Sequence record: PZ445521.1
Source of the DNA: a phage
Reading direction: 5' to 3' (one strand)
DNA length: 64,000 bases
In this document: piece after piece, positions 1 to 64,000 of the stretch
How the letters are laid out: every line of letters begins with the position of its first letter
Position numbering within the stretch: the first letter of the stretch is position 1
Notes under the pieces: generated by a model
What the model was told of the DNA's origin: nothing
Databases searched by the model: none
Seen by the model: only the letters and a program-made list of their open reading frames with translations
Made by a program: the position numbers and the translations under genes

Positions 1-32
1 AATATATTAAAGCATATTAAAGAGGATTAAAA

Positions 33-2012
33 ATGACTTTATTATCTCCGGGCATTGAGCTCAAAGAAACTACGGTTCAAAGCACCGTGGTTAATAACTC
101 TACTGGTACAGCAGCTTTGGCCGGTAAATTCCAGTGGGGTCCTGCTTTTCAGATTAAACAGGTTACAAATGAAGTAGATTTAGTTAATACTTTTGGTCAA
201 CCAACCGCTGAAACTGCTGACTATTTTATGTCTGCGATGAATTTCTTGCAGTACGGAAATGACTTACGAGTAGTTCGTGCTGTTGATAGAGATACCGCTA
301 AAAACTCATCTCCGATTGCTGGTAATATTGAATACACAATTTCTACCCCAGGTAGTAACTATGCAGTTGGAGATAAAATCACGGTCAAATATGTTTCAGA
401 TGATATTGAAACTGAAGGTAAAATTACTGAAGTAGACGCAGATGGAAAAATTAAGAAAATTAATATTCCTACTGCAAAAATTATCGCTAAAGCGAAAGAA
501 GTCGGTGAATATCCGGAATTAGGTTCTAACTGGACTGCGGAAATTTCTTCGTCTTCCTCTGGTTTAGCTGCAGTAATAACTCTTGGAAAAATTATTACTG
601 ATTCTGGTATTTTATTAGCTGAAATTGAAAATGCTGAAGCTGCTATGACAGCGGTTGACTTTCAAACAAATCTTAAAAAATACGGAATTCCAGGAGTAGT
701 AGCTCTTTATCCAGGCGAATTAGGCGATAAAATTGAAATTGAAATCGTATCTAAAGCTGACTACGCAAAAGGAGCTTCTGCATTACTCCCAATTTATCCA
801 GGTGGTGGTACTCGTGCATCTACTGCTAAAGCAGTGTTTGGATATGGACCACAAACTGATTCACAGTATGCTATTATAGTTCGTCGTAATGATGCTATTG
901 TTCAAAGCGTTGTTCTTTCAACTAAGCGTGGTGAAAAAGATATTTACGATAGTAACATCTATATCGATGACTTTTTCGCAAAAGGTGGTTCAGAATATAT
1001 TTTCGCAACTGCACAAAACTGGCCAGAAGGCTTCTCTGGAATTTTAACTCTGTCTGGTGGATTATCATCAAATGCTGAAGTAACAGCAGGAGATTTGATG
1101 GAAGCTTGGGACTTCTTTGCTGACCGTGAATCTGTTGACGTTCAACTGTTTATTGCGGGTTCTTGTGCCGGTGAATCTTTAGAAACAGCATCTACTGTCC
1201 AAAAACACGTCGTTTCAATCGGGGATGCTCGCCAAGATTGCTTAGTATTGTGCTCTCCTCCGCGTGAAACTGTAGTTGGAATTCCTGTAACTCGTGCAGT
1301 AGATAATTTAGTTAACTGGAGAACTGCAGCAGGTTCATACACTGATAATAACTTTAATATCAGTTCAACCTATGCAGCAATCGACGGCAACTACAAATAT
1401 CAGTATGACAAATATAATGATGTGAATCGTTGGGTTCCATTAGCAGCTGATATTGCTGGTTTATGCGCAAGAACTGATAACGTATCTCAGACTTGGATGT
1501 CTCCAGCTGGTTATAATCGTGGCCAAATTTTGAACGTTATTAAACTGGCTATTGAAACTCGCCAGGCTCAGCGCGACCGTTTATACCAAGAAGCTATCAA
1601 CCCAGTAACTGGTACAGGTGGCGATGGTTACGTATTGTATGGTGATAAAACAGCTACTTCTGTTCCTTCTCCGTTTGATCGTATTAACGTTCGTCGTCTG
1701 TTTAATATGTTGAAAACGAATATCGGACGTAGTTCAAAATATCGTTTGTTCGAATTAAACAACGCGTTTACTCGTTCATCATTCCGCACAGAAACTGCCC
1801 AGTACTTACAGGGAATTAAAGCTCTCGGTGGAATTTATGAATATCGTGTAGTTTGCGATACAACAAATAACACTCCGTCAGTAATTGATAGAAATGAGTT
1901 TGTTGCAACATTCTACATCCAACCGGCTAGAAGCATTAACTACATTACCTTAAACTTCGTAGCAACTGCTACTGGTGCAGATTTCGATGAGTTAACTGGT
2001 CTTGCAGGTTAA
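33..2012 (+). CDS. 18: tail sheath protein gp18
   Basis: 659 aa, same length as T4 gp18; recognised sequence; GAGGA RBS before ATG. Confidence 0.95.
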   Translation: MTLLSPGIELKETTVQSTVVNNSTGTAALAGKFQWGPAFQIKQVTNEVDLVNTFGQPTAETADYFMSAMNFLQYGNDLRVVRAVDRDTAKNSSPIAGNIEYTISTPGSNYAVGDKITVKYVSDDIETEGKITEVDADGKIKKINIPTAKIIAKAKEVGEYPELGSNWTAEISSSSSGLAAVITLGKIITDSGILLAEIENAEAAMTAVDFQTNLKKYGIPGVVALYPGELGDKIEIEIVSKADYAKGASALLPIYPGGGTRASTAKAVFGYGPQTDSQYAIIVRRNDAIVQSVVLSTKRGEKDIYDSNIYIDDFFAKGGSEYIFATAQNWPEGFSGILTLSGGLSSNAEVTAGDLMEAWDFFADRESVDVQLFIAGSCAGESLETASTVQKHVVSIGDARQDCLVLCSPPRETVVGIPVTRAVDNLVNWRTAAGSYTDNNFNISSTYAAIDGNYKYQYDKYNDVNRWVPLAADIAGLCARTDNVSQTWMSPAGYNRGQILNVIKLAIETRQAQRDRLYQEAINPVTGTGGDGYVLYGDKTATSVPSPFDRINVRRLFNMLKTNIGRSSKYRLFELNNAFTRSSFRTETAQYLQGIKALGGIYEYRVVCDTTNNTPSVIDRNEFVATFYIQPARSINYITLNFVATATGADFDELTGLAG

Positions 2013-2028
2013 TACGGTGCATTCTAAA

Positions 2029-2046
2029 GGCCTGTTTCGGCAGGCC
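2029..2046 (+). terminator. GC-rich hairpin after gene 18 (ggcctg..caggcc)
   Basis: inverted repeat read directly; no strong T tract. Confidence 0.4.
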
Positions 2047-2106
2047 ATATAAATACACTATATCCTTAATTCTTTAATTCTATATGCCCTAGGTTAAACA
2101 TAGGGA

Positions 2107-2114
2107 TATAAATA
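2107..2114 (+). promoter_or_regulatory. T4-type late promoter TATAAATA upstream of gene 19 (second copy at 2048-2055)
   Basis: exact TATAAATA 15 nt before ATG. Confidence 0.7.
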
Positions 2115-2128
2115 CTACAGAGGCTAAT

Positions 2129-2620
2129 ATGTTTGTAGATGATGTAACACGCGCGTTTGAATCGGGTGATTTTGCGCGACCTAACTTATTCCAAGTAGAA
2201 ATTTCTTATCTTGGACAAAATTTTACGTTTCAATGTAAAGCCACTGCTTTACCAGCTGGTATTGTAGAAAAAATTCCAGTCGGATTTATGAACCGTAAAA
2301 TTAACGTAGCAGGTGATCGTACATTCGATGACTGGACTGTTACAGTAATGAACGATGAGGCACATGATGCTCGCCAGAAGTTCGTTGATTGGCAAAGCAT
2401 TGCTGCGGGGCAAGGAAACGAAATTACTGGTGGAAAACCTGCCGAGTATAAAAAGAGCGCTATCGTTCGTCAATATGCTCGTGACGCTAAAACAGTAACA
2501 AAAGAAATTGAAATTAAAGGTCTGTGGCCTACTAACGTGGGTGAACTTCAATTAGATTGGGATTCAAACAATGAAATCCAAACCTTTGAAGTAACTCTTG
2601 CTCTCGATTATTGGGAATAA
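2129..2620 (+). CDS. 19: tail tube protein gp19
   Basis: 163 aa, same as T4 gp19; follows gene 18. Confidence 0.95.
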   Translation: MFVDDVTRAFESGDFARPNLFQVEISYLGQNFTFQCKATALPAGIVEKIPVGFMNRKINVAGDRTFDDWTVTVMNDEAHDARQKFVDWQSIAAGQGNEITGGKPAEYKKSAIVRQYARDAKTVTKEIEIKGLWPTNVGELQLDWDSNNEIQTFEVTLALDYWE

Positions 2621-2652
2621 AATGAATGGGGAGAAATCCCCATCCTGCTTAA

Positions 2653-4277
<1,625 letters not shown>

Positions 4278-4278
<1 letters not shown>

Positions 4279-4517
4279 TGGAAGGTTTAATTGAAGCTAT
4301 TAAATCAAACGACCTCGTAGCCGCTCGTAAATTATTTGCTGAAGCCATGGCTGCAAGAACGATTGATTTAATTAAAGAAGAAAAAATCGCTATCGCTCGT
4401 AATTTCTTAATCGAAGGTGAAGAACCTGATGACGAGGATGATGACGAAGACGAAGATAGTGATGATAAAGACGACAAAAAAGACGAAGACTCTGACGAAG
4501 ACGAGGATGATGAATAA
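4278..4517 (+). CDS. 67: prohead core protein gp67 with acidic C-terminal tail
   Basis: 79 aa, D/E-rich tail; position between 20 and 68 as in T4. Confidence 0.85.
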
Positions 4518-4942
4518 TGCTTCTGATCCCTGAAACTCATGAATTAGTTCTCGAGAATGTCGAAGCACTTATTCCTGAAGCACAGGGTCGCTTTGACGAA
4601 TTGTCTTCTGCTTTAAATAAAGACGATATAAATACAATTGTCGAGAATATGCTTGATGATGAAACTGATTTAGCGGTTGCATTAGCTTCTATTAATGAAA
4701 ATATGCCGTTAAATGAATTCATCGTTAAACATGTTTCTGCCCGTGGTGAAATTACTCGCACTAAAGACCGCAAAACGCGTGAACGTAATGCATTTCAAAC
4801 CACTGGGCTGTCTAAAGCAAAACGTAGACAAATTGCTCGTAAAGCTACCAAAACGAAGATTGCCAATCCAGCAGGTCAATCTCGTGCTCAGCGTAAGCGT
4901 AAAAAAGCTCTTAAACGCCGTAAAGCATTAGGATTAAGCTAA
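4517..4942 (+). CDS. 68: prohead core protein gp68
   Basis: 141 aa; start overlaps gp67 stop; synteny. Confidence 0.85.
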
Positions 4943-5580
4943 TGAATGAACCCCAATTACTAATTGAAACTTGGGGTCAACCTGGCGAAATTATTGATGG
5001 CGTGCCAATGCTTGAATCTCACGATGGAAAAGACTTAGGTTTAAAACCGGGTTTATACATCGAAGGAATATTCATGCAAGCGGAAGTCGTCAATAGAAAT
5101 AAACGTCTTTATCCAAAACGTATATTAGAAAAAGCGGTAAAAGACTATATTAATGAGCAAGTTTTAACTAAACAAGCTCTCGGAGAATTAAATCATCCTC
5201 CACGCGCTAATGTTGACCCGATGCAAGCCGCTATCATTATAGAAGATATGTGGTGGAAAGGAAATGACGTATACGGACGAGCTCGTGTTATTGAAGGTGA
5301 CCATGGTCCTGGAGATAAATTAGCAGCTAATATTCGTGCCGGATGGATTCCAGGAGTTTCTTCTCGTGGATTAGGTTCATTGACTGACACAAATAAAGGT
5401 TATCGTATCGTAAACGAAGGATTCAAATTAACTGTAGGTGTTGATGCAGTATGGGGTCCAAGTGCTCCAGATGCATGGGTAACTCCTAAGGAAATTACCG
5501 AATCACAGACGGCGGAAGCCGATACAAGTGCCGATGACGCCTATATGGCTCTCGCAGAGGCCATGAAAAAAGCGTTATAA
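4942..5580 (+). CDS. 21: prohead core scaffold protein and protease gp21
   Basis: 212 aa as in T4 gp21; synteny. Confidence 0.92.
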   Translation: MNEPQLLIETWGQPGEIIDGVPMLESHDGKDLGLKPGLYIEGIFMQAEVVNRNKRLYPKRILEKAVKDYINEQVLTKQALGELNHPPRANVDPMQAAIIIEDMWWKGNDVYGRARVIEGDHGPGDKLAANIRAGWIPGVSSRGLGSLTDTNKGYRIVNEGFKLTVGVDAVWGPSAPDAWVTPKEITESQTAEADTSADDAYMALAEAMKKAL

Positions 5581-5583
5581 ATA
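5576..5583 (+). promoter_or_regulatory. late promoter TATAAATA upstream of gene 22
   Basis: exact TATAAATA about 27 nt before ATG. Confidence 0.6.
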
Positions 5584-5610
5584 TTATTATCTAAACAACA
5601 GGACTACAAA

Positions 5611-6420
5611 ATGCTTAAAGAACAACTGATTGCCGAAGCGCAGAAAATTGATGCTTCCGTTGCTCTTGATAGTATTTTCGAATCAGTTAATATTTCTCCG
5701 GAAGCAAAAGAAACTTTCGGCACTGTATTCGAAGCTACCGTCAAGCAGCACGCCGTTAAATTAGCTGAATCTCATATCGCTAAAATTGCTGAAAAAGCAG
5801 AAGAAGAAGTAGAAAAAAATAAAGAAGAAGCCGAAGAAAAAGCTGAGAAGAAAATCGCTGAGCAAGCTTCTAAATTCATTGACCATCTTGCAAAAGAATG
5901 GCTCGCTGAAAATAAATTAGCAGTTGATAAAGGCATCAAAGCCGAACTGTTTGAATCCATGCTTGGTGGATTAAAAGAGCTCTTTGTTGAACACAACGTT
6001 GTTGTTCCAGAAGAATCGGTTGATGTTGTAGCTGAAATGGAAGAAGAGCTGCAAGAACATAAAGAAGAATCAGCTCGTCTGTTCGAAGAACTCAATAAGC
6101 GTGACGCATATATCAATTATGTGCAGCGTGAAGTGGCATTGAGCGAAAGTACTAAAGATCTGACTGAGTCTCAAAAAGAAAAAGTCTCTGCTCTGGTCGA
6201 AGGTATGGATTATTCAGATGCATTCTCAAGTAAATTGAGTGCAATCGTAGAAATGGTGAAGAAATCTAATAAAGATGAAAGCACTATTACTGAGAGTATA
6301 AATACTCCTGATACTGAAGCAGCCGGACTGAATTTCGTCACTGAAGCTGTAGAAGATAAAGCTGCACAGGGTGCAGAAGATATTGTAAGTGTATATGCGA
6401 AAGTCGCATCTCGTTTCTAA
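5611..6420 (+). CDS. 22: prohead scaffold protein gp22
   Basis: 269 aa, acidic coiled-coil-like; synteny. Confidence 0.92.
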   Translation: MLKEQLIAEAQKIDASVALDSIFESVNISPEAKETFGTVFEATVKQHAVKLAESHIAKIAEKAEEEVEKNKEEAEEKAEKKIAEQASKFIDHLAKEWLAENKLAVDKGIKAELFESMLGGLKELFVEHNVVVPEESVDVVAEMEEELQEHKEESARLFEELNKRDAYINYVQREVALSESTKDLTESQKEKVSALVEGMDYSDAFSSKLSAIVEMVKKSNKDESTITESINTPDTEAAGLNFVTEAVEDKAAQGAEDIVSVYAKVASRF

Positions 6421-6438
6421 TTTTAAAGGTTAACACAA

Positions 6439-8004
6439 ATGACTATCAAAACTAAAGCTGAACTTTTGAACAAATGGAAGCCATTACTGGAAGGTGAAGG
6501 TTTACCGGAAATTGCTAATAGCAAACAAGCGATTATCGCTAAAATCTTTGAAAACCAGGAAAAAGATTTCCAGACAGCTCCAGAATATAAAGACGAAAAA
6601 ATTGCTCAGGCATTTGGTTCTTTCTTAACAGAAGCTGAAATCGGTGGTGACCACGGTTACAATGCTACCAACATCGCTGCAGGTCAGACTTCTGGCGCAG
6701 TAACTCAGATTGGCCCAGCTGTTATGGGTATGGTACGTCGTGCTATTCCTAACCTGATTGCTTTCGATATTTGTGGTGTTCAGCCGATGAACAGCCCAAC
6801 CGGTCAGGTATTCGCACTCCGCGCGGTATATGGTAAAGATCCGATCGCTGCCGGTGCTAAAGAAGCATTCCACCCAATGTATGGTCCAGATGCAATGTTC
6901 TCTGGTCAGGGTGCTGCTAAGAAATTCCCAGCTCTGGCTGCTAGCACGCAAACTACAGTAGGTGATATCTATACTCACTTCTTCCAGGACACTGGTACTG
7001 TGTATCTGCAAGCTTCTGCTCAAGTAACAATTAGTTCTACTGCAGATGATGCAGCTAAATTAGATGCTGAAATTAAGAAACAAATGGAAGCTGGTGTACT
7101 GGTAGAAATCGCAGAAGGTATGGCTACTTCTATCGCTGAACTTCAGGAAGGTTTCAACGGTTCTACCGATAACCCATGGAATGAAATGGGCTTCCGTATC
7201 GATAAACAAGTTATCGAAGCTAAATCTCGCCAGCTGAAAGCTGCTTACTCTATCGAATTAGCACAAGACCTCCGCGCTGTTCACGGTATGGATGCTGATG
7301 CTGAACTGTCTGGTATTCTGGCTACCGAAATCATGCTGGAAATCAACCGTGAAGTTGTTGATTGGATTAACTACTCAGCTCAGGTTGGTAAATCTGGTAT
7401 GACCCTGACTCCGGGTTCTAAAGCTGGTGTATTTGACTTCCAGGATCCGATTGATATTCGTGGTGCTCGCTGGGCGGGTGAATCCTTTAAAGCTCTGTTG
7501 TTCCAGATTGACAAAGAAGCAGTTGAAATTGCTCGTCAGACCGGTCGTGGTGAAGGTAACTTCATTATCGCTTCCCGTAACGTAGTTAACGTACTGGCTT
7601 CTGTTGATACTGGCATTTCTTATGCTGCTCAAGGTTTGGCAACCGGTTTTAATACTGATACTACTAAGTCAGTATTTGCAGGTGTTCTGGGTGGTAAATA
7701 CCGTGTATATATCGACCAGTATGCTAAACAGGATTATTTCACTGTAGGTTATAAAGGTCCGAACGAAATGGATGCTGGTATTTACTATGCTCCATATGTA
7801 GCTCTGACTCCGCTGCGTGGTTCCGATCCGAAGAACTTCCAACCAGTAATGGGATTCAAAACTCGTTACGGTATCGGTATCAACCCATTTGCAGAATCCG
7901 CTGCTCAGGCTCCGGCTTCTCGCATTCAGAGTGGTATGCCTTCTATCCTGAACAGCCTTGGTAAGAACGCTTACTTCCGCCGTGTATATGTTAAAGGTAT
8001 CTAA
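6439..8004 (+). CDS. 23: major capsid protein gp23
   Basis: 521 aa; recognised T4 gp23. Confidence 0.96.
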   Translation: MTIKTKAELLNKWKPLLEGEGLPEIANSKQAIIAKIFENQEKDFQTAPEYKDEKIAQAFGSFLTEAEIGGDHGYNATNIAAGQTSGAVTQIGPAVMGMVRRAIPNLIAFDICGVQPMNSPTGQVFALRAVYGKDPIAAGAKEAFHPMYGPDAMFSGQGAAKKFPALAASTQTTVGDIYTHFFQDTGTVYLQASAQVTISSTADDAAKLDAEIKKQMEAGVLVEIAEGMATSIAELQEGFNGSTDNPWNEMGFRIDKQVIEAKSRQLKAAYSIELAQDLRAVHGMDADAELSGILATEIMLEINREVVDWINYSAQVGKSGMTLTPGSKAGVFDFQDPIDIRGARWAGESFKALLFQIDKEAVEIARQTGRGEGNFIIASRNVVNVLASVDTGISYAAQGLATGFNTDTTKSVFAGVLGGKYRVYIDQYAKQDYFTVGYKGPNEMDAGIYYAPYVALTPLRGSDPKNFQPVMGFKTRYGIGINPFAESAAQAPASRIQSGMPSILNSLGKNAYFRRVYVKGI

Positions 8005-8017
8005 TCTTTGACGATTT

Positions 8018-8046
8018 AAGGGACCTTCGGGTCCCTTTAGTTGTTT
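8018..8046 (+). terminator. rho-independent terminator after gene 23
   Basis: hairpin aagggaccttcgggtccctt followed by T-rich tract. Confidence 0.75.
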
Positions 8047-8052
8047 TTATGG

Positions 8053-8060
8053 TATAAATA
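8053..8060 (+). promoter_or_regulatory. late promoter TATAAATA upstream of gene 24
   Basis: exact TATAAATA about 27 nt before ATG. Confidence 0.65.
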
Positions 8061-8087
8061 AATCATATAAACTGAAAGGAAAGCGCA

Positions 8088-9371
8088 ATGGCTAAAATCA
8101 ACGAACTTCTGCGCGAATCAACCACAACGAATAGCAACTCAATCGGTCGCCCAAATCTCGTTGCTTTGACTCGCGCTACCACTAAATTAATATATTCTGA
8201 CATTGTAGCAACGCAAAGAACTAATCAACCTGTTGCTGCTTTTTATGGTATCAAATACCTTAACCCAGACAATGAATTTACATTTAAAACTGGTGCTACT
8301 TACGCTGGCGAAGCTGGATATGTAGACCGAGAACAAATCACAGAATTGACAGAAGAGTCTAAATTAACTCTCAATAAAGGCGATTTATTCAAATATAATA
8401 ATATCGTTTATAAAGTATTAGAAGATACTCCATTTGCTGATATTGAAGAAAGCGATTTAGAATTAGCTCTTCAGATTGCAATTGTTCTTTTAAAGGTTCG
8501 TCTATTTTCTGACGCAGCATCAACAAGCAAATTTGAAAGCTCTGATAGTGAAATTGCGGATGCTAGATTCCAGATTAATAAATGGCAAACCGCAGTTAAA
8601 TCTCGTAAACTTAAAACTGGCATCACAGTTGAATTAGCACAAGATTTAGAAGCAAATGGATTCGATGCTCCTAATTTCTTGGAAGATTTGCTTGCAACTG
8701 AAATGGCAGATGAAATCAATAAAGATATTCTGCAGTCTTTAATTACAGTGTCAAAACGCTATAAAGTTACAGGAATTACTGATAGTGGATTCATCGATTT
8801 GAGTTATGCATCTGCACCTGAAGCGGGTCGTTCATTATATCGAATGGTATGTGAAATGGTTTCACATATCCAAAAAGAATCAACTTATACAGCAACATTT
8901 TGTGTAGCTTCAGCTCGTGCTGCTGCGATTCTTGCTGCATCAGGTTGGTTAAAACATAAACCGGAAGATGATAAATATCTTTCACAAAATGCCTACGGGT
9001 TCTTAGCTAATGGTTTACCGCTTTATTGCGATACTAACAGCCCATTAGATTATGTAATCGTTGGTGTAGTAGAAAATATCGGTGAAAAAGAAATTGTTGG
9101 ATCAATTTTCTATGCTCCGTATACAGAAGGTCTCGACTTAGATGACCCTGAACATGTAGGTGCATTTAAAGTTGTTGTTGATCCAGAAAGCTTACAGCCG
9201 TCTATCGGTTTATTAGTTAGATATGCTTTATCAGCAAATCCTTATACCGTAGCAAAAGATGAAAAAGAAGCAAGAATAATTGACGGTGGAGACATGGATA
9301 AAATGGCTGGTCGTTCAGATTTGTCTGTTTTATTAGGTGTTAAATTACCAAAAATTATTATTGATGAATAA
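8088..9371 (+). CDS. 24: capsid vertex protein gp24
   Basis: 427 aa; gp23 paralog; synteny. Confidence 0.93.
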   Translation: MAKINELLRESTTTNSNSIGRPNLVALTRATTKLIYSDIVATQRTNQPVAAFYGIKYLNPDNEFTFKTGATYAGEAGYVDREQITELTEESKLTLNKGDLFKYNNIVYKVLEDTPFADIEESDLELALQIAIVLLKVRLFSDAASTSKFESSDSEIADARFQINKWQTAVKSRKLKTGITVELAQDLEANGFDAPNFLEDLLATEMADEINKDILQSLITVSKRYKVTGITDSGFIDLSYASAPEAGRSLYRMVCEMVSHIQKESTYTATFCVASARAAAILAASGWLKHKPEDDKYLSQNAYGFLANGLPLYCDTNSPLDYVIVGVVENIGEKEIVGSIFYAPYTEGLDLDDPEHVGAFKVVVDPESLQPSIGLLVRYALSANPYTVAKDEKEARIIDGGDMDKMAGRSDLSVLLGVKLPKIIIDE

Positions 9372-9374
9372 AGC

Positions 9375-9398
9375 AAAGGGACCTTTCGGTCCCTTTTT
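9375..9398. terminator. bidirectional terminator between gene 24 (+) and rnlB (-)
   Basis: hairpin aaagggacctttcggtccctttt with A/T runs on both sides. Confidence 0.7.
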
Positions 9399-9400
9399 AT

Positions 9401-10405
9401 TTAGCTCACCAACTCAATCCAAGCTGGACGAAGTACATCTTGTACCATTTTAACTAATTCCTTCTTAATCAAAGAAGGATTATCTGCTTGAGTTAGAGTA
9501 ATACCTTCACGAGAAGTTTCTTCCAAAATATCTTGAACAGTTAGCCCCATCACCTTTCCAAAATCCTTTGGACCAATTTCGCCAATTTTAGAAATAACGT
9601 TATTTACCCGGTTCAGTGTAACGTAACAAGCTAAAATTCCCACCAATTTGTTATCAGCTTCTGATAGTTCAACTTTAGCTTTAATAGGCTTATCAGACTT
9701 TTTCTTTTCACTAAATTTGGAATTCTTGCATTTAATCGCTACACGATTGCGATTAGGCAGCCAAGAAGGATAACAAGGTTTCAATACATATCCTTCAGCG
9801 GTAAATACTTCGCCTTTTGCTTCGGCATTCCAAACGCATTTATTTGCATCAACTAATCCAGCATGGTCTACTGTAAAATTATAATCTTGGACGACAGAAT
9901 CTAAATCATTTGGCAATTTAATAAGCTCTTCAAATTTACCGCGACCTAAAAGTGGAGCCATTTTAAATTTAAATGTATTGCAGAATGATTCCATCATATA
10001 ATCGTCGACATAAGTCACATCGCCACTTTCTGTAGTGACAATAATGTCAAATACATAAAAATCTTTATCACCATAATCGACATTCTTCTGAATGCCAGGT
10101 CCAGCGAATTCGCCAAAGACTTGATAAGATACAACCGCTGAGGTTTCCATAATATCTTGTACTGCTTTAATGGAATCAGCGTAATTCTTTAAAATAATTT
10201 CATACCCAAAGAAATCTTCAGCAGGAAGAATAGGACCAGTACGTTTAGCGCAAGTTACTTTATCACGCTCAATAATCAATGAGAAATTTGTGCCGTGAAT
10301 CTTTTCACGAGCTACCCACTCCCCACCAGTCAATCCTAAGCTATAAAGTTTTTCAATAAATTTAGAGTTGTAATGATTTTCAAGACTGCTATACTTTTTA
10401 AACAT
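9401..10405 (-). CDS. rnlB: RNA ligase 2
   Basis: 334 aa as T4 Rnl2; nucleotidyltransferase Lys motif KIHGTN. Confidence 0.92.
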
Positions 10406-10414
10406 AATTAATCC

Positions 10415-10693
10415 TCAAAATGTAATTTCTAACCAATCACCATCACGCTGATCACTATTAACTTTAAAGATGAATCCTTCTTTTCTCAGCCAATCACCAA
10501 TTTCTTCAGTAATCAATTTATCACGAGCAGTACAATAATAACTAAAATATGTTTTACCTTGTTCAGCTGCTTTATTAGCAAGTTCCGAAAAATCTTTAAT
10601 AAAACACTCTAGTTTAAACTGTTTGCTTTTAAGTGCTTTTTCGCGTAATCGATTAGCAAAAGATTCATTTTCATAAAGATCATACTGTTCCAT
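10415..10693 (-). CDS. hypothetical protein (position of T4 24.2)
   Basis: 92 aa ORF; synteny only. Confidence 0.6.
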   Translation of the reverse strand: MEQYDLYENESFANRLREKALKSKQFKLECFIKDFSELANKAAEQGKTYFSYYCTARDKLITEEIGDWLRKEGFIFKVNSDQRDGDWLEITF

Positions 10694-10895
10694 TTTTCAC
10701 CTTTTTATTGATATGTCTTTTTCTATAGACAACTTTTTCTCGAGTTTCAAATTTATTCTTAGCAGTCATAGCTCGAGCCCATAATACAGCCACTTCTTTT
10801 GCCTGTAAGTTCAATTCACGAGCAATTTCAATGAATGACTTTCCAGACTCATGAAGAGTAAACACCACAACCTCAGTTCTCATAATCAATCTCAT
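10680..10895 (-). CDS. hypothetical small protein with HTH-like segment (position of T4 24.3)
   Basis: 71 aa; segment SFIEIARELNLQAKEVAVLWARA resembles a helix-turn-helix. Confidence 0.5.
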   Translation of the reverse strand: MRLIMRTEVVVFTLHESGKSFIEIARELNLQAKEVAVLWARAMTAKNKFETREKVVYRKRHINKKVKNGTV

Positions 10896-10962
10896 GTTAT
10901 CGAGTTGGTGCCATTATATACACCATTTTCTGATTGTGTTTTGTGTGCTTTCAAAATGAAAA

Positions 10963-10980
10963 AAGGGGCCGAAGCCCCTT
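10963..10980 (-). terminator. rho-independent terminator after hoc
   Basis: hairpin aaggggccgaagcccctt, T tract on minus strand. Confidence 0.7.
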
Positions 10981-10984
10981 ACGA

Positions 10985-12115
10985 TTATGGATAGGTATAG
11001 ATGATACCAGTTTCTAAAGCAGTTTTATGAATGATGTATCCATTACGCGATTCTTGGACATCAACTTCTGGATAGTCTTTCATCATCTTCTGAAGAGTGT
11101 AACGATGCAGGTAGTATTTACTATCTGGATCTTCAGTTTTCCAATCTTTACCTTCTTCAGTCATTTTTTGAATTTCATCCATAACCCACCAACCGCACCA
11201 GATGTAAGCTGAAGTACGATGTGGAAGAGGATGAACATAAGGCAATTCACCTTCTGGTTCTGGAGCAACTTTATCAGTCACTTGAACTTGACCTTCCGCC
11301 GTAATAGTTTTGCTATCATAATCAGCAGCAGTAACAGTTGCAGTAACTTCAATAGTTTGACTTCCAATAGATGAGGTATCAACGGTATATACATTAGTTG
11401 ACCCTTCTACAGGAGAAGAATCTTTCTTCCATGAATACGCAATTTGCGCTTCTTCTGGAGCATCAGTGACATTAGCAGTAAATGTAGCCGAAGCATCTTG
11501 CTGAACGTTAATAGAAGGAGGAGTCAATGTAACCTGTGGATTCATTGTCTTCTTATTAACCGTTAATGATACTTCGTTAGAAGTAACGCTTAGTGCGTCA
11601 TAATCTGTTGCGGTTACTTGAGCCACACACTTAATTGTTTTAACTCCGCTTGTGGTAGGAGTGTAATTGAATGTAGCAGAAGTTGCTTCGCCCACAGGAG
11701 AACCGTCAACGTACCATTGATACGTAGCAGATGCACCTGGTGGCTGCGAAGCTAAGGCAGCGGTAAATTCAATAGCTGTTCCGATTACTCCAGCGTCAGG
11801 GCTATTAGGAGTTACAGCTAAGGTGGTCGTTTGTGTCTTATTTTGAACTGTGATAGTTGTAGTAGCTTCTGCTGTTTCAGCATCAGTATCTGGGACTGGG
11901 TTTGTTGCAACTACTTTAATAGTCTTTTGACCGGCAGGTCCTTTTAATACATAATTAAAAGTTGCTTCAGCTCCATCTTGTGGAACATCATCTACAGTCC
12001 AAGCATATGTAATAGGTCCATCTCCAGTTTGACCACTGGGTGTAGCAGTAAACTGCTTAGTTTCATCAATAACCCCTGTCGGTGTTTTAGGAGTTATATC
12101 AACTGTAAAAGCCAT
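10985..12115 (-). CDS. hoc: highly immunogenic outer capsid protein Hoc (Ig-like repeats)
   Basis: 376 aa as T4 Hoc; repeated T/V-rich beta-strand domains. Confidence 0.9.
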   Translation of the reverse strand: MAFTVDITPKTPTGVIDETKQFTATPSGQTGDGPITYAWTVDDVPQDGAEATFNYVLKGPAGQKTIKVVATNPVPDTDAETAEATTTITVQNKTQTTTLAVTPNSPDAGVIGTAIEFTAALASQPPGASATYQWYVDGSPVGEATSATFNYTPTTSGVKTIKCVAQVTATDYDALSVTSNEVSLTVNKKTMNPQVTLTPPSINVQQDASATFTANVTDAPEEAQIAYSWKKDSSPVEGSTNVYTVDTSSIGSQTIEVTATVTAADYDSKTITAEGQVQVTDKVAPEPEGELPYVHPLPHRTSAYIWCGWWVMDEIQKMTEEGKDWKTEDPDSKYYLHRYTLQKMMKDYPEVDVQESRNGYIIHKTALETGIIYTYP

Positions 12116-12124
12116 AAGTTATCC

Positions 12125-12805
12125 TTATTTTAATGTTACGAAAGAAGAATTGCGTGTTTCACGAATTAAAACTGATCCGTCGCGGTTAATGTAATAAATT
12201 AAGCTAAATAAAGTTTGGTGTGCTGACGCATGTTCAAAACTAGTTGGGTGAGATTTCCAATCCGGAGTTTCAGCAATCCATTGATAAATCCACCAAGGAA
12301 CAGTGCAGAATCCTGGATTTTTTCCAATCAACTGAAGATTCGGACTAAAGTTTTCCGGAAGAGTAAATACAGACGGCTTTTCAGATTCAATAATCTCAAC
12401 TACAGCCTGTTCAAATTTTTCTTCAACAAAAGGAGTATCTTCAATCAAAACATCGGTATTTTCAGGAATTTTATCCTTTTCTACTACTTCAATTTTAATG
12501 TCAGATTTAACCGGAGAATCAATCAGAAGTGCTGCTTCTGGATTGACTTCTTCATCGTCATATTTTAATCCCTCTGCGGCATCAGCAGCATCAATTAAGT
12601 CTTTAATAGATAACCCATCAGTCTCTGGCATAGGTTCACTAGCAAGCTTCTGGAGGGCTTCTTCAATATCAACAACGATATTATCAAAAGATTTATTCTT
12701 TTTGACCTTTATACCAAACTGTTCAGCATATTCAGCTAATTTAGCTTTAGCTTCTTTATTATCATCAAGAGCCTTCAGCTCTGCAATATAATCTTTATCT
12801 ATCAT
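12125..12805 (-). CDS. inh: inhibitor of prohead protease Inh
   Basis: 226 aa; synteny after hoc. Confidence 0.8.
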   Translation of the reverse strand: MIDKDYIAELKALDDNKEAKAKLAEYAEQFGIKVKKNKSFDNIVVDIEEALQKLASEPMPETDGLSIKDLIDAADAAEGLKYDDEEVNPEAALLIDSPVKSDIKIEVVEKDKIPENTDVLIEDTPFVEEKFEQAVVEIIESEKPSVFTLPENFSPNLQLIGKNPGFCTVPWWIYQWIAETPDWKSHPTSFEHASAHQTLFSLIYYINRDGSVLIRETRNSSFVTLK

Positions 12806-12818
12806 AATATTTCCTCAG

Positions 12819-12826
12819 TATAAATA
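12819..12826 (+). promoter_or_regulatory. late promoter TATAAATA upstream of uvsW
   Basis: exact TATAAATA about 29 nt before ATG. Confidence 0.6.
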
Positions 12827-12855
12827 TAGATATATTTATTACATGGTATTTAGAC

Positions 12856-14367
12856 ATGACTGACATTAAAGTACATTTTTATGATTTTAGTCACGTGAGA
12901 ATTGATTGTGAAGAAAGTACATTTCATGAACTCCGTGATTTCTTTAGCTTTGAAGCTGATGGGTATCGTTTTAATCCGAAATACAAATATGGCCACTGGG
13001 ATGGACGAATCCGTCTTTTAGATTATAATCGTCTTCTTCCATTCGGCTTAGTCGGGCAAATTAAAAAGTTCTGTGATAACTTTGGCTATAAAGCCTGGAT
13101 TGACCCGCAAATTAACGAAAAAGAAGAATTATCAAGAAAAGATTTTGATGAATGGCTTTCTAAATTAGAAATCTATTCAGGAAATAAAAGAATTGAACCA
13201 CACTGGTATCAAAAAGATGCAGTGTTCGAAGGATTAGTTAATCGTCGTAGAATTCTTAATCTTCCAACATCTGCAGGTAAATCTTTAATTCAAGCTTTGC
13301 TTGCGCGATATTATTTGGAAAATTATGAAGGTAAAATTCTTATCATTGTTCCAACAACTGCTCTGACAACTCAAATGGCTGATGACTTCGTTGACTATCG
13401 TTTATTCAGTCATGCAATGATAAAGAAAATTGGCGGCGGAGCATCAAAAGATGATAAATATAAAAATGATGCACCAGTCGTTGTTGGTACATGGCAAACT
13501 GTAGTAAAACAACCAAAAGAATGGTTCTCACAGTTTGGAATGATGATGAATGATGAATGTCATCTTGCTACAGGAAAAAGTATTTCATCTATCATATCAG
13601 GATTAAATAACTGCATGTTCAAATTTGGTCTATCTGGTTCGTTACGTGATGGCAAAGCCAATATCATGCAGTATGTTGGAATGTTTGGTGAAATATTTAA
13701 ACCAGTAACGACTTCTAAATTAATGGAAGATGGACAAGTAACTGAGCTAAAAATTAATAGTATTTTTCTTCGCTATCCCGATGAGTTCACTACTAAATTA
13801 AAGGGAAAAACTTATCAAGAAGAAATAAAAATTATTACGGGGCTTAGTAAAAGAAATAAATGGATCGCTAAATTAGCTATTAAGCTTGCGCAAAAAGATG
13901 AAAACGCTTTTGTCATGTTTAAACACGTATCGCATGGTAAAGCTATTTTCGATTTAATTAAAAATGAATACGATAAAGTTTATTACGTATCAGGGGAAGT
14001 TGATACCGAAACCCGCAATATAATGAAAACCTTAGCTGAAAATGGTAAAGGAATAATTATAGTAGCTAGTTATGGTGTATTTTCTACTGGTATTTCAGTT
14101 AAAAATCTGCATCACGTTGTTTTAGCGCATGGTGTTAAATCAAAAATCATTGTATTACAAACAATCGGTCGTGTATTACGTAAGCATGGTTCTAAGACAA
14201 TAGCAACCGTCTGGGACCTCATCGATGATTGTGGTGTTAAGCCAAAATCTGCTAATACGAAAAAGAAATACGTTCATTTGAACTATCTTTTAAAACACGG
14301 CATTGATCGTATTCAGCGCTACGCAGATGAAAAATTTAATTACGTAATGAAAACAGTTAATTTATAA
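12856..14367 (+). CDS. uvsW: UvsW SF2 DNA/RNA helicase
   Basis: 503 aa; Walker A PTSAGKS and DExH-like DECH motif. Confidence 0.92.
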   Translation: MTDIKVHFYDFSHVRIDCEESTFHELRDFFSFEADGYRFNPKYKYGHWDGRIRLLDYNRLLPFGLVGQIKKFCDNFGYKAWIDPQINEKEELSRKDFDEWLSKLEIYSGNKRIEPHWYQKDAVFEGLVNRRRILNLPTSAGKSLIQALLARYYLENYEGKILIIVPTTALTTQMADDFVDYRLFSHAMIKKIGGGASKDDKYKNDAPVVVGTWQTVVKQPKEWFSQFGMMMNDECHLATGKSISSIISGLNNCMFKFGLSGSLRDGKANIMQYVGMFGEIFKPVTTSKLMEDGQVTELKINSIFLRYPDEFTTKLKGKTYQEEIKIITGLSKRNKWIAKLAIKLAQKDENAFVMFKHVSHGKAIFDLIKNEYDKVYYVSGEVDTETRNIMKTLAENGKGIIIVASYGVFSTGISVKNLHHVVLAHGVKSKIIVLQTIGRVLRKHGSKTIATVWDLIDDCGVKPKSANTKKKYVHLNYLLKHGIDRIQRYADEKFNYVMKTVNL

Positions 14368-14382
14368 GGGCTTCGGCCCTTT
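14366..14382 (+). terminator. hairpin after uvsW
   Basis: aagggcttcggcccttt read directly. Confidence 0.5.
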
Positions 14383-14392
14383 GGAGAAAAAG

Positions 14393-14623
14393 ATGTTACT
14401 AGAATTTAAACAATTTCTTTATGAAGCTTCTATTGATGAATTTATGGGTAAAATTGCCTCTTGTCAAACATTAGAAGGTTTAGAAGAACTTGAAGCTTAT
14501 TATAAGAAAAGAGTCAAAGAAACTGAATTAAAAGATACTGATGACATCTCTGTGAGAGATGCTTTGGCAGGAAAAAGAGCTGAATTAGAAGATTCAGACG
14601 ATGAAGTAGAAGAAAGCTTTTAA
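14393..14623 (+). CDS. uvsW.1: UvsW.1 small acidic protein
   Basis: 76 aa from ATG at 14393; the track start at 14381 is a TTG. Confidence 0.8.
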   Translation: MLLEFKQFLYEASIDEFMGKIASCQTLEGLEELEAYYKKRVKETELKDTDDISVRDALAGKRAELEDSDDEVEESF

Positions 14624-14678
14624 ATTAAAAAAGGCCCAACCAAAAAGGAAGGGCCAAAACTATAGACTAAAGGTCACA

Positions 14679-14846
14679 CTATAGCAAAAGTTGTGTTTCA
14701 TTTAATTGTTCTTCCGAACTTTCTGAAACTGGTAGTTCTTTAATGTAATTATAGCAAGGCCCAGGATGTACAGGACCTTTGTCTGTTTCAACAACCAATG
14801 CAGAATCGATTGGAGTTTTACAGACAACACAAATCTTATCTGACAT
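14679..14846 (-). CDS. small Cys-containing protein (position of T4 uvsY.-2)
   Basis: 55 aa ORF I translated by hand (MSDKICVVCKTPIDS...); below the ORF-track size cut-off. Confidence 0.55.
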   Translation of the reverse strand: MSDKICVVCKTPIDSALVVETDKGPVHPGPCYNYIKELPVSESSEEQLNETQLLL

Positions 14847-14874
14847 GATTGTCTCCTCTGAATTATATATCTAT

Positions 14875-15099
14875 TTATACAGCTCTCATATGCATATCAA
14901 TGCCCATATCTTTAGAATAAAAATATTCATCAAGATATCCAGCAAATTTTCCTTTAATATAAAGGACATCTTCACCACACGGGTGGTCGGCCAGGATACG
15001 AATATCCTGACGCTTAAGATTATGCTTTTTCATTAAGAATTGAATCTCAGTTTCAAATTCTTCTTCATAATTAAAAGCATCATCAATGCTATATCTCAT
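14875..15099 (-). CDS. hypothetical protein (position of T4 uvsY.-1)
   Basis: 74 aa; start-stop overlap with uvsY. Confidence 0.7.
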   Translation of the reverse strand: MRYSIDDAFNYEEEFETEIQFLMKKHNLKRQDIRILADHPCGEDVLYIKGKFAGYLDEYFYSKDMGIDMHMRAV

Positions 15100-15512
15100 T
15101 ATTTTCCAGCCTCAAATGCTCGCATGTCTTGAATATGCTTAATAGCAAATCCACGTGATTTAATAGCATCAAGAGCTCCGCTACAGAAATCTAATAAAAT
15201 CCCCCAATACTGCAACGAGGTATCAACCTTTAAAACATCCTTATCAGCTGATAGAACCGTCTTCATTTCTGATTTCTCGTAACGATCCATACTAAATTCA
15301 TCACCATCTCCTCGTCCCGAGTAGTAGTCTAATTTAGCTTTAAGAGCAACTTTTTTCTGTGCATCAATTCTAAGCATTTCCTTTTTAATACTTGAATGCT
15401 TATTAAGCCATTTACTATATAACATCACATTATTAGCTGCTTCATACTGTAATTTAGTCGAATCTATAAACACATCTTTCTTCAATTCTTCTTGAAGATC
15501 TTCTAATCTCAT
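15099..15512 (-). CDS. uvsY: recombination mediator UvsY
   Basis: 137 aa as T4 UvsY. Confidence 0.9.
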   Translation of the reverse strand: MRLEDLQEELKKDVFIDSTKLQYEAANNVMLYSKWLNKHSSIKKEMLRIDAQKKVALKAKLDYYSGRGDGDEFSMDRYEKSEMKTVLSADKDVLKVDTSLQYWGILLDFCSGALDAIKSRGFAIKHIQDMRAFEAGK

Positions 15513-15578
15513 ATTGTTCTCTATTCAATTGTTATTGGATGGACTTAGATTCATTATACCACGTTTATACGTGAAGCA

Positions 15579-15977
15579 TTATACTCTATTACTGGAAGCC
15601 AGTTGCAGTTTTATCTGCTCAATATCATCAGGATTATCGATGACCGAAAAGCGTATTTCTACTATCAGAGTATAATCATCATAAACCGGTATTACATTAA
15701 CTGCTAATTTATCAATACGTGGCTCATAGTTTCTTACTGCGCTTTCGATATTACGCTCAACCGTGTCAGCAGTAAGAGGAGTCATATTTTCAAAAAGCTG
15801 GTCTGATAAATCACATCCAAATTCAGGGTCAAACGGTCTTGAACCTTTTCTTGTTGTAATAATTCCCAAAAGACTGTTTTTAATTGACCTTAATCCAAGT
15901 GATCTGGAAACGTCTTTGTTCCAATCCATTTTCATTTCCGGGTCAATGTCAGAATAAAGCTTATTAATATTTGACAT
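15579..15977 (-). CDS. 25: baseplate wedge protein gp25
   Basis: 132 aa; recognised gp25. Confidence 0.92.
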   Translation of the reverse strand: MSNINKLYSDIDPEMKMDWNKDVSRSLGLRSIKNSLLGIITTRKGSRPFDPEFGCDLSDQLFENMTPLTADTVERNIESAVRNYEPRIDKLAVNVIPVYDDYTLIVEIRFSVIDNPDDIEQIKLQLASSNRV

Positions 15978-16603
15978 TATAGTAACTCAAAGAACTCTTT
16001 GAGGCCTCTTATTACGTGAGCATGGGTTTTTCCACACTCTGGACACTTAATTGGAACAGCCAAATAAACAGTAGGCTTTAAAAGCATATCTTTTATAGCT
16101 ACAATATCTGACTCTGTGATGATAGAATATAAATCTTCCAGTTCTTTTTCATTTAAGTCTTCAACTGGAATGCTTTCCCCGTTAGCATGAATCGTTTTTA
16201 TACATGATACTATCATGTGGGCTATATTTTTATCATCAAAAATTTTAGGGTATCGGAATTTAATTTTAATGTCACCCAGTGTATACCAGAGGTCTTCTGG
16301 TGCATCTATTTGTGTATGTAATAGATTTATATGGGTTGGTATTTCAGTTCCACAGGTGCACTTCCAGGAGTTTTCGTGATTAACTTCACCGAGAGAATGT
16401 GCCCATAAATGAATCAACAATAGTTCTGATTCTTGACGGTTTAAATCTTTTGCATTTGTGCAGTCTTTGATTAGCTTTTTAACAATTACTTCTACGGAAC
16501 CATTATTTTTGGCAGTAATAAGTTCTAGATATTCTTTAAGCGTGAATGCGCGACAATTGATTATTTTAGAACCAACTCTCACATCAAATTTGTATTCATA
16601 CAT
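15977..16603 (-). CDS. 26: baseplate hub protein gp26
   Basis: 208 aa; synteny. Confidence 0.88.
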
Positions 16604-16624
16604 ATTTAGCTCCTTTATTTATCA

Positions 16625-16636
16625 TATTTATAAATA
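16625..16636. promoter_or_regulatory. divergent late promoters for gene 26 (-) and gene 51 (+)
   Basis: tatttataaata gives TATAAATA on both strands (plus 16629-16636, minus 16625-16632). Confidence 0.7.
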
Positions 16637-16653
16637 GAATAAAAGGAGCATCT

Positions 16654-17403
16654 ATGGCAAACATTATTCGTTGTAAATTACCAGATGGTGTTCATCGTTT
16701 TAAACCATTTACGGTAGAAGATTATCGAGATTTTTTGTTAGTTCGAAACGATATAGAACATCGGTCACCACAAGAACAAAAAGAAATAATTGCTGATTTA
16801 ATTGCCGATTATTTTGGAGACTATCCGAAGACTTGGCAACCATTTATATTTTTGCAGGTATTTGTAGGGTCAATAGGTAAAACTAAAGTACCGGTCACAT
16901 TTGTATGTCCAAAATGTAAAAAAGAAAAGACAGTTCCATTTGAAATATATCAAAAAGAATTAAAGGAACCTGTTTTTGATGTAGCTAATGTTAAAATTAA
17001 ATTAAAGTTTCCTTCTGAGTTTTATGAAAATAAAGCAAAGATGATTACTGAAAATATTCATTCTGTTCAAGTAGATGAAATATGGTATGATTGGAAGGAA
17101 ATTAGCGAGTCCAGTCAAATAGAACTAGTTGACGCCATCGAGATAGAAACATTAGAAAAAATTCTCGATGCAATGAATCCTATTAATTTAACTCTACATA
17201 TGTCATGCTGTAATAAGTACATTAAAAAATACACTGATATAGTAGACGTGTTTAAGCTATTAGTTAACCCAGATGAGATATTTACTTTTTATCAAATTAA
17301 TCACACACTCGTAAAAAGTAATTATAGCTTAAATTCAATAATGAAAATGATTCCTGCTGAGCGCGGATTCGTATTAAAACTGATTGAGAAGGATAAACAA
17401 TAA
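16654..17403 (+). CDS. 51: baseplate hub assembly catalyst gp51
   Basis: 249 aa; synteny. Confidence 0.88.
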
Positions 17404-18578
17404 TGAGTATGTTGCAACGCCCCGGATATCCAAATCTCAGCGTTAAATTATTTGATAGCTACGACGCTTGGAGTAATAATAGATTTGTTGAATTAGCTGC
17501 TACTATTACTACATTAACTATGCGGGATTCTCTTTATGGCCGAAATGAAGGAATGCTGCAGTTTTATGATTCTAAAAACATCCATACAAAAATGGATGGA
17601 AATGAAATAATTCAGATTTCTGTAGCTAATGCAAACGATATTAATAATGTTAAAACACGAATTTATGGATGTAAGCATTTTTCCGTGTCAGTAGATTCAA
17701 AAGGCGATAACATCATTGCTATTGAATTAGGAACTATTCATTCTATAGAAAATCTTAAATTTGGTAGACCATTTTTCCCTGATGCAGGTGAATCTATAAA
17801 AGAAATGCTTGGTGTCATTTATCAGGATCGCACATTATTAACTCCAGCAATAAATGCTATAAATGCTTATGTTCCTGATATTCCATGGACTAGCACATTT
17901 GAAAACTATTTGTCATATGTCAGAGAAGTTGCTCTAGCTGTAGGAAGCGACAAATTTGTATTTGTATGGCAAGACATCATGGGAGTTAACATGATGGACT
18001 ATGATATGATGATAAATCAAGAACCATATCCAATGATTGTCGGTGAGCCATCTTTAATAGGTCAATTTGTCCAAGAATTAAAATATCCATTAGCATATGA
18101 TTTTGTTTGGTTGACTAAATCGAATCCTCACAAACGTGACCCAATGAAAAACGCTACTATCTATGCGCATTCGTTTTTGGATTCTTCATTGCCAATGATT
18201 ACTACAGGAAAGGGCGAAAACTCTATTGTAGTGTCAAGGTCAGGTGCTTATTCTGAAATGACTTATAGGAATGGATATGAAGAAGCTATTCGTCTTCAAA
18301 CTATGGCGCAATACGATGGCTATGCTAAATGTTCTACTGTCGGTAATTTTAACTTGACTCCTGGCGTTAAAATTATTTTTAATGATAGTAAAAATCAATT
18401 TAAAACCGAATTTTACGTTGATGAAGTTATCCATGAATTATCAAATAATAATTCCGTAACTCATCTATATATGTTCACTAATGCAACGAAACTGGAAACA
18501 ATAGACCCAGTTAAGGTTAAAAATGAATTTAAATCTGATACTACCACTGAAGAAAGTAGTTCTTCCAATAAGCAATAA
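17403..18578 (+). CDS. 27: baseplate hub protein gp27
   Basis: 391 aa; synteny. Confidence 0.92.
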
Positions 18579-19056
18579 AGAAGTTTCTATTCCTAAAATG
18601 GGTCTTAAACACTATAACATTTTAAAAGATGTTAAAGGTCCTGATGAAAATTTAAAACTTCTTATTGATTCTATTTGTCCGAATTTATCACCGGCAGAAG
18701 TTGATTTCGTTTCTATTCATCTATTGGAATTTAATGGAAAGATTAAATCTCGTAAAGAAATAGATGGTTATACTTATGACATTAATGATGTTTATGTATG
18801 CCAAAGATTGGAATTTCAATACCAAGGAAATACATTTTATTTTAGACCTCCTGGAAAATTTGAACAATTTTTAACGGTGAGCGATATGTTATCTAAATGC
18901 TTGCTTAAGGTCAATGATGAAGTTAAAGAAATTAATTTTCTTGAGATGCCAGCATTCGTTTTAAAATGGGCAAATGATATTTTTACAACTTTAGCAATTC
19001 CTGGCCCTAATGGTCCAATAACCGGAATTGGCAATATTATTGGATTATTTGAATGA
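18523..19056 (+). CDS. 28: baseplate hub distal protein gp28
   Basis: 177 aa; overlaps end of gene 27 by 56 nt. Confidence 0.85.
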
Positions 19057-20825
19057 AAAAGCCACAAGAAATGCAAACGATGCGTAGAAAAGTTATTTCA
19101 GATAATAAACCAACACAGGAAGCGGCTAAATCCGCTTCTAACACTTTATCTGGACTTAACGATATATCTACGAAATTGGATGATGCTCAAGCTGCCTCTG
19201 AATTAATAGCTCAAACTGTCGAAGAAAAATCGAATGAAATAGTTGGAGCAATTGACAACGTAGAAAGCGCAGTGAGTGATACTACCGCAGGTTCTGAGTT
19301 AATTGCCGAGACTGTTGAAATTGGCAATAATATCAATAAAGAAATAGGCGAATCACTCGGAAGCAAATTAGATAAATTAACGAGTTTATTAGAACAAAAA
19401 ATCCAGACAGCTGGAATTCAACAGACTGGAACTAGTTTAGCCACAGTTGAAAGCGCTATTCCTGTTAAAGTCGTTGAGGATGATACTGCTGAATCTGTGG
19501 GTCCTTTATTACCGGCCCCTGAAGCAGTTAATAATGATCCTGACGCTGATTTTTTCCCTACCCCTCAGCCAGTTGAGCCAAAGCAAGAATCACCAGAAGA
19601 AAAACAGAAAAAAGAAGCATTTAACTTAAAATTATCTCAAGCTTTAGATAAATTAACAAAGACAGTTGATTTTGGATTTAAGAAATCCATTTCAATTAGT
19701 GATAAAATATCAAGCATGTTATTTAAGTACACCATCAGTGCTGCTATTGAAGCTGCTAAAATGACTGCAATGATATTGGCTGTTGTTATTGGAATAGACT
19801 TGCTGATGGTTCATTTTAAATATTGGTCAGATAAATTTTCAAAAGCCTGGGATTTATTTAATACTGACTTTACTAAATTCTCTAGCGAAACCGGAACATG
19901 GGGTCCTTTATTACAGAGCATCTTTGATTCTATTGATAAAATTAAACAACTTTGGGAAGCGGGAGATTGGGGTGGATTGACAGCAGCTATTGTTGAAGGA
20001 CTCGGAAGTGTTCTTTTTAATTTAGGAGAGCTTATTCAATTAGGTATGGCTAAATTATCTGCTGCAATTCTTCGAGTCATTCCTGGTATGAAGGATACCG
20101 CTGATGAAGTAGAAGGAAGAGCATTGGAAAATTTCCAAAATTCTACTGGAGCATCTCTCAATAAAGAAGACCAAGAAAAAGTTGCAAATTATCAAGATAA
20201 ACGAATGAATGGAGACCTTGGTCCGATAGCAAAAGGATTAGATAAAATTGCTAATTGGAAAACTCGTGCATCTAACTGGATTCGTGGTGTAGATAATAAA
20301 GAAGCGCTGACTACCGACGAAGAGCGTGCGGCAGAAGAAGAAAAATTAAAGCAACTTTCACCGGAAGAAAGAAAAAATGCTTTAATGAAGGCTAATGAAG
20401 CTCGTGCCGCGATGATTCGCTTTGAAAAATATGCTGATTCAGCTGATATGAGTAAAGACTCAACGGTTAAATCAGTTGAATCTGCCTATGAAGACCTTAA
20501 AAAACGGATGGATGACCCGGATTTAAATAATTCACCGGCAGTTAAAAAAGAACTTGCTGCTAGATTTTCTAAAATTGATGCTACTTATCAAGAGCTCAAG
20601 AAAAATCAGCCTAATGCCAAACCTGAAACTTCTGCTAAATCGCCAGAAGCGAAACAGGTCCAGGTTATTGAAAAGAACAAAGCACAGCAAGCTCCTGTTC
20701 AACAAGCATCTCCTTCAATCAATAATACTAATAATGTTATTAAGAAAAATACTGTCGTTCATAATATGACACCCGTAACGAGCACGACTGCTCCTGGTGT
20801 ATTTGATGCGACTGGAGTTAATTAA
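19053..20825 (+). CDS. 29: baseplate hub protein / tail length determinator gp29
   Basis: 590 aa; synteny. Confidence 0.9.
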   Translation: MKKPQEMQTMRRKVISDNKPTQEAAKSASNTLSGLNDISTKLDDAQAASELIAQTVEEKSNEIVGAIDNVESAVSDTTAGSELIAETVEIGNNINKEIGESLGSKLDKLTSLLEQKIQTAGIQQTGTSLATVESAIPVKVVEDDTAESVGPLLPAPEAVNNDPDADFFPTPQPVEPKQESPEEKQKKEAFNLKLSQALDKLTKTVDFGFKKSISISDKISSMLFKYTISAAIEAAKMTAMILAVVIGIDLLMVHFKYWSDKFSKAWDLFNTDFTKFSSETGTWGPLLQSIFDSIDKIKQLWEAGDWGGLTAAIVEGLGSVLFNLGELIQLGMAKLSAAILRVIPGMKDTADEVEGRALENFQNSTGASLNKEDQEKVANYQDKRMNGDLGPIAKGLDKIANWKTRASNWIRGVDNKEALTTDEERAAEEEKLKQLSPEERKNALMKANEARAAMIRFEKYADSADMSKDSTVKSVESAYEDLKKRMDDPDLNNSPAVKKELAARFSKIDATYQELKKNQPNAKPETSAKSPEAKQVQVIEKNKAQQAPVQQASPSINNTNNVIKKNTVVHNMTPVTSTTAPGVFDATGVN

Positions 20826-20833
20826 GGAATAAT

Positions 20834-21928
20834 ATGGCAATTGTTAAAGAAATAACTGCTGATTTAATTAAAAAGTCCGGTGAGAAAACTTCAGCCGGAC
20901 AGAGTACTAAATCAGAAGTAGGAACTAAAACATACACTGCCCAGTTTCCAACTGGGCGTGCTAGTGGTAATGACACTACAGGGGACTTCCAGGTAACAGA
21001 TCTATATAAGAATGGATTATTATTTACTGCATACAATATGTCATCTAGGGATTCTGGAAGTCTTAGATCGATGAGATCTAACTACTCTTCTTCATCTTCG
21101 AGTATTTTACGTACAGCAAGAAACACTATTAGTAGTACAGTATCAAAACTATCAAATGGATTAATATCAAATAATAATTCAGGAACAATAAGTAAAGCTC
21201 CTATCGCAAACATTCTTTTACCGAGATCTAAATCTGATGTTGATACATCATCACATAGATTTAATGATGTTCAAGAAAGCCTTATCAGTAGAGGCGGAGG
21301 TACTGCTACTGGTGTGCTAAGTAATATTGCTTCAACCGCAGTATTTGGGGCACTGGAAAGTATAACACAAGGTATAATGGCTGATAATAATGAACAGATT
21401 TATACGACAGCCAGAAGTATGTATGGTGGTGCTGAAAATAGAACTAAAGTGTTTACATGGGATTTGACTCCACGTTCAACAGAAGATTTAATGGCTATTA
21501 TTAATATCTATCAATATTTTAACTATTTTTCTTATGGTGAAACGGGTAAATCTCAATATGCTGCTGAAATAAAGGGGTATTTAGATGATTGGTATCGTTC
21601 TACGTTAATTGAACCTTTATCTCCGGAAGACGCAGCTAAAAATAAAACACTATTTGAGAAAATGACATCGAGTTTAACTAACGTTCTAGTGGTTTCAAAC
21701 CCGACAATTTGGATGGTGAAAAACTTTGGTGCAACATCTAAGTTTGATGGAAAAACGGAAATATTTGGTCCATGTCAAATACAGAGCATTAGATTTGATA
21801 AAACACCTAATGGTAACTTTAACGGATTAGCTATTGCTCCAAACCTCCCTAGTACATTTACTCTCGAGATTACTATGAGAGAAATTATCACGTTAAACCG
21901 TGCTTCTTTATATGCGGGGACTTTTTAA
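20834..21928 (+). CDS. 48: baseplate tail tube cap gp48
   Basis: 364 aa; synteny. Confidence 0.9.
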   Translation: MAIVKEITADLIKKSGEKTSAGQSTKSEVGTKTYTAQFPTGRASGNDTTGDFQVTDLYKNGLLFTAYNMSSRDSGSLRSMRSNYSSSSSSILRTARNTISSTVSKLSNGLISNNNSGTISKAPIANILLPRSKSDVDTSSHRFNDVQESLISRGGGTATGVLSNIASTAVFGALESITQGIMADNNEQIYTTARSMYGGAENRTKVFTWDLTPRSTEDLMAIINIYQYFNYFSYGETGKSQYAAEIKGYLDDWYRSTLIEPLSPEDAAKNKTLFEKMTSSLTNVLVVSNPTIWMVKNFGATSKFDGKTEIFGPCQIQSIRFDKTPNGNFNGLAIAPNLPSTFTLEITMREIITLNRASLYAGTF

Positions 21929-22893
21929 TGTATTCTTTAGAGGAATTTAATAATCAAGCAATAAACGCAGATTTCCAACGTAATAATATGTTTAGCTGCG
22001 TTTTTGCAACAACTCCATCAACTAAAAGCTCTTCGTTGATAAGTTCAATTAGCAACTTTTCTTATAATAACTTGGGCCTAAATTCAGATTGGTTAGGATT
22101 AACTCAAGGCGATATTAATCAGGGAATTACCACGCTAATTACAGCTGGCACACAAAAACTGATAAGAAAATCAGGGGTTAGTAAATATCTTATTGGTGCC
22201 ATGAGTCAACGTACAGTTCAAAGTTTATTAGGCTCATTTACAGTTGGTACATATTTAATTGACTTCTTTAACATGGCATATAACTCATCTGGATTGATGA
22301 TATATTCTGTAAAAATGCCAGAGAATAGATTATCCTATGAAACTGACTGGAACTATAATTCTCCTAATATTCGTATAACTGGAAGAGAATTAGACCCTTT
22401 GGTTATTTCATTTAGAATGGATTCAGAAGCTTGTAACTATCGTGCAATGCAAGACTGGGTTAACTCCGTTCAAGACCCAGTAACTGGACTGCGTGCTTTG
22501 CCACAAGATGTCGAGGCAGATATTCAGGTTAATCTTCATTCTCGTAATGGATTGCCTCATACTGCGGTGATGTTCACCGGATGCATTCCAATATCAGTGA
22601 GCGCTCCTGAGTTATCATATGATGGAGATAACCAAATAACTACATTTGATGTTACTTTTGCGTACAGAGTGATGCAGGCTGGAGCGGTTGATAGGCAAGC
22701 TGCGCTTGAATGGCTTGAATCTGCTGCTATAAATGGTATTCAAAGCGTTCTCGGAAATAGTGGAGGTGTTACTGGACTATCTAATTCGCTTTCACGACTT
22801 AGTAGATTAGGAGGGACTGCTGGAAGCATTTCAAACATTAATACTATGACAGGAATTGTTAATTCGCAGAGTAAAATATTAGGAGCAATATAA
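21928..22893 (+). CDS. 54: baseplate tail tube initiator gp54
   Basis: 321 aa; gp19-like C-terminal region; synteny. Confidence 0.9.
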   Translation: MYSLEEFNNQAINADFQRNNMFSCVFATTPSTKSSSLISSISNFSYNNLGLNSDWLGLTQGDINQGITTLITAGTQKLIRKSGVSKYLIGAMSQRTVQSLLGSFTVGTYLIDFFNMAYNSSGLMIYSVKMPENRLSYETDWNYNSPNIRITGRELDPLVISFRMDSEACNYRAMQDWVNSVQDPVTGLRALPQDVEADIQVNLHSRNGLPHTAVMFTGCIPISVSAPELSYDGDNQITTFDVTFAYRVMQAGAVDRQAALEWLESAAINGIQSVLGNSGGVTGLSNSLSRLSRLGGTAGSISNINTMTGIVNSQSKILGAI

Positions 22894-22897
22894 CAAT

Positions 22898-22915
22898 GGG
22901 GACCTTTCGGTCCCC
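22898..22915. terminator. bidirectional terminator between gene 54 (+) and the minus-strand early block
   Basis: hairpin ggggacctttcggtcccc with T tracts. Confidence 0.7.
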
Positions 22916-22921
22916 ATATTT

Positions 22922-23212
22922 TTATTTACGGAATGAAATGAAAGCAGAAACTGAAGCAACTAAACTGTCTTCAATATAAACTTCAATTTTTACCGGAGCT
23001 TCTGACTCGAATTTACCTGTTACTACACCTTGGAAAATACTTTCAGTTTGTTCTGGCTTTGAAAAATTTTCAGAAGGAAAAATTCCGAACTTTTTATCTG
23101 TTCCAAAAATTTTGATAAATTCATCATAAACTGCTTCATTAAAAGCATTATCAGCAGGAATAACGCCTTCAACTACAAGTTCTTGACCCAAAAAGCGCAA
23201 AGAAGATTTCAT
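22922..23212 (-). CDS. hypothetical protein downstream of the alt genes
   Basis: 96 aa ORF; preceded by the early promoter element at 23221-23274. Confidence 0.65.
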   Translation of the reverse strand: MKSSLRFLGQELVVEGVIPADNAFNEAVYDEFIKIFGTDKKFGIFPSENFSKPEQTESIFQGVVTGKFESEAPVKIEVYIEDSLVASVSAFISFRK

Positions 23213-23220
23213 TTTGTGTT

Positions 23221-23274
23221 CCTCATGTTATGTCAGTAAGACTACTATAACACAACACGAGGGACTTGTAAACT
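23221..23274 (-). promoter_or_regulatory. T4-type early promoter plus leader, copy 1 of a 54-nt repeat
   Basis: minus strand GTTTAC, 18-nt spacer, TATAGT, then GAGG RBS; 53/54 identical to 38623-38676. Confidence 0.7.
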
Positions 23275-25330
23275 ACATCTTGAACTTTTTAGACATTCCG
23301 TTGATGTTAACCAAAGAAGCCAAGATTTGAGAAACTTCGTTTTCCTCTTCTTTTGATTCTTCTACAAGGAATTGATTAAATCCAGCCATTGGACGAACTT
23401 CACCAGTTTCCATTAAATGGTCGCCATCATATACTGATTCTTCTAATTGTTCAGAAGGAGGAACGATTGTACCTTCGATTAGATACTTGTTATAAGCAGT
23501 TTCTTTCATAAAGTACGTACTTACTTTATTAATCTTCAGTAAAATTCCACGCGGTAGAATAACTTCAGCTTCTGATGGAAATCCTGATAAATGACCTGGA
23601 ACGATAACTTTGATTCGCTCAGCTCCTTTAATTACCATACCCACGCTAGTTTCAGCATCTTCATTGGCATATGTAGAATGACTACCCATATGCATTAAAT
23701 CTTCTGCATCAACGGAACCTTCTCCTTCGCCAGAAAATACTGCGCCGGAATCATCTAGAGCCATATAGTTTTTACCATGCTCACCGAAGATATTTGGTTT
23801 AAGTGATGTCGATACGAAGTTCTTGAAATAGAACATTTTGTTTTCAATGTTATGACGCAAAGTTTTAAAGGTAACTTCTTGTCCACGGTAAAGTGTAGTT
23901 CCTGGAGGAAGAACTGATCCTTTGGCAAAGGCAGAATCTAACGTCTCGATGTGCTTAATAGCTCTTTCCATGTATTCTTCACGGGTAGAATCTGGTTTAC
24001 CCAAAAGGAACGAGTTCATTTCAACATATGAATCTGCACAATAATCTTCAATTACATCAGATTCAGCCTGAGTCAGTCCTTTTGGAGTTACTTCGGTGCT
24101 TGCGTATTCATATGCCTGAGCAGCAGATTCATTAATCAATTTATAAATGCCATTCATTACAAATTGAATAATAGCTGTCTTTTCATCTGATGCAGCTTTA
24201 GAACCTTTAACTAAATCATTGATAATTTTCTTAATAACATCAAAGCTATTAGAAATATTAATGTCAGCAAGATCGCTTAAAATTTTATCAGTTTTATAAT
24301 CAAAGAATTCTTTATTCTTTAAATATTCTTGAGAACCTTGATATGTTATATCGCTCTGCAGCTTGATAGATGGATCGCGTAAACGTGCATGGGCTAATGC
24401 AATATGATTTCGGAAACTTTCTAGTTCATAATCATTAGATTTAAAACGAGAAGCACTTCTCATACCACCGATAGCTCCTTTGCTGAAGTTTGAACCAATC
24501 TGGATAACGCCAGAGTTCATTGGTCCTTCTGCTTTGTATACCGGAACTTTAGATTCAAACTCTTGATATTTCTTGGCAGCGAAGCTATCGCCTTGAAGTG
24601 AAGCATCGACAGTAGAATATTGAGCTTGTGCTGCTAATCGACGACTAATTTTAGTTTTTTGAATAACCGCTTGATCAGTACGTTTATCATTTTCCAAAGC
24701 AATAGAAGCAGCAACTGCGACAGCTTTAGGAACAGCATTACCTGTTTTAACGTCTACATAAACATCACCGACCTTTGATTCAACTTTTGTGAATAGCTCT
24801 GTTGAAATAGGAGGTACACCTGGAATGTCTTCTAAATTGGCATTTTTACGGTAAACCATAATATATGCATACTTTTTATCATAGTCCCAGATTTCCTTTA
24901 AAAGAACATATCGACCTGCTCCTTTAGTACGCACTAAACGGTCAGCAATAACTTGCATTTGACGAGCAGCGCCATTTGTTTTACTCTTTAGTACGCGGAA
25001 TAGGCATGCGTCAATTTTATACTGCTTCATTGTTTGAAGAGCAGTATCAAAAACAGCGTTAATGACGCCAATTGGATTTCCACCCAAGTTTTTAAGCTTA
25101 ACCAGCGATAATTTCTCGTTGACACCTATCATTACGATATGCATCATTTTATCGCCTGGCTTAACGTTTTTATTTGTATCACCACCTGAGGTGTATGTAC
25201 AAAATCTAAATCCAGGAAGCACGCTTTCTTCACCGGCTTGAATAGCAAAAATTTGTGGTATTTTATGCTTAGGATTTAAGTTAACAACCGGCGCCGAAGC
25301 GCCGTCAAATAATTCTGTAATAAGTTCCAT
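23273..25330 (-). CDS. Alt-family ADP-ribosyltransferase paralog (copy A)
   Basis: 685 aa; N-terminal about 220 aa highly similar to copy B; ART-like YRGQ, FVSTSL and SEAEVILP motifs. Confidence 0.85.
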   Translation of the reverse strand: MELITELFDGASAPVVNLNPKHKIPQIFAIQAGEESVLPGFRFCTYTSGGDTNKNVKPGDKMMHIVMIGVNEKLSLVKLKNLGGNPIGVINAVFDTALQTMKQYKIDACLFRVLKSKTNGAARQMQVIADRLVRTKGAGRYVLLKEIWDYDKKYAYIMVYRKNANLEDIPGVPPISTELFTKVESKVGDVYVDVKTGNAVPKAVAVAASIALENDKRTDQAVIQKTKISRRLAAQAQYSTVDASLQGDSFAAKKYQEFESKVPVYKAEGPMNSGVIQIGSNFSKGAIGGMRSASRFKSNDYELESFRNHIALAHARLRDPSIKLQSDITYQGSQEYLKNKEFFDYKTDKILSDLADINISNSFDVIKKIINDLVKGSKAASDEKTAIIQFVMNGIYKLINESAAQAYEYASTEVTPKGLTQAESDVIEDYCADSYVEMNSFLLGKPDSTREEYMERAIKHIETLDSAFAKGSVLPPGTTLYRGQEVTFKTLRHNIENKMFYFKNFVSTSLKPNIFGEHGKNYMALDDSGAVFSGEGEGSVDAEDLMHMGSHSTYANEDAETSVGMVIKGAERIKVIVPGHLSGFPSEAEVILPRGILLKINKVSTYFMKETAYNKYLIEGTIVPPSEQLEESVYDGDHLMETGEVRPMAGFNQFLVEESKEEENEVSQILASLVNINGMSKKFKM

Positions 25331-25333
25331 GAT

Positions 25334-27430
25334 TTATCCTTGAACGAACTTGTAAGGCATGTTTGTAATATCTATGCAAGACGCAATAATTCCAAGAGAT
25401 GATTCTACTTTCTGTTTAACGTTTGATGAAACAAATGATGCAAAGTCAACTCTGTCTTCTATTTCAATATCACCTGTCATTGCAACCAATTCACCAGTTT
25501 CCATTAAATGGTCTCCATCATAGATTACCGATTCGGTGAGCTCTTCCGTGGTCATAACTTCAGCTTGAATGAGTTTTGTATTATTAGATGTTGTTCCGTC
25601 ATTATTAGAAGCATCAGTTATTTTATTAACTTTGACCATCAATCCACGCGGTAGAATAACTTCAGCTTCTGTTGCTATTCCGAGACTTCCTGGATATACA
25701 ACATTAACTTTATGAGCTCCATCAATTGCCCATCCTATTTGAACTTTAACGTATTCAGGATTTTCTTTATACGCTCTTATTTCGTTTGGATTAATAGTTA
25801 TTCCTTCTTCATTTTTATCAACTGTTAATTCATTGCGAGCTTCTGGTTCTAAAAGACCAATACCAGCATGTGTAATTCCAAAACGTCCAAAAATGATAGG
25901 AGTTAAAGAAGTAGATACAAAATTTCTGAAGTAGAACACTTTATTTTTAACTAACGCTTCATATATAGGAGCAGTCATACTTTGAGCACGATAAACTGTA
26001 ATGCCTTCTGGTATACGGTCACCATTTTCAAAAGCTGAATCTAAGTTATTTATAGCAGATTCAATTTCTTTTTCACTCATTACATCATATCGTTCTGGAT
26101 TGTAACGACCTAAAAGAAGATTATTGATGTCAGTATATCCTGAACCGCAATATTCTCTAATGCCACGCTTTTGTGATGGAGTATATTTAGAACCATCGCG
26201 GGCAATAGTAATATCAATCATTGGACCAGCACCAATTCCAGAAAAACTGTAAATCATTCGTTTGAGGAATTTAGTTTTTGCTGCGTTCCAGGAATTTTTA
26301 GTTATTTCTTCCCAGACTTCATCTGGTTGTCCTTTACGATTTTTATTATGATTAGCAAGCCATTTATCTTTATAATCTTCAAAGAATTGATTTACAGCTG
26401 CTGCGTATTTCTCTAAACATTTTATTGAAGTAGTTGGTTCATTTTTAATTGCATTAAAAATTACTTCTTTAATTTTTTCTGAAACTTCACCGACCCGACT
26501 CAGCGGAAAGAATTTATAATCATAGTGAAGTTCATCTGCCGTTCCTTCAGCAATAATTTTTGCTGCCTTTGTTTTAGAAGCTAATGAATTAATTCCAATT
26601 TTCATTTCTTCTGCTTCGGGAATTAAAGGTGCAGTAGCTGGTTTATTAAAATTAGCTGCTGTAGATTCATACTTCTGGAATAATTCACTTTCAAATCTAG
26701 AAGATTCCAATGACTGACTTTGTGCAATTGCTCTACGGGAAATTTTAACTTTAACGATTACGGCTTGGTCAGAACGTTTATCATTTTCTTGTGCAATTGA
26801 TGCTGCAATTGCTTCATTTTTAGTTACCTGATTTCCGGTATCTTTGTTGATATAAACATCACCAACCTTCGATTCAACCTTAGTAAAGAGTTCAGTACTA
26901 ATTTCTGGAACTCCTGGAATGTCTTCTAGTGATACGTTTTTACGATGTATAAGAATATATGCATACTTTTTATCGTAATCCCAGAGTTCCTTAAGAAGGA
27001 CGTATCTGCCACCTGAACGACTACGGATAAGTCTATCAGCAATAAGTTGAATTTGTCGAGCTTGACCGGCGGTTTTAGACTTAAGAATGCGTAGCATACA
27101 TGCATCAATTTTATACTGACGCATAGTTTGCATTGCAACGGTAAATACTGAATTGATGTAATTAATAGGACTCGGTCCAAGACCCTTTAATTTAGCAATT
27201 GACCCCTTTGCAGTTAATGTAAAAGGAACGATATGCATCATTTTATCGCCCATTTTTAAATCGCGATTAGTATCACCTCCAGATGTATAGGTACATAAAC
27301 GAAAGCCTGGTTGTTCAATTGCATCATCAACATGAACTGAAAAAATTTGTGGTATTTTCTTCTTTGGATTTAAGTTTGTAATCGGAAGAGTAGTATCTTC
27401 GTCAAATAATTCTGTAATGAGTTCCATCAT
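25334..27430 (-). CDS. alt: Alt ADP-ribosyltransferase (copy B, the one matching my memory of T4 Alt)
   Basis: 697-698 aa (two adjacent Met codons); YRAQ, FVSTSL and TEAEVILP motifs. Confidence 0.88.
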   Translation of the reverse strand: MMELITELFDEDTTLPITNLNPKKKIPQIFSVHVDDAIEQPGFRLCTYTSGGDTNRDLKMGDKMMHIVPFTLTAKGSIAKLKGLGPSPINYINSVFTVAMQTMRQYKIDACMLRILKSKTAGQARQIQLIADRLIRSRSGGRYVLLKELWDYDKKYAYILIHRKNVSLEDIPGVPEISTELFTKVESKVGDVYINKDTGNQVTKNEAIAASIAQENDKRSDQAVIVKVKISRRAIAQSQSLESSRFESELFQKYESTAANFNKPATAPLIPEAEEMKIGINSLASKTKAAKIIAEGTADELHYDYKFFPLSRVGEVSEKIKEVIFNAIKNEPTTSIKCLEKYAAAVNQFFEDYKDKWLANHNKNRKGQPDEVWEEITKNSWNAAKTKFLKRMIYSFSGIGAGPMIDITIARDGSKYTPSQKRGIREYCGSGYTDINNLLLGRYNPERYDVMSEKEIESAINNLDSAFENGDRIPEGITVYRAQSMTAPIYEALVKNKVFYFRNFVSTSLTPIIFGRFGITHAGIGLLEPEARNELTVDKNEEGITINPNEIRAYKENPEYVKVQIGWAIDGAHKVNVVYPGSLGIATEAEVILPRGLMVKVNKITDASNNDGTTSNNTKLIQAEVMTTEELTESVIYDGDHLMETGELVAMTGDIEIEDRVDFASFVSSNVKQKVESSLGIIASCIDITNMPYKFVQG

Positions 27431-27450
27431 ATCCTCTCTAGTGTTTATTC

Positions 27451-27458
27451 TATTTATA
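27451..27458 (-). promoter_or_regulatory. late promoter TATAAATA (minus strand) upstream of alt
   Basis: plus tatttata is minus TATAAATA about 21 nt before the alt ATG. Confidence 0.6.
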
Positions 27459-27464
27459 AAATTA

Positions 27465-27482
27465 AAGGCCCGAAGGCCTTTA
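27465..27482 (-). terminator. hairpin overlapping stop of the 62-aa ORF
   Basis: aaaggcccgaaggccttt read directly. Confidence 0.5.
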
Positions 27483-27668
27483 ATAATCTATTGGTAAGAG
27501 AGTACGATATATTTCAAACTTTGGACCTTTTTCATAGGCATCAAATGTTTCTGTGAATTTATTATAAGCATATGCATCTATAAATTCAATCATGATTTGT
27601 GATACAGAAGTAGAAACATCTCCACCTTCTTTTTGAGCCACGACAATTGTTTCTAAGTAAGCTTTCAT
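27480..27668 (-). CDS. hypothetical protein
   Basis: 62 aa ORF between ligase and alt; start overlaps ligase stop. Confidence 0.55.
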   Translation of the reverse strand: MKAYLETIVVAQKEGGDVSTSVSQIMIEFIDAYAYNKFTETFDAYEKGPKFEIYRTLLPIDY

Positions 27669-29128
27669 AAACCAGTTACCTCATGAAAATCACCAAATAC
27701 ATCCTCGAATGTATTAGCTTTAGTTTTATCTTCACGTAAACGAATCGCAATCGGAAGAAATAATTTAACGTAATCAGTGCGGCCATCGGATTTTAACCAA
27801 CCGTTGCATTCGCACTCTAGAATTTTTCCAATATAATAATTTTGATTTTCCATAATGCGAGTACGGTCAAGTTCATGTGATTTTACGCCGGCTTTATCTT
27901 TTAAGCCTGAACCGGCATTTACCTTAATTTTTCCACACTCTGATTCAAGAATGAAACCACCTGCTTTAGTAGGGTCTTTACGGTGAGGATAAATTCCTAC
28001 AATTTTTAAATCAACATCAATTACTTCTTTAAATTTATAAAGATTTTTTGAACGAGCATTTTCCCATAATCCATCGATATTTTTGAGAATAATACCTTCA
28101 AGACCTTGGTCAATATACTTTTTGTAAATTACCTTAGCTTCATCTAGGTTATTTACTACTTGGTTTTCAATTAAAATTACTTTATCATAGCCTGATGTCA
28201 TTTGTTCTAGTTTAGAAAAACGTACATCATATTTTAAACGAAATGCTGGAAGACCATATATTTCTACTAATGGAACATAATCCCAGACCTGAAACTTCAT
28301 GCATTGTGCTTCTTTTTCAGAAATGGTTCCCTTTAAAGATTTATTGGCGATGCCATTAGATGCAGTACGTGATTCAGCTACTTCGGCGAATTCTTTAGCT
28401 TTACTAATTTCAGGATAAGCATCAAAAAGAAAATCTAGGCCTTCTGGTTCCTTTTCAACTTGCTCATGGTATACCAATTCGCCATCAATTAACACACCTT
28501 CTGGATGAATCTGGCGGGCTTCAGCAGTCATTTTGATTAACTCTTCCTTAAGAAGATCTAATCCTAGATATTCATTGCCAGCTCGTGATAAAAGACGAAC
28601 ATCATCTAATTCATCACCTCTGACTTCGGCAAAGCACCGAGCTCCATCAGCTTTTAACTGGGCAAAGGCTGGAAATTTGATATTCTTATTAATGCCTTTT
28701 TCATCATAAGAACTTGCAAGCATTTGAGGTTGTTCAGGAATTAAACCTGGCCAAACTTTGTTCGCAATAGATACTGAAGCGCCACATTCAAGGTCTCGCA
28801 TCATCACTCGACGCAAAACTTCAACATCATCTTTTTTACCATCGGTGATATATCCAGATAATTCCTCAATTGCCGCATTTCCGGTCAATTTCCGAGTAGC
28901 TAACGTGAATTCAATGAAGTCAAGCATATCGGTAAGAGTCAACATTCCAAAACTCTGGGTAGCAATACCAGATTTAGGCCATTTCTTGATATAATACTGC
29001 AACCCACGAGAATAAGTCAGACGATATACTCGTTTAAGCAATTCATTATCTTTATTCTTTTCAAGAATTGCTTGCTTCTGCTTAGTTGAACCAATAGATG
29101 CTATTTCGTTCAGAATTTTAAGAATCAT
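27665..29128 (-). CDS. 30: ATP-dependent DNA ligase gp30
   Basis: 487 aa as T4 ligase; recognised N-terminus. Confidence 0.94.
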   Translation of the reverse strand: MILKILNEIASIGSTKQKQAILEKNKDNELLKRVYRLTYSRGLQYYIKKWPKSGIATQSFGMLTLTDMLDFIEFTLATRKLTGNAAIEELSGYITDGKKDDVEVLRRVMMRDLECGASVSIANKVWPGLIPEQPQMLASSYDEKGINKNIKFPAFAQLKADGARCFAEVRGDELDDVRLLSRAGNEYLGLDLLKEELIKMTAEARQIHPEGVLIDGELVYHEQVEKEPEGLDFLFDAYPEISKAKEFAEVAESRTASNGIANKSLKGTISEKEAQCMKFQVWDYVPLVEIYGLPAFRLKYDVRFSKLEQMTSGYDKVILIENQVVNNLDEAKVIYKKYIDQGLEGIILKNIDGLWENARSKNLYKFKEVIDVDLKIVGIYPHRKDPTKAGGFILESECGKIKVNAGSGLKDKAGVKSHELDRTRIMENQNYYIGKILECECNGWLKSDGRTDYVKLFLPIAIRLREDKTKANTFEDVFGDFHEVTGL

Positions 29129-29394
29129 TGTTCATCCTTTAGAGTTTGGTTTACAGCTCTATTATAAATCAATTCATCATTAAGCTCAGTCAAAGACCTG
29201 TGGTACGTGGTTCTAATTTTATTTCCTTGCATCCAGTGCTTGACGTAAATGAAACCTTGCTCTATACATTTTTTAAAAATTCGTTCGTCTTTTTGAGCTC
29301 GGAATTCTGGATTGCATCTAAAAAATTGATTTACGTGACCGTAATCACGTGTAGTATTACCTTCATTTTCATAAATAGTGTGAACAACAAACAT
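29125..29394 (-). CDS. hypothetical protein (T4 30.x region)
   Basis: 89 aa; translationally coupled to neighbours. Confidence 0.6.
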   Translation of the reverse strand: MFVVHTIYENEGNTTRDYGHVNQFFRCNPEFRAQKDERIFKKCIEQGFIYVKHWMQGNKIRTTYHRSLTELNDELIYNRAVNQTLKDEQ

Positions 29395-30248
29395 TAGAAT
29401 GCTCCTTGGAAAATATTATCACCACTACCACTAGTAAGTCTATTAAAATACCCTGCATCGCCAGGCTTAATATAACTCCATGTATGGAATGGATGCATCT
29501 GATGTGAGTGTGTATAATATGGATGATATGGATTATAAGGATTAAATCCAGGAGTTCTCCAGGTAGTATTCCAACGAAAAGAATCGTTTTTAATCATCTT
29601 TTCGATTGCATCTTTTATAGCTTTTTCACTATCAAAACTTTCTTTATTTTCCTTCGGTGAAAAAAGCTTATTTTCTACATCATTCCATGTATAAACTCGC
29701 TGAGCAGTTTTTGGAATACTGTCACGCTCTCCTCGAGCCATCCAATAAACAGGAACACGTAATATTTCACTTGCATGATCGCAGTGGTGAGCAAGATCAT
29801 CAATATAACAAATTACATTATATTTCTCTTTTGCCTTTTTGAACAACTCTTCTTTTGAAGAATCATGACCACACATCATTACTTCTGAGAAGGCACCAGG
29901 AAAAAGAGCATTCAAATTAAATTGACGATTCAACAGAGCGTCAATAGAATCACCCAATGCTGTAACAGCTACAAAATTATAATCTTCTTTTAATTTGTTA
30001 ATTACACACAGGGCATCTTTATATGGAGACAAGTAACGAATAAAATCTGAACGATTGTATTTTTCAATTAACTTGACGCCAAGTTCTTCATCACAATTAA
30101 AAAGTTTACCTGGAGAAATAAATTTCTCATCTTGGATCATTTTTAAAATATGTTCCAACGGAAGATTATATTTCTGGGCAAAATAAGGAAGTCCTGATTG
30201 CCAGCTTAAACATACTCCATCAATATCAGTTAAAATAGTAGGCTTCAT
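29394..30248 (-). CDS. HAD-superfamily phosphatase-like protein with aromatic/His/Pro-rich C-terminal tail
   Basis: 284 aa; N-terminal DIDGV and internal IDD motifs. Confidence 0.65.
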   Translation of the reverse strand: MKPTILTDIDGVCLSWQSGLPYFAQKYNLPLEHILKMIQDEKFISPGKLFNCDEELGVKLIEKYNRSDFIRYLSPYKDALCVINKLKEDYNFVAVTALGDSIDALLNRQFNLNALFPGAFSEVMMCGHDSSKEELFKKAKEKYNVICYIDDLAHHCDHASEILRVPVYWMARGERDSIPKTAQRVYTWNDVENKLFSPKENKESFDSEKAIKDAIEKMIKNDSFRWNTTWRTPGFNPYNPYHPYYTHSHQMHPFHTWSYIKPGDAGYFNRLTSGSGDNIFQGAF

Positions 30249-30709
30249 AGAGAGTCTCTTAATAGGTTTAACACATCAATAAATTCAGCTTCGGTTAGTA
30301 TTGTATCATCTTTTGTTAGACCACTAGCCATGCTGTGCTTCAAAACTTTTCCTTTCGAGGCTAGTAATGCATCACGAAAGCCCTTGTTTTGAATCGCTGC
30401 TTCAAAATATGCATTTGTATACAACTCTTTCCACGCTGGAGAGTATCTTGAAAATGGAACTCCCAGCCAGAAGAGGGTCCCACGGTCCTGAGCTCTTGCA
30501 TAAGACCTTCCAGCTTGTTGGGCGGCAACCCCGGATAACCCAAATATACGTCTTTGCTGCTCAACATTTTTCACCTTGCATCCTTGGAGGAATCCTTCGA
30601 GACCTCCAAATTGAATACCATCCATGACGAAAGGCCATTGGGCGAAATTACTTAATGCGCATGATGGCCATCTAAAATTGCTTCTAATCTCTAACTCAGA
30701 CATTTTCAA
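30245..30709 (-). CDS. NADAR/YbiA-like (DUF1768) protein
   Basis: 154 aa; LSNFAQWPFVMDG resembles the FSNF..WP..DG core of E. coli YbiA. Confidence 0.6.
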   Translation of the reverse strand: MKMSELEIRSNFRWPSCALSNFAQWPFVMDGIQFGGLEGFLQGCKVKNVEQQRRIFGLSGVAAQQAGRSYARAQDRGTLFWLGVPFSRYSPAWKELYTNAYFEAAIQNKGFRDALLASKGKVLKHSMASGLTKDDTILTEAEFIDVLNLLRDSL

Positions 30710-30902
30710 TACTTATAATTTCAACATCAGCCCAATGACCATAGCAAGGAAGACGAAATTCAACTGGCCAGTTAGGGTCCTTTTCTAATATAATAGACTT
30801 AACTTGTGGTTCTTCATGTTCATCAGTATATGGATTTTTATCTGTTACTTTATATGTGACCTTAATGTACTGAATTCCAAAAATCTTATTAATTATATTC
30901 AT
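30696..30902 (-). CDS. hypothetical protein (30.x region)
   Basis: 68 aa ORF in same-strand operon. Confidence 0.5.
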   Translation of the reverse strand: MNIINKIFGIQYIKVTYKVTDKNPYTDEHEEPQVKSIILEKDPNWPVEFRLPCYGHWADVEIISIENV

Positions 30903-31096
30903 ACTAATTCCTTTAATCCGTAAATAGGAGATAATTCATCACCCATACGAAGGTCTTCATTTCCATCTACCCAGGAAACAATATAAGCCTCTTTTATTTG
31001 AACACCACTCCATTTAAATGGAGGTAGAACCTTAGAAATTAATCCAGGTATACCAACTCCCTTTAATTCAACAGTTTGACCTAAAAAGAATTTCAT
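30899..31096 (-). CDS. hypothetical protein (30.x region)
   Basis: 65 aa ORF, start-stop overlap. Confidence 0.5.
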   Translation of the reverse strand: MKFFLGQTVELKGVGIPGLISKVLPPFKWSGVQIKEAYIVSWVDGNEDLRMGDELSPIYGLKELV

Positions 31097-31419
31097 TAGA
31101 ACCTCATCTGAAAGCCGTGTGATTTAACATTACCACCGCCAATATCAGAAATGTTAATTTCACTCGCAATTGAAGGGTCAATGTCAATTTCACGATTGAG
31201 TTTAGTGATAGCTAAAGTATCACGCCCATTTACTGTACGGAATTCTAAAGGACAAACCACATCAACGTAATTTTTAATCGATTCACTGGTAGGTTGCAAA
31301 TGAGCAGGAAGGTCTTTGGGCGCCTTTGAGAAAACCACTTCACAGAAATTTTTGCGGGTGTCAAAATAAGTAGTCATAAACATAATATTTTCCTCAGTAA
31401 GGGGGCCAAAGCCCCTCAT
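31096..31419 (-). CDS. hypothetical protein (30.x region)
   Basis: 107 aa ORF. Confidence 0.55.
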   Translation of the reverse strand: MRGFGPLTEENIMFMTTYFDTRKNFCEVVFSKAPKDLPAHLQPTSESIKNYVDVVCPLEFRTVNGRDTLAITKLNREIDIDPSIASEINISDIGGGNVKSHGFQMRF

Positions 31420-31424
31420 TTATT

Positions 31425-31790
31425 TTAAATATCAAATTCGTTAAGAACTACATCAAAGATTGCTTCAAGATGCTCAGGTTTAGCTCTGTTACTCAGAATA
31501 TGACGAATCCAAGTTTTAACCAAAAGCTTGCGATTAGCACCATTCCAACAAGGATGAGTCCCTAAATCGCGTTGACGAAAATCATCATCCAGAGCGATTT
31601 TAAAGTTGGAACCTTCCATTGTGATTGAAACCGTGATGCCATTTTCAAATCGCATATAAACGTAATTAGGAGTCATATACTGTTCAATTTCGCATACTGA
31701 TCCATTTTGATGTTTCCAAAGGCAAATAGTATCAATAGAACCTGCAATACCATTAGAAACATATTTACGTTCAAAGTTGATGTAGTTCAT
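31425..31790 (-). CDS. hypothetical protein (30.x region)
   Basis: 121 aa ORF; early promoter just upstream. Confidence 0.6.
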   Translation of the reverse strand: MNYINFERKYVSNGIAGSIDTICLWKHQNGSVCEIEQYMTPNYVYMRFENGITVSITMEGSNFKIALDDDFRQRDLGTHPCWNGANRKLLVKTWIRHILSNRAKPEHLEAIFDVVLNEFDI

Positions 31791-31816
31791 TTTTGTTCTC
31801 CGAGATGTTTAATTGC

Positions 31817-31856
31817 GGTACAGGTATATAATATCATATCCTGTACCAAAGTAAAC
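31817..31856 (-). promoter_or_regulatory. early promoter with hairpin in the spacer
   Basis: minus GTTTAC, 17 nt, TATTAT; 8-bp inverted repeat ggtacagg/cctgtacc. Confidence 0.6.
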
Positions 31857-31860
31857 TATT

Positions 31861-32229
31861 TTATGCAACTTTAATCCAATTATCTAAATTTAATTCACCT
31901 TTGGCTTTCATTTTTTCAATCAAGAGGTCAGCGGTAATACGACCATTTTGATACCACGTAACATCTTCAGAGTAACCAGTTTCTTTATCTTCATAAGTCT
32001 CACAGCGAATTTTACCAAGAATCAAAGTTTTTAATTCATATGTATCTCCAGTAAAAAAGTTAGTTAACATTATTTTCCAAGAGAAATCATCAGAAGGACC
32101 TTCAGGAGTCATACAATCTACAAATTCAAATTGTTCTTTATATAAATGCCACTGAAGTTCTTTAGTTTCGATAGCTTTATAGCCGTCGTGATCTTTACCT
32201 TTGATGTATGAGTTAAGATTGATTTTCAT
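31861..32229 (-). CDS. hypothetical protein (30.x region)
   Basis: 122 aa ORF. Confidence 0.6.
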   Translation of the reverse strand: MKINLNSYIKGKDHDGYKAIETKELQWHLYKEQFEFVDCMTPEGPSDDFSWKIMLTNFFTGDTYELKTLILGKIRCETYEDKETGYSEDVTWYQNGRITADLLIEKMKAKGELNLDNWIKVA

Positions 32230-32315
32230 TTTATTCTCCTTTGTTTGTGTAAAATAATACTATCACAAAGGAACCATACTGTAAACAACTTTGTGCAATC
32301 TTTGGAAAATAAAAA

Positions 32316-32335
32316 AGGACTCCCGAAGGAGTCCT
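32316..32335 (-). terminator. rho-independent terminator
   Basis: hairpin aggactcccgaaggagtcct, T tract on minus strand. Confidence 0.7.
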
Positions 32336-32339
32336 CAAC

Positions 32340-32558
32340 TTATGCTTTCTGCTTACCAAAACGAGAAGCATCATCTCGAAGAACCGCACGTGCTCGGCGC
32401 ATGATCTTCTCAACAGTTTGATTGATACGAGAGTTCGACCCACGCTTGTAACCAGCGCGTTTAGAATCACCAACTTTCTTTTCAACTGCTTTCTTTGCTT
32501 TAACTTGTTTTGCCATTATAAATTCTCTTTTAAATGAAAATGCAGGACTTATTGGCAT
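32340..32558 (-). CDS. small highly basic protein; sits at the rIII position by synteny but not confirmed
   Basis: 58-72 aa (likely start MAKQVKAKK), Lys/Arg-rich. Confidence 0.5.
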   Translation of the reverse strand: MPISPAFSFKREFIMAKQVKAKKAVEKKVGDSKRAGYKRGSNSRINQTVEKIMRRARAVLRDDASRFGKQKA

Positions 32559-32737
32559 TGCCTGCGCAAGCCCTCAAAGGGGTACTTAGGTTTTGAATAT
32601 TTACCGACAGGATAACCATAAACCTCGTCATCATACCACCAAGACTTACACAGATAACACTTTTCTGACGCATGATAGTAACATTCAAGAGGTACACCGT
32701 AAAACTGCCGGGGTCTTAAAACTATAATGATTCGCAA
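32549..32737 (-). CDS. hypothetical Cys/Tyr-rich small protein
   Basis: 62 aa ORF; weak. Confidence 0.35.
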   Translation of the reverse strand: MRIIIVLRPRQFYGVPLECYYHASEKCYLCKSWWYDDEVYGYPVGKYSKPKYPFEGLRRQCQ

Positions 32738-32805
32738 ATCATTAATCAGACAGTTCGACGGCTCCTCGTTTTAACTTCACACTAAGGCAGTGACTCTCCA
32801 ATAAA

Positions 32806-33054
32806 TTACTTCAGTGTTACCACAAAGTGACGAACTGCTTTTCGTGCAGCAGAAGCCAAAGGCTTAGCATATTTAAGTTCATCTTTTTCCTGAAGCTCAG
32901 CAGCTAATGCAGTTTGAGCAGGATTCAGATGTTTGAAATAACGCAGGATTTCAAGAGCTTCGGCTTCAACATCAATAGAAGCGCCATAGTTTTCGTGACC
33001 ATTATTCCATGCGTTTCGTTGCAGTTCAAGAGCGTGTTGTAATTGTTTAATCAT
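32806..33054 (-). CDS. hypothetical protein; 82 aa, the length I recall for T4 RIII (alternative rIII candidate)
   Basis: 82 aa ORF downstream of gene 31. Confidence 0.55.
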   Translation of the reverse strand: MIKQLQHALELQRNAWNNGHENYGASIDVEAEALEILRYFKHLNPAQTALAAELQEKDELKYAKPLASAARKAVRHFVVTLK

Positions 33055-33201
33055 TTAAAAATTCTCGTTAGAGATTAAAACTCGGTAGTCACGTTCTTCT
33101 GAATTTCATCTTCTTTCGACAGATCTCTCAGTTGTAGACTACCACATAGAATTGTTCGGTTAACTTATTATTCCGACACCCAATTCATATTATTATTTAT
33201 A

Positions 33202-33537
33202 TCACTTATAAAGACACGGAATAGCTTTATAGTGACAGGTAACGAATTTTTGTTTAATTTCTTTTGGCTGCTTAAGACCCAGAGCTACAAAAGGATGCGG
33301 AACATTTCGAATTTGACCAACTGGAAGAGAAGTCAAATCACCAACTTCGCAGAAACCTTCAGGAACATCAGGACCGACAGAGTGAACTACACACAGTTCA
33401 GGAACTTCACCTTGAACACGTTTACCGATGATAAGTCCTGATTCTGTAACTTCTTCATCACCGGCTTGTGCAGGTTCAGAAACTAAAATAACATATTCAC
33501 CGACAGCACGAATTGGTAGCTGTTGTACTTCAGACAT
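33202..33537 (-). CDS. 31: head assembly co-chaperonin gp31 (GroES-like)
   Basis: 111 aa as T4 gp31. Confidence 0.9.
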
Positions 33538-33593
33538 CGTTTTTCCTTTTTGTTAACAGATGAATTAATAATAACAAATAATTCTTAAAGCAT

Positions 33594-33902
33594 TTATTTA
33601 CCAATAAATTGAAGCAAATGCTCAGCTTTCATACCATTAACAGAAATCAATTTGTCAATAGAAAAACCTCGCCACTCGCCAAGCTCAACATCAAATACTG
33701 GAATCATATCAGTAGATTCTTTCCGAGCAGATTCAGTCAATTTACCAGTTTGCATGGTTGGCATAAAGTCCGCATCACGAGTGCCTTTCATAGTACGAAT
33801 AGTACCATCAGACTTTTCAAAAACTACGTTTGAAATACCCATGGACAATTTAGTTTTCAAAATTTCACGAATTGCTACTTTTTGTTCAGTCGTCAGTTTC
33901 AT
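33594..33902 (-). CDS. hypothetical protein (position of 31.1)
   Basis: 102 aa ORF. Confidence 0.6.
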   Translation of the reverse strand: MKLTTEQKVAIREILKTKLSMGISNVVFEKSDGTIRTMKGTRDADFMPTMQTGKLTESARKESTDMIPVFDVELGEWRGFSIDKLISVNGMKAEHLLQFIGK

Positions 33903-34139
33903 TTATTTACCTATTACAGTTTTAATATGAGTTGTTCCACGTTCTTTAAGAGTGGAAAGCAATTTTTGGCATTTTTCTAAATCAGATTTCCAACTATACG
34001 GCCTATCAATACAAACCCATTCTGACTTATAATACTGTTTCCATTTAGAGAAAAAATACTTCTTATACTCTACAGCAAATGAAATGTTCTCGTTAGAATA
34101 AGAACTAATTGCTGTGAGCTGTACCAAACGAAATTTCAT
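33903..34139 (-). CDS. hypothetical protein (position of 31.2)
   Basis: 78 aa ORF. Confidence 0.55.
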   Translation of the reverse strand: MKFRLVQLTAISSYSNENISFAVEYKKYFFSKWKQYYKSEWVCIDRPYSWKSDLEKCQKLLSTLKERGTTHIKTVIGK

Positions 34140-34720
34140 TATTCACCACAGAATTCGTTGATATTTTCCCAGTTTAACTTATTCAAGTTTTTCTTAGGAA
34201 CATTAAACACTTCAATACCTGCATTTCGCAGAATATCATCCCAGCCAGGTTTATTTTTATCGTATGTTTCACAATAAACCAGCTTTTTAATTCCAGATTG
34301 AGCTATCGCTTTTGCACAATCTGGGCAAGGAGAAAGTGTTACATACATAGTAGCACCTTCAATAGAAGAACCATTTCGTGCAGCAAACAAAATCGCATTT
34401 AGTTCAGCGTGAATTTCATTTTTAGACGACCATTCAGAGTGAGCGCTACGGTGTTCTTTCGCCAAGACAAAACGATCAGTTGAACCAAACGATACGCATT
34501 CAGGCTTATGACCTTGAATGATAGTATGTTTAGGCTTGTTCAACAACCAGCCTTGTTCAGCAGCATAATCACAGCAATTCACACCACCAGCAGGTGAACC
34601 ATTATATCCGGTAGAAATAATACGTCCATTCTTTTCAATTACTGCTCCTACCTTCCAGGAGCAGCATTTTGATTCTTGCGATACTAAATATGCAATTTGA
34701 AGTACTGTACTCGCTTTCAT
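34139..34720 (-). CDS. cd: dCMP deaminase
   Basis: 193 aa; zinc-ligand HAE and PCxxC motifs. Confidence 0.92.
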   Translation of the reverse strand: MKASTVLQIAYLVSQESKCCSWKVGAVIEKNGRIISTGYNGSPAGGVNCCDYAAEQGWLLNKPKHTIIQGHKPECVSFGSTDRFVLAKEHRSAHSEWSSKNEIHAELNAILFAARNGSSIEGATMYVTLSPCPDCAKAIAQSGIKKLVYCETYDKNKPGWDDILRNAGIEVFNVPKKNLNKLNWENINEFCGE

Positions 34721-35055
34721 TTCATAATCACCAGATAAGCAGATTTAGCAGTTTCTACACGATAAATTTCGTGACGAAGTTTAGTTATACTTTTAATAAC
34801 AGAACTAATTATATTCTGCCCATCTTTAAAGCGGTTTTTCTTATCAATAAAAATTGCGCCAACCAGCTTTTTGTGAAGCTCAACTGGATACTTCGTCACA
34901 ATAATAGCATCATACACAGAAGGATGAATACTATTCACTAGAGTGTCATTCATTAAAGTTATTCTAATGAACTGTGCTGTTTCAGAGTCAAGCGCTCTAT
35001 GATCGCCAGTATCATTTTCAAGACAATTATCAATTATATCAGTTAAATTCATCAT
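34717..35055 (-). CDS. hypothetical protein (cd.1 position)
   Basis: 112 aa. Confidence 0.6.
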   Translation of the reverse strand: MMNLTDIIDNCLENDTGDHRALDSETAQFIRITLMNDTLVNSIHPSVYDAIIVTKYPVELHKKLVGAIFIDKKNRFKDGQNIISSVIKSITKLRHEIYRVETAKSAYLVIMK

Positions 35056-35288
35056 AGTACGCCATACACCCTTTGTGCTTCAACTAATCCATCAAAATCC
35101 AATTTGAGATGTGTTATTTGGTCACCATCACCTGGATTCACAATTACTAATACTGAACGAGGAGTTTCGGTAATAACGCGAACCGATGTTTCTGGAAATC
35201 GTTCAGAAACCTTATTTACCAATTCCTGAGCAAATAGTTTAACTTTTTCTTGGAATTCTTTAACAGTAATTGGTTTTTCACTTAGCAT
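35052..35288 (-). CDS. hypothetical protein (cd.2 position)
   Basis: 78 aa. Confidence 0.55.
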   Translation of the reverse strand: MLSEKPITVKEFQEKVKLFAQELVNKVSERFPETSVRVITETPRSVLVIVNPGDGDQITHLKLDFDGLVEAQRVYGVL

Positions 35289-35318
35289 TTTGTTTTCCTC
35301 ATTTGTTTCGGTAGAGCT

Positions 35319-35348
35319 ATAATATCACAACTCTACCACAAAGTAAAC
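35319..35348 (-). promoter_or_regulatory. early promoter with hairpin in the spacer
   Basis: minus GTTTAC, about 18 nt, TATTAT; inverted repeat ggtagag/ctctacc. Confidence 0.6.
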
Positions 35349-35352
35349 TATA

Positions 35353-35628
35353 TTAAATTGCTTTGAATTCTGATGTCTGCGATTCAAAACGAATATCACC
35401 TTTGATGACTAACTCAGCGTCAAGACCGAATACGACAATGATATGCGCGGAACCTGGATACAGCGTAATGGCAATAGAATCCACCTGGTCTGGAAGCAAA
35501 GTGTTCAATACATGAGTCACTTGAGCATGAATTCGAAGCTCGGCTGCGTTATCAAGCTTTTCAAACATATTATTAGCAATAATTTGGCTAAACACTACTT
35601 CTACGATTTTAGAATAAGTCGGAAACAT
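35353..35628 (-). CDS. hypothetical protein (cd.3 position)
   Basis: 91 aa. Confidence 0.55.
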   Translation of the reverse strand: MFPTYSKIVEVVFSQIIANNMFEKLDNAAELRIHAQVTHVLNTLLPDQVDSIAITLYPGSAHIIVVFGLDAELVIKGDIRFESQTSEFKAI

Positions 35629-35630
35629 AT

Positions 35631-35823
35631 TTACCTCACATAATTTTCTTCAAGCCAATCAATAACATCTAACGCATTATCAAAAGTTGAACCATCTACT
35701 TTGTCTTCTGTTTCATAATCAAGAACATCTAAGCCTACTCTTCCATTAACAATAGGCCATAAACAAAATAAATATTTCTTTTCTTTTTCAATTTTATCAC
35801 AAAGTTGATAAATCTTTTCTATG

Positions 35824-35831
<8 letters not shown>
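35631..35831 (-). CDS. hypothetical protein (cd.4 position)
   Basis: 66 aa. Confidence 0.5.
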
Positions 35832-37246
<1,415 letters not shown>

Positions 37247-37249
37247 TTA

Positions 37250-37474
37250 TTATTTCTCAACCAATGATTGAATATAATCATGCAGGTCTTTAGATGCTTT
37301 ACCCCACTTATTTTGGTATTCATTTTTAAGATTAGCACGTGATTGAGCTAATAAAACATCATTAGTTGGAGGTAAAGATTCTAACCGCTGAATCTGGCGT
37401 CCATAAATCATTGCAGCCATCTCGGATTCATAAATCAATCCTTTGAGATGTTCAAATTGATGCCATGAAATCAT
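37250..37474 (-). CDS. hypothetical protein (pseT.2 position)
   Basis: 74 aa. Confidence 0.55.
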   Translation of the reverse strand: MISWHQFEHLKGLIYESEMAAMIYGRQIQRLESLPPTNDVLLAQSRANLKNEYQNKWGKASKDLHDYIQSLVEK

Positions 37475-37770
37475 TTACATTTATCCTCTTTTAACTCTTG
37501 ACGATAATAACATATCATAGTTTTCTGGTCATGTACATATCGTTTTACATCATTAAGCCAAATACGAAATTCCTGGGAATCTTCAAATGGCATACCGACC
37601 CAAGCTTTACCATCGATAACTTTAACTTGCCAAGATAGTTTAGCTTCATCATATGACTTTATTTGTACAGGCCAATTAGGATGAACTGTTTCTTTCTTTA
37701 CTTCTAGAGGCTTTGTCGAACAACCAACTAGAAGACCAATAGATAATATTACTGCTGATAGTTTAATCAT
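37471..37770 (-). CDS. predicted lipoprotein (pseT.3 position)
   Basis: 99 aa; signal peptide with lipobox LLVGC. Confidence 0.65.
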   Translation of the reverse strand: MIKLSAVILSIGLLVGCSTKPLEVKKETVHPNWPVQIKSYDEAKLSWQVKVIDGKAWVGMPFEDSQEFRIWLNDVKRYVHDQKTMICYYRQELKEDKCK

Positions 37771-38120
37771 TTAGAAAGGTCCTGGATGTCTTCTGCGAAC
37801 TTGTTGAAGGAGTTGTTGATTTGTTTTTCAACCAATCCTGGCTTACGAGCCACCACATCCGCCTTCTTTGCATCTTTGCGCAGTTTTTCATTTTCACGCT
37901 CAATAGCAGCAATTGCCTCACGATTTTTATTATTCATCGCATCAATATAATTATACTGAATTCGCAAATTATTTAATGCTAAGGCGTTTTCATTGGCCGT
38001 TTTTGTAATTTCAGTAACTGATGTTTCTAATCTTTCTACCTTATTTTTTAAAATAATAGATGTTCCACCAAATACTATTACAAGTAATAGCAAACCTGCT
38101 GTCGTATTACTTAATTGCAT
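37767..38120 (-). CDS. predicted membrane-anchored coiled-coil protein
   Basis: 117 aa; hydrophobic N-terminal helix. Confidence 0.6.
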   Translation of the reverse strand: MQLSNTTAGLLLLVIVFGGTSIILKNKVERLETSVTEITKTANENALALNNLRIQYNYIDAMNNKNREAIAAIERENEKLRKDAKKADVVARKPGLVEKQINNSFNKFAEDIQDLSK

Positions 38121-38617
38121 AAAGTTTTAATAACCTCTATAATATCGTCTTGAGAAAGACCGTTAATTAAAATATGATGTTCCGCCGGAGATTTAGAAAT
38201 TTTAAAGCATGCCGCAACATCTTCTGCCATATCCGATGCGCTACGATTTGGATTACTAATTCCAAGACGATGTTTTCCCGTTAAAGGATTAACGATAATA
38301 TAGCATTTACAGCTATTGATATGAACATTAGGTTGAGTCTGATTAATGAACACTTCACAATCATACTTAGCGAGTTGATTTTCTAAAAAGACTTTCATCT
38401 CCTCAACTGCATCAGGAAGCATATCACGGGCTTGCTCAAGACGACGATTTCGATATTCTTTAATGGTCGTTTTCCGCTTGACTTGCTTAGCTAAATCTTT
38501 CTTAAGATCGGTGATATATCCAACTCGCCGATTTCCTTTAAATACAGAAATCCCATCTGTAGTATCACCGTATGCTTCAACGACCATTTCAGTAGTAATA
38601 AGCTGCAAATCCATCAT
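38111..38617 (-). CDS. alc: Alc, inhibitor of host transcription
   Basis: 167-168 aa; recognised T4 Alc. Confidence 0.88.
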   Translation of the reverse strand: MMDLQLITTEMVVEAYGDTTDGISVFKGNRRVGYITDLKKDLAKQVKRKTTIKEYRNRRLEQARDMLPDAVEEMKVFLENQLAKYDCEVFINQTQPNVHINSCKCYIIVNPLTGKHRLGISNPNRSASDMAEDVAACFKISKSPAEHHILINGLSQDDIIEVIKTLCN

Positions 38618-38622
38618 AAAGT

Positions 38623-38676
38623 CCTCATGTTATGTTAGTAAGACTACTATAACACAACACGAGGGACTTGTAAACA
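38623..38676 (-). promoter_or_regulatory. early promoter plus leader, copy 2 of the 54-nt repeat (upstream of alc)
   Basis: 53/54 identical to 23221-23274; GTTTAC, 18 nt, TATAGT, GAGG RBS. Confidence 0.7.
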
Positions 38677-38678
38677 AC

Positions 38679-40266
<1,588 letters not shown>

Positions 40267-40293
40267 AATAAAATGGGCCTTGCGGCCCACTCC

Positions 40294-41472
40294 TTAAAAG
40301 TATTTTTTAAAACTCATCATAACTTTATCATCAACATCATTATCAATCTGTGCAACAAGGTAAGATGACAGTTCTACTTCTTGTGGCGCGGATTGAACAT
40401 TATCAGAATTAAGATATTCACGAATCCAAGGATATGGATGTTTAACCGGAGCATCGGTAATCGGGCATGGAAGACCACAATGTTTCATACGAGATACAGT
40501 TAAGTAATCAATAAAGCTCCACATGCTATTTGTATTTAATCCAGGAACATCGCCATCTTTAAATAAATGAACTGCCCAATCTTTTTCTTGGCGGTTAACT
40601 TCCATGAAAATATCAACTGCTTCTTGTTCACACTCTTGAGCAATTTTAACCCATTCATCGCCATCAGTGCCAAGTTGAAGTTGACGAATAATATATTGAG
40701 TGCCTTTAAGGTGAAGCTGCTCATCACGTGCAATGAACTTCATAATCTTGGCATTACCTTCCATGATTTCCATGTTCTTATGGAAGTTAAAGGTACATGC
40801 GAAAGATACATAAAAACGAATAGCTTCCAATGCGTTGATTACATGCAAACAGAGGTAAAGAGATTTCATTAGCTCATGCTTCCAATACGTCTCATGCTCA
40901 ATAGCATCTTCAATAACGTCTTCGTCTGCATTAATTTCTTTTTGGTATTCGATATCAGCTTTAGCGTTTTCCCAATAACGAGTTTTAATCAGAACATCAT
41001 CATAATAACGTCCAATGGATTCAGCACGTTTCATAATAGCTTCATCTAATACAATTTCATCAAATACCTTCGATGGATCAGTATAAAGATTTCGCATGAT
41101 ATGTGTATATGAACGGCTGTGAATAGTTTCACTAAAAGTCCACGTAGCAACCCATGTATCAAGGCTTGGGTCTGAAATTAATGACATAAGTACAGCAGAC
41201 GGCGCACGACCCTGAATGCTATCCAAAAGTGATTGATACTTCAGGTTATTAGTAAAAATATTCTGCTGATACTGAGGAAGTTTATTAAATTGTGCAGCAT
41301 CCATCATCAAGTTTACTTCTTCAGGACGCCAGAAAAATGATAATTGCTTTTCAGTCAAATCTTCAAAAACTTTATGGCGTTGAATATCATAACGCGCAAT
41401 ACCAAGACCTGAACCGAAGAACATAGGTTCTTTTAAAACATCAACTGGATTTGTATTAAAAACTGTGCTCAT
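40294..41472 (-). CDS. nrdB: ribonucleotide reductase small subunit, uninterrupted
   Basis: 392 aa continuous ORF with ferritin-like ligands and C-terminal F. Confidence 0.92.
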   Translation of the reverse strand: MSTVFNTNPVDVLKEPMFFGSGLGIARYDIQRHKVFEDLTEKQLSFFWRPEEVNLMMDAAQFNKLPQYQQNIFTNNLKYQSLLDSIQGRAPSAVLMSLISDPSLDTWVATWTFSETIHSRSYTHIMRNLYTDPSKVFDEIVLDEAIMKRAESIGRYYDDVLIKTRYWENAKADIEYQKEINADEDVIEDAIEHETYWKHELMKSLYLCLHVINALEAIRFYVSFACTFNFHKNMEIMEGNAKIMKFIARDEQLHLKGTQYIIRQLQLGTDGDEWVKIAQECEQEAVDIFMEVNRQEKDWAVHLFKDGDVPGLNTNSMWSFIDYLTVSRMKHCGLPCPITDAPVKHPYPWIREYLNSDNVQSAPQEVELSSYLVAQIDNDVDDKVMMSFKKYF

Positions 41473-41523
41473 AAATTTTCCGCTTAGTTAATAGTTGGTG
41501 ACTCGTCCGTGAGTCAAATTATA

Positions 41524-43788
41524 TCATAATTTACAGGATGAACAATCTTCAGCTTTTGGAGTTTCTATTTCATAATCATCAGTACCAGAACCATCGCGGG
41601 TATTATGATAATAGAAATTTTTTCCGCCAAAATACCAAAAATACAAAAGGTCATCAATCATTATTGACATTGGAACCTTGCCTTTAGGGAAGATTTGGGG
41701 GTCATAGTATGTATTCGCCGAAGCTGATTGACAAACCCATTTCAGCATAATAGCTACCTGCGTAAGATAAGGTTTATTACCTTTCTTAGCTAATTTCCAT
41801 GTATAGTCGTAAAGGTCTATGTTATGCTCAATATTGGGCACGACTTGATTAAAGGAGCCCTCTTTTGATTCTTTAACAGAGACTGGTCCACGTGGAGGCT
41901 CGATACCGTTTGTACTGTTAGAAACTTGGGAAGATGACTCACATGGCATAAGTGCTGATAATGTGCTATTACGGATGCCAAAGAGCTTAAGGTCTTCCCG
42001 CAGCGACGACCAGTCACAAACGTATTTTGGAGCTGCGATTTGGTCAATCTTTTTATTGTACCAGTCGATAGGTAATTCGCCTCGAGACCAACGAGTGTCT
42101 GAATAATATTCGCAAGGTCCTTTTTCTTTGGCGAGCTTAATGGATGCTTTAATGAGTCCATACTGTAATCTCTCAAATAGTTCATGTGTTAAATCGTTAG
42201 CATCTTCATAAGAAGCAAAGTTACTTGCCAGCCAAGCTGCATAGTTAGTAACACCTACACCAAGGTTTCGACGCTTTTTAGCTTTTTCTGCTTCAGGAAC
42301 TGGATATCCTTGGTAATCCAAAAGATTATCAAGAGCACGAACTTGAACTTCTGCCAATTCATTAATTTTATCTTGGTCTTGCCAATCAAAGTTATCCAGC
42401 ACAAATGCAGATAATGTACACAATCCAATTTCAGCATCAGGACTATTCACATCATTTGTTGGAATAGCAATTTCACAGCACAAGTTGCTCTGACGAATAG
42501 GTGCCTTTTCACGAATAAATGGCGTATAGTTATTCGTATTATCAATGAACTGCACATAAATCCTTGCTGTTCCTGAGCGTTCAGTCATGAGCAATTCAAA
42601 TAGTTCACGGGCTTTAATGCGCTTTTTACGAATATTAGGGTCTTTTTCTGCTGCTTCGTATAATTCACGGAAACGGTCTTGGTCTTTAAAATAAGAATAA
42701 TAAAGCTCGCCACCCATTTCATGCGGACTGAACAAAGTAATGTAATCATTCTTTCCAAAACGTTCCATCATTAGATCATTCAGTTGAACACCATAATCCA
42801 TATGACGGATACGGTTTTCTTCTACACCTTTGTTATTTTTCAAAACGAGAAGATTTTCAACTTCCAAATGCCAAATAGGATAATAAGCAGTAGCAGCGCC
42901 GCCACGAATTCCACCCTGTGAGCATGATTTAACAGCAGTCTGAAAATGTTTCCAAAAAGGAATAACACCAGTATGGCGTACTTCACCCATGCCAATCTTA
43001 GAACCTTCGGCACGAATCATACCAACGTTAATACCAATTCCAGCGCGTTTGGAGATATATTCAACAATTGAAGCAGAAGCCTTATTGATAGACTTTAATG
43101 AATCACCTGCCTCAATAACAACGCATGAACTAAACTGCCGAGTTGGAGTACGGCAACCAGCCATAATAGGAGTTGGTAATGAAATCTGTCGAGTAGATAC
43201 TGCTTCATAAAAACGAATAACGTGTTTTAATCTATCAACAGGTTCATCTTGATGCAATGCCATTCCAATAGTCATAAATGCAAACTGTGGAGTTTCATAA
43301 ATTTGACCAGTGGTTTTATCTTTAACTAGATATTTTTCTTTTAATTGCATCGCCCCGGAATAAGTAAATTCCATATCCCGCTCATGCTTAATTTTTGATT
43401 CTAAAAATGTAATTTCTTCGGCAGAATATTTTGACAACAGTTCAGGGTCATATTTACCTTCATTTACACAGTAAGAAATATGGTCAATAAATGAACGTGG
43501 TTCATACTGCCCGTAAACATGCTTACGAAGAGCGAACATTAAACAGCGTGCAGCTACATATTGGTAATCAGGCTCTTCAACTGAAATAGAATTCGCAGCA
43601 GCCTTAATTACAATGGTTTGAATGTCATCAGTGGTCATTCCATCACGGAGATATGATTTAATATTTTCATATAATTCATAAGGATCTACAGATGTTCCTT
43701 CAGCTGCCCAAGATAAAACTTTAATAATTTTTTGCGGGTCAAAGCTCTGAGAAACACCACTACTTTTGATAACATTAATTAATTGCAT
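41524..43788 (-). CDS. nrdA: ribonucleotide reductase large subunit
   Basis: 754 aa; ATP-cone N-terminus, active-site Cys motifs, C-terminal CSSCKL. Confidence 0.95.
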   Translation of the reverse strand: MQLINVIKSSGVSQSFDPQKIIKVLSWAAEGTSVDPYELYENIKSYLRDGMTTDDIQTIVIKAAANSISVEEPDYQYVAARCLMFALRKHVYGQYEPRSFIDHISYCVNEGKYDPELLSKYSAEEITFLESKIKHERDMEFTYSGAMQLKEKYLVKDKTTGQIYETPQFAFMTIGMALHQDEPVDRLKHVIRFYEAVSTRQISLPTPIMAGCRTPTRQFSSCVVIEAGDSLKSINKASASIVEYISKRAGIGINVGMIRAEGSKIGMGEVRHTGVIPFWKHFQTAVKSCSQGGIRGGAATAYYPIWHLEVENLLVLKNNKGVEENRIRHMDYGVQLNDLMMERFGKNDYITLFSPHEMGGELYYSYFKDQDRFRELYEAAEKDPNIRKKRIKARELFELLMTERSGTARIYVQFIDNTNNYTPFIREKAPIRQSNLCCEIAIPTNDVNSPDAEIGLCTLSAFVLDNFDWQDQDKINELAEVQVRALDNLLDYQGYPVPEAEKAKKRRNLGVGVTNYAAWLASNFASYEDANDLTHELFERLQYGLIKASIKLAKEKGPCEYYSDTRWSRGELPIDWYNKKIDQIAAPKYVCDWSSLREDLKLFGIRNSTLSALMPCESSSQVSNSTNGIEPPRGPVSVKESKEGSFNQVVPNIEHNIDLYDYTWKLAKKGNKPYLTQVAIMLKWVCQSASANTYYDPQIFPKGKVPMSIMIDDLLYFWYFGGKNFYYHNTRDGSGTDDYEIETPKAEDCSSCKL

Positions 43789-44105
43789 AAGTCCTCAACT
43801 TGAAAATCGTCTTTAAACACTCGGTTAACTATATGAGCTATTATATCACCATGACACGGCTTTGGTTTACATGTGCATCCTAGCCTCATTCCACGTAAAG
43901 GCTCTAAATGTGCTTTAGTTATTTCTCCGGATTTAATTCGACGTATAAAATCTTTTTTGAATAATTCAATGGCAGCCTCCCGGCTGCCAGCATCTTTACC
44001 GACGTAATTTCCCCAAAATGTACCACGGTGAATATTAACATCAAAGTCGGATTTATATTTATTCACTACTCGGCATAGACGGCCCACGCTGGAATAATTC
44101 GTCAT
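43779..44105 (-). CDS. hypothetical protein with CxC...CHGD motif (nrdA.1 position)
   Basis: 108 aa; [13 protein letters not shown]. Confidence 0.6.
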
Positions 44106-44322
44106 ATTGTTTTTCCGTTAAAACAGTAATATCGTAGTAACAGTCAGAAGAAGTTTTAACTGTGGAAATTTTATTATCAAAATACTCACGAGTCATTTTA
44201 TGAGTATAATATTTTTTACCATAAATGATAATAGGCTGTTCTGGTCCTGGAACTTCTAACTCGCTTGGGTTAGGAAGTGTAAAAAGAACAACGCCAGAAG
44301 TATCTTTAAATCGTAAAATCAT
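44059..44322 (-). CDS. hypothetical protein (nrdA.2 position)
   Basis: 87 aa. Confidence 0.55.
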
Positions 44323-45179
44323 ATTGCCATTTTCCCTTTAATTGCTGGATGCGATTCATAATTTTCAAGGATAAAATCTTTCGGTTTCATGTATTCAGTT
44401 AACCAGTAAAGCTGTGTTTCGGTGTCACAATTTCCAAACTCTATAGGCCAATCAATTTTAAGTTCACATAGTTCTTTAGGCTCACGACGTAAAATTTCTT
44501 TACATTGCTCAGTATGATTCATATAGATGTGAGTATTACCACCAGAAAATATCAAATCTCCTGGGATAAGATTACACATCTTAGCCACAATATGCGTCAA
44601 GGCAGCGTACGAGGCAATGTTGAATGGCAATCCCAAGAAAACATCTACACTTCTTTGGTACCATTGTAAATCAAGATAACCATTACGCACATTAAACTGA
44701 TAGAACATATGACAGGGCGGTAATGCCATTTGATTGATTTCAGCTGGATTCCATGCTGAAACGATTTGACGTCGATCAGTTGGTAATTTTTTAATACGAT
44801 CAATAGTTTCAACTAATTGATCCACACCACCGAAATCACGCCATTGTTTACCGTATATAGGACCAAGTTCACCACTATGATATCCTAGGTCTTTAGCCTG
44901 GTTTTCATAGTTATCGTCCCAAATAGTTTTGCCTTGAATAAGACTACCATGAGTGCGAAGACGTAAATCATTAACATTGGTAGAACCGGAAATAAACCAT
45001 AAAAGCTCAGCAATGCATGCATTCCAGGCGAGCTTCTTAGTTGTTACTGCAGGAAAACCTTTACTTAAATCCCAGCGTAATTTAGTACCGAACAAAGCAA
45101 TTGTTCCTGTGCCCGTTCGGTCATCGGTTTCATAGCCATTTTCAAAAATGTCTTTAATTAAATCTTGGTATTGTTTCAT
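44319..45179 (-). CDS. td: thymidylate synthase, uninterrupted
   Basis: 286 aa continuous ORF; active-site PPCH present. Confidence 0.93.
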
Positions 45180-45224
45180 TTAGTACCTTATATAAATTAT
45201 AATACATTTTATGAAGCTAAATAA

Positions 45225-45572
45225 TCAATACGGTTTAGCATCAAATTTTCTCTCAATTTCAGGCGTGAAATATAATTCTTTACCGCGTTTGGAAAAGCGA
45301 CCAATAATATGATAATTATTCTCATCAAACGTGATATTACCAATATCCATAGCTTTCAACCAAATATCGATATTTCTATCCAACTTTATGTCAAAATTCC
45401 AATACGGAGAACTATTACCGAAAATACTGCAAGCGGATTCAGTAAAACAACTACTATAAATCTTATCTTTAGGAACTACTAATTGATAGACACCTTTAAT
45501 AAACTGAGGACCCTGCCATTTTGGTTGTTTCGTGTCTTTTTCTAATAGAATAGGGTAATAATTAAAATTCAT
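45225..45572 (-). CDS. hypothetical protein between frd and td
   Basis: 115 aa ORF filling a 412-bp gap between frd stop and td start; no motif recognised. Confidence 0.6.
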   Translation of the reverse strand: MNFNYYPILLEKDTKQPKWQGPQFIKGVYQLVVPKDKIYSSCFTESACSIFGNSSPYWNFDIKLDRNIDIWLKAMDIGNITFDENNYHIIGRFSKRGKELYFTPEIERKFDAKPY

Positions 45573-45591
45573 ATTTCCGCCACGCGTTATT

Positions 45592-46418
<827 letters not shown>

Positions 46419-46429
46419 ATTATCTCCTA

Positions 46430-46762
46430 TTAAAAAGGATCAGGAACATATCCGCTAGCTTTAATCATTTTAATTAACGTTAACATTCCTTTGTTAACTG
46501 CTCGTGAGATTTCATCAAAAACTTCATCACTAAAAAGTTCTAACACGCCCTTCTGAACTTTTAATTTACAGCCAACAATTTCTTCATCGCCTATAGTAAA
46601 TTCATTACCACCAATTCCACCGAAAAACTTAATTACACCAGTTAACTGTCTTCCACGAGAATATGGGTCGTGTGATAAAGTAATATGAGTCACCCCGGGT
46701 ACAGTTTTAAATTGGCAGCGAATATTTACTTGTGAAATTCCAGTTACATGAATGTCAGACAT
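46430..46762 (-). CDS. hypothetical protein (frd.2 position)
   Basis: 110 aa. Confidence 0.6.
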   Translation of the reverse strand: MSDIHVTGISQVNIRCQFKTVPGVTHITLSHDPYSRGRQLTGVIKFFGGIGGNEFTIGDEEIVGCKLKVQKGVLELFSDEVFDEISRAVNKGMLTLIKMIKASGYVPDPF

Positions 46763-46772
46763 AATATTTTCC

Positions 46773-47015
46773 TCAAATAGACTTTTTCACAATTTTCCAA
46801 TCAGCTTTAAACTGATCGACGTCAGAGTGATAAATCCAAAATCCTGCGCTTTCACCGTCTTCATAAAGCGGACACCCATCACATTCATCTTCCCATCCCA
46901 TGCCACGTAAAAGGTGTTCAGCTTTTTCAACAAGTTCAGAATCTTTACCGATGATATTAAAATACCATTTACCTCTAACTTCCGAATCTTTGATGCTCTG
47001 ACGTTGTAATCTCAT
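46773..47015 (-). CDS. hypothetical protein (frd.3 position)
   Basis: 80 aa. Confidence 0.55.
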   Translation of the reverse strand: MRLQRQSIKDSEVRGKWYFNIIGKDSELVEKAEHLLRGMGWEDECDGCPLYEDGESAGFWIYHSDVDQFKADWKIVKKSI

Positions 47016-47037
47016 TTTATTCTCCTCAAGTTGATAA

Positions 47038-47071
47038 GGCTATAGTATCATTACCATAGCCCGTTGTAAAC
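47038..47071 (-). promoter_or_regulatory. early promoter with hairpin in the spacer
   Basis: minus GTTTAC, 18 nt, TACTAT; inverted repeat ggctat/atagcc. Confidence 0.55.
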
Positions 47072-47073
47072 AA

Positions 47074-47376
47074 TTATTTTTGAATTTTATCGAGCCACTT
47101 ACCAGGCTTAATCATTTCTTTAGTAGCCTTTTCCATACTTCTGAACTTGACCAATAGAGGATAGGTATCGACACCCATAACTAAACTGGTTACAAGACTG
47201 TGTTCACCTACAAGCCATAACGAATACGTTTGAATACCGAGCCCGTAATTTCTGTCTTTATGGACCCGTACACCCATCACTTCAAATTTCTCACTAGCTT
47301 TTTCTACCGCATCCAGGAAATCATCTTTAGTCATATTAGGCCTTAAAAGTTTTTCGCAAAAGTTCAATGATTTCAT
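47074..47376 (-). CDS. hypothetical protein
   Basis: 100 aa. Confidence 0.55.
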   Translation of the reverse strand: MKSLNFCEKLLRPNMTKDDFLDAVEKASEKFEVMGVRVHKDRNYGLGIQTYSLWLVGEHSLVTSLVMGVDTYPLLVKFRSMEKATKEMIKPGKWLDKIQK

Positions 47377-47716
47377 CTACATTGTTTTCATCTACAATGC
47401 AGTGAATTTTTGTTACGCCAGAAACCTTGTCTTTGACTTCATCTTCTTCAGAAGTCGGTTCTTTATACTCACGAAAACAATGAAATTCATCTTCGCAAAT
47501 TTCTAAAAGTCTATCTTTGAGGTAAAAATGCTTTCCATTTGCGCATTCAATGTGTTTTACTGCTTTATATCCATTAGCGACGGAAACTTCTTTAACTTCA
47601 AACCATCCGCCATTATCTCGAATAGCTTTAACGATTGATGAATTAGAACGTGGGCTATAATTAATAAATGTATCAATAAGTCTTGGAACAAGTTCATACT
47701 TTTTGCCAATATACAT
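47336..47716 (-). CDS. hypothetical protein
   Basis: 126 aa; overlaps downstream ORF by 41 nt. Confidence 0.55.
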   Translation of the reverse strand: MYIGKKYELVPRLIDTFINYSPRSNSSIVKAIRDNGGWFEVKEVSVANGYKAVKHIECANGKHFYLKDRLLEICEDEFHCFREYKEPTSEEDEVKDKVSGVTKIHCIVDENNVDEIIELLRKTFKA

Positions 47717-47760
47717 TATGTTTTCCTCATTTTAACGGGGCTGTAATAGCCCCTTAATAA

Positions 47761-48012
47761 TTATTGTTCAATCAGTCCCATGTAAAATTCTGCGTCTTCA
47801 GAATCCATGCCGTCACAATACTCATTAGCCATAAAGCGGGTGAGGTCTTCAAGAGGACCTTCAATGACAATAGAAAAATTGCAATAATTGGGATCATCGT
47901 GAATACTTGTGATACTAAGCTCAGGATAACGATTACGAATAATTTCTTCAATATATTCAAAATCAACGATGTCAATATCAACTTTAGCCATATTATTTTC
48001 CTCTTTAATCAT
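47761..48012 (-). CDS. hypothetical acidic protein
   Basis: 83 aa; preferred over the overlapping alternate-frame ORF at 47772-47981. Confidence 0.5.
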
Positions 48013-48034
48013 CAGCAGTATTGCCGATAGTTGT

Positions 48035-48064
48035 ATAGTACCACAGTCCTTGTGGTATGTAAAC
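48035..48064 (-). promoter_or_regulatory. early promoter with hairpin in the spacer
   Basis: minus GTTTAC, 18 nt, TACTAT; inverted repeat taccaca/tgtggta. Confidence 0.55.
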
Positions 48065-48095
48065 TGTTTTGTGAAAAAATTTTTGAAATAAAAAA

Positions 48096-48114
48096 GGGGA
48101 CCCTAGAGGTCCCC
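48096..48114 (-). terminator. rho-independent terminator after gene 32
   Basis: hairpin ggggaccctagaggtcccc, T tract on minus strand. Confidence 0.75.
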
Positions 48115-48136
48115 AATTAATTAGTAATATAATCTA

Positions 48137-49045
48137 TTAAAGGTCATTCAAAAGGTCATCCAGGTCCGTGTCATCAGCACTAGATGAACTACCAGAGCTT
48201 GAGCTCATAAAATCATCTTCAGTTTTTGTATTAAAGTCATCAACATTGAATGCATCCAAATCATCAGCAACTTTATCAGCTTTCTTAGCAGCAGTTGCAG
48301 CAGCACTGCCCATCACAGCAGTTCCCATAACTTGACCGAATTTAGTGCTCAGTTCTTCAAATGATTTGAATTTATCTTTAGAAGTCATTTCAGAAAGATC
48401 AACCATTTGTTCGAACAGTTCTTTCTGGAAAGATTCATCGTCAATGTTTGGAATCGCAGATTGATTCAGGAATTTAGATTCATCGTAGTTACTAAATCCA
48501 GAAACTTGTTTAACTTTCAGTACAAAGTTAGCACCTTCCCACGGACAAGTTACATCAACCGGAGTTTCACCCATTTCAACATCAACTGCAATCATTGCAT
48601 TGATTTTATCCCAGATTTTCTTACCGAAACGGTATTTAAATACTTTACCTTCGTTTTCTGGAGCAGCTGGGTCTTTTACTACAAGAATGTTAGCCCAGTA
48701 AGAAGTTTTACGTTTAACAAGACTGTACTCTTTATTGTCAGTGTTGTACAGATCATTTTTACTGATGTATTGACATACTGGGCAAGAATCGTAATCACCG
48801 TGGGTAGATGAGCATGTTTCGATATACCATTTACCATTTTTCTTGAAACCGTGATTTACAAGAAGTGCGAATGGTGCTTGTTCATCATTTTTAGACGGAA
48901 GAAAACGAATTACTGCTTGACCGTTACCCGCATTGTCGAGTTTCAGTTTCCACTCGCCTTTATCTTCAGAAGAAAAACCACCTTTATTTCCAGCCAGTTT
49001 AGCCATTTGTGCAGCGAGTTCAGCAGTAGATTTACGTTTAAACAT
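48137..49045 (-). CDS. 32: single-stranded DNA-binding protein gp32
   Basis: 302 aa; recognised gp32 with Ser/Asp-rich acidic C-terminus. Confidence 0.95.
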
Positions 49046-49095
49046 TTTTATTTCCTTTTTAATTTAATTAACAGTTGGTGCTATGACACTTTACC

Positions 49096-49728
49096 TCATA
49101 GCTGGCATAATTCGCAATACTCTGGGTCTTCGAGAGGTATCCAACCCGAGTTGAAATACTTTACCATCGATTTAGCAGTTGTATCAGTTATATTTATATT
49201 ACCTTTAACTCTTCGCCATCCAGGAGTTTTACCGTACAGATTAGAGGATAATAATAACACATAATTCTCGTAAGCAATATGAGATAATTTCCAAGACTCT
49301 ATATTAGCTCGTGATGTTTTCCAAGGTCTGAAATCGTCACGGTTCATATAATTAGCCAATCTCATATGCTCTCTAACTTCCGGGTCTTTAGCTGGGTGAG
49401 TTTCACCACTCACACCAAATCCGCCGCCAGCATATACCAGATTAAAATAGTCTGGATTATCTCTGGCATTTACTTCAAGTTGGTATTTTCGCTCTGCTTC
49501 AATAACATCCAAATCATCATCAATTTGAATTATTTTAACGCTCGGTTTTTGAAGCATTACCGCATTTAAAAATCTTTTTTGTTTACACGAACTCCAGTAT
49601 TCCTTTCCGGAAGAGTCATATATTATTCCGTTCTCAAATGAGCAATTTAATTTACTACCGATATAGTAGTATGGCGGAGTCTTATTTTTGACACGGTCTT
49701 CAAATGTAAACCAATATACTATATTCAT
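49096..49728 (-). CDS. GIY-YIG homing endonuclease, SegG-like
   Basis: 210 aa; N-terminal VYW...YYIGS; sits between 59 and 32. Confidence 0.65.
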   Translation of the reverse strand: MNIVYWFTFEDRVKNKTPPYYYIGSKLNCSFENGIIYDSSGKEYWSSCKQKRFLNAVMLQKPSVKIIQIDDDLDVIEAERKYQLEVNARDNPDYFNLVYAGGGFGVSGETHPAKDPEVREHMRLANYMNRDDFRPWKTSRANIESWKLSHIAYENYVLLLSSNLYGKTPGWRRVKGNINITDTTAKSMVKYFNSGWIPLEDPEYCELCQL

Positions 49729-49729
49729 A

Positions 49730-50383
49730 TCAATACTTGCAAGATTTCACAGTTTCAATGAAAACACTTTTAGCTTTCTGCGAATCAATATTTAAAATTT
49801 TTCTATAAGCCTTTAACTTTATAGAATAATTATTCCAGACTAAATTATCAGTCTGTTCATCATGTTTATCGATTATATTTAAAAACGAATCAAGCAAGAT
49901 AAACGTCTCAAACGAAATTATATTCGATTGAAGTAGTTTAAAAATATAACTTGATTGAACTTTTGGATTATATTCAAAAATTTCTTTAAAAGCAGAAACT
50001 TCAACTTTTTTACTAAAATAATAAATGTTGCGAATATCTTCTTCAAACTTAAATTTAATTTGCTTTAAGCGTCCGATATATTCACGATAAAACACAAGTG
50101 CATCAGCGTCAGAGATGTCGCCAATCCAAGCATCTTGGTTAGCAACCAAATTACTTATAAAGATTAAAGCAAGTTCCTTTAATTTATATTTTTCTGATAA
50201 CTTCTGAAAAAAATACTTATCCCTTCGCTTTTGATAAGCGGCATCAGACACCCGCATGCACCAATTATACTTAATAACATCATACTTTCCATTCATATGT
50301 TGTTTTATCATTAAGTATAATTTATAAACTGATTTACCATCAATGTATCTTTCACCACCAGCAGGCATGCGGAGTTTAATCAT
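49730..50383 (-). CDS. 59: helicase loader gp59
   Basis: 217 aa as T4 gp59. Confidence 0.88.
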   Translation of the reverse strand: MIKLRMPAGGERYIDGKSVYKLYLMIKQHMNGKYDVIKYNWCMRVSDAAYQKRRDKYFFQKLSEKYKLKELALIFISNLVANQDAWIGDISDADALVFYREYIGRLKQIKFKFEEDIRNIYYFSKKVEVSAFKEIFEYNPKVQSSYIFKLLQSNIISFETFILLDSFLNIIDKHDEQTDNLVWNNYSIKLKAYRKILNIDSQKAKSVFIETVKSCKY

Positions 50384-50718
50384 AGCAGAAAATCTAATGT
50401 ATTAGTTTTTTCACAACGAACAACAGAAGGACGTAAAAGATTTTCGTCAATAGCTTCCGACTGAATTTTTTCAATTATACCCGAAGGAATAAATTTAGCA
50501 AATTGAGTTTCAGGAATAGAGTTTTCTTCCAAGAATGCTGTCGTAGCTTCAAGATAACTCATTCCAAACTCTTCTACCATTTTTTCAATAATAAATCCAT
50601 TTTCTTGACGATCAAGAAGCTTTGCTATTTCATCCTTTTCTTTCTTGATTGAAAGTTCTTTTTCTGAAAGACCGGTCTCATCGACCGGGCGAATATCATT
50701 TAGAGAAAACTGTGTCAT
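50380..50718 (-). CDS. 33: late transcription co-activator gp33
   Basis: 112 aa from MTQFSLND. Confidence 0.88.
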   Translation of the reverse strand: MTQFSLNDIRPVDETGLSEKELSIKKEKDEIAKLLDRQENGFIIEKMVEEFGMSYLEATTAFLEENSIPETQFAKFIPSGIIEKIQSEAIDENLLRPSVVRCEKTNTLDFLL

Positions 50719-50965
50719 AAAGTTCAACTACCTCTTCAGTTTCAGCTTCAAACACATCACGGTTATCTTTATGATACAAAGCTAATAGACGATTAAACAT
50801 CTTACCATCAACGCCAAGTTCATCTTTGGCACGAATTCGAATATCTTTAATCAGTTCATTATAACCGGAAATTTTCAGTTTATGATCAGATGCTTCTTTA
50901 ATAAATTTAGCCAAGTCTTCGCCATGGATAGCTTCATCAAATTCAACCATTTCTTTTTTAGCCAT
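50696..50965 (-). CDS. dsbA: dsDNA-binding protein DsbA
   Basis: 89 aa; synteny. Confidence 0.85.
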   Translation of the reverse strand: MAKKEMVEFDEAIHGEDLAKFIKEASDHKLKISGYNELIKDIRIRAKDELGVDGKMFNRLLALYHKDNRDVFEAETEEVVELYDTVFSK

Positions 50966-50973
50966 TATTCACC

Positions 50974-51891
50974 TCAAAATTCATTAATGCTATTAGTTAA
51001 TTTAGAAAGACCCGCTTTTACAAAATATGAATAAATTTTGCCACGCGGTGGTAATTTATATGAATTATAGTAATTCACAATGTTTGAAGCAATATTATCA
51101 GGAATATAATCAAAATCAATTAGAACTAAATTTTCTTTATATCGATTATATTCAGATTCAGTGAGAAGCACCTTAGCTTGCTCGCGGTCATTAGCAATAG
51201 CTTCAACAATAGAGGTTTTCATTGAAGGAGTTCGTTCACCTTCAACTCTGGTAAACCAAAAGTCAGATCGTACTTTAACTGAAGCAACGTTATCCTTTTT
51301 GTCACCTTTAAGGATTTTAGTCATACAGTCAATTTCAGCAGAACCGCTTTTAATTTTAACCCATTTCTTGTGCATCGGTGACCATTGCTTAACATTTGGG
51401 TATTTATGGAGTTGAGTAAAGTCACCATCCGATGAAATGATTAAAATCTTATGTCCTTCTAAAGAGAACTTTTTAACAAGAACAGCAATATGGTCATCTG
51501 CTTCATACTTATCAATATCCATAACAATGTATGGCATATAAGCTTTCAATTCATCTATAACTTTATGACTGGATTCAAAATAACCTTCCCAGTCCCAAGT
51601 AGATTCTTCTCGTGCTTTTCCACGGTTTTTCTTATAATAATAAGCAAAATCACGACGCCAATATCCAGATTTCGCGTTATCAATACACAGTACAATTTTA
51701 GTGTATCCAAGAGCTTTTGCTTTTTTGACATTAAACTTAATTGAGTTCAATATCAAATGACGAACCATTGATAAATTAATTTTTTCTTTATCTGGAAAGT
51801 TTACCAAAGCAGTTGAAAGCGCAATTTGACTAAAGTCAATTAAGCAGATTCCTTCTTTGTAATCTTTATCCAGCATCATTTCTAAATCCAT
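50974..51891 (-). CDS. rnh: RNase H (5'-3' exonuclease / flap endonuclease)
   Basis: about 305 aa from MDLEMML; acidic active-site clusters. Confidence 0.9.
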   Translation of the reverse strand: MDLEMMLDKDYKEGICLIDFSQIALSTALVNFPDKEKINLSMVRHLILNSIKFNVKKAKALGYTKIVLCIDNAKSGYWRRDFAYYYKKNRGKAREESTWDWEGYFESSHKVIDELKAYMPYIVMDIDKYEADDHIAVLVKKFSLEGHKILIISSDGDFTQLHKYPNVKQWSPMHKKWVKIKSGSAEIDCMTKILKGDKKDNVASVKVRSDFWFTRVEGERTPSMKTSIVEAIANDREQAKVLLTESEYNRYKENLVLIDFDYIPDNIASNIVNYYNSYKLPPRGKIYSYFVKAGLSKLTNSINEF

Positions 51892-51919
51892 ATGAACCTC
51901 GTTCAATTAGTGAGATTTC

Positions 51920-51950
51920 TATTATATACCATCCGAATCTTAAAGTAAAC
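51920..51950 (-). promoter_or_regulatory. early promoter upstream of rnh
   Basis: minus GTTTAC, 18 nt, TATAAT. Confidence 0.55.
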
Positions 51951-51953
51951 AAG

Positions 51954-51961
51954 TATAAATA
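51954..51961 (+). promoter_or_regulatory. late promoter TATAAATA upstream of gene 34
   Basis: exact TATAAATA about 34 nt before ATG. Confidence 0.6.
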
Positions 51962-51995
51962 CTTATTATTGAAAACACAATAGGAGCCCGGGAGA

Positions 51996-54900
51996 ATGGC
52001 CGAGATTAAAAGAAAGTTCAGAGCAGAAGATGGTCTGGACGCAGGTGGCGATAAAATAATCAACGTAGCTTTAGCTGATCGTACCGTAGGAACTGACGGT
52101 GTTAACGTTGATTACTTAATTCAAGAAAACACAGTTCAACAATATGATCCAACTCGTGGATATTTAAAAGATTTTGTAATCATTTATGATAACCGCTTTT
52201 GGGCTGCTATAAATGATATTCCAAAACCAGCAGGAGCTTTTAATAGCGGACGCTGGAGAGCATTACGTACAGATGCTAACTGGATTACGGTTTCATCTGG
52301 TTCATATCAATTAAAATCTGGTGAAGCAATTTCGGTTAACACTGCAGCTGGAAATGACATTACGTTTACTTTACCATCTTCTCCAATTGATGGCGATACT
52401 ATCGTTCTCCAAGATATTGGAGGAAAACCTGGAGTTAACCAAGTTTTAATTGTAGCTCCAGTGCAAAGTATTGTAAACTTTAGAGGTGAACAGGTACGTT
52501 CAGTACTAATGACTCATCCAAAGTCACAGCTAGTTTTAATTTTTAGTAATCGTCTGTGGCAAATGTATGTTGCTGATTATAGTAGAGAAGCTGTAATTGT
52601 AACACCAGCGAATACTTATCAAGCGCAATCAAATGATTTTATCGTACGTAGATTTACTTCTGCTGCACCAATTAATGTTAAACTTCCAAGATTTGCTAAT
52701 CATGGCGATATTATTAATTTCGTTGATTTAGATAAACTGAATCCACTTTATCATACAATTGTTACTACATACGATGAAACGACTTCAGTACAAGAAGTTG
52801 GAACTCATTCCATTGAAGGCCGTACATCGATTGACGGTTTCTTGATGTTTGATGATAATGAGAAATTGTGGAGATTGTTTGACGGGGATAGTAAAGCACG
52901 TTTACGCATTATAACGACTAATTCTAATATTCGTCCAAACGAAGAAGTTATGGTATTTGGTGCGAATAACGGAACAACTCAAACAATTGAGCTTCAGCTT
53001 CCAACTAATATTTCTGTTGGTGATACTGTTAAAATTTCCATGAATTACATGAGAAAAGGACAAACAGTTAAAATCAAAGCTGCCGGTGAAGATAAAATTG
53101 CTTCTTCAGTTCAATTGCTGCAATTCCCAAAACGTTCAGAATATCCGCCTGAAACTAAATGGGTAACTGTTCAAGAATTAGTTTTTAACGGTGAAACTAA
53201 TTATGTTCCAGTTTTACAGCTTGCTTATATAGAAGATTCTGATGGAAAATACTGGGTTGTACAGCAAAACGTTCCAACTGTAGAAAGAGTAGACTCTTTA
53301 AATGATTCTACTAGAGCAAGATTAGGCGTAATTGCTTTAGCTACACAGGCTCAAGCTAACGTCGATTTAGAAAATTCTCCACAAAAAGAATTAGCAATTA
53401 CTCCAGAAACATTAGCTAACCGTACTGCTACAGAAACTCGTAGAGGTATCGCAAGAATAGCAACTACTGCTCAAGTGAATCAGAACACCACATTCTCTTT
53501 TGCAGATGACCTTATCATCACTCCTAAAAAGCTGAATGAAAGAACAGCTACTGAAACTCGCAGAGGTGTTGCTGAAATTGCTACGCAGCAAGAAACTAAT
53601 ACAGGAACCGATGATACTACAATCATCACTCCTAAAAAGCTTCAAGCTCGTCAAGGTTCTGAATCATTATCTGGTATTGTAACTTTTGTATCTACTGCAG
53701 GTGCTACTCCAGCTTCTAGCCGTGAATTAAATGGTACGAATGTTTATAATAAAAACACTAATAATTTAGTTGTTTCACCTAAAGCTTTGGATCAGTATAA
53801 AGCTACTCCAACACAGCAAGGTGCAGTAATTTTAGCAGTTGAAAGTGAAGTAATTGCTGGACAAAGTCAGGAAGGATGGGCAAATGCGGTTGTAACGCCA
53901 GAAACGTTACATAAAAAGACATCAACTGATGCAAGAATTGGTTTAATTGAAATTGCTACGCAAAGTGAAGTTAATACAGGAACTGATTATACTCGTGCAG
54001 TCACTCCTAAAACTTTAAATGACCGTAGAGCAACTGAAAGTTTAAGTGGTATAGCTGAAATTGCTACACAGGTTGAATTCGACGCAGGCGTCGACGATAC
54101 TCGTATCTCTACACCATTAAAAATTAAAACCAGATTTAATAGTACTGATCGTACTTCTGTTGTTGCTCTATCTGGATTAGTTGAATCAGGAACTCTCTGG
54201 GACCATTATACCCTTAATATTCTTGAAGCAAATGAGACACAGCGTGGTACACTTCGTGTAGCTACACAGGTCGAAGCTGCTGCAGGAACATTAGATAATG
54301 TTTTAATAACTCCTAAAAAGCTTTTAGGTACTAAATCTACCGAATCGCAAGAAGGTGTTATTAAAGTTGCAACTCAGTCTGAAACTGTAGCTGGAACGTC
54401 AGCAAATACTGCTGTATCTCCAAAAAATTTAAAATGGATTGCGCAGAGTGAACCAACTTGGGCAGCTACTACTGCGATAAGGGGCTTTGTTAAAACTTCA
54501 TCTGGTTCAATTACATTCGTTGGTAATGATACAGTCGGTTCTACCCAAGATTTAGAACTGTATGAGAAAAATAGCTATGCGGTATCACCATATGAATTAA
54601 ACCGTGTATTAGCAAATTATTTACCGTTAAAAGCAAAAGCTGCTGATACAAATTTATTGGATGGTCTAGATTCATCTCAGTTCATTCGTAGGGATATTGC
54701 ACAGACGGTTAATGGTTCACTAACCTTAACCCAACAAACGAATCTGAGTGCCCCTCTTGTATCATCTAGTACTGCTACGTTTGGTGGTTCAGTTTCGGCA
54801 AATAGTACATTAACTATTTCTAATACTGGAACTGCAACTCGTCTGATTTTTGAGAAAGGACCTCAAACTGGAACTAACCCAGCACAGACGATGACTATTA

Positions 54901-55865
54901 GAGTTTGGGGAAATCAGTTTGGCGGCGGTTCAGATACAACACGTTCTACTGTATTTGAAGTTGGTGATGAAACATCTAATCACTTTTATTCTCAACGTAA
55001 TAAAGCTGGTAATATTACGTTTAGCATTAATGGTACTGTGATGCCAATAAATGTTAATGCTTCGGGTTCTTTAAATGCGAATGGCGTTGCAACATTTGGT
55101 AGTTCAGTTACAGCCAATGGTGAATTCATCAGCAAGTCTGCAAATGCTTTTAGAGCAATAAACGGTGATTATGGGTTCTTTATTCGCAATGATGCTGCTA
55201 ACACCTATTTTATGCTTACTGCATCGGGTGATCAGACTGGCGGATTTAATGGATTACGTCCTTTGTCTATTAACAATGCATCTGGTCAAGTAACGATCGG
55301 TGAAAGCTTAATCATTGCTAAAGGTGCTACTATAAATTCAGGTGGTTTGACTGTTAACTCGAGAATTCGTTCTCAGGGTACTAAAACATCTGATTTATAT
55401 ACCCGTGCACCAACATCTGATACGGTAGGATTCTGGTCAATTGATATTAACGATTCAGCTACTTATAACCAGTTCCCGGGTTATTTTAAAATGGTTGAAA
55501 AAACTAATGAAGTGACTGGACTTCCGTACTTAGAACGTGGCGAAGAAGTTAAATCTCCTGGTACACTGACACAGTTTGGTAACACACTTGATTCGCTTTA
55601 CCAAGATTGGATTACTTATCCAACGACACCAGAAGCGCGTACCACTCGCTGGACACGTACATGGCAGAAAACCAAAAACTCTTGGTCAAGTTTTGTTCAG
55701 GTATTTGACGGAGGTAACCCTCCTCAACCATCTGATATCGGTGCTTTACCATCTGATAATGCTACAATGGGGAATCTTACTATTCGTGATTTCTTACGAA
55801 TTGGTAATGTTCGCATTATTCCTGACCCAGTGAATAAAACGGTTAAATTTGAATGGGTTGAATAA
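51996..55865 (+). CDS. 34: long tail fibre proximal subunit gp34
   Basis: 1289 aa as T4 gp34. Confidence 0.95.
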   Translation: MAEIKRKFRAEDGLDAGGDKIINVALADRTVGTDGVNVDYLIQENTVQQYDPTRGYLKDFVIIYDNRFWAAINDIPKPAGAFNSGRWRALRTDANWITVSSGSYQLKSGEAISVNTAAGNDITFTLPSSPIDGDTIVLQDIGGKPGVNQVLIVAPVQSIVNFRGEQVRSVLMTHPKSQLVLIFSNRLWQMYVADYSREAVIVTPANTYQAQSNDFIVRRFTSAAPINVKLPRFANHGDIINFVDLDKLNPLYHTIVTTYDETTSVQEVGTHSIEGRTSIDGFLMFDDNEKLWRLFDGDSKARLRIITTNSNIRPNEEVMVFGANNGTTQTIELQLPTNISVGDTVKISMNYMRKGQTVKIKAAGEDKIASSVQLLQFPKRSEYPPETKWVTVQELVFNGETNYVPVLQLAYIEDSDGKYWVVQQNVPTVERVDSLNDSTRARLGVIALATQAQANVDLENSPQKELAITPETLANRTATETRRGIARIATTAQVNQNTTFSFADDLIITPKKLNERTATETRRGVAEIATQQETNTGTDDTTIITPKKLQARQGSESLSGIVTFVSTAGATPASSRELNGTNVYNKNTNNLVVSPKALDQYKATPTQQGAVILAVESEVIAGQSQEGWANAVVTPETLHKKTSTDARIGLIEIATQSEVNTGTDYTRAVTPKTLNDRRATESLSGIAEIATQVEFDAGVDDTRISTPLKIKTRFNSTDRTSVVALSGLVESGTLWDHYTLNILEANETQRGTLRVATQVEAAAGTLDNVLITPKKLLGTKSTESQEGVIKVATQSETVAGTSANTAVSPKNLKWIAQSEPTWAATTAIRGFVKTSSGSITFVGNDTVGSTQDLELYEKNSYAVSPYELNRVLANYLPLKAKAADTNLLDGLDSSQFIRRDIAQTVNGSLTLTQQTNLSAPLVSSSTATFGGSVSANSTLTISNTGTATRLIFEKGPQTGTNPAQTMTIRVWGNQFGGGSDTTRSTVFEVGDETSNHFYSQRNKAGNITFSINGTVMPINVNASGSLNANGVATFGSSVTANGEFISKSANAFRAINGDYGFFIRNDAANTYFMLTASGDQTGGFNGLRPLSINNASGQVTIGESLIIAKGATINSGGLTVNSRIRSQGTKTSDLYTRAPTSDTVGFWSIDINDSATYNQFPGYFKMVEKTNEVTGLPYLERGEEVKSPGTLTQFGNTLDSLYQDWITYPTTPEARTTRWTRTWQKTKNSWSSFVQVFDGGNPPQPSDIGALPSDNATMGNLTIRDFLRIGNVRIIPDPVNKTVKFEWVE

Positions 55866-55873
55866 GAGGTATT

Positions 55874-56989
55874 ATGGAAAAATTTATGGCAGAGTTTGGA
55901 CAAGGATATGTCCAAACGCCATTTTTATCGGAAAGCAATTCAGTAAGATATAAAATAAGCATAGCGGGTTCTTGCCCGCTTTCTACAGCAGGACCATACG
56001 TTAAATTTCAGGATAATCCTGTAGGAAGTCAAACATTTAGCGCAGGCCTTCATTTAAGAGTTTTTGACCCTTCCACCGGAGCATTAGTTGATAGTAAATC
56101 ATATGCTTTTTCGACTTCAAATGATACTACATCAGCTGCCTTTGTTAGTTTCATGAATTCTTTGACGAATAATCGAATTGTTGCTATATTAACTAACGGA
56201 AAGGTTAATTTTCCTCCTGAAGTAGTATCTTGGTTAAGAATCGCCGGAACGTCTGCTTTTCCATCTGACTCTATATTGTCAAGATTCGACGTATCATATG
56301 CTGCTTTTTATACTTCTTCTAAAAGAGCTATTGCATTAGAGCATGTTAAACTGAGTAATAGAAAAAGCACAGATGATTATCAAACTATTTTAGATGTTGT
56401 ATTTGACAGTTTAGAAGACGTCGGAGCTACCGGGTTTCCAAGAAGAACGTATGAAAGCGTTGAGCAATTCATGTCAGCGGTTGGTGGAACTAATAACGAA
56501 ATTGCGCGTCTACCAACTTCAGCTGCTATAAGTAAACTCTCTGATTATAATTTAATTCCTGGTGACGTTCTTTATCTTAAAGCCCAGTTATATGCTGATG
56601 CCGATTTACTTGCTCTTGGAACAACAAATATATCTATCCGTTTTTATAATGCATCTAACGGATATATTTCCTCGACACAAGCTGAGTTTACTGGACAAGC
56701 TGGGTCTTGGGAATTAAAGGAAGATTATGTAGTTGTTCCAGAAAATGCAGTTGGATTTACGATATATGCACAAAGAACTGCTCAAGCGGGACAAGGCGGT
56801 ATGCGAAATTTAAGCTTTTCTGAAGTATCAAGAAATGGCGGAATTTCAAAACCCGCTGAATTTGGCGTCAACGGCATTCGTGTTAATTATATCTGTGAAT
56901 CTGCTTCACCTCCGGATATAATGGTACTTCCTACACAAGCATCGTCTAAAACTGGTAAAGTGTTTGGGCAAGAATTTAGAGAAGTATAA
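55874..56989 (+). CDS. 35: long tail fibre hinge connector gp35
   Basis: 371 aa; synteny. Confidence 0.9.
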   Translation: MEKFMAEFGQGYVQTPFLSESNSVRYKISIAGSCPLSTAGPYVKFQDNPVGSQTFSAGLHLRVFDPSTGALVDSKSYAFSTSNDTTSAAFVSFMNSLTNNRIVAILTNGKVNFPPEVVSWLRIAGTSAFPSDSILSRFDVSYAAFYTSSKRAIALEHVKLSNRKSTDDYQTILDVVFDSLEDVGATGFPRRTYESVEQFMSAVGGTNNEIARLPTSAAISKLSDYNLIPGDVLYLKAQLYADADLLALGTTNISIRFYNASNGYISSTQAEFTGQAGSWELKEDYVVVPENAVGFTIYAQRTAQAGQGGMRNLSFSEVSRNGGISKPAEFGVNGIRVNYICESASPPDIMVLPTQASSKTGKVFGQEFREV

Positions 56990-56994
56990 ATTGA

Positions 56995-57012
56995 GGGAGC
57001 CTTCGGGTTCCC
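56995..57012 (+). terminator. terminator hairpin after gene 35
   Basis: gggagccttcgggttccc then T tract. Confidence 0.65.
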
Positions 57013-57020
57013 TTTTTCTT

Positions 57021-57028
57021 TATAAATA
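57021..57028 (+). promoter_or_regulatory. late promoter TATAAATA upstream of gene 36
   Basis: exact TATAAATA about 23 nt before ATG. Confidence 0.65.
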
Positions 57029-57051
57029 CTATTAAAATAAAGGGGCATACA

Positions 57052-57717
57052 ATGGCTGATTTAAAAGTAGGTTCAACAACTGGAGGCTCTGTCATTTGGC
57101 ATCAAGGAAATTTTCCATTGAATCCGGCCGGTGACGATGTACTCTATAAATCATTTAAAATATATTCAGAATATAACAAACCACAAGCTGCAGATAACGA
57201 TTTCGTTTCTAAAGCTAACGGTGGTACTTATGCATCAAAGGTAACATTTAATGCTGGTGTTCAAGTACCATATGCTATAAACAATACAAACCAAAGTGGT
57301 ATTTATCCTGGTAATGGAGATGCAGCTACTTTTGTTACAGCAAATATTGATATTGTTTCATGGTATGGCGTAGGATTTAAATCATCACAAGGATCTGCCG
57401 GTAGAACTGTAGTAATTAATACACGCAATGGTGATATTAGCACAAAAGGTGTTGTGTCGGCAGCTGGTCAAGTAAGAAGTGATGCGGCTGCTCCTATAGC
57501 AGCGAATGACCTTACTAGAAAGGACTATGTTGATGGAGCAATAAATACTGTTACAACAAATGCAAACTCTAGAGTGTTACGATCTGGTGACACTATGACG
57601 GGAAACTTAACCGCACCAAACTTTTTCTCGCAGAATCCTGCATCTCAACCTTCACATGTTCCACGATTTGACCAAATCGTAATTAAGGATTCTGTTCAAG
57701 ATTTCGGCTATTATTAA
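57052..57717 (+). CDS. 36: long tail fibre distal connector gp36
   Basis: 221 aa as T4 gp36. Confidence 0.92.
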   Translation: MADLKVGSTTGGSVIWHQGNFPLNPAGDDVLYKSFKIYSEYNKPQAADNDFVSKANGGTYASKVTFNAGVQVPYAINNTNQSGIYPGNGDAATFVTANIDIVSWYGVGFKSSQGSAGRTVVINTRNGDISTKGVVSAAGQVRSDAAAPIAANDLTRKDYVDGAINTVTTNANSRVLRSGDTMTGNLTAPNFFSQNPASQPSHVPRFDQIVIKDSVQDFGYY

Positions 57718-57725
57718 GAGGACTT

Positions 57726-60700
57726 ATGGCTACTTTAAAACAAATACAATTTAAAAGAAGCAAAACCGCAGGTGCACGTCCTGCTGCTTCAGTATTAGCC
57801 GAAGGTGAATTGGCTATAAATTTAAAAGATAGAACAATTTTTACTAAAGACGATTCAGGAAATATCATTGACTTAAGCATTTCCGCTGGCGGTAATATCA
57901 GTGGTAATATCACTCAAACTGGTGATTATACACAGACTGGAAAATTTAATTTAATTGGCCCGCAGATTATAGCAAGTGGTGGATATATTGAGTTTAATTA
58001 TCGTACTACTGGAAGTGGGGCTTGGTCCGGTCAACACACTGCAAAGGCTCCAATTTTTGTAGATTTAAGCTCAGCTACTTCCACATCTGAATATAATCCT
58101 ATAATTAAACAGCGCTTTAAAGATGGAACTTTTTCATTAGGTACTTTAGTTTCTGAAGGTTCGTTGAAGATTCATTATATTGATGAAACTGGTCAATCTA
58201 AATATTGGACATTTGCGCGCTCAGGTAATTTTCAAGTTGATTCTGGTAATTTATTAGTATCTGGTGGGTATTTAGTCGCTCAGAGTAATATTGAAACAAG
58301 AACAGGTTCTTTGATTGGTCCATCTGTTGTAACTAAAAATATTTCATTTGATACGAAAGCGTTTGGACAATACGATTCGCAGTCATTAGTTCAATATGTT
58401 TATCCTGGAACTGGTGAAACAAACGGAATTAATTACCTTCGTAAATTCCGTGCAAAATCTGGTGGTACGATTTATCATGAATTAGCTTCTGCACAAACCG
58501 GAAAAAGTGATGAACTGTCTTGGTGGACCGGTAATACAGCCGTTAATAAACAAATGGGCCTTCGCAATGATGGGTCTTTAGTGTTGCGACGCTCACTCGC
58601 AATTGGTACAATTACAACAGATGAAAACATTAATAATTACGGCTCAACTGGAGCAATGGGTGAATGCTATATAGTCATTGGAGATGCCGCAACTGGTGTA
58701 TCATATAAAAGATCTGGTGTATATGATTTAGTTGCTAATGGTCTTTCTATCGCGTCTATTACTCCTGACAGTTTCCGTAGTACTCGTAAAGCATTATTTG
58801 GACGTTCAGAAGACCAAGGCGGAACATGGAATATGCCTGGAACGAACGCCGCGTTTTTATCGGTTCAAACACAGGCTGATGAAAACACTGCTGGAGACGG
58901 TCAAACCCATATTGGATATAACTCTGGCGGTAAAATGAACCACTATTTCCGTGGTAAAGGAAAAACTAATATTAATACTCAAGAAGGCATGGAAGTTAAC
59001 CCGGGTATTTTGAAATTGGTAACTGGCTCTAATAATGTAATGTTTTATGCTGATGGCGGTATTACATCTGTTAAGCAGCTTTCAATATATAACGGCATAT
59101 ATTTAGCAGCTAATAATTCTACTGCTGGGCTAACATTCGCTCCAACTACTACAATTGATGGCACTAAGCAAATTTTGTGGGAAGGCGGTACTCGTGCTGG
59201 TCAGAATAAAAGCTATGTAACTGTTAAAGCATGGGGTAATTCATTTAACGCATCTGGCGATCGTAATCGTGAAACGGTTTTTGAAGTAGCTGATGGACAA
59301 GGATATTATTTTTATTCACAGCGTGTGGCTCCAAGTGGCTCTGAAACTACTGGGCCTGTTGTAACCCAGTTCAATGGACAAGTTAATGCTAGAGGAAGTA
59401 TTATTACTGACGGAAGTTTTAAAGTTAATGGATTAAGCACTTTAGTCGGTAATGTTACCATGTCTAATGGTTTGTTTGTTCAAGGTGGTTCTTCTATTAC
59501 AGGCCAAGTAAAAATTGGTGGAACAGCAGATGCATTAAGAATTTGGAATGCTGAATACGGGGCTATTTTCCGTCGTTCTGAAGATAAGCTTTATATTATT
59601 CCAACTCCGCAGAATGCTGGTGAATCAGGTGGTATTTCTAATTTACGTCCGTTCTATATTACATTAAGTACTGGTAAAGTTTCCATGGATCATGATGTAG
59701 ATATCGGCGGCGGTAGATTTAAAGTAGAAGTGGCTGGAACTACGGCTGGTCAACGTATTATAGTTAATGCAGCGAGCGATGCTATTAGAATAAATGCTCC
59801 AACACAAGAGTCTTCTAACTTCATTCAAGGACGTAAGGCTGATGTGAATAAATGGTATTTGGGTATTGGCGATGGCGGCAACGTCGTTCGTATGCACAGC
59901 TACACATATTCACATGGTATTGCATTAAATTCTGATTCTGTCGATATTACTAAGCCTCTTAAAGTCGGAAACGCCCAACTAGGAACTGACGGTAATATTA
60001 CCAATGGTTCAGGAAACTTTGCCAACTTAAATACCACGTTAAATCGTAAAGTTAATTCTGGATTTATTACTTATGGAGCAACCTCTGGATGGTATAAGTT
60101 TGCAACTGTAACAATGCCACAATCCACTTCAACAGTCTTCTTTAAAATAGTTGGAGGTTCTGGATTTAATAGCGGATTATTCACACAATGTAATATTGCT
60201 GAAATTGTTTTACGTACTAGTAATGAAAGACCTGCTGACTTAAATGCTGCATTATACACAAGAACAATTGGAGCTGCATTTAAAGATATTGCAGTTAATA
60301 ACGTCTCTGGAGATACATATGACATTTATGTTTCTGCTGGAACATATTGTAATCAATTAGCTTGTGAGTGGTCATGTACCGAAAATGCTACTGTTAGTGT
60401 TATTGGTATTAACTCATCTACACAATCACCTGTAGATGCTCTTCCAGATACAGCAGTTAACGGTCAAGTTGCTAATGTTCTTAATAACTTGGTTGATCGC
60501 GGTAAAGTTAAGCGTTATGAAGCCGATTCTGAAATAGCTATTAATAGCCCAACCGGTATTCGTATCAGAAGCAATGGCGATAAAACTGGTTCTGTGGCTA
60601 CAATGTTACGAAATGATGGCGGTAGTTTTTATATTCTGTTTACAGATAAAAATGCCACCGATGGCGCAGCAACTGTTAATGGTGATTGGAATAGTAAACG

Positions 60701-61487
60701 TCCTTTCGCAATTAACTTAACAACCGGCGAAGTGATGATGAATAATGGCATAGCTGTTCGCAGCGCTGCTTTATTCTATAATAGCATAAACGTCAAAGAT
60801 AATGGTTCTATTAACTTTGATAAATCAGGTGCTAACCCGAGAAATATGAGAATATTTCATGCTGGCGATGCTTCTCGCGGTAACCGTATTGAAATTGCCG
60901 ATGAAACTAACTATATTGCTTACTTTGAAAAAACTCCAGGTGGAGCTAACCGCTTTGTAGTAAATAATGCTACTGTGGCTGGTGTTAATCAAATGAATTC
61001 ATTTGGTATTAACATCAATAACGCACTTGGTGGAAACAGTATAGCATTTGGTGATAATGACACTGGCATTAAACAATCCGGTGACGGACTTCTTGATATC
61101 ATTACTAACGCCGCACGACGAATGAGATTCCAGACGGGTGACACTTATTCTGACATGAATATAAATGCTCCAAACGTTTATATTCGTTCTGATATTCGTT
61201 TGAAATCTAATTTCAGACCTATTGAAAATGCTCTTGAAAAGGTTGAGCAGCTTGATGGTTTAATCTATGATAAAGCTGACTATATAGGTGGTGAAATTGT
61301 TCAGACTGAAGCAGGTGTTATTGCTCAGAAATTGAACGAAGTATTACCTGAAGCAGTTCGTGAAGTTGAAGATATTAAGGGTAATAAAATACTCACTATT
61401 TCTTCTCAATCCCAGATTGCTCTTCTAGTTGAAGCTGTGAAAACACTTTCTGCTCGTGTAAAAGAACTTGAATCTAAACTTATGTAA
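57726..61487 (+). CDS. 37: long tail fibre distal subunit gp37, T2/T6-type with C-terminal chaperone-like domain
   Basis: 1253 aa; N-terminus as gp37; C-terminal about 100 aa from SDIRLKSN resembles an auto-cleaving intramolecular chaperone. Confidence 0.9.
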   Translation: MATLKQIQFKRSKTAGARPAASVLAEGELAINLKDRTIFTKDDSGNIIDLSISAGGNISGNITQTGDYTQTGKFNLIGPQIIASGGYIEFNYRTTGSGAWSGQHTAKAPIFVDLSSATSTSEYNPIIKQRFKDGTFSLGTLVSEGSLKIHYIDETGQSKYWTFARSGNFQVDSGNLLVSGGYLVAQSNIETRTGSLIGPSVVTKNISFDTKAFGQYDSQSLVQYVYPGTGETNGINYLRKFRAKSGGTIYHELASAQTGKSDELSWWTGNTAVNKQMGLRNDGSLVLRRSLAIGTITTDENINNYGSTGAMGECYIVIGDAATGVSYKRSGVYDLVANGLSIASITPDSFRSTRKALFGRSEDQGGTWNMPGTNAAFLSVQTQADENTAGDGQTHIGYNSGGKMNHYFRGKGKTNINTQEGMEVNPGILKLVTGSNNVMFYADGGITSVKQLSIYNGIYLAANNSTAGLTFAPTTTIDGTKQILWEGGTRAGQNKSYVTVKAWGNSFNASGDRNRETVFEVADGQGYYFYSQRVAPSGSETTGPVVTQFNGQVNARGSIITDGSFKVNGLSTLVGNVTMSNGLFVQGGSSITGQVKIGGTADALRIWNAEYGAIFRRSEDKLYIIPTPQNAGESGGISNLRPFYITLSTGKVSMDHDVDIGGGRFKVEVAGTTAGQRIIVNAASDAIRINAPTQESSNFIQGRKADVNKWYLGIGDGGNVVRMHSYTYSHGIALNSDSVDITKPLKVGNAQLGTDGNITNGSGNFANLNTTLNRKVNSGFITYGATSGWYKFATVTMPQSTSTVFFKIVGGSGFNSGLFTQCNIAEIVLRTSNERPADLNAALYTRTIGAAFKDIAVNNVSGDTYDIYVSAGTYCNQLACEWSCTENATVSVIGINSSTQSPVDALPDTAVNGQVANVLNNLVDRGKVKRYEADSEIAINSPTGIRIRSNGDKTGSVATMLRNDGGSFYILFTDKNATDGAATVNGDWNSKRPFAINLTTGEVMMNNGIAVRSAALFYNSINVKDNGSINFDKSGANPRNMRIFHAGDASRGNRIEIADETNYIAYFEKTPGGANRFVVNNATVAGVNQMNSFGININNALGGNSIAFGDNDTGIKQSGDGLLDIITNAARRMRFQTGDTYSDMNINAPNVYIRSDIRLKSNFRPIENALEKVEQLDGLIYDKADYIGGEIVQTEAGVIAQKLNEVLPEAVREVEDIKGNKILTISSQSQIALLVEAVKTLSARVKELESKLM

Positions 61488-61488
61488 A

Positions 61489-61506
61489 AGAGGGCTTCGG
61501 CCCTCT
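61489..61506 (+). terminator. hairpin between genes 37 and 38
   Basis: agagggcttcggccctct then T-rich tract. Confidence 0.5.
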
Positions 61507-61518
61507 AAGGATTTTTTA

Positions 61519-62304
61519 ATGGCAATTGTAGGTGTTCCTGGCTGGATTGGTGAATCTGCCGTGAATGAAACTGGACAACGTTGGATGGATGCTGCAATGA
61601 GAGCAGTCCGTGTTTCAGTTCCCGGTTGGATGAGCTCAATGGCCGGACAATCTAAAGAAGTATATTATAGCATTGGTGCTAGTAATTCTTATAATAAAGA
61701 TACATTAATAAACTGGATAAAAGCACAAGGGTCCACGCCTGTTGTTATTACTATTACAGGAAATATTGTTTCTCAATCTACTGGTGTTCCATGCTTAGAT
61801 TTTCCTAGCTCATTAACTAATGCATACGTGACACTTAATATCAATTCAGGCGTGCATGTTTGGGGCCGTGGCGGGAATGGCGGAAATAACTCTGCAGGTG
61901 GAGCAGGAGGAACTGCAATAAATAATGGAATTGGAACTAGATTGCGTATTAACAACAATGGTGTTATCGCAGGAGGCGGTGGCGGCGGTGGCGGCGGATA
62001 TTATTCTCCTTTTTCACAAATGAAATTGACTTTTGGCGGTGGCGGCGGTCGTCCATTTGGTGCTGCTGGCGGGTCTGCTAATATGGAACAGGGCGCTACT
62101 GCTGGTACTATTTCTGCACCTGGTAAAGGGTCTGTCAATGGTATCTATAATGGCGGGAATGGCGGTGATGCTGGTGCCGCAGGTGGTAAATGTAATATTC
62201 GTGGGCAAGGATCAGAATATAACGGCGGTGCGGCTGGTAAAGCTGTTACTGGTAATGCTCCAACTTGGACTAAGGTTGGTACAATATATGGTTCAAGAGT
62301 ATAA
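61519..62304 (+). CDS. 38: receptor-recognising adhesin gp38, T2/T6-type with glycine-rich motifs
   Basis: 261 aa from ATG at 61519 (AAGG RBS); several poly-Gly tracts; the track start at 61468 lies inside gene 37. Confidence 0.85.
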   Translation: MAIVGVPGWIGESAVNETGQRWMDAAMRAVRVSVPGWMSSMAGQSKEVYYSIGASNSYNKDTLINWIKAQGSTPVVITITGNIVSQSTGVPCLDFPSSLTNAYVTLNINSGVHVWGRGGNGGNNSAGGAGGTAINNGIGTRLRINNNGVIAGGGGGGGGGYYSPFSQMKLTFGGGGGRPFGAAGGSANMEQGATAGTISAPGKGSVNGIYNGGNGGDAGAAGGKCNIRGQGSEYNGGAAGKAVTGNAPTWTKVGTIYGSRV

Positions 62305-62336
62305 TTTTTGAATAAATATCCTTAAAAGGAGGGTCT

Positions 62337-62993
62337 ATGGCAGCACCTAGAATATCATTTTCGCCCTCTGATATTCTATTTGGTGTTCTAGATCGCTTGT
62401 TCAAAGATAACGCTACCGGGAAAGTTCTTGCTTCCCGGGTAGCTGTCGTAATTCTTTTATTTATGATGGCGATTGTTTGGTATAGGGGAGATAGTTTCTT
62501 TGAGTACTATAAGCAATCAAAGTATGAAACATACAGTGAAATTATTGAAAAGGAAAGAAATGCACGCTTTGAATCTGTCGCCCTGGAACAACTCCAGATA
62601 GTTCATATATCATCTGAGGCAGACTTTAGTGCGGTGTATTCTTTCCGCCCTAAAAACTTAAACTATTTTGTTGATATTATAGCATATGAAGGAAAATTAC
62701 CTTCAACAATAAGTGAAAAATCACTTGGAGGATATCCTGTTGACAAAACTATGGATGAATATGCAGTCCATTTAAATGGACGTCATTATTATTCTGACTC
62801 AAAATTTGCTTTTTTACCAACTAAAAAGCCTACTCCCGAAATAAACTACATGTACAGTTGTCCATATTTTAATTTGGATAATATCTATGCTGGAACGATA
62901 ACCATGTACTGGTATAGAAATGATCATATAAGTAATGACCGCCTTGAATCAATATGTGCTCAGGCGGCCAGAATATTAGGAAGGGCTAAATAA
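62337..62993 (+). CDS. t: holin T
   Basis: 218 aa; single N-terminal TM helix. Confidence 0.93.
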   Translation: MAAPRISFSPSDILFGVLDRLFKDNATGKVLASRVAVVILLFMMAIVWYRGDSFFEYYKQSKYETYSEIIEKERNARFESVALEQLQIVHISSEADFSAVYSFRPKNLNYFVDIIAYEGKLPSTISEKSLGGYPVDKTMDEYAVHLNGRHYYSDSKFAFLPTKKPTPEINYMYSCPYFNLDNIYAGTITMYWYRNDHISNDRLESICAQAARILGRAK

Positions 62994-63266
62994 TTATTTG
63001 TTCGTATACATCTCTAGATATCGATATACACCCTCAAAACCCTCGTTGAATTCGTCGATGAGGGTTTTCTTATCTTCTTGAGTTAATTCAGAAACAATTT
63101 TACGGAATGAATTCTGATTTAACTTTCTACCTTCATGCGTTACTCCAATCTCATTCAGAAATGCAATAAAATTAGCACGATTCTCAACAATATCTTCTCT
63201 GGAAAATTTAATTAAAATAGACGCAACAGTAATAATTTCACGAACTGTATCAATGTTTTTATTCAT
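62994..63266 (-). CDS. asiA: anti-sigma-70 factor AsiA
   Basis: 90 aa; recognised AsiA. Confidence 0.92.
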   Translation of the reverse strand: MNKNIDTVREIITVASILIKFSREDIVENRANFIAFLNEIGVTHEGRKLNQNSFRKIVSELTQEDKKTLIDEFNEGFEGVYRYLEMYTNK

Positions 63267-63293
63267 TAACTATACCACTCAATTAGTTGACTT

Positions 63294-63431
63294 TGTTATA
63301 ATATCATCAGACGCTTGATTTGTAAACTGGTCTGTGTTATTTTCTTCAAAAATTTTTTCTACGAATTCTTTGAACGACTCACGTTCCTGAGCTACATTAT
63401 GCTCGATTACCTTTTCAAGATTATGACTCAT
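63294..63431 (-). CDS. small hypothetical ORF between asiA and arn
   Basis: about 45 aa, translated by hand; ATGA overlap with arn stop. Confidence 0.35.
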
Positions 63432-63706
63432 TCGAAATAATCTTCAATTTCATAATCATGGACATAAATCATTATAGTTTTTAATACATCATCAATACTT
63501 TTTCCTGGAGCTGGAATTACGTAAAAATACCCTGCTTTTGAGAGGTCTTTATAAGTTCCAATCAAGAAATCATTATTCTCAAGATGTAGTTCTTCAACTA
63601 ATTCATTAACAATTGAGTGGTATAAATTTGGTAGAAACTTATATAGCTTTTCTAGAATATCAATTTTGATTGTATATTGAACCACAGACTGAGAATCAAT
63701 AATCAT
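63428..63706 (-). CDS. arn: Arn anti-restriction protein (McrBC inhibitor, DNA mimic)
   Basis: 92 aa; recognised Arn. Confidence 0.85.
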   Translation of the reverse strand: MIIDSQSVVQYTIKIDILEKLYKFLPNLYHSIVNELVEELHLENNDFLIGTYKDLSKAGYFYVIPAPGKSIDDVLKTIMIYVHDYEIEDYFE

Positions 63707-63815
63707 AGACCTTCCCCTTATGTTTCTGTTTGCGATTAGATTCTTTAAACGCTTTCTTCTTATCCTTATGAACAGAAGCTTTATTGAAATTATGTTTTGC
63801 GACTAAATTGTTCAT
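63697..63815 (-). CDS. small basic hypothetical ORF
   Basis: about 39 aa, translated by hand. Confidence 0.3.
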
Positions 63816-64000
63816 AGTGCTGAATTACCTCTCTCAAACATTTGCATGTGAATGAAAACTTTTTAGCTACACCACATTCAAATATATGTTCTCTTAAATC
63901 GTGTGTATCCGTATATCCCATCTCAACAATAAAATGCCGTATTAGATTTTTATCTTTATCATTGAGATAATTAAAATAATCAGATTTTGAATTAATTTCC
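63792..64000 (-). CDS. partial hypothetical ORF running off the window end
   Basis: C-terminal 69 aa only; does not match my recollection of MotA. Confidence 0.4.

What the first reader, a model, noticed from the sequence alone, without database searches (positions are those of the whole stretch)
40294..41472. nrdB is uninterrupted (no group I intron, no I-TevIII)
The small RNR subunit reads as one 392-aa ORF. Reference T4 carries a group I intron with a homing endonuclease in nrdB. This phage therefore carries an intron-minus allele, a potential intron homing target.
Basis: partly seen in the sequence, partly recalled or inferred. Interest (0 to 1): 0.35.

Follow-up and report, generated by a model that had tools for sequence, protein, structure and literature searches.

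The report
Ordinary intron-free phage nrdB gene
This T4-like phage has an uninterrupted gene for the small subunit of ribonucleotide reductase, which is the usual state among T4 relatives (T4 itself is the exception), so it is an ordinary, already published allele that a mobile intron could still invade.

Summary
Window 40294-41472 (minus strand) is one 392-aa ORF encoding an intact class Ia RNR beta subunit. It is colinear with spliced T4 NrdB, apart from a net 4-residue length difference in a variable loop.

The T4 intron position falls between window bases 40797 and 40796. The window contains no intron, I-TevIII or mobE sequence.

The 16.1-kb stretch around the gene is 100% identical to Shigella phage JK38, where nrdB is already annotated as one CDS.

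The intron-free state is the norm. About 1248 phage records read uninterrupted across this junction, and about 116-118 carry the intron. Variable occurrence of this intron has been reported since 1987.

T4's own I-TevIII is a truncated, defective remnant, and T4's intron is mobilised in trans by MobE.

The "potential homing target" reading is supported. From -31 to +35 the site differs from the biochemically tested substrate at two synonymous positions (-5, -2). Phage vB_EcoM_F1 has the same allele type with an intact-I-TevIII intron, and near the junction it differs from the window only at those two positions.

Verdict: real, ordinary and already known; low interest.

The parts
40294..41472 (-). 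nrdB, the class Ia ribonucleotide reductase beta (R2) subunit. It is 392 aa and uninterrupted.
   Evidence: ORF. Pfam PF00268 E=3.5e-36. E. coli R2 E~1e-126, with W48, D84, E115, H118, Y122, E216, E251 and H254 aligned to E. coli W48, D84, E115, H118, Y122, E204, E238 and H241. 100% identical to JK38 QEG06071 CDS.
40796..40797 (-). Empty intron insertion site. The last exon-1 base (T) is at 40797 and the first exon-2 base (G) is at 40796. The site is phase 1 within the Cys226 codon, 10 codons after iron ligand Glu216.
   Evidence: T4 exon/intron boundaries derived (exon 1 ends ...TTTGCGT, intron AAAATGCGCC...ACATACG, exon 2 GTACCTTT). Junction alignment.
40762..40841 (-). I-TevIII homing-site region, -45 to +35 relative to the insertion site. 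It is identical to the tested T4 intron-deleted substrate from -31 to +35, except at -5 (C, window 40801) and -2 (A, window 40798). The cleavage positions -14/-16 (about window 40810-40812) are unchanged.
   Evidence: Cleavage positions from PMC1865063.
41321..41377 (-). T2-type MobE target region (gene nt 96-152). Codon 42 is AAG (Lys), and the block encoding FFWRPEE is identical to T2H.
   Evidence: MobE nicks mapped to nt 122-126 of T2 nrdB, and AAG at codon 42 in all mobE-less phages (PMC2790892).
41473..41523 (-). 51-nt nrdA-nrdB spacer with no mobE, nrdB.1 or hef insert. A TATAAT hexamer (41518-41523) directly follows the nrdA stop codon.
   Evidence: Sequence. No blast match to the T4 mobE/nrdB.1 region. 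T2H has the same 51-nt spacing. PMC2790892 places the nrdB middle promoter at the nrdA 3' end or spacer in mobE-less phages.
41524..43788 (-). nrdA, the RNR alpha subunit. It is 754 aa and uninterrupted.
   Evidence: Pfam ATP-cone, Ribonuc_red_lgN and Ribonuc_red_lgC. 109 mismatches and no gaps against T4 nrdA.
39856..40290 (-). denA (endonuclease II), a GIY-YIG-domain protein directly downstream of nrdB. This is a standard T4 gene, not an intron or homing endonuclease.
   Evidence: Pfam GIY-YIG E=5.4e-6. phrog_1111 E=2.2e-65. 7 of 435 nt differ from T4 denA.

Best explanation
The region is the ordinary, functional, intron-free nrdB gene of a T2-like Tequatrovirus. The 16.1 kb around it is identical to Shigella phage JK38. 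The gene encodes the di-iron/tyrosyl-radical beta subunit that works with the adjacent NrdA to make deoxyribonucleotides during infection.

It has never carried, or at least shows no trace of, the T4/RB3-type group I intron. The nrdA-nrdB spacer is also free of mobE. This makes it an empty site for two known mobile elements:

2. **The T4-type mobE cassette.** MobE nicks near nt 122-126 of nrdB and can drag the defective T4 intron along in trans.

Shown here: the anatomy, colinearity, conserved active-site residues, site similarity, the population frequency of the intron, and the existence of a naturally invaded sister allele. Inferred: that this particular allele would actually be cleaved and converted in a mixed infection.
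For: - **Gene:** one ORF with a strong family match and intact catalytic residues.
- **Colinearity:** it aligns with the T4 exons and skips exactly T4's 598-nt intron.
- **Public record:** 100% identity to JK38 over window 33800-49900.
- **Layout:** frd-td.1-td-nrdA.2-nrdA.1-nrdA-(51 nt)-nrdB, the same as T2H, with a 1179-nt nrdB.
- **No mobile-element sequence:** no intron, mobE or td-intron sequence in the window.
- **Frequency:** a 120-nt junction probe matches uninterrupted in 1248 phage records. About 116 records give split matches, and 118 records hold at least 80% of the T4 intron.
- **Homing site:** it differs from the tested substrate only at -5 and -2 within -31..+35. The cleavage geometry comes from PMC1865063.
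- **MobE target:** the region is T2-like, with AAG at codon 42 and an identical FFWRPEE block (PMC2790892).
- **Natural precedent:** vB_EcoM_F1 has window-type exons (39/676 and 6/503 mismatches) and the same 51-nt spacer. It also has a 1091-nt intron with a 269-aa I-TevIII that keeps H26, H27, N39 and H48. Within -80..+67 it differs from the window only at -5 and -2.
Against: - Cleavage of this exact site (C at -5, A at -2) has not been tested. The published substrate was T4 nrdB with the intron deleted, and the footprint limits appear only in a figure I could not read.
- All six intron-plus alleles examined carry T(-5)/G(-2). The recipient state before invasion is therefore unknown.
- RB3, which has mobE, carries a window-like sequence at the MobE nick region. 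Sequence alone therefore does not cleanly separate MobE-sensitive from MobE-immune alleles.
Confidence: 0.93

Rival explanations
1. The allele is a homing-resistant variant. The synonymous changes at -5 and -2 would reduce I-TevIII recognition or make an inserted intron splice poorly, so this lineage stays intron-free by immunity rather than by lack of exposure.
For: - All six intron-plus alleles examined have T(-5)/G(-2), while the window has C/A and T2H has T/A.
- G(-2) lies in the stretch that can pair with the intron's GCGC just after the 5' splice site.
- A toy fold shifts the pairing register when the window-type flank is used.
Against: - Both positions lie between the cleavage site (-14/-16) and the insertion site. 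Repair from a donor would convert them automatically, so their linkage to the intron is expected without any resistance.
- F1 and G2285 keep window-type bases at -32 to -47 and carry the intron. The rest of the site is therefore clearly permissive.
[quoted passage not shown] Whether I-TevIII tolerates these two changes is untested (PMC1865063).
- The 23-nt fold is not a real P1 model.
Confidence: 0.1
2. The allele is a secondary intron loss: an ancestor had the intron and lost it precisely.
For: - The homing cycle (invasion, endonuclease decay, loss) is the accepted model.
- T4's eroded I-TevIII has been read as an intron on its way out (PMC1865063).
Against: - The window lacks the T(-5)/G(-2) state shared by every intron-plus allele examined. 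It also lacks the T4/RB3/JK45-type flank at -32 to -47.
- Its junction is the common type: 179 records are at least 99% identical to the 120-nt probe.
- Loss by recombination with an intron-free allele would erase all traces, so this explanation cannot be fully excluded.
Confidence: 0.05
3. The uninterrupted ORF is an assembly or annotation artefact.
For: None found. The related JK38 record does contain a probable 730-bp duplication artefact elsewhere, in gp37.
Against: More than a thousand independent phage records show the same uninterrupted junction, and the reading frame and catalytic residues are intact.
Confidence: 0.01

Closest known systems
Phage T2 / T2H nrdB (AY262132), the classical intron-free, mobE-free allele
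   Same: - Same length: 1179 nt, 392 aa.
- Colinear with no gaps, 93.6% nt identity.
- Same 51-nt nrdA-nrdB spacer, and the same td.1 and uninterrupted td upstream.
- AAG at codon 42.
- A at -2 of the intron insertion site.

   Different: 76 substitutions, including C instead of T at -5 of the insertion site and four synonymous changes within or next to the MobE nick region.
Shigella phage JK38 nrdB (MK962755, QEG06071)
   Same: Identical sequence across window 33800-49900, annotated as a single CDS.
   Different: Nothing differs in this region. Elsewhere the record differs from the window by 1 mismatch in 33.9 kb and by a 730-bp tandem duplication in gp37.
Phage T4 nrdB (NC_000866) with its 598-nt group IA intron and defective I-TevIII
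   Same: - The same protein outside a variable loop.
- Exon 2 is 97.0% identical.
- The amino-acid sequence around the junction is identical (VINALEAIRFYVSFAC|TFNFHKN).

   Different: - T4 has the intron, a truncated 97-codon I-TevIII remnant, mobE and nrdB.1 between nrdA and nrdB, and 4 fewer residues.
- T4 also carries divergent patches at nt 61-180 (the MobE target region) and nt 481-600.

Phage vB_EcoM_F1 / RB3-type nrdB with the 1091-nt intron and intact I-TevIII
   Same: F1's exons are window-type (94.2% and 98.8% identity), with the same spacer and no mobE.
   Different: F1 carries the full intron and a 269-aa HNH endonuclease, with T/G instead of C/A at -5/-2.

Membership tests
Class Ia ribonucleotide reductase beta subunit (NrdB/R2) | Sequence match to the Ribonuc_red_sm family above the curated threshold | tested here: met
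   PF00268 at 125.5 bits against a cutoff of 33.6. E. coli R2 at E~1e-126 over residues 3-388.
Class Ia ribonucleotide reductase beta subunit (NrdB/R2) | Di-iron ligands, the radical tyrosine and the radical-transfer tryptophan | tested here: met
   In the alignment, W48, D84, E115, H118, Y122, E216, E251 and H254 align with E. coli W48, D84, E115, H118, Y122, E204, E238 and H241. The roles of these residues come from established knowledge of E. coli R2.
Class Ia ribonucleotide reductase beta subunit (NrdB/R2) | A partner alpha subunit encoded next to it | tested here: met
   nrdA lies at 41524-43788 on the same strand, 51 nt upstream.
Class Ia ribonucleotide reductase beta subunit (NrdB/R2) | Enzymatic activity | not testable with these tools
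   This needs biochemistry.
T-even nrdB group I intron with I-TevIII (intron-plus allele) | Intron sequence between the exon-1 ...GCGT and the exon-2 GTACC... | tested here: not met
   The junction is continuous at 40797|40796. Neither intron version gives a blast hit anywhere in the window.
T-even nrdB group I intron with I-TevIII (intron-plus allele) | An HNH endonuclease ORF within nrdB | tested here: not met
   There is no such ORF. The only nearby nuclease is denA, downstream of nrdB.
I-TevIII homing site (cleavable intron-free target) | An uninterrupted exon junction | tested here: met
I-TevIII homing site (cleavable intron-free target) | Sequence identity with the experimentally cleaved substrate across the cleavage (-14/-16) and insertion sites | tested here: inconclusive
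   Within -31..+35, 65 of 67 positions are identical. The differences are at -5 and -2, and the cleavage positions are identical. The exact footprint limits are only in a figure of PMC1865063, and tolerance to these two changes is unpublished as far as I could find.
I-TevIII homing site (cleavable intron-free target) | Evidence that this allele type has been invaded | tested here: met
   vB_EcoM_F1 and about 8 other phages join a window-type exon-1 end to the intron at 95-97.5% identity.
I-TevIII homing site (cleavable intron-free target) | Actual cleavage or homing | not testable with these tools
   This needs an enzyme assay or a phage cross.
MobE target (T2-type nrdB 5' region) | No mobE in the nrdA-nrdB spacer, AAG at codon 42, and a conserved FFWRPEE-coding block | tested here: met
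   The criteria are from PMC2790892.
MobE target (T2-type nrdB 5' region) | MobE-dependent nicking | not testable with these tools
   This needs in vivo primer-extension mapping, as in PMC2790892.

The most novel reading that the evidence does not exclude
The two synonymous changes next to the insertion site (C at -5, A at -2) could mark a naturally selected allele that is partly refractory to I-TevIII, or that would mis-specify the 5' splice site if the intron arrived without co-conversion. The common intron-free junction type would then be an immunity allele in an ongoing intron-host arms race.
Probability: 0.08. Interest if true: 0.3.

Novelty: already known. Interest (0 to 1): 0.07.

Why it matters
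It matters very little. An uninterrupted nrdB is the default in T4-like phages. The sequence around the gene is already in GenBank with this annotation. The patchy distribution and homing of the nrdB intron are textbook material.

The only modest value is as a clean example. The comparison with phage vB_EcoM_F1 shows a natural invasion of this same allele type. Its co-conversion tract is confined to the roughly 15 bp between the I-TevIII cut site and the insertion site.

Tried and rejected
1. **Rfam.** A gathering-threshold scan of the window for group I introns found nothing. The positive control on T4 and JK45 loci, which contain the nrdB and td introns, also found nothing. I discarded Rfam as evidence and used direct alignment and blast instead.
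2. **A divergence boundary at the insertion site.** Exon 1 is 84% and exon 2 is 97% identical to T4, which suggested a mosaic boundary at the insertion site. Sliding windows show the divergence sits in two patches: nt 61-180 (MobE target region) and nt 481-600 (variable loop). I rejected the boundary idea.
3. **The downstream GIY-YIG ORF as a homing endonuclease.** The ORF at 39856-40290 is denA (endonuclease II), a standard T4 gene.
4. **Salmonella phage Lv5cm as a naturally invaded window-type allele.** Its exon 1 is only 84% identical to the window, so I rejected it. A chimeric exon-intron probe then found F1 and others.
5. **A mini-fold of the P1 region.** A 23-nt fold with window-type versus intron-type flanks was suggestive at most and is not a valid intron model.
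6. **The I-TevIII footprint.** I could not read its extent, because it appears only in a figure of PMC1865063.

Full report
**Observation**

The ORF list shows one open reading frame at window 40294-41472 on the minus strand. It is 392 aa with an ATG start. It matches Pfam Ribonuc_red_sm (PF00268) at E=3.5e-36. It aligns to E. coli R2 crystal-structure sequences at E~1e-126 over residues 3-388.

In that alignment the radical-transfer Trp48, the iron ligands Asp84, Glu115, His118, Glu216, Glu251 and His254, and the radical Tyr122 are all conserved. The roles of these residues come from established knowledge of E. coli R2. The gene is flanked by nrdA (41524-43788) upstream and denA (39856-40290) downstream, as in T4.

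**Source of the sequence**

Megablast of 39800-43900 finds Shigella phage JK38 (MK962755, Tequatrovirus) at 100% identity. Window 33800-49900 is identical to that record base for base, and nrdB is annotated there as a single CDS.

The rest of the window differs from JK38 by one mismatch in 33.9 kb. The JK38 record also has a 730-bp tandem duplication inside gp37 that the window lacks.

**Colinearity with T4**

I took T4's nrdB gene from NC_000866 and derived its boundaries. Exon 1 is gene nt 1-664 and ends ...TTTGCGT. The intron is nt 665-1262 (598 nt, AAAATGCGCC...ACATACG). Exon 2 starts GTACCTTT.

The window gene aligns as follows:

| Window gene nt | T4 gene nt | Identity |
|---|---|---|
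| 1-674 | 1-662 | 84.4% |
| 677-1179 | 1263-1765 | 97.0% |

The empty insertion site therefore lies between window 40797 and 40796, in phase 1 of the Cys226 codon.

The 392 versus 388 aa difference is a net 4-residue indel in a variable loop at about residues 178-200. T2H, RB3 and JK45 all have the 392-aa form, so T4 is the deviant.

Local blastn of both intron versions (T4 598 nt, JK45 1091 nt), the T4 mobE/nrdB.1 region and the td intron finds nothing in the window. The td gene (44319-45179) is also uninterrupted.

The Rfam negative for the window has no value. The same search missed the introns in the T4 and JK45 control loci.

**How unusual is this?**

It is not unusual.

- A 120-nt probe centred on the junction matches uninterrupted (at least 80% coverage in one place) in 1248 phage records.
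- About 116 records give split matches.
- 118 records hold at least 80% of the T4 intron.

These counts include duplicate RefSeq/GenBank entries and laboratory T4 strains on both sides.

The literature agrees. T2 and T6 lack the nrdB intron (PMC1865063, citing Pedersen-Lane & Belfort 1987). [quoted passage not shown]

T4's I-TevIII is a defective remnant whose catalytic HNH half has been deleted (annotation; PMC1865063). The active enzyme is in RB3-type introns.

T4's intron is inherited in crosses only because the neighbouring free-standing endonuclease MobE nicks T2 nrdB at nt 122-126 and triggers gene conversion (PMC2790892).

**Is it a homing target?**

[quoted passage not shown] The tested substrate was T4 nrdB with the intron deleted.

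Against that sequence the window is identical from -31 to +35, except for T>C at -5 and G>A at -2. Both changes are synonymous. Further differences begin at -32.

For MobE, the window has the T2-type features: AAG at codon 42 and an FFWRPEE-coding block identical to T2H. One caveat is that RB3, which has mobE, is also window-like in this region.

**A natural precedent**

A chimeric probe joined the window's exon-1 end (236 nt) to the first 200 nt of the intron. It matched end to end at 95-97.5% identity in about nine phages.

In vB_EcoM_F1 the exons are window-type, with 39/676 and 6/503 mismatches. The nrdA-nrdB spacer is the same 51 nt, without mobE. The intron is 1091 nt and encodes a 269-aa I-TevIII that retains H26, H27, N39 and H48. 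These are the residues whose alanine substitutions abolished cleavage in PMC1865063.

Within -80 to +67 of the insertion site, F1 differs from the window only at -5 and -2. F1 keeps the window-type bases at -32 to -47, which T4, RB3 and JK45 do not.

All six intron-plus alleles examined carry T(-5)/G(-2). Both positions lie between the cut site and the insertion site. The simplest reading (an inference) is homing into a window-type allele with a very short co-conversion tract. This supports "potential homing target" but does not prove cleavage of the exact C(-5)/A(-2) site.

**Divergence pattern**

The lower exon-1 identity to T4 is not a boundary at the insertion site. It comes from two patches, and the rest of the gene is 88-100% identical:

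| Gene nt | Identity to T4 | Feature |
|---|---|---|
| 61-180 | 73-80% | Region of the MobE nick site |
| 481-600 | 47-62% | Variable loop |

**Verdict**

The feature is ordinary and already public.

Noticed in passing
L011 (vB_EcoM_F1, MT682712) 2061-4330, compared with window 40294-41472: A sister phage has the same nrdB allele type plus a 1091-nt intron with an intact I-TevIII. Near the junction it differs from the window only at -5 and -2. This implies a natural co-conversion tract shorter than about 30 bp, lying between the cut site and the insertion site.
   Followed up: partly
window 1-64000; L001 and L004 as controls: An Rfam gathering-threshold search finds no group I intron even in T4 and JK45 loci that contain the nrdB and td introns. 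Rfam negatives for ORF-bearing phage introns are therefore uninformative.
   Followed up: yes
window 44319-45179 and 45225-45572 (minus strand): The td gene is also uninterrupted, with no td intron or I-TevI. A td.1-like ORF (115 aa, phrog_1928, function unknown) sits between frd and td, as in T2H but not in T4.
   Followed up: partly
window 57726-61487 (gp37); duplicated segment 59701-60430: The public JK38 record has a 730-bp tandem duplication in the long tail-fibre gene, which splits it into two annotated CDSs. In the window gp37 is one 1253-aa ORF. The duplication is probably an assembly artefact in the record, or a real variant.
   Followed up: partly
window about 40262-40296 (minus strand): A strong hairpin (GGGCC-GCAA-GGCCC, extended; -18 kcal/mol, z=-4.7) lies between the nrdB stop codon and the denA ATG. 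It pairs over the denA GGAG and is followed by a U-rich run. The sequence is identical in T4.
   Followed up: partly
window 49096-49728 (minus strand): A 210-aa ORF lies between gene 32 and gene 59, the position of segG in T4. It matches a PHROG homing-endonuclease family (phrog_7504, E=2e-133) but has no Pfam hit. It is the only ORF annotated as a homing endonuclease among the JK38 annotations that cover the window.
   Followed up: partly
window 41518-41523 (minus strand): A perfect TATAAT hexamer immediately follows the nrdA stop codon in the 51-nt spacer. [quoted passage not shown] The upstream MotA-box match is imperfect (TTGTTCA).
   Followed up: no
Relatives listed (UFV-AREG1 KX009778; PYPS2T MH809535): Some close relatives have nrdA split into two CDSs. 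In UFV-AREG1 a homing-endonuclease gene is annotated at the locus. The nrd region is thus a hot spot for mobile endonucleases, but the window's nrdA is intact.
   Followed up: no
L010 (vB_EcoM_G2285, Mosigvirus): The nrdB intron is 99.7% identical to T4's over the shared parts in a phage of a different genus, whose nrdB exons are only about 79% identical to the window. This is consistent with recent horizontal spread of the intron.
   Followed up: no

Follow-up and report, generated by a model that had tools for sequence, protein, structure and literature searches.

Why is the thymidylate synthase gene td of a T4-like phage uninterrupted at the place where T4 carries an intron? The irregular spread of td introns among T-even phages has long been established and first hinted at their mobility (PMC2988022, PMC2993671). 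The stretch of phage DNA analysed here (64,000 nucleotides of sequence record PZ445521.1, hereafter the window) contains a td gene that an earlier note, made from the letters alone, had described as intronless, set against a T4 gene split by the intron that encodes the endonuclease I-TevI. That description of T4 is true of the reference genome (NC_000866), whose td consists of a 549-nt exon 1, a 1017-nt intron and a 312-nt exon 2. It leaves the questions of whether the window gene is T4 td minus its intron or an allele of a different lineage, and whether its site is empty by lack of invasion, by resistance, by loss or by artefact.

The window td occupies 44319..45179 on the minus strand as one uninterrupted frame of 861 nt, which begins with ATG and ends with TGA according to both the list of open reading frames and direct reading. 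The earlier note had placed a single 286-aa frame including a PPCH region at this position but had not stated its strand; the frame list, the Pfam family PF00303, the T4 thymidylate synthase structure 1TIS and the annotation of the same gene in phage JK38 (QEG06075.1) all support the assignment. Residues 2-286 of the product align with the whole of PF00303 (profile positions 1-266 of 266) at E=4.7e-96 and 321.5 bits, against a cut-off of 24.3, and with the NCBIfam model TIGR03284 the product reaches 300.9 bits (cut-off 108.35). Profile scores of this size are far beyond chance. The closest solved structure is 1TIS itself, aligned 1-286 on 1-286 with E=6e-171.

In thymidylate synthases the catalytic cysteine lies in the PPCH motif, and R21, R136/R137 and R176 (T4 numbering) are the dUMP-binding arginines. 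The window gene encodes PPCH as CCG CCC TGT CAT (residues 154-157, 44709..44720, minus strand, read directly), as in the T4 enzyme, which places the catalytic residue at Cys156. Alignments show that R21, E58, R136/R137, C156/H157, Q175-R176-S177, D179, N187 and H217/Y219 are the same in the window product and T4 thymidylate synthase, and the DRTGTG, DRRQ and QRS motifs match exactly. With full-length matches to PF00303 and TIGR03284, the PPCH cysteine and the dUMP-binding arginines all present, the predicted product has the features of a ThyA-type enzyme. It would methylate dUMP to dTMP with 5,10-methylene-tetrahydrofolate, and would act together with the products of its neighbours frd, nrdA and nrdB in the T-even nucleotide-precursor cluster.

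For comparison with T4 the exon junction was set explicitly and the spliced gene was then aligned without gaps. T4 exon 1 ends with CTTGGGT, the intron (TAATTGAGG...ATAATG) holds I-TevI, and exon 2 begins with CTACCG. The earlier note had proposed alignment to the T4 exons as a check and had named truncation or a frameshift relative to the spliced T4 gene as the outcome that would speak against its reading; the two genes align 861 against 861 nt, and neither defect is present, so that reading holds. Identity over the 861 gapless positions is 77.1% at the nucleotide and 82.9% at the amino acid level. The 1017-nt T4 intron falls exactly at the junction of codons 183 and 184. Mapped onto the window, this junction is the empty insertion site between Gly183 (GGA) and Leu184 (TTG) at 44630..44631 on the minus strand, and the matching segments between T4 and the window stop at 44627/44632, no more than 4 nt from it.

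Searches with the T4 sequences gave the same picture. No match to the T4 td intron was found anywhere in the 64-kb window by blastn (word size 11, E<=1e-3), and tblastn with I-TevI, I-TevIII and MobE returned only chance matches in the window with E>=0.3, including a single one for I-TevI (E=0.44). The absence of intron and endonuclease rests on these blastn and tblastn searches. An Rfam scan for group I introns also gave no match in the window, but it was equally blind to the known introns of T4 and of phages e11/2 and Lutter, so its negative result carries no weight. At gathering thresholds, Rfam release 15 reported no group I intron in T4 134000-148000 or in the e11/2 and Lutter loci, all of which contain known td or nrdB introns; Rfam negatives are unreliable for phage group I introns that contain open reading frames. 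The window td is thus not an allele of the intron-containing type found in T4, T6 and RB3: it has neither the group I intron nor the GIY-YIG endonuclease I-TevI, as the earlier note had claimed. Because it is intron-minus, its mRNA needs no self-splicing.

An intron could also be missing through collapse or removal during assembly or annotation, an explanation that we regard as next to impossible. The window sequence is itself continuous, the same gene occurs in many independently sequenced phages, and genomes that do have the intron readily assemble with it. An identical continuous td in independent genomes excludes an assembly error. Over 2.6 kb from frd through td to nrdA, the window shows 100% nucleotide identity with Shigella phage JK38 (MK962755.1), a sewage isolate assigned to Tequatrovirus zeezee23, which is a different species from T4. 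JK38 has the same gene order as the window and annotates td as a single thymidylate synthase coding sequence; we found no difference between the two. The td of Escherichia phage slur07 is likewise 100% identical to that of the window.

The intronless state is also common. Matches to the T4 td intron occur in 260 phage records (197 at a coverage of at least 80%), whereas td itself is present in 669-711, and only three of 80 dereplicated td loci from IMG/VR are interrupted after codon 183 (L037, L042 and L071). Intron-minus is the commonest state of td and applies to roughly 60-70% of sequenced T4-like phages. The earlier note had offered the intronless gene as a mark of a phage other than T4; the gene is indeed intronless, but so is td in most T4-like phages sequenced, and the state is therefore not distinctive. 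The observation is correct and already known, as the exact sequence has been deposited and annotated for JK38. For annotation, it means that td and nrdB should each be entered as a single coding sequence and the phage as a Tequatrovirus other than T4. What the comparison adds is a td lineage distinct from those of T4 and T2, an empty I-TevI site, and a probable natural invasion of the same lineage by the intron.

The window gene shares with T4 td its enzyme family, its length of 286 aa, its place between frd and nrdA.2, its catalytic motifs and the residues at the insertion site; it differs in having neither the 1017-nt intron nor I-TevI. The td of T2 is the classical intron-minus recipient allele. 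T2 td (AY310907) resembles the window gene in being an uninterrupted, intron-minus gene of 861 nt, and the segment with an open reading frame between frd and td that is described below is present in T2 as well. The two intron-minus genes nevertheless differ in descent: that of T2 falls within the T4 lineage, being 95.8% identical to T4 but only 77.9% to the window. Between -27 and +18 of the homing site, T2 has about 7 differences from T4 and the window has 15. Since T2 is so close to T4 while the window is only 77-78% identical to either, the window td is, by sequence comparison, a separate allele lineage and not T4 td minus its intron.

Divergence between the window and T4 td is uneven, with more than 90% identity over the first 150 nt. 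At the other extreme, alignments show codons 241-265 (44385..44459, minus strand) to be unrelated to both T4 and T2 td, with about 27% nucleotide identity; this may be a surface segment close to the C-terminus that is hypervariable or has been exchanged by recombination. The flanks of this segment are 80-95% identical to T4 and T2 td. Many phage td alleles cease to align near nt 720-726.

Whether such an allele could be invaded depends on its I-TevI target. I-TevI recognizes about 38 bp: it binds 20 bp that have the insertion site at their centre, and its cut falls at 5'-CNNNG-3', 23/25 nt upstream; it contacts the minor groove and tolerates sequence changes (PMC2988022). C1 and G5 of CNNNG are critical, and many central triplets make poor substrates (PMC5009752). 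The equivalent of the homing site (-27..+11, as defined in PMC2988022 and approximate in its limits) aligns to 44620..44657 on the minus strand. It has no insertions or deletions relative to T4 and 10 substitutions, at -24, -22, -21, -20, -19, -1, +1, +3, +6 and +9, with further ones at +12 and +18. In the 20-bp primary binding region around the insertion site, 5-6 positions differ from T4, although no rule predicts I-TevI binding from sequence. The equivalent of the cleavage motif (-27..-23), identified by alignment and direct reading, is CAAAG at 44653..44657 on the minus strand, where T4 has CAACG, and lies in the codons for Gln175 and Arg176.

The earlier note had asked whether the I-TevI site is intact. 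It is empty and keeps C-27 and G-23 of CNNNG at the native distance from the insertion site, but with CAAAG in place of CAACG and with silent changes around it. We found no published I-TevI activity value for CAAAG in the text and supplements of PMC5009752, in the abstract of PMC4117789 or by literature search. The C and G of the motif, which are base 1 of the Gln175 codon and base 2 of the Arg176 codon, are kept at 80 of 80 IMG/VR loci; because the Gln-Arg codons force CNNNG, its retention says little about susceptibility to I-TevI. Judged by its sequence, the window site is formally compatible with cleavage.

These silent changes invite the explanation that the window gene is an escape allele, in which substitutions in the I-TevI site lead to poor or no cleavage and the intron is absent by resistance rather than by lack of exposure. 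All of the substitutions, including the 10 in -27..+11 and the 7 in -1..+18, are synonymous, and the type is common, with 106 records at least 95% identical to the window td, most of which appear intron-minus. Yet the silent divergence over -27..+11 (about 26%) is close to the 23% of the whole gene and gives no sign of targeted change, and I-TevI is known to tolerate multiple changes (PMC2988022). Further evidence against resistance is that two phages, e11/2 and Lutter, carry the intron within exons of the window type, flanked by conversion tracts of the homing type. We therefore consider resistance quite improbable as the reason for the empty site. A stronger form, in which the whole lineage is a poor I-TevI substrate that became prevalent by selection for resistance while e11/2 and Lutter acquired the intron through an I-TevI variant of altered preference or endonuclease-independent recombination, seems to us very improbable.

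The two phages belong to the same td allele lineage as the window. Their exons are 97.1% (e11/2, KJ668714) and 96.7% (Lutter, MT682714) identical to the window td and only 79% identical to T4, but unlike the window gene both bear the td intron at the codon 183/184 site. At the positions that distinguish the window from T4, T4-type bases are confined to -28..+9 in e11/2 and to -45..+6 in Lutter; elsewhere both are of the window type. The intron of Lutter is full-length (1016 nt), whereas that of e11/2 measures 445 nt, with the I-TevI reading frame deleted.

Short tracts beginning close to the cleavage site and reaching further into exon I are a signature of double-strand-break repair initiated by I-TevI (PMC2988022). 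The T4-type patches of e11/2 and Lutter are short and biased towards exon I, thus matching this documented co-conversion bias, and are consistent with natural intron homing into an allele of the window type. Because tract end-points and intron forms differ between the two phages, they suggest at least two separate invasion events. Their ancestors presumably had exactly the cleavage site of the window, the recipient sites themselves having been overwritten by the conversion tract. Ordinary recombination that involves no endonuclease could in principle produce similar patches.

In group I splicing, a U at -1 and the first bases of exon 2 form the P1 and P10 pairings with the intron, and the converted stretch includes both. 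Since the window base at -1 is A, a spliceable product would call for co-conversion. Together, the window allele and the intron-plus genes of e11/2 and Lutter appear to form a natural before-and-after set for short, exon-I-biased I-TevI co-conversion. The e11/2 intron (positions 2050..2494 of locus L003) retains positions 1-236 and 790-1017 of the T4 intron and is annotated with a 55-aa I-TevI remnant. It is an endonuclease-deleted td intron in the wild, comparable to the defective I-TevIII of the T4 nrdB intron.

The patchy presence of the intron among close relatives, and the stage of degeneration that the endonuclease-deleted e11/2 intron represents in nature, also lend themselves to secondary loss, in which an ancestral intron was removed precisely from the window gene by recombination, either with a phage that lacks the intron or with reverse-transcribed spliced mRNA. 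The insertion site argues against it. A donor-type footprint (T at -1 and CTACCG at +1..+6) was absent from the window insertion site in the alignment and in the comparison with the 80 IMG/VR loci: the site reads GGA/TTGCCA, like many intron-minus T4-like alleles, rather than GGT/CTACCG as in the donor type. We consider such loss unlikely. An intron that is lost when the gene recombines with an intron-minus allele leaves no trace, so this route and a gene that was never invaded look alike in the sequence; the window allele was either never invaded, or a past invasion was erased by recombination of this kind.

Taken as a whole, the evidence makes it highly probable that the window td is a functional thymidylate synthase gene of the thyA type, in the intron-minus state, with an unoccupied I-TevI homing site at codons 183/184. 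If this phage shared a cell with T4, T6, RB3 or another intron-plus phage, I-TevI would probably attach to the region of the insertion site and break the DNA at CAAAG, 23/25 nt upstream. Repair of the double-strand break would then bring in the intron along with a short piece of the adjoining donor exon.

The earlier note had joined the intronless td to an intronless nrdB and a T2/T6-type fibre tip and had concluded that the phage is not T4 but a mosaic relative of it; each of these points is borne out. By comparison with T4, nrdB (40294..41472, minus strand, 392 aa) is uninterrupted and has neither the nrdB intron nor I-TevIII: the T4 exons meet directly at 40799/40796, a point occupied in T4 by about 600 nt of intron. 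MobE is an HNH homing endonuclease. The nrdA-nrdB gap of the window is only 51 nt (41473..41523), and T4 mobE and nrdB.1 have no counterpart. The annotation of JK38 places a segG-like homing endonuclease at about 49096..49728 of the window.

The fibre tip is indicated by an open reading frame at 61468..62304 that matches the Pfam families GP38 adhesin and Gp38_N (E=4.3e-72), as in T2 and T6. This gp38 adhesin follows a gp37 homologue (57726..61487, plus strand, 1253 aa) with a C-terminal Peptidase_S74 intramolecular-chaperone domain. Over 14 kb, comparison with T4 gives a patchwork of segments of 84-97% identity with insertions and deletions and with stretches found only in T4 or only in the window, and the mosaic reading agrees with the deposited taxonomy, Tequatrovirus zeezee23.

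Immediately downstream of td lies a homologue of nrdA.2 (44059..44322, minus strand; reading-frame list and Pfam, DUF5496). The td stop codon overlaps its ATG (ATGA, 44319..44322), which suggests translational coupling; T4 has a gap of about 20 nt here. Upstream, frd encodes dihydrofolate reductase in the 193-aa form annotated in JK38 (45592..46173, minus strand; Pfam PF00186). In T4 and e11/2, frd and td overlap; in the window, a 115-aa open reading frame that is absent from T4 stands between them (45225..45572, minus strand; reading-frame list and T4 comparison).

Some 363 phage records contain this segment, always beside frd; T2, T6 and RB3 are among them. The 115-aa product belongs to PHROG 1928, a small family of 17 representative clusters with no assigned function. 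One record labels it a putative homing endonuclease, and a free-standing endonuclease was accordingly considered, but motif, profile and fold searches do not support the label. The product matched no sequence in Pfam, NCBIfam or the PDB, no nuclease motif was seen in an alignment of 19 sequences, and a confident AF2 model gave no significant fold match. Upstream of frd, in the region 46190..46750, two further small minus-strand open reading frames, at 46173..46418 (81 aa, PHROG 3183) and 46430..46762 (110 aa, PHROG 3566), have no counterpart at the T4 locus. Other stretches present in the window and not in T4 lie at 36927..37239 and 47027..47342.

Follow-up and report, generated by a model that had tools for sequence, protein, structure and literature searches.

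td.1, an uncharacterised gene between frd and td of T-even phages, is an old resident of the interval that T4 most likely lost by deletion between short repeats

The open reading frame between the dihydrofolate reductase gene frd and the thymidylate synthase gene td of the phage studied here is td.1, a T-even gene that is already in the databases but uncharacterised. We analysed a 64,000-nucleotide stretch of phage DNA from sequence record PZ445521.1, hereafter the window. A sequence-only reading of this DNA had described the frame as an extra gene inserted at the junction. Our data suggest the opposite history. td.1 is a real T-even gene and an old resident of the frd-td interval, T4 most likely lost it, some RB69-like phages appear to have regained it by recombination at a short motif, and its product may be a binding protein. 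We put the probability of this account as a whole at roughly 80%.

Results

Layout of the frd-td interval

td.1 lies on the minus strand (45225..45572), with its ATG at 45572 and its TGA at 45225. It encodes a protein of 115 aa (13.6 kDa, pI 8.5) with the N-terminus MNFNYYPILLEKDTKQPKWQ..., a member of PHROG 1928. The upstream neighbour is frd (45592..46173, minus strand; 193 aa from MIKLVF; stop codon at 45594-45592). The downstream neighbour is an intronless td of 286 aa (44319..45179, minus strand), which is followed by nrdA.2, nrdA.1 and nrdA. In records 99-100% identical, frd carries this annotation, and the window frd is 96% identical to T4 frd at the nucleotide level and 98% at the amino acid level. 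The interval between them, 45180-45591, is 412 bp long. The sequence-only reading had placed a 115-aa frame in this gap and had described frd and td of T4 as adjacent and overlapping. Both points are confirmed: the frame is intact from ATG to TGA, and in T4 frd runs directly into td with a 4-bp overlap (ATGA).

The same reading had assigned td.1 an A/T-rich upstream region, which is in fact located downstream of the gene. Upstream, the frd-td.1 spacer (45573-45591, AATAACGCGTGGCGGAAAT) is only 19 nt long and has 47% G+C. A weak GGCGG at 45577..45581 (minus strand), 4 nt before the ATG, may act as the Shine-Dalgarno sequence of td.1. The A/T-rich td.1-td spacer (45180..45224, minus strand) is 45 nt long, has 15.6% G+C and holds the td ribosome-binding site AAGG at 45189-45186. 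In F2 and NHEP36 this spacer is just 13-15 nt, so most of the 45 nt lacks conservation. A promoter and terminator scan around td.1 did no better than on shuffled sequence, in which promoter-like matches are just as frequent, and an Rfam scan of 44000-47000 gave nothing credible. The GC3 of td.1 (26.7%) is close to that of its neighbours (25.8-28.2%). An HMM search of the whole stretch found no td.1 paralogue elsewhere in the window.

Two further small frames of 81 aa and 110 aa lie on the minus strand between frd and the frd.1 homologue (46173-46418 and 46430-46762). Both are absent from T4 and RB69, and their T6 counterparts are annotated RB32ORF231c and RB51ORF237. The T4 frd region is thus reduced on either side of frd. 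In a related metagenome contig, a DUF7247 gene is found between frd.1 and frd. The window td is itself a mosaic. Over the first 180 nt, identity to T2H and T4 is 90-98%; the middle is nearer to RB69 and F2 (87-92%), and the last ~140 nt are just 43-70% identical to any of these four references. Overall, td is 83% identical to T2H in nucleotides, and the adjacent td.1 is 95% identical.

td.1 is a named but uncharacterised gene

Database searches, which the sequence-only reading had proposed as a check, matched td.1 as a named gene in both nucleotide and protein collections. The T2H record AY262132.2 names it td.1 (product "hypothetical protein", note Td.1; protein ABI48932.1), and T2H Td.1 and the window protein are 99% identical over the same 115 aa. 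In T6 the gene is annotated RB32ORF229c, and in T2, in RB3 and in Tequatrovirus genomes by the hundred it is listed as a hypothetical protein. T2H td.1 has the same position between frd and td, the same spacers and the same direct repeats as the window gene. We found no substantial difference between the window gene and its T2H, T6 and RB3 counterparts, and the window carries simply another allele. The protein matches PHROG 1928 (function unknown) with E = 1e-35, its residues 4-111 aligning to profile positions 2-125 of 126. The exact protein belongs to a cluster of 154 near-identical database entries, each named "hypothetical".

At the nucleotide level, Shigella phage JK38 and Escherichia phage T4_ev240 match the 601 bp around td.1 at 100% identity. 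The 601-bp query matched 522 phage records, and in 356 of them the match covers the whole junction including the frame. By tblastn, proteins at least 90% identical to the td.1 product are encoded in 363 records. With a cut-off of E up to 1, none of 19 family members has a match in Pfam or NCBIfam. Searching PDB sequences with a profile returned only noise, such as a dynein at E = 0.01. Our search of the literature for td.1, RB32ORF229c and phrog_1928, including the mobE, Petrov 2010 and BASEL papers, found no characterisation or phenotype.

td.1 and its paralogues occupy the same interval across T4-like phages

td.1 is present in about 360 of about 520 Tequatrovirus records (~70%). In the window, T2H, T6, F2 and NHEP36, all three genes share one strand, with td.1 in the middle. 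Outside Tequatrovirus, homologues with 27-46% identity occupy the frd-td gap of Mosugukvirus PM2, Gelderlandvirus S16, Kanagawavirus ZX14, Jiaodavirus KP17, Marfavirus P545, Moonvirus CF1 and Winklervirus Kc304, so that at least seven other genera have a homologue at this position. Taken together, the homologues outside Tequatrovirus are 27-66% identical to td.1, and often two paralogues stand in tandem. PHROG 1928 and the paralogue group (such as PM2 gp191/gp192 and S16 gp155/gp154) share with td.1 the frd-td location, a length of 99-125 aa and the motifs L-L-x-x-D-x-x-Q-K-K-W, H-G-I-Y and G-R-F-x-K-x-G-x-E-x-x-F. The second copy differs by a ~20-residue insertion after the conserved Trp.

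The arrangement of the genes differs between the genera. Tequatrovirus has one copy, set off by spacers of 19 nt and 45 nt, whereas other genera usually have two copies. In these genera, the frames of td.1 homologues generally overlap those of their neighbours by 1-26 nt, commonly with a 4-nt overlap of the ATGA type, which indicates translational coupling of the homologues to frd and td. The nearest relatives outside Tequatrovirus are encoded on two metagenome contigs (63-66% identity) with the order frd-ATGA-td.1-second gene. On the longer of the two, a 69-aa gene and then td come next. The second gene of the interval is a td.1 paralogue and has Q-K-K-W, H-G-x-Y and G-R-F-x-K-x-G-x-E in common with td.1.

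Larger searches did not widen this range. Run exhaustively against 1.84 billion representative proteins, phmmer returned 16 true homologues, all small phage proteins; a match to the TPR protein P0018 was spurious. A profile built from 28 sequences and run against 5.8 billion proteins found solely phage proteins of 113-119 aa. The homologues in these searches are single-domain proteins of about 100-120 aa, all on T4-like phage contigs, and neither search found a fusion or a functional name among them.

This distribution shows that td.1 has long resided between frd and td in the T4-like phages that infect enterobacteria, as one copy or as two tandem paralogues. The idea of an insertion at the junction does not hold, since T2, T6, RB3 and ~70% of Tequatrovirus records have an orthologue at exactly this position. 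The sequence-only reading was right that T4 lacks the gene, but td.1 is not peculiar to the window phage, because most T4 relatives carry it. An orthologue at the same position is thus found in the relatives of T4 but not in T4 itself.

The T4 and RB69 junctions resemble deletion scars

A pair of direct repeats brackets the gene. The left copy (45587..45598, minus strand; coding strand TAAATGAAATAA) spans the frd stop codon, and the right copy (45171..45182, minus strand; coding strand TAAATGAAACAA) spans the td start codon. The pair (family D2 of the repeat finder) is 12 nt long and 11/12 identical, and its copies are 416 nt apart. In an alignment of the window, T2H and T4, the T4 sequence reads ...GAATCAGTATA|TAAATGAAACAATACC..., so that the T4 junction equals the T2-type sequence minus exactly the 416 bp between the repeat copies. 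In RB69 (Mosigvirus) the junction is collapsed as in T4 (GTGTATAAATGAAACAATACC), and TATAAATGAAACAATAC is common to both. Among the matches listed, contiguous junctions of the T4 type occur in T4, T4T, RB55, RB59, FL12, FL18, G2133, HY03, SG1, JEP6 and G28. By subtraction, they make up roughly 30% of Tequatrovirus records.

The divergence of the flanking gene bears on the direction of the change. In frd, dS between T4 and the window phage or T6 is 0.11-0.15, and F2, which carries td.1, is the outgroup with 0.40-0.53. T4 frd therefore groups with td.1 carriers, which makes a loss in the T4 lineage the more parsimonious event. For td.1 itself, dS between the window phage and F2 is 0.82, comparable to or above the divergence of frd, which fits vertical descent of td.1 together with its flanks. 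We infer with fair confidence that T4 most likely lost td.1 by a repeat-mediated deletion. Recombination between the two 12-nt repeats would have produced the frd/td ATGA overlap of T4. The loss scenario requires a second, identical deletion for RB69. Since the repeat and the coupling motif are one and the same, such a recurrence is plausible. With the opposite polarity, an insertion into an overlapped junction would also leave a 12-nt duplication, but this course is less parsimonious.

A link between the loss of td.1 and the td intron with I-TevI was considered and ruled out, since T6 has both td.1 and the intron. In T6 (838-3106) the td group I intron with I-TevI accompanies td.1, and the presence of each is independent of the other.

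td.1 has moved as a cassette into RB69-like phages

Most RB69-like phages, which are of the Mosigvirus type, lack td.1, but NHEP29, NHEP36 and SF carry it next to an RB69-like frd. In NHEP36, frd is 98% identical to that of RB69 in nucleotides, and td.1 is 97% identical to td.1 of Tequatrovirus F2. Across NHEP36 1917-3724, 60-nt windows are 95-100% RB69-like up to the frd stop and 100% F2-like from the td.1 ATG. The switch of parent falls exactly at the ATGA of the frd stop and the td.1 start, and the sequence returns to RB69-like within the first ~100 nt of td. The cassette is thus a single gene with TAAATGAA at either end. We are fairly confident that NHEP36 and SF regained td.1 by recombination at this coupling motif, which would permit a precise, cassette-like exchange.

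Arbiol et al. are said to have described, in 2010, mobile regulatory cassettes called PeSLs in T4-type genomes. PeSL shuffling resembles what we see here in that a single small frame is gained or lost through very short repeats at gene boundaries. The elements differ, however: the td.1 repeat is the translational-coupling motif TAAATGAA(A), whereas a PeSL is a cassette of promoter and stem-loop. The view of td.1 as a mobile or accessory gene, which also came from the sequence-only reading, stands in part. The gene is accessory, dispensable and polymorphic, being absent from T4 and carried as a cassette by NHEP29, NHEP36 and SF, but it is not an insertion at the junction.

The F2 junction has a peculiarity of its own. 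In F2 (1894-2511), an extra A in TATAAA(A)ATGAAAT removes the frd stop codon, so that the annotated Frd gains 12 residues (...VYKNEIATGGKYEF) and has an 11-nt overlap with the td.1 start.

td.1 is under very strong purifying selection

Comparisons of td.1 alleles within Tequatrovirus give a dN/dS of 0.01-0.05, with dS up to 0.97. For comparable pairs, the values are 0.05-0.23 for frd and 0.03-0.14 for td. The constraint on td.1 therefore equals or exceeds that on the two neighbouring enzymes, and purifying selection on it is very strong. These values establish that the protein is functional, and they argue against both an arms-race gene and a decaying selfish element.

Td.1 is predicted to form a small beta-barrel

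Structure prediction, also among the proposed checks, gave a confident fold. The AlphaFold2 model of Td.1, made from a 19-sequence alignment, has a pLDDT of 91 and a pTM of 0.84. It has predicted strands at 6-12, 27-34, 38-40, 48-50 and 62-64, a helix at 68-76, and strands at 80-82, 86-96 and 99-104. In the DSSP order, which describes secondary structure only, these elements become E6-12, E27-34, E38-64 (three short strands), H68-76, E80-96 and E99-104. The model fits a small beta-barrel with the OB-like strand order b1-b2-b3-helix-b4-b5. By its predicted strand order, Td.1 would share with the OB-fold domains of SSB/RPA, S1, HIN and Teb1 a barrel of five strands in which a helix separates the third strand from the fourth. 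A comparison of the model with solved structures gave no significant match, OB domains included; the weak matches are mostly OB domains.

Q16, W19, G27, G91, K95 and G97 are invariant over both paralogue groups in the 19- and 28-sequence alignments, and L9, Y29, R92 and F93 are near-invariant. Placed by the predicted secondary structure alone, the conserved residues would be located in the b1-b2 loop and the b4-b5 hairpin. In the OB-fold domains named above, the loops of this region form the usual binding face. The pI of family members ranges from 6.8 to 9.4.

Discussion

Our reading of what Td.1 does is tentative: Td.1 may be a non-enzymatic, single-domain binding protein, translated from frd-td-nrdA transcripts during the prereplicative period. 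Its ligand would be nucleic acid or a protein of host or phage, contacted by the loop Q16-x-x-W19 and the hairpin G91-R-F-x-K95-x-G97. The phage would profit from it under some conditions but could do without it, as T4 and RB69 lack the gene. A bolder version is doubtful. It would make Td.1 and its paralogues a new class of small-barrel fold and function, namely a strongly constrained, non-enzymatic partner protein in the thymidylate operon. Such a protein could be a regulator or adaptor of DHFR/TS or of the replication-coupled dNTP machinery, or a binder of a conserved host target. If this were true, T4 and RB69 would have learned to manage without Td.1, and the ATGA overlap would be a secondary deletion scar and not an ancestral design.

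The sequence-only reading had proposed an anti-defence or exclusion gene. In its fuller form, td.1 would be an accessory factor for counter-defence, exclusion or host takeover, acting early as a small protein that binds an immunity or housekeeping protein of the host and neutralises it. Many small early ORFs of T4 have roles of this type. For its part, td.1 is small, lies in the early region without an enzymatic motif, is dispensable and polymorphic among close relatives, and has been transferred laterally at least once. We nevertheless consider this role unlikely. Arms-race genes are usually diversifying, but dN/dS of td.1 is below that of DHFR and TS. In at least seven genera its position is fixed and its translation is coupled to that of metabolic genes, and PADLOC matched 0 families at E up to 1. 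The searches of 5.8 billion and 1.8 billion proteins brought up no named homologue of Td.1, and the literature searched holds no published phenotype. The proposal therefore found no support in PADLOC, in the selection on the gene or in this literature.

Td.1 might instead be an auxiliary, non-catalytic component or regulator of thymidylate and dNTP synthesis, for example an adaptor for Frd, Td or NrdAB. The constant place between frd and td, the 1-26 nt overlaps in many genera and a constraint equal to that of an enzyme fit such a partner. However, T4 and RB69 run the same pathway without td.1. In addition, NHEP36 pairs an F2-type td.1 with RB69-type Frd and Td, which argues against allele-specific co-adaptation of td.1 with these enzymes. 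Furthermore, the whole early region of T4-like phages is colinear, so that frd-td synteny is weak evidence for a thymidylate role. On balance, a role of this kind is improbable.

In several BASEL phage records (MZ501065, MZ501066, MZ501089, MZ501106 and MZ501047), td.1 is labelled "putative homing endonuclease"; the phages with this label include FelixPlatter, KarlGJung and others. According to the BASEL methods, putative homing endonucleases were named solely in a comparative-genomics context, with no domain evidence for the label. The label thus appears to rest on comparative presence and absence. It implies a free-standing endonuclease of a new type that cuts frd/td junctions lacking td.1 and spreads by gene conversion. 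The genetic pattern is compatible with such an enzyme, as presence is polymorphic with sharp boundaries between conserved genes, and the precise transfer into an RB69-like backbone has flanks that switch parent at the gene ends. td.1 also resembles the seg, mob and hef genes in being small, wedged into the nucleotide-metabolism region, patchy among close relatives and laterally transferred. The protein itself, however, makes this activity very unlikely. The 19 family members have no Pfam or NCBIfam match (E up to 1) to GIY-YIG, HNH, LAGLIDADG, PD-(D/E)XK or any other nuclease, and an EDxHD or other catalytic motif is likewise absent. With Q, W, G, G, K and G as its invariant positions, the family offers no invariant Asp, Glu or His to bind metal, so a metal-dependent nuclease is unlikely; fold searches did not return any nuclease. 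Unlike seg, mob and hef genes, td.1 has no nuclease motif or fold and no conserved acidic or His residue, and it combines very strong purifying selection with a deep, position-fixed distribution. Its constraint, age, fixed position and coupling differ from the decay of self-promoted seg and mob genes. Moreover, its boundaries fall on 8-12-nt repeats, and repeats of this length suffice for recombination with no nuclease involved.

A chance reading frame or decaying pseudogene, which would draw on the small size and the absence from T4 and on nothing more, is effectively refuted by a gene intact in hundreds of genomes, family motifs kept down to 22% identity, the low dN/dS and the confident AlphaFold2 model.

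In this study, we traced the history of a small gene at a well-known junction, and the value of the finding is mostly corrective. In a comparison with T4 alone, an ancestral and widespread gene looks like an insertion. The "putative homing endonuclease" label has no sequence or structure support and is spreading in GenBank, and annotation transfer is likely to extend this spread. Td.1 is an unusually constrained small protein with a confident predicted fold that lacks a solved counterpart, which makes it a reasonable target for knockout and interaction studies in T2 or T6. The textbook frd/td ATGA overlap of T4 is apparently the scar of a 416-bp deletion between repeats built from the coupling motif, and the same motif may permit the gain of the gene as a cassette.

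Follow-up and report, generated by a model that had tools for sequence, protein, structure and literature searches.

The open reading frame (ORF) at positions 49096..49728 of the window, by which we mean the whole 64,000-nucleotide stretch of phage DNA that was analyzed, is segG, a free-standing homing endonuclease gene (HEG) of T4-type phages, here in an intact and almost certainly active form that very probably spreads by homing with co-conversion of flanking sequence. The present analysis supplies the gene's identity, its predicted fold and conserved residues, evidence of purifying selection, the regulatory motifs embedded in the gene, and a presence/absence polymorphism whose junctions are exactly placed. 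Cleavage, the gene 32 target and homing with marker exclusion are taken from the literature on the T4 protein, which is 99.5% identical; we infer the activity of the window allele, which carries V57L, and DNA binding by the C-terminal domain. The gene, its family, its target, the exclusion of T2 markers, the embedded gene 32 promoters and the pseudoknot overlap are all already known from publications, and this copy is annotated in GenBank. The find consequently matters little as a discovery and serves as a calibration point, in that the gene was correctly recognized from raw sequence. Two descriptive points are mildly new, namely a Seg-type subgroup that is missed by the model libraries and lacks a conserved arginine, and a local mosaic at the 5′ end of gene 32.

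Identity and conservation of the gene

The gene and its two neighbors are placed as follows.

49096..49728, minus strand: segG coding sequence from the ORF list, with an ATG start, 210 codons and a TGA stop; a free-standing homing endonuclease gene
48137..49045, minus strand: gene 32 (gp32, ssDNA-binding protein), downstream of segG; Pfam gp32, 1.3e-66
49730..50383, minus strand: gene 59 (gp59, helicase loader), the flanking homology arm upstream of segG; Pfam T4_Gp59_N 1e-53 and T4_Gp59_C 5e-52

The 210-residue ORF reported by the first-pass annotation was borne out, and the translation of 49096..49728 begins with MNIVYWFTFEDRVKNKTPPYYYIGSK, exactly as quoted there. The ORF lies between genes 59 and 32 in the orientation of both, with the flanks identified by Pfam and the T4 annotation in agreement; gp33, DsbA and RNase H are encoded farther upstream of gene 59 (Pfam E-values <=6e-27). 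This is also the position of segG in T4, as had been claimed. In the alignment to T4 SegG (NP_049855) that had been proposed as a check, 209 of 210 residues are identical without gaps, and the sole difference is the conservative change V57L. PHROG 7504, "homing endonuclease," matches the ORF end to end (1.9e-133). At the DNA level, the stretch from gene 32 through segG to gene 59 shares 97.6% identity with T4, in which the gene bears the annotation segG, and positions 48100..50400 of the window show 100% identity to Shigella phage JK38 (MK962755.1), in whose record the gene already appears as "homing endonuclease." On these sequence identities the ORF is orthologous to T4 segG, a known gene that was formerly called 32.1. 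The two share length, locus, the 1-nt gap after the gene 59 stop, a 3′ end that overlaps the pseudoknot of gene 32, and the embedded late-promoter motif, and differ by V57L and 11 synonymous changes.

These 11 synonymous changes against 1 nonsynonymous change correspond to a pN/pS of 0.02, and the ratio ranges from 0 to 0.25 among six segG alleles. Since the value of 0.02 holds over the whole ORF, the protein sequence itself is under selection, beyond a few DNA motifs. All family-conserved residues are intact in the window SegG, which argues against a decayed pseudogene, and a chance ORF was ruled out by the homologues and by pN/pS.

The window allele is 100% identical in DNA sequence to that of phage vB_EcoM_G2540 (MK327936.1). 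Compared with the cluster formed by T4, RB3 and PYPS2T, it shows a pS of 0.09-0.10 (about 9-10% of synonymous sites), against at most 3% within that cluster. At least two segG lineages thus appear, from these alleles, to circulate in Tequatrovirus.

The N-terminal domain and the GIY-YIG superfamily

The predicted protein divides into two domains.

49420..49728, minus strand: N-terminal catalytic domain of divergent Seg-type GIY-YIG character, about residues 1-103, with conserved Y5, Y22-I23-G24-S25-K26, Y44, S47, E79 and N96
49099..49386, minus strand: C-terminal all-helical domain, about residues 115-210, a putative DNA-binding or target-recognition module

Searches at E <=1 with the segG product found no family in Pfam and none in NCBIfam, and phmmer against PDB sequences gave chance matches only. 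Together with a longer spacing of the motif tyrosines than in I-TevI (17 versus 11 residues) and the lack of a conserved arginine, these results speak for a reading in which the IVY...YIG pattern is due to chance, the N-terminal domain belongs to no GIY-YIG nuclease and the protein has some other activity. We give this reading next to no credence in view of the conservation, the predicted structure and the profile comparisons below.

Conservation was examined in a SegG family set of 29 homologues, 27 of which were aligned. Invariant in the 27 sequences are P19, Y22, I23, G24, S25, K26, C29, Y44, S47, E79, N96 and A100, and Y5 and R12 are conserved at >=90%. The AlphaFold2 model computed on this alignment is confident (mean pLDDT 90.7) and comprises an alpha/beta N-terminal domain from residue 1 to about 100, a disordered linker at 104-107 and a helical C-terminal domain. 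IVY at residues 3-5 and YIG at 22-24 fall on the first two strands of the model (2-8 and 21-26). A Foldseek search against the PDB ranked I-TevI first (TM 0.58, normalized to the target), a match that with an E-value of 1.4 is non-significant and constitutes no independent proof.

The proposed comparison with the other Seg proteins was carried out by aligning SegG with T4 SegA, SegE and SegF and with I-TevI. Exactly five positions are invariant, Y22, G24, S47, E79 and N96, and their counterparts in I-TevI are Y17, G19, S42, E75 and N90. A forced HMMER alignment of the SegG N-domain profile (14-98) to I-TevI (9-92) is colinear and nearly gapless, with 6.7 bits and an E-value of 4.5e-4 that applies to a single target. 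By hhalign, the 27-sequence family matched I-TevI with a probability of 1.7% and in the C-terminal part only.

A profile search of 1.84 billion representatives widened the family to 501 relatives of the SegG domain at E <=0.001. Among 62 diverse relatives, Y5, G24, Y44 and E79 are invariant and Y22, I23, S25, K26, S47 and N96 are conserved at >=90%. The profile of this broad family matched T4 SegA in hhalign with a probability of 88% and an E-value of 2.9e-6, across the Y-x-G-S, Glu and Asn motifs; SegA is recognized by Pfam as GIY-YIG and thereby provides a sequence bridge for the SegG family profile. Against I-TevI, the sole hhalign match of the 62-sequence profile was a NUMOD3-like stretch that is absent from SegG, and the match of the catalytic domain was non-significant. 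Curated sequence models recognize few of the relatives: none of the 62 matches PF01541 and four match PF19835 (SegE_GIY-YIG) weakly. T4 SegF likewise has no Pfam GIY-YIG match, and the absence of one for SegG is therefore taken as a gap in model coverage.

Taken together, the analysis supports assigning the SegG N-terminal domain to the GIY-YIG superfamily, within its Seg-type branch, in agreement with the GIY-YIG-like module claimed in the first-pass annotation. The motifs, with Y5 and Y22-I23-G24 conserved, lie on the first two strands of an alpha/beta fold, the metal-binding glutamate (E75 in I-TevI) corresponds to the invariant E79, the structural asparagine (N90 in I-TevI) to N96, and hhalign links the family to SegA. 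Of the catalytic Arg and Glu positions whose absence was to refute the claim, the glutamate is thus present, whereas no conserved arginine occurs at the position of I-TevI R27. That position is occupied in the SegG family by a variable residue within a predicted beta-hairpin (residues 30-37). No arginine column reaches 90% in the 62 homologues, R12 being a majority residue only and R52 not conserved, and the best-conserved basic residue is K26 (>=90%).

The missing arginine was not taken as refuting GIY-YIG membership, because a basic residue of the K26 type may reach the active site from elsewhere. In addition, SegA and SegE delete the R27 segment in the multiple alignment and yet are listed as active enzymes (PMC2988022), so that an absent arginine at the canonical position does not count as refutation. 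A tentative and rather doubtful proposal is that the SegG-type domain represents a distinct GIY-YIG variant, in which the beta-hairpin replaces the arginine-bearing helix and K26, or Y44 and S47 of a Y-x-x-S motif, takes the role of the arginine. If true, the active site would be configured differently for catalysis, in a fold that is itself well known.

Comparison with characterized enzymes shows how far SegG has diverged. The catalytic domain of I-TevI (PDB 1LN0/1MK0), the GIY-YIG archetype, has about 17% identity to SegG and belongs to an intron-encoded enzyme, whereas segG is free-standing. Helix alpha-1 of I-TevI carries R27, where the SegG model has the beta-hairpin with variable residues; the model also shows an extra short helix in the hairpin loop between the GIY and YIG strands, and the C-terminal domains are unrelated. 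T4 SegA and SegE resemble SegG in being free-standing in intergenic spacers and in sharing Y-x-(G/S)-S after YIG, the glutamate and the asparagine. However, they are only 14-15% identical to SegG, have different targets and C-terminal modules (SegA has NUMOD3) and are recognized by Pfam (PF01541 and PF19835), unlike SegG and SegF.

The relatives found with the SegG-type catalytic domain form 501 clusters at 50% identity at E <=0.001 and 180 at E <=1e-10. The domain is joined to many different C-terminal modules; NUMOD3 was present in 30 of the 62 sampled relatives and the I-TevI DNA-binding domain in two. Pfam and NCBIfam miss this large Seg-type GIY-YIG subgroup, and such genes are consequently often labelled hypothetical.

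Insertion site and probable homing

Among 504 close-relative phage records matching the 59-segG-32 junction, about 141 (~28%) have segG, and segG alone is found full-length in 142 records. Records without segG span 476 bp against 1061 bp in the window, a net difference of 585 bp. The empty site is a 99-nt spacer between genes 59 and 32 in T2, RB32, CM8, phiD1, RB51, ime09 and LH2. Alignment and computation of the junctions delimited the insert.

49106..49731, minus strand: DNA unique to segG+ genomes, 626 nt replacing 38 nt of the spacer in T2, RB32 and CM8
49730..49732, minus strand: left junction at the stop codon of gene 59, which reads TGA where segG is present and TAA in empty sites
49105..49094, minus strand: right junction, the block CCAGCTATGAGG common to empty sites, which holds the last segG codons CAG CTA TGA and lies within the gene 32 pseudoknot

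A single base separates the gene 59 TGA (49732..49730) from the segG ATG (49728..49726), with no separate upstream spacer. The gene therefore shows the features of a free-standing HEG, namely a precise empty site, a presence/absence polymorphism, a location outside any intron or intein and insertion into the intergenic spacer between conserved genes.

Homologues were also found at the 59/32 junction in other genera, in Gaprivervirus SP18 and in the Klebsiella phage UTI-K1 (Jiaodavirus). The SP18 gene has the locus and orientation of segG and encodes a protein with 40% identity over its whole length. The UTI-K1 gene (L018:1036-1698), again with the same locus and orientation, encodes an N-terminal domain 54% identical to that of SegG, but its C-terminal half is unrelated and carries a CxxC...H...C pattern. 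Comparison of the UTI-K1 and SegG sequences indicates a swap of the recognition domain at an insertion site that has itself been conserved, a modular exchange typical of such enzymes.

The T4 gene has been characterized in published work. In the review by Edgell, Gibb and Belfort, segG is a free-standing GIY-YIG endonuclease of demonstrated activity that lies between genes 32 and 59 and targets gene 32 (PMC2988022, Table 1). SegG is responsible for the exclusion of the T2 gene 32 marker in crosses of T4 with T2, and the exclusion of T2 markers by T4 has been attributed to SegG and SegF (PMC2330249). The first-pass annotation's statement that SegG cuts near gene 32 and drives marker exclusion of T2 agrees with both sources, which concern T4 SegG. 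Double-strand cleavage leaving 2-nt 3′ extensions is stated for SegA and for GIY-YIG enzymes generally (PMC2988022). Seg enzymes cleave hundreds of base pairs or more away from their own gene, and resection during repair must therefore extend as far as that gene, so that the sequence alongside is co-converted (PMC2988022).

Applied to the window, these steps would run as follows. segG would be transcribed together with gene 59, and its product would carry a Seg-type GIY-YIG nuclease at the N terminus, joined by a flexible linker to a putative helical DNA-binding domain at the C terminus. During mixed infection with a segG-minus relative, SegG would make a double-strand break in the gene 32 of that relative, away from the insertion site. 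Resection and recombinational repair off the segG+ genome would then transfer segG to the recipient along with the neighboring portion of gene 32. Such intronless homing with co-conversion would show up in crosses as the exclusion of the gene 32 marker of the other phage. Finally, the insert replaced the original 59-32 spacer and would now hold control elements of gene 32, which is essential, so that its loss should be hindered.

The reported exclusion of T2 markers also accords with an active nuclease that persists mainly through competition between phages, cutting co-infecting relatives and favoring the gene 32 region of its carrier, and that is not purely selfish. The occupation of the same site by homologues in several genera and the strong purifying selection on the protein fit this account as well. 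However, it invokes the same molecular steps as homing and differs only in the beneficiary, and the patchy distribution (~28%) with clean empty sites fits a spreading or a lost element no less than a beneficial one. We consider competition as the main reason for persistence highly unlikely and retain homing with co-conversion as the preferred reading.

Gene 32 control elements and mosaicism

Three control elements of gene 32, two of them candidate promoters, overlap segG.

49191..49198, minus strand: late-promoter consensus TATAAATA, a candidate gene 32 late promoter that lies 153 nt before the gene 32 ATG, within segG codons 176-181
49271..49278, minus strand: MotA-box-like ATTGCTTA, a candidate gene 32 middle promoter by motif only, inside segG at -233
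49080..49107, minus strand: gene 32 mRNA pseudoknot region, the translational operator, whose 5′ strands come from the last segG codons UGC CAG CUA UGA

The late-promoter consensus TATAAATA is present in all six segG+ loci examined, and empty sites have their own copy at -91. The octamer ATTGCTTA was found in five of the six segG+ loci and in all seven empty sites, where it lies at -100. The 38 nt of the empty site that were displaced hold both ATTGCTTA and TATAAATA, and the insert has its own copies inside segG. This displacement and re-supply of motifs agrees with the published location of the gene 32 middle and late promoters inside segG, an arrangement that favors retention of segG (PMC2988022). 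The curated T4 records contain no promoter features at segG and gene 32, and the promoter positions given here rest on the motifs and on that review. The transcript is processed by RNase E (PMC2988022).

The pseudoknot of the gene 32 mRNA is known to overlap, in its 5′ part, the end of ORF 32.1/segG (PMC535899); Rfam has no family for this region. Read from the sequences, stem 1 is UGACC/GGUCA in the T2 type and in empty sites versus UGCC/GGUA in the T4 type and in occupied sites. The two types differ, among other changes, by one double change from G-C to U-A, and pairing has therefore been kept although the 5′ strand is now coding sequence. An A/T-rich repeat of the TTAAA type in the operator (49057..49079 of the window, minus strand) varies from about two to five copies among segG+ phages, with most in Ptacy1496. 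The short form of this repeat is found in all seven empty-site phages and in the window, which in this respect departs from the other five segG+ phages compared.

Homing endonuclease genes often decay once they are fixed. With the late-promoter consensus, the MotA-like box and the 5′ strands of the pseudoknot all inside the ORF, segG might be an inactive remnant that is kept only as a regulatory cassette supplying the gene 32 promoters and part of the translational operator. The published argument that embedded promoters favor retention (PMC2988022) and the lack of a canonical arginine point the same way. Against this, pN/pS is 0.02 across the whole ORF (1 nonsynonymous change beside 11 synonymous ones), every family-invariant residue is preserved, the T4 protein, which is 99.5% identical, is reported to be active and mobile (PMC2988022, PMC2330249), and the gene, present in about 28% of relatives, is far from fixed. 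An inactive remnant is accordingly very improbable, and an intact, almost certainly active HEG that also carries gene 32 control elements is the reading we favor.

The sequence of gene 32 was compared among 13 genomes, a small sample consisting of six segG+ phages (the window, T4, RB3, PYPS2T, Ptacy1496 and SHFML-26) and seven segG- phages. Nucleotides 230/231, 295 and 322 of gene 32, within 48816..48724 on the minus strand of the window, co-segregate with segG in these 13 genomes with the exceptions of LH2 and phiD1, and the window carries the segG+ alleles at these positions. At nucleotides 52-66 (48980..48994, minus strand), the window is of the segG- type and departs in this from the remaining five segG+ phages. 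The differences in this stretch are SNPs at 52, 53 and 57 together with an indel of GGT at 64-66, which gives a gp32 of 302 residues in the window. Unlike T4, the window is therefore of the segG-minus type in the operator and over the initial 66 nt of gene 32. LH2, which lacks segG, shows the converse pattern to the window. This patchwork in the leader and 5′ end of gene 32 fits repeated gene conversion around the homing target among the 13 genomes, and a mixture of segG+ and segG- types at this point is the local mosaic expected around the target of a homing endonuclease.

The first-pass annotation extended such traffic to the genome as a whole, pointing to intronless td and nrdB and to fiber genes of T2/T6 type. 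The observations hold, as td and nrdB each form one continuous ORF (of 286 aa and 392 aa, respectively) with a near-complete Pfam match, and gp38, of 278 aa, is a T2/T6-type adhesin (PF05268). The conclusion of a mosaic genome shaped by homing endonucleases is reasonable but generic, and segG is the only match in the window among the T4 HEGs tested. A tblastn search of the window with T4 SegA, SegE, SegF, I-TevI, I-TevIII and MobE gave no match, which rules out a second HEG elsewhere in the window for these six.

Three spacers that house further HEGs in T4 are short in the window. The spacer between nrdA and nrdB (41472..41524, 51 nt) is too short for mobE/nrdB.1, which is found there in T4. 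With gene names inferred from ORF size and order, the spacer between genes 23 and 24 (8004..8088, 83 nt) is too short for segD and that between inh and uvsW (12805..12856, 50 nt) is too short for segE. In addition, two adjacent head-to-tail ORFs of 685 and 698 aa (23273..25330 and 25334..27430, minus strand) lie where T4 has a single alt gene, and may represent a tandem duplication or a pair of paralogues.

Follow-up and report, generated by a model that had tools for sequence, protein, structure and literature searches.

The founding members of the Peptidase S74 family are the chaperones of endosialidase K1F (endoNF, PDB 3GW6) and of the GA-1 neck appendage (PDB 3GUD). Both act on tailspikes or appendages that bear an enzymatic head, unlike the gp37 fibre studied here. 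C-terminal chaperones of this type are used by S16, T5, K1F, and phi29 (PMC7289586). In the T5 protein pb1, the chain is cut between Thr1263 and Ser1264, the proposed catalytic dyad is Ser1264/Lys1269, an upstream 'folding sensor' is made up of Arg1250 and Asp1239, and the long C-terminal helix forms a triple coiled coil; the tentacles of endoNF are longer (PMC4690869). The S16 gp37–gp38 complex (PDB 6F45) contains a fibre tip homologous to ours (GDNDTG..GDG), an intramolecular chaperone (IMC) domain with an S-D-x-R-x-K motif, and a gp38 with three docking tryptophans. According to PMC7917993, the IMC domain is the last 113 residues of S16 gp37, and its autocleavage exposes the surface on which gp38 docks. 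A related domain, the ICA of MYRF (PDB 7DC3), belongs to a eukaryotic membrane-bound protein, in which it frees a transcription factor, whereas in gp37 it would serve fibre maturation.

Among the T-even phages, gp37 of T2 reportedly undergoes proteolytic processing, known since 1986 (Drexler et al.), after which gp38 caps the fibre (PMC3157838). T4 gp37 lies at the same gene position and shares a homologous N-terminal part and shaft (Gp34_trimer match), but its tip carries Collar and Phage_fiber domains and no S74 domain by Pfam, and two separate proteins, gp38 and gp57A, act as chaperones in its folding. The two proteins called gp38 are unrelated: that of T4 is an assembly chaperone and does not become part of the fibre, whereas that of the locus described below is of the adhesin type.

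The long tail fibre locus and the gp37 precursor

We analysed a 64-kb stretch of phage DNA (the window), in which the genes of a T-even long tail fibre lie together on the + strand (Table 1). The gp37 precursor gave Pfam matches to gp37_trimer, Gp34_trimer, and Peptidase_S74, and its sequence was 100% identical to the gp37 of Shigella phage JK38 (MK962755; Tequatrovirus, Straboviridae) and Escherichia phage vB_Eco_QOTSP (OY720014). A sequence-only reading of this DNA had given gp37 as 1253 aa, longer than the 1026 aa of T4 gp37, and both lengths proved correct. The C-terminal sequence reads ...NAPNVYIR-SDIRLKSNFRPIENALEKVEQLDGLIYDK...VKELESKLM. Codon 1155 (TCT, Ser) begins at position 61188 and the stop codon TAA occupies 61485-61487, so that the interval 61188-61487 holds exactly Ser1155 to Met1253 (99 aa) plus the stop, with Arg1154 (61185-61187) just outside. 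No open reading frame of 50 aa or more was found on the opposite strand of this interval, and scans of the whole window detected neither tRNA genes nor Rfam families at the gathering threshold.

Table 1. Features of the fibre locus, with positions in the 64-kb window.
Feature	Position	Strand	Size, basis, or remark
gp34	51996-55865	+	fibre block
gp35	55874-56989	+	fibre block
gp36	57052-57717	+	fibre block
gp37 precursor, long tail fibre distal subunit	57726-61487	+	open reading frame; 1253 aa, calculated mass 134.0 kDa
Predicted mature gp37, aa 1-1154	57726-61187	+	123.05 kDa, ends ...NVYIR; by analogy with S16, fPS, and T5
Distal tip of mature gp37, about aa 1097-1154	61014-61187	+	homologous to the gp38-carrying S16 gp37 tip
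Predicted scissile bond Arg1154^Ser1155 (codons CGT TCT)	61185-61190	+	alignment with S16, fPS, T5, and GA-1
Catalytic motif S1155-D-I-R-L-K1160 with Ser as the nucleophile and Lys (+5) as the general base	61188-61205	+	from conservation and T5 spacing
IMC domain, aa 1155-1253	61188-61484	+	99 aa, 10.97 kDa, pI 4.9
Long C-terminal IMC helix, aa 1227-1252	61404-61481	+	model helix H103-128; trimeric coiled coil expected by analogy
7-bp hairpin with UUCG loop (AGAGGGC-UUCG-GCCCUCU)	61489-61506	+	g37-g38 spacer, one base past the gp37 stop
gp38 adhesin	61519-62304	+	261 aa; expected partner, docking on the tip exposed by cleavage
Holin t	62337-62993	+	3' of gp38

Comparison with T2 gp37 (NC_054931) showed that the protein of the window is a mosaic. 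It is 88 aa shorter than its T2 counterpart (1341 aa); identity is 75% over the N-terminal 650 aa and 76% over the last 165 aa (aa 1089-1253), whereas the central shaft (about aa 660-1090, window 59700-61000) is about 50% identical or unalignable.

Two side observations concern the neighbouring sequences. In the JK38 record (MK962755), a 730-bp gp37 segment (window 59701-60430; gp37 nt 1976-2705) is duplicated in tandem, which causes a frameshift, and gp37 is annotated there as two coding sequences; the intact 3762-bp gene is present in vB_Eco_QOTSP and in the window. The duplication may be either an assembly artefact or genuine in that isolate. In the fibre hinge protein gp35, aa 58-113 match the Pfam family ILEI (PF15711, 'interleukin-like EMT inducer') above the gathering score, with an E-value of 1.4e-8. 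T4 gp35 gives an equal match (E 1.1e-8), so the ILEI match appears to be a conserved, little-discussed feature of T-even gp35.

The C-terminal domain and its family

The last 100 residues or so of gp37 had been likened, from the sequence alone, to the chaperones of endosialidase and T5 fibre proteins, and this likeness was borne out by profile, homology, and structure comparisons. The Pfam profile PF13884 (Peptidase_S74, 'chaperone of endosialidase') aligned with aa 1155-1212 over its full length (positions 1-58 of 58), and the score of 54.4 bits was above the gathering score of 22; the E-value was 1.6e-14 with the whole of gp37 and 3e-16 with the 99-aa fragment alone. NCBIfam gave no match, neither for gp37 nor for the 99-aa domain. 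A phmmer search with the last 199 aa of gp37 retrieved chain 6f45_A, the S16 gp37 construct, at E 1.9e-10, in an alignment that spans the mature tip (GDNDTG..GDG), the SD-R-K motif, and the C-terminal helix. With a profile built from 31 homologues, 6f45_A was matched at E 1.8e-22, together with the tail fibre 8JOV, the MYRF ICA (7DC3), and the GA-1 neck appendage chaperone (3GUD). The 99-aa domain had homologues in 1740 phage records; in a sample of 40 rows, most belonged to genes with a tail fibre annotation.

An AlphaFold2 model of aa 1125-1253 (129 aa) reached a pLDDT of 93-98 across the IMC domain, where it shows one short helix, a pair of beta-hairpins, and a C-terminal helix of 26 residues. 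The modelled domain has the helical hairpin, beta-hairpin 'tentacle', and long C-terminal coiled-coil helix of the IMC fold, and in a Foldseek search it matched solely the IMC structures of T5 pb1, endosialidase, GA-1, and MYRF. Its position is also that of an IMC, at the very end of the protein (the final 99 aa) and behind a tip whose homologue in S16 gp37 is a trimeric beta-helix.

The T2 protein carries the same domain. Over the 99 residues its C-terminus (aa 1243-1341) is 82% identical to that of the window, Pfam places S74 at 1243-1300, and the junction NVYIR/SDIRLKSNF is identical in the two phages. The earlier suggestion that the domain fits the processing of T2 gp37 agrees with this near-identity to a C-terminus which, in the T2 account cited above, is cleaved before gp38 caps the fibre. 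About 120 residues are reportedly removed from T2 gp37; our alignment predicts the removal of 99 (1243-1341). The domain of the window, at 99 residues, is shorter than the 113 given for S16.

A tail of ordinary helices or coiled coils, with neither chaperone nor protease role, might have resembled these domains by chance. Nothing spoke in favour of such a resemblance, the tests run on gp37 refuted it, and we accord it next to no probability, the likeness of the C-terminus to S74 chaperones being, as judged from sequence, far beyond chance. The results indicate that the last 99 residues of gp37 are very probably a self-cleaving intramolecular chaperone of the S74 type, after whose removal the tip would be capped by gp38. 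The feature is already known, since it is detectable with Pfam, T2 has the 82%-identical domain, and solved structures are available for S16, T5, and K1F. It adds no new phage biology and is structurally explained by S16 and T5.

Catalytic motif and predicted cut

At the start of the domain, the dyad Ser1155/Lys1160 is intact. In an alignment of 32 homologues, Asp1156 and Lys1160 were invariant and Ser1155 was kept in at least 90%, and the spacing of Ser and Lys (+5) equals that of Ser1264 and Lys1269 in T5. The cut sites described for S16 gp37 (DLNVS^SDRRIKK) and for the related Tequatrovirus fPS phages (DVYIR^SDGRLKI) both lie directly before this serine (PMC7917993), as does that of T5. The deposited GA-1 chaperone chain 3GUD starts with SDERHK at the aligned Ser-Asp, which marks where the released chaperone begins. 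By alignment with these proteins, the cut in gp37 is expected to fall before Ser1155, with the serine departing with the chaperone. The sequence-only reading had put it at a 'Ser-Asp junction'; the bond has to be moved to the other side of the serine, as in T5, S16, and GA-1, whereas its end of the mature chain at residue 1154 was right. Cleavage would yield a 123-kDa mature fibre chain and an 11-kDa released fragment, and for annotation mature gp37 should be taken as ending at Arg1154.

Arg1154 precedes the predicted cut in gp37, where S16 has a serine and T5 a threonine. This position is variable across the homologues, so the arginine is not a real objection to cleavage. The stretches before the cut differ too (DLNVS in S16, NVYIR here), and the spacer from the triangular domain to the cut is longer in S16.

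The same observations bear on the question of which enzyme makes the cut. An S74-type chaperone could be removed by a host protease or another phage protease instead of by itself, a reading that was open when the processing of T2 gp37 was first described. The secondary source on T2 and T6 says only 'proteolytically cleaved' (PMC3157838), and catalysis within gp37 is a prediction from its sequence. The dyad, however, is intact and conserved, and the homologues in S16, T5, K1F, and MYRF are autocatalytic. Free variation of the residue before the serine is as expected of self-cleavage and speaks against a sequence-specific enzyme. We consider an external protease highly improbable and autocleavage the preferred reading.

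In T5 and K1F, cleavage is coupled to correct beta-helix folding by a sensor upstream of the cut, an arginine contributed by a neighbouring chain together with an acidic partner, and we searched for counterparts in gp37. Counting back from the cut, the spacing of the T5 sensor (Arg1250/Asp1239) was not conserved. Candidates for a sensor arginine are R1131, R1132, R1134, and R1154, and candidates for its acidic partner are D1139 and D1143; in the monomer model, the first 26 residues have a pLDDT below 50, which makes it unreliable ahead of the cut. At the T2-type junction an arginine precedes the cut, the chaperone is shorter (99 aa), and residues like those upstream in S16 are not evident. Such a junction may use a folding sensor unlike that of endosialidase and T5, or the released acidic 11-kDa trimer may have a second role, such as gating the attachment of gp38. 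No pointers to a different sensor or to a second role were found, and we regard this proposal as very unlikely.

The fibre tip, gp38, and the proposed maturation

The limits of the tip in Table 1 follow the phmmer alignment to 6f45_A, which begins at residue 43 of a query fragment starting at aa 1055. Directly downstream of gp37 lies a gp38 adhesin of the T2/S16 type. Its Pfam matches were Gp38_N, the attachment domain (E 8e-18), and the glycine-rich GP38 (E 3.5e-72). Compared with the S16 chain 6f45_D, it scored E 2.7e-49, and W9, W22, and W37 aligned with the S16 gp38 tryptophans; in S16, the three N-terminal tryptophans plug gp38 into the gp37 tip. [quoted passage not shown] A 'lock and key' concept has been put forward in which gp37 tips and gp38 N-termini match by subtype (PMC3157838). 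Since the last 165 aa of gp37 and aa 1-47 of gp38 are both of the T2 subtype, the two proteins form a matched T2-subtype pair. The anticipated gp38 binding site at the mature tip is consistent with this arrangement, and for engineering, gp38 swaps must retain a matching T2-type gp37 tip.

These findings also bear on whether the chaperone leaves the fibre at all. It might remain in place after maturation as a trimerisation cap that is never shed, in the manner of the P22 tailspike's caudal fin, which is not cleaved, with gp38 binding elsewhere. Some auto-chaperone modules are indeed uncleaved (PMC4690869), but nothing specific to gp37 favours such a cap. Catalytic residues are present, cleavage is reported for the T2 protein with its 82%-identical domain, and S16 gp38 docks on a surface that removal of the IMC domain lays bare, for which the gp38 of the window keeps the docking tryptophans. 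On these three grounds we rejected the permanent cap, which appears extremely unlikely, and retained the reading in which the chaperone is removed and gp38 caps the tip.

The maturation of the fibre in this phage can be proposed by analogy with endosialidase K1F, T5 pb1, and S16 gp37. The 134.0-kDa precursor would be made first, and the three IMC domains of three chains would then join, with the C-terminal helices (aa 1227-1252) forming a coiled coil. This IMC trimer would bring the three chains into register and serve as the template on which the neighbouring interdigitated triple beta-helix folds. Once the beta-helix is correctly formed, Lys1160 would activate Ser1155, and the Arg1154-Ser1155 bond would be cut in each chain. 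The acidic chaperone would depart as three fragments of 11 kDa (10.97 kDa each), and the exposed flat tip (...NVYIR) of the 123.05-kDa chains would become the docking surface for one gp38, which would insert W9, W22, and W37. Recombinant gp37–gp38 constructs need the chaperone for folding.

The start of gp38 required a correction. Mechanical open reading frame calling chose a TTG codon at 61468, which would make gp38 overlap with the 3' end of gp37; judged by the Gp38_N match in Pfam and by the alignments with T2 and S16, the gene really begins with the ATG at 61519 (MAIVGVPGW...). The hairpin in the spacer between the two genes is perfectly paired over its 7 bp, folds with -13.4 kcal/mol, and is terminator-like in a scan, with a stability that is not significant against shuffled sequences (z -1.47). 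An identical hairpin with the same UUCG loop follows the gp37 stop in T2. Before the gp38 ATG, the hairpin is followed by a Shine-Dalgarno sequence (AAGGA) and by a run of U residues.

Follow-up and report, generated by a model that had tools for sequence, protein, structure and literature searches.

The gene that lies between the distal tail-fibre gene 37 and the holin gene t of this phage poses two questions. Does it encode a receptor-recognising adhesin or the assembly chaperone that goes by the same name in phage T4, and do the repeats in its glycine codons act at the level of the DNA? We addressed both within the window, by which we mean the whole 64,000-nucleotide stretch analysed here (record PZ445521.1). 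Our reading, to which we assign a probability of roughly 97%, is that it is the gene 38 of a Tequatrovirus of the T2/T6 kind, in which a T2/RB18 chassis carries T6-type loops and the product is a monomeric, Tsx-recognising adhesin on the gp37 tip. In most T-even-like phages it is chiefly the gp38 adhesin that determines host range, which makes these proteins targets for specificity engineering. The gene, family, structure type and receptor of this gp38 are already known: the allele occurs in several sequenced phages, is covered by two independent Tsx data sets, and has a published receptor-prediction and swapping study behind it. What the window offers, with no new biology, is a further clear instance of shuffled modules, a T2-type chassis joined to T6-type loops with breakpoints in the glycine-rich motifs (GRMs).

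Within the window the genes stand in the order 36-37-38-t, with gp36 (Pfam Phage_T4_gp36) upstream; the step from gene 38 to t is common to JK38, T6, T2 and T4. Three features frame the analysis:

57726..61487, + strand: gene 37, distal long-tail-fibre subunit carrying gp38, 1253 aa (Pfam Peptidase_S74, gp37_trimer and Gp34_trimer)
61519..62304, + strand: gene 38, encoding a T2/T6-type adhesin of 261 aa that recognises the receptor at the tail-fibre tip (open reading frame, Pfam, PDB 6f45_D, identity to JK38)
62337..62993, + strand: gene t (holin), canonical downstream neighbour of gene 38 (Pfam Phage_holin_T, E 5.4e-117)

Gene 38 opens with an ATG at 61519, preceded by a Shine-Dalgarno sequence (AAGGA, 61507-61511), and closes with a TAA at 62302-62304. 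A longer listed frame, which begins with a TTG at 61468 and overlaps the end of gene 37, was rejected because every homologue begins MAIVGVPGW or MAVVGVPGW. The list of open reading frames and the translation bear out the claim of a preliminary description of this DNA that a glycine-rich protein of 261 aa follows gp37: glycine makes up 60 of the 261 residues (23%), and in the stretch aa 116-240 it accounts for 46 of 125. The poly-glycine strings quoted there are likewise present, GGGGGGGGGYY at aa 152-162, FGGGGGRPFGAAGG at aa 172-185 and NGGNGGDAGAAGG at aa 211-223. Three further open reading frames of 61-92 aa each overlap the gene in other frames (61773-61958 and 62014-62208 on the - strand; 62033-62311 on the + strand, +2 frame); they sit in its G+C-rich, glycine-coding part, where GGN-rich coding leaves those frames without stops. 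We rejected them as genes, as they lie within gene 38 and are unannotated in related genomes.

The family to which the product belongs is readily read from profile and structure comparisons. It matches the Pfam family GP38 (PF05268) over the entire profile (243.2 bits against a cutoff of 25, E 3.5e-72, positions 1-218 of 218) and Gp38_N (PF21721) likewise (64.6 bits, E 8.2e-18, positions 1-40 of 40). Two solved structures are also matched, the S16 gp38 adhesin (6f45_D) over aa 8-259 (E 2.7e-49) and the receptor-binding domain of PP01 gp38 (9v85) over aa 39-261 (E 1e-33). A match to gp38 was obtained in 763 phage records. The rival reading, under which the gene would encode a T4-type gp38, a helper of gp37 folding that is absent from the virion, draws only on gene position, since T4 gene 38 likewise sits between 37 and t, and on a label that misleads in some database records, "distal long tail fiber assembly catalyst". 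Name and position are, however, the whole of the likeness to T4 gp38 (NP_049864.1), an unrelated sequence of 183 aa that is an assembly chaperone and neither a virion component nor an adhesin. Against that reading stand the full-length matches to adhesin families and solved adhesins, and the gp37 of the window, which ends in an S74 chaperone domain of its own and lacks a T4-like His-rich tip. An alignment to T4-type gp38, named in the preliminary description as the finding that would speak against its view, was sought by BLASTP and yielded no similarity (E = 19 over 23 residues). By sequence comparison the chaperone is already refuted, with practically no probability left to it, and the gene encodes, as first described, a tip adhesin of the T2/T6 type.

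Segments of the adhesin were named after Trojet 2011 and Npj Viruses 2025, the definition of a specificity domain with five GRMs and four hypervariable segments (HVS) being that of Trojet 2011, and the limits of GRM1-5 and HVS1-4 were drawn on an alignment of 11 sequences. The resulting layout is as follows:

61519..61644, + strand: N-terminal attachment domain, aa 1-42 (Gp38_N profile 1-40/40; T2/RB18-like)
61645..61863, + strand: linker and beta-helix domain, aa 43-115 (S16 gp38 alignment; 99% to RB18)
61864..61884, + strand: GRM1, GRGGNGG, aa 116-122 (homologue alignments)
61885..61971, + strand: HVS1, aa 123-151 (homologue alignments)
61972..61998, + strand: GRM2, nine glycines, aa 152-160 (two overlapping 15-nt repeat copies; 5' breakpoint)
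61999..62034, + strand: HVS2, YYSPFSQMKLTF, aa 161-172 (T6/RB6-type; segment identities)
62035..62073, + strand: GRM3, GGGGGRPFGAAGG, aa 173-185 (opens with a 15-nt stretch that repeats GGCGGTGGCGGCGGT for the third time)
62074..62151, + strand: HVS3, aa 186-211 (92% to Krischvirus 011D4; segment identities)
62152..62187, + strand: GRM4, GGNGGDAGAAGG, aa 212-223 (contains TGGCGGGAATGGCGG, as GRM1 does)
62188..62223, + strand: HVS4, KCNIRGQGSEYN, aa 224-235 (100% to 011D4; segment identities)
62224..62301, + strand: GRM5 (GGAAG, aa 236-240) and conserved C-terminal tail, aa 241-261 (3' breakpoint; tail 100% to RB18)

Five GRMs thus separate four HVS, and all five are conserved in the alignments; among nine distinct homologues compared (the identical Bas39 aside), identity ranges from 67 to 100% in the GRMs and from 0 to 100% in HVS2-4. 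In the attachment domain W9, W22 and W37 are invariant and line up with the tryptophans of S16 gp38 in 6f45_D, three of which dock that adhesin on the gp37 trimer (PMC6851490). S16 gp38 with its gp37 (PDB 6F45), the template for the structural picture of attachment domain, beta-helix and polyglycine-II sandwich, is homologous over its full length and shares the three docking tryptophans and the poly-glycine helix 3, and its gp37 tip is homologous too; it differs in its loops, in several short indels within the hypervariable segments, and in its host (Salmonella). A single-sequence AlphaFold2 model of the window's protein was unusable (pLDDT 29.6); the solved homologue 6F45 covers the whole protein, and we infer a polyglycine-II sandwich fold from the homology to 6F45 and 9V85, which runs end to end.

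The partner subunit is consistent with this picture. The Peptidase_S74 intramolecular chaperone domain of gp37 lies at its C-terminal end (aa 1155-1212, nt 61188-61361), and its last 155 residues align with the fragment of S16 gp37 that was crystallised with gp38 (6f45_A); the aligned part includes GDNDTG as well as SD(I/R)R(L/I)K, with which the chaperone domain starts. Over the last 165 aa it is 76% identical to T2, and over the last 113 aa 43% identical to T6, mainly in the chaperone domain; BLASTP gave no match between the tip and T4 gp37. According to published work the N-terminus of the adhesin must suit its gp37 partner, and the pairing seen here, a T2-like gp37 tip with a T2-like gp38 attachment domain, agrees with that requirement.

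By analogy with these systems, adsorption may proceed as follows. The gp37 trimer would fold with its own C-terminal S74 domain, which would then cleave itself off, and a single gp38 monomer would cap the newly exposed tip via an attachment domain of three helices and three tryptophans. The GRMs would form ten polyglycine-II helices packed as a rigid three-layer sandwich, so placing the HVS loops at the distal end, where they would touch extracellular loops of the receptor, here the nucleoside channel Tsx. Reversible binding by the long fibres would then be followed by binding of the short fibres (gp12) to the inner core of the LPS, which in the case of JK38 means Kdo. The sandwich and the tryptophan docking are taken from the literature (the S16 complex; the genetics of T6, T2 and Ox2), and their application to the present allele is an extrapolation from it.

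The receptor question raised by the preliminary description finds its answer in published work on two phages. Apart from a 730-bp duplication in its record (MK962755), Shigella phage JK38, a Tequatrovirus that comes from sewage in Ireland, shows 100% identity to positions 40000-64000 of the window. The DNA of gene 38 is 100% identical in JK38 and vB_Eco_QOTSP and 94-99.6% identical in about twenty other coliphages; at the protein level, the BASEL phage FriedrichMiescher/Bas39 has a gp38 that is 100% identical. Neither JK38 gp38 (QEG06095.1) nor Bas39 gp38 (MZ501066, QXV78796.1) presents any gene 38 difference, and their flanking genes are alike. In RB-TnSeq of JK38, the results shown for the two replicates contain no high-scoring gene but tsx, and Tsx was assigned as primary receptor together with Kdo (LPS); the same study used JK38 as a T6-like partner in receptor-swap experiments, gives an ipTM of 0.63 for JK38 gp38 with Tsx, and assigned Tsx/Kdo to Bas39, also by RB-TnSeq (2026 preprint). 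For Bas39, dependence on Tsx had been determined by efficiency of plating on knock-outs, along with the deep LPS core (BASEL paper, supplementary table). Transferred from the identical gene of JK38 and the identical protein of Bas39, the receptor of the present adhesin is Tsx; further receptors on hosts other than K-12 are possible.

The loops themselves point the same way. Nearly all Tsx-binding gp38 proteins have one common set of HVS sequences (Trojet 2011), and the T6 set that defines this Tsx-specific subgroup is present in HVS2-HVS4 of the window's protein. T6 gp38 (MH550421, AXN58309.1) is the prototype Tsx-binding adhesin; amber mutants in its gene 38 assemble and do not adsorb (Trojet 2011). 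Like the protein of the window it has 261 aa and the same GRM/HVS layout, and it shares the loop type of HVS2-HVS4 and identical GRM1, GRM2 and GRM5, but identity is 65% overall and its attachment domain and beta-helix belong to another lineage, with a gp37 tip that differs accordingly. T2 gp38 (AP018813, BBF63406.1), which binds FadL, presents the reverse: its architecture, attachment domain and gp37 tip resemble ours, whereas its HVS2, HVS3 and HVS4 are unrelated. The adhesin alignments proposed in the preliminary description were thus carried out for T2, T6 and S16, and they place HVS2-HVS4 with T6.

We weighed whether the main receptor might nonetheless be a porin other than Tsx (OmpA, OmpF, OmpC or FadL), or whether specificity might be dual. 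The N-terminal two-thirds of the protein are T2/RB18-like rather than T6-like, and in PST, whose adhesin is T6-like, a few substitutions in HVS2 and HVS3 can add recognition of OmpA or of Yersinia (Trojet 2011). Engineered swaps, however, place porin specificity from HVS2 onward (2026 preprint), precisely where this protein is of the T6 type. Together with the RB-TnSeq result for JK38 and the Tsx dependence of Bas39, this makes a different or additional main receptor very improbable, and we retain Tsx.

That a T2-like body carries T6-like loops is evident from the segment identities, in which RB18 and Kelasse stood for the non-Tsx adhesins. In the attachment domain, identity amounts to 98% with T2 and RB18 but 67% with T6; in the beta-helix it amounts to 99% with RB18 and 36% with T6; and HVS1 is still closer to RB18 (90%) than to T6 (66%). 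From HVS2 to HVS4 the affinities change, with identities across the three segments of 83, 77 and 83% to T6, 92, 77 and 83% to RB6 and RB27, 83, 92 and 100% to Krischvirus phage 011D4, and 0, 23 and 25% to T2; HVS4 is 25% identical to RB18. The C-terminal tail returns to RB18, with 100% identity. The protein is clearly a mosaic, then, with attachment domain, beta-helix and tail like those of T2/RB18 and HVS2-HVS4 like those of T6/RB6/011D4. The nearest allele of HVS3-HVS4 is that of the RB49-like Krischvirus vB_EcoM_011D4 (MT478991; L008 46-828), at 92% and 100% of amino acids against 77% and 83% for T6, and this closeness points to exchange of cassettes between genera.

The codon alignment was subjected to a triplet maximum-chi-square test with 300 permutations. 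It delimited the T6/RB6/011D4-like core from gene nt 445 or 473 through nt 717, and in none of the 300 permutations was the observed statistic reached. The informative sites that flank the core are at gene nt 444/468 and 721/723, so that the 5' breakpoint falls at nt 444-473, at or in GRM2 with its GGC/GGT tract, and the 3' breakpoint at nt 717-723, in GRM5; such placement in GRMs is partly expected, because informative sites set the limit to which a breakpoint can be resolved, and because homologous recombination itself depends on conserved sequence. GRMs have long been proposed as recombination hot spots for the shuffling of modules (Trojet 2011; Npj Viruses 2025), a model that the breakpoints at GRM2 and GRM5 fit. 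They also agree with an engineered exchange that was resolved "from HVS2 onwards" (2026 preprint).

The repeats in the DNA are real, and we turned to what they might do. The 15-nt unit GGCGGTGGCGGCGGT occurs at 61975-61989, again in an overlapping copy at 61984-61998 (14 of 15 positions matching) and a third time at 62035-62049. The preliminary description had placed it at about 61975-61995 and 62036-62050, which is right as to its presence and one base off in the second position. A second 15-mer, TGGCGGGAATGGCGG, absent from that description, lies at 61869-61883 and 62151-62165, and TRF reports a period of 9 with 2.6 copies at 61975-61997. Spacings between the repeats are in frame, 60 nt for GRM2/GRM3 and 282 nt for GRM1/GRM4.

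Chance alone goes some way towards such a match. GRM2 is coded as GGA GGC GGT GGC GGC GGT GGC GGC GGA; by our own count about 89% of the glycine codons in GRM2 and in the G5 run of GRM3 are GGC or GGT across nine distinct homologues, and in the other 40 long open reading frames of the window these two codons account for 62% of glycine codons. Resampling of synonymous glycine codons across the G9 and G5 runs produced an exact 15-nt match in 3% of trials under the glycine usage of the phage, in 1.2% under that of gp38, and in 15% with GGC and GGT only. The exact 15-mer pair is kept in none of the nine homologues compared (0/9), and the order of C and T at third positions drifts. The exact repeat is therefore mainly a by-product of poly-glycine coded by GGY.

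The preliminary description had suggested that the repeats could drive slippage or recombination. Its recombination half is consistent with the breakpoints in GRM2 and GRM5 and was already published; its slippage half is unsupported. A selected device at the DNA level, whether slippage or deletion and duplication between repeats 60 nt apart, would yield adhesin variants at high frequency, and the perfect 15-nt direct repeats, the period-9 mini-array and a GRM2 glycine run that ranges from 6 to 10 among distant homologues might be taken as its traces. Yet the best 30 matching relatives (91-100% identical) all have a gene of exactly 786 nt, the repeat is exact in none of the compared homologues, up to 15% of synonymous resamplings with GGY codons produce it by chance, and the single relative with deletions, Sf25, has them elsewhere. 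From these comparisons a programmed slippage device is not supported, and we hold a selected one to be extremely unlikely; rare codon-level indels at GRM2 over long times are plausible as the source of the varying run, beside the reading of the repeats as mainly a coding by-product.

Gene 38 of Sf25 (MF327009; L006 301-1000) is 99% identical to that of the window and is annotated as two partial coding sequences. One lesion is a 103-nt out-of-frame deletion in the beta-helix, and the second fuses the 3' end to gene t. We rejected it as a case of repeat-mediated deletion, neither lesion lying at a glycine repeat; the allele may be defective, or the assembly may be at fault.

A further proposal is that the perfect 15-nt repeats in the GRMs serve, in this lineage, as preferred sites of crossover or of deletion and duplication. 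We consider this unlikely, though it would have consequences: whole loop cassettes could be exchanged, even across genera, and host range could switch faster than by point mutation alone. As far as recombination goes, the idea was already in print in the 1990s, and it would become new only with a measured repeat-dependent rate.

The region upstream of gene 38 holds one further element:

61489..61506, + strand: GAGGGC-UUCG-GCCCUC hairpin between genes 37 and 38 (-13.4 kcal/mol; terminator-like match)

It stands just 5' of the gene 38 Shine-Dalgarno sequence and is conserved in T2, Bas39 and T4, with a UUUG loop variant in T6; it resembles the extra-stable CUUCGG hairpins of T4 intercistronic regions. 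Directly upstream of gene 38 there is no copy of the T4 late-promoter motif TATAAATA, and the nearest on the + strand, at 57021-57028, precedes gene 36, so that genes 36, 37 and 38 are probably co-transcribed. Across the whole window the motif occurs 18 times against 8.9 expected, the + strand copies including, besides the one before gene 36, another at 51954-51961.

Two minor observations concern the neighbouring fibre genes. In the JK38 record MK962755, a 730-bp unit of gene 37 is perfectly duplicated in tandem (L001 4453-5182 and 5183-5912; window 59701-60430), which shifts the frame and splits JK38 gp37 into two annotated coding sequences, while the window has a single copy of the unit and an intact gp37 of 1253 aa. 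As JK38 is viable and Tsx-dependent, the duplication is probably an assembly artefact. Further upstream, a gp35-like hinge protein of 371 aa (55874-56989) gives a Pfam match over aa 58-113 to ILEI (PF15711, interleukin-like EMT inducer; E 1.4e-8).
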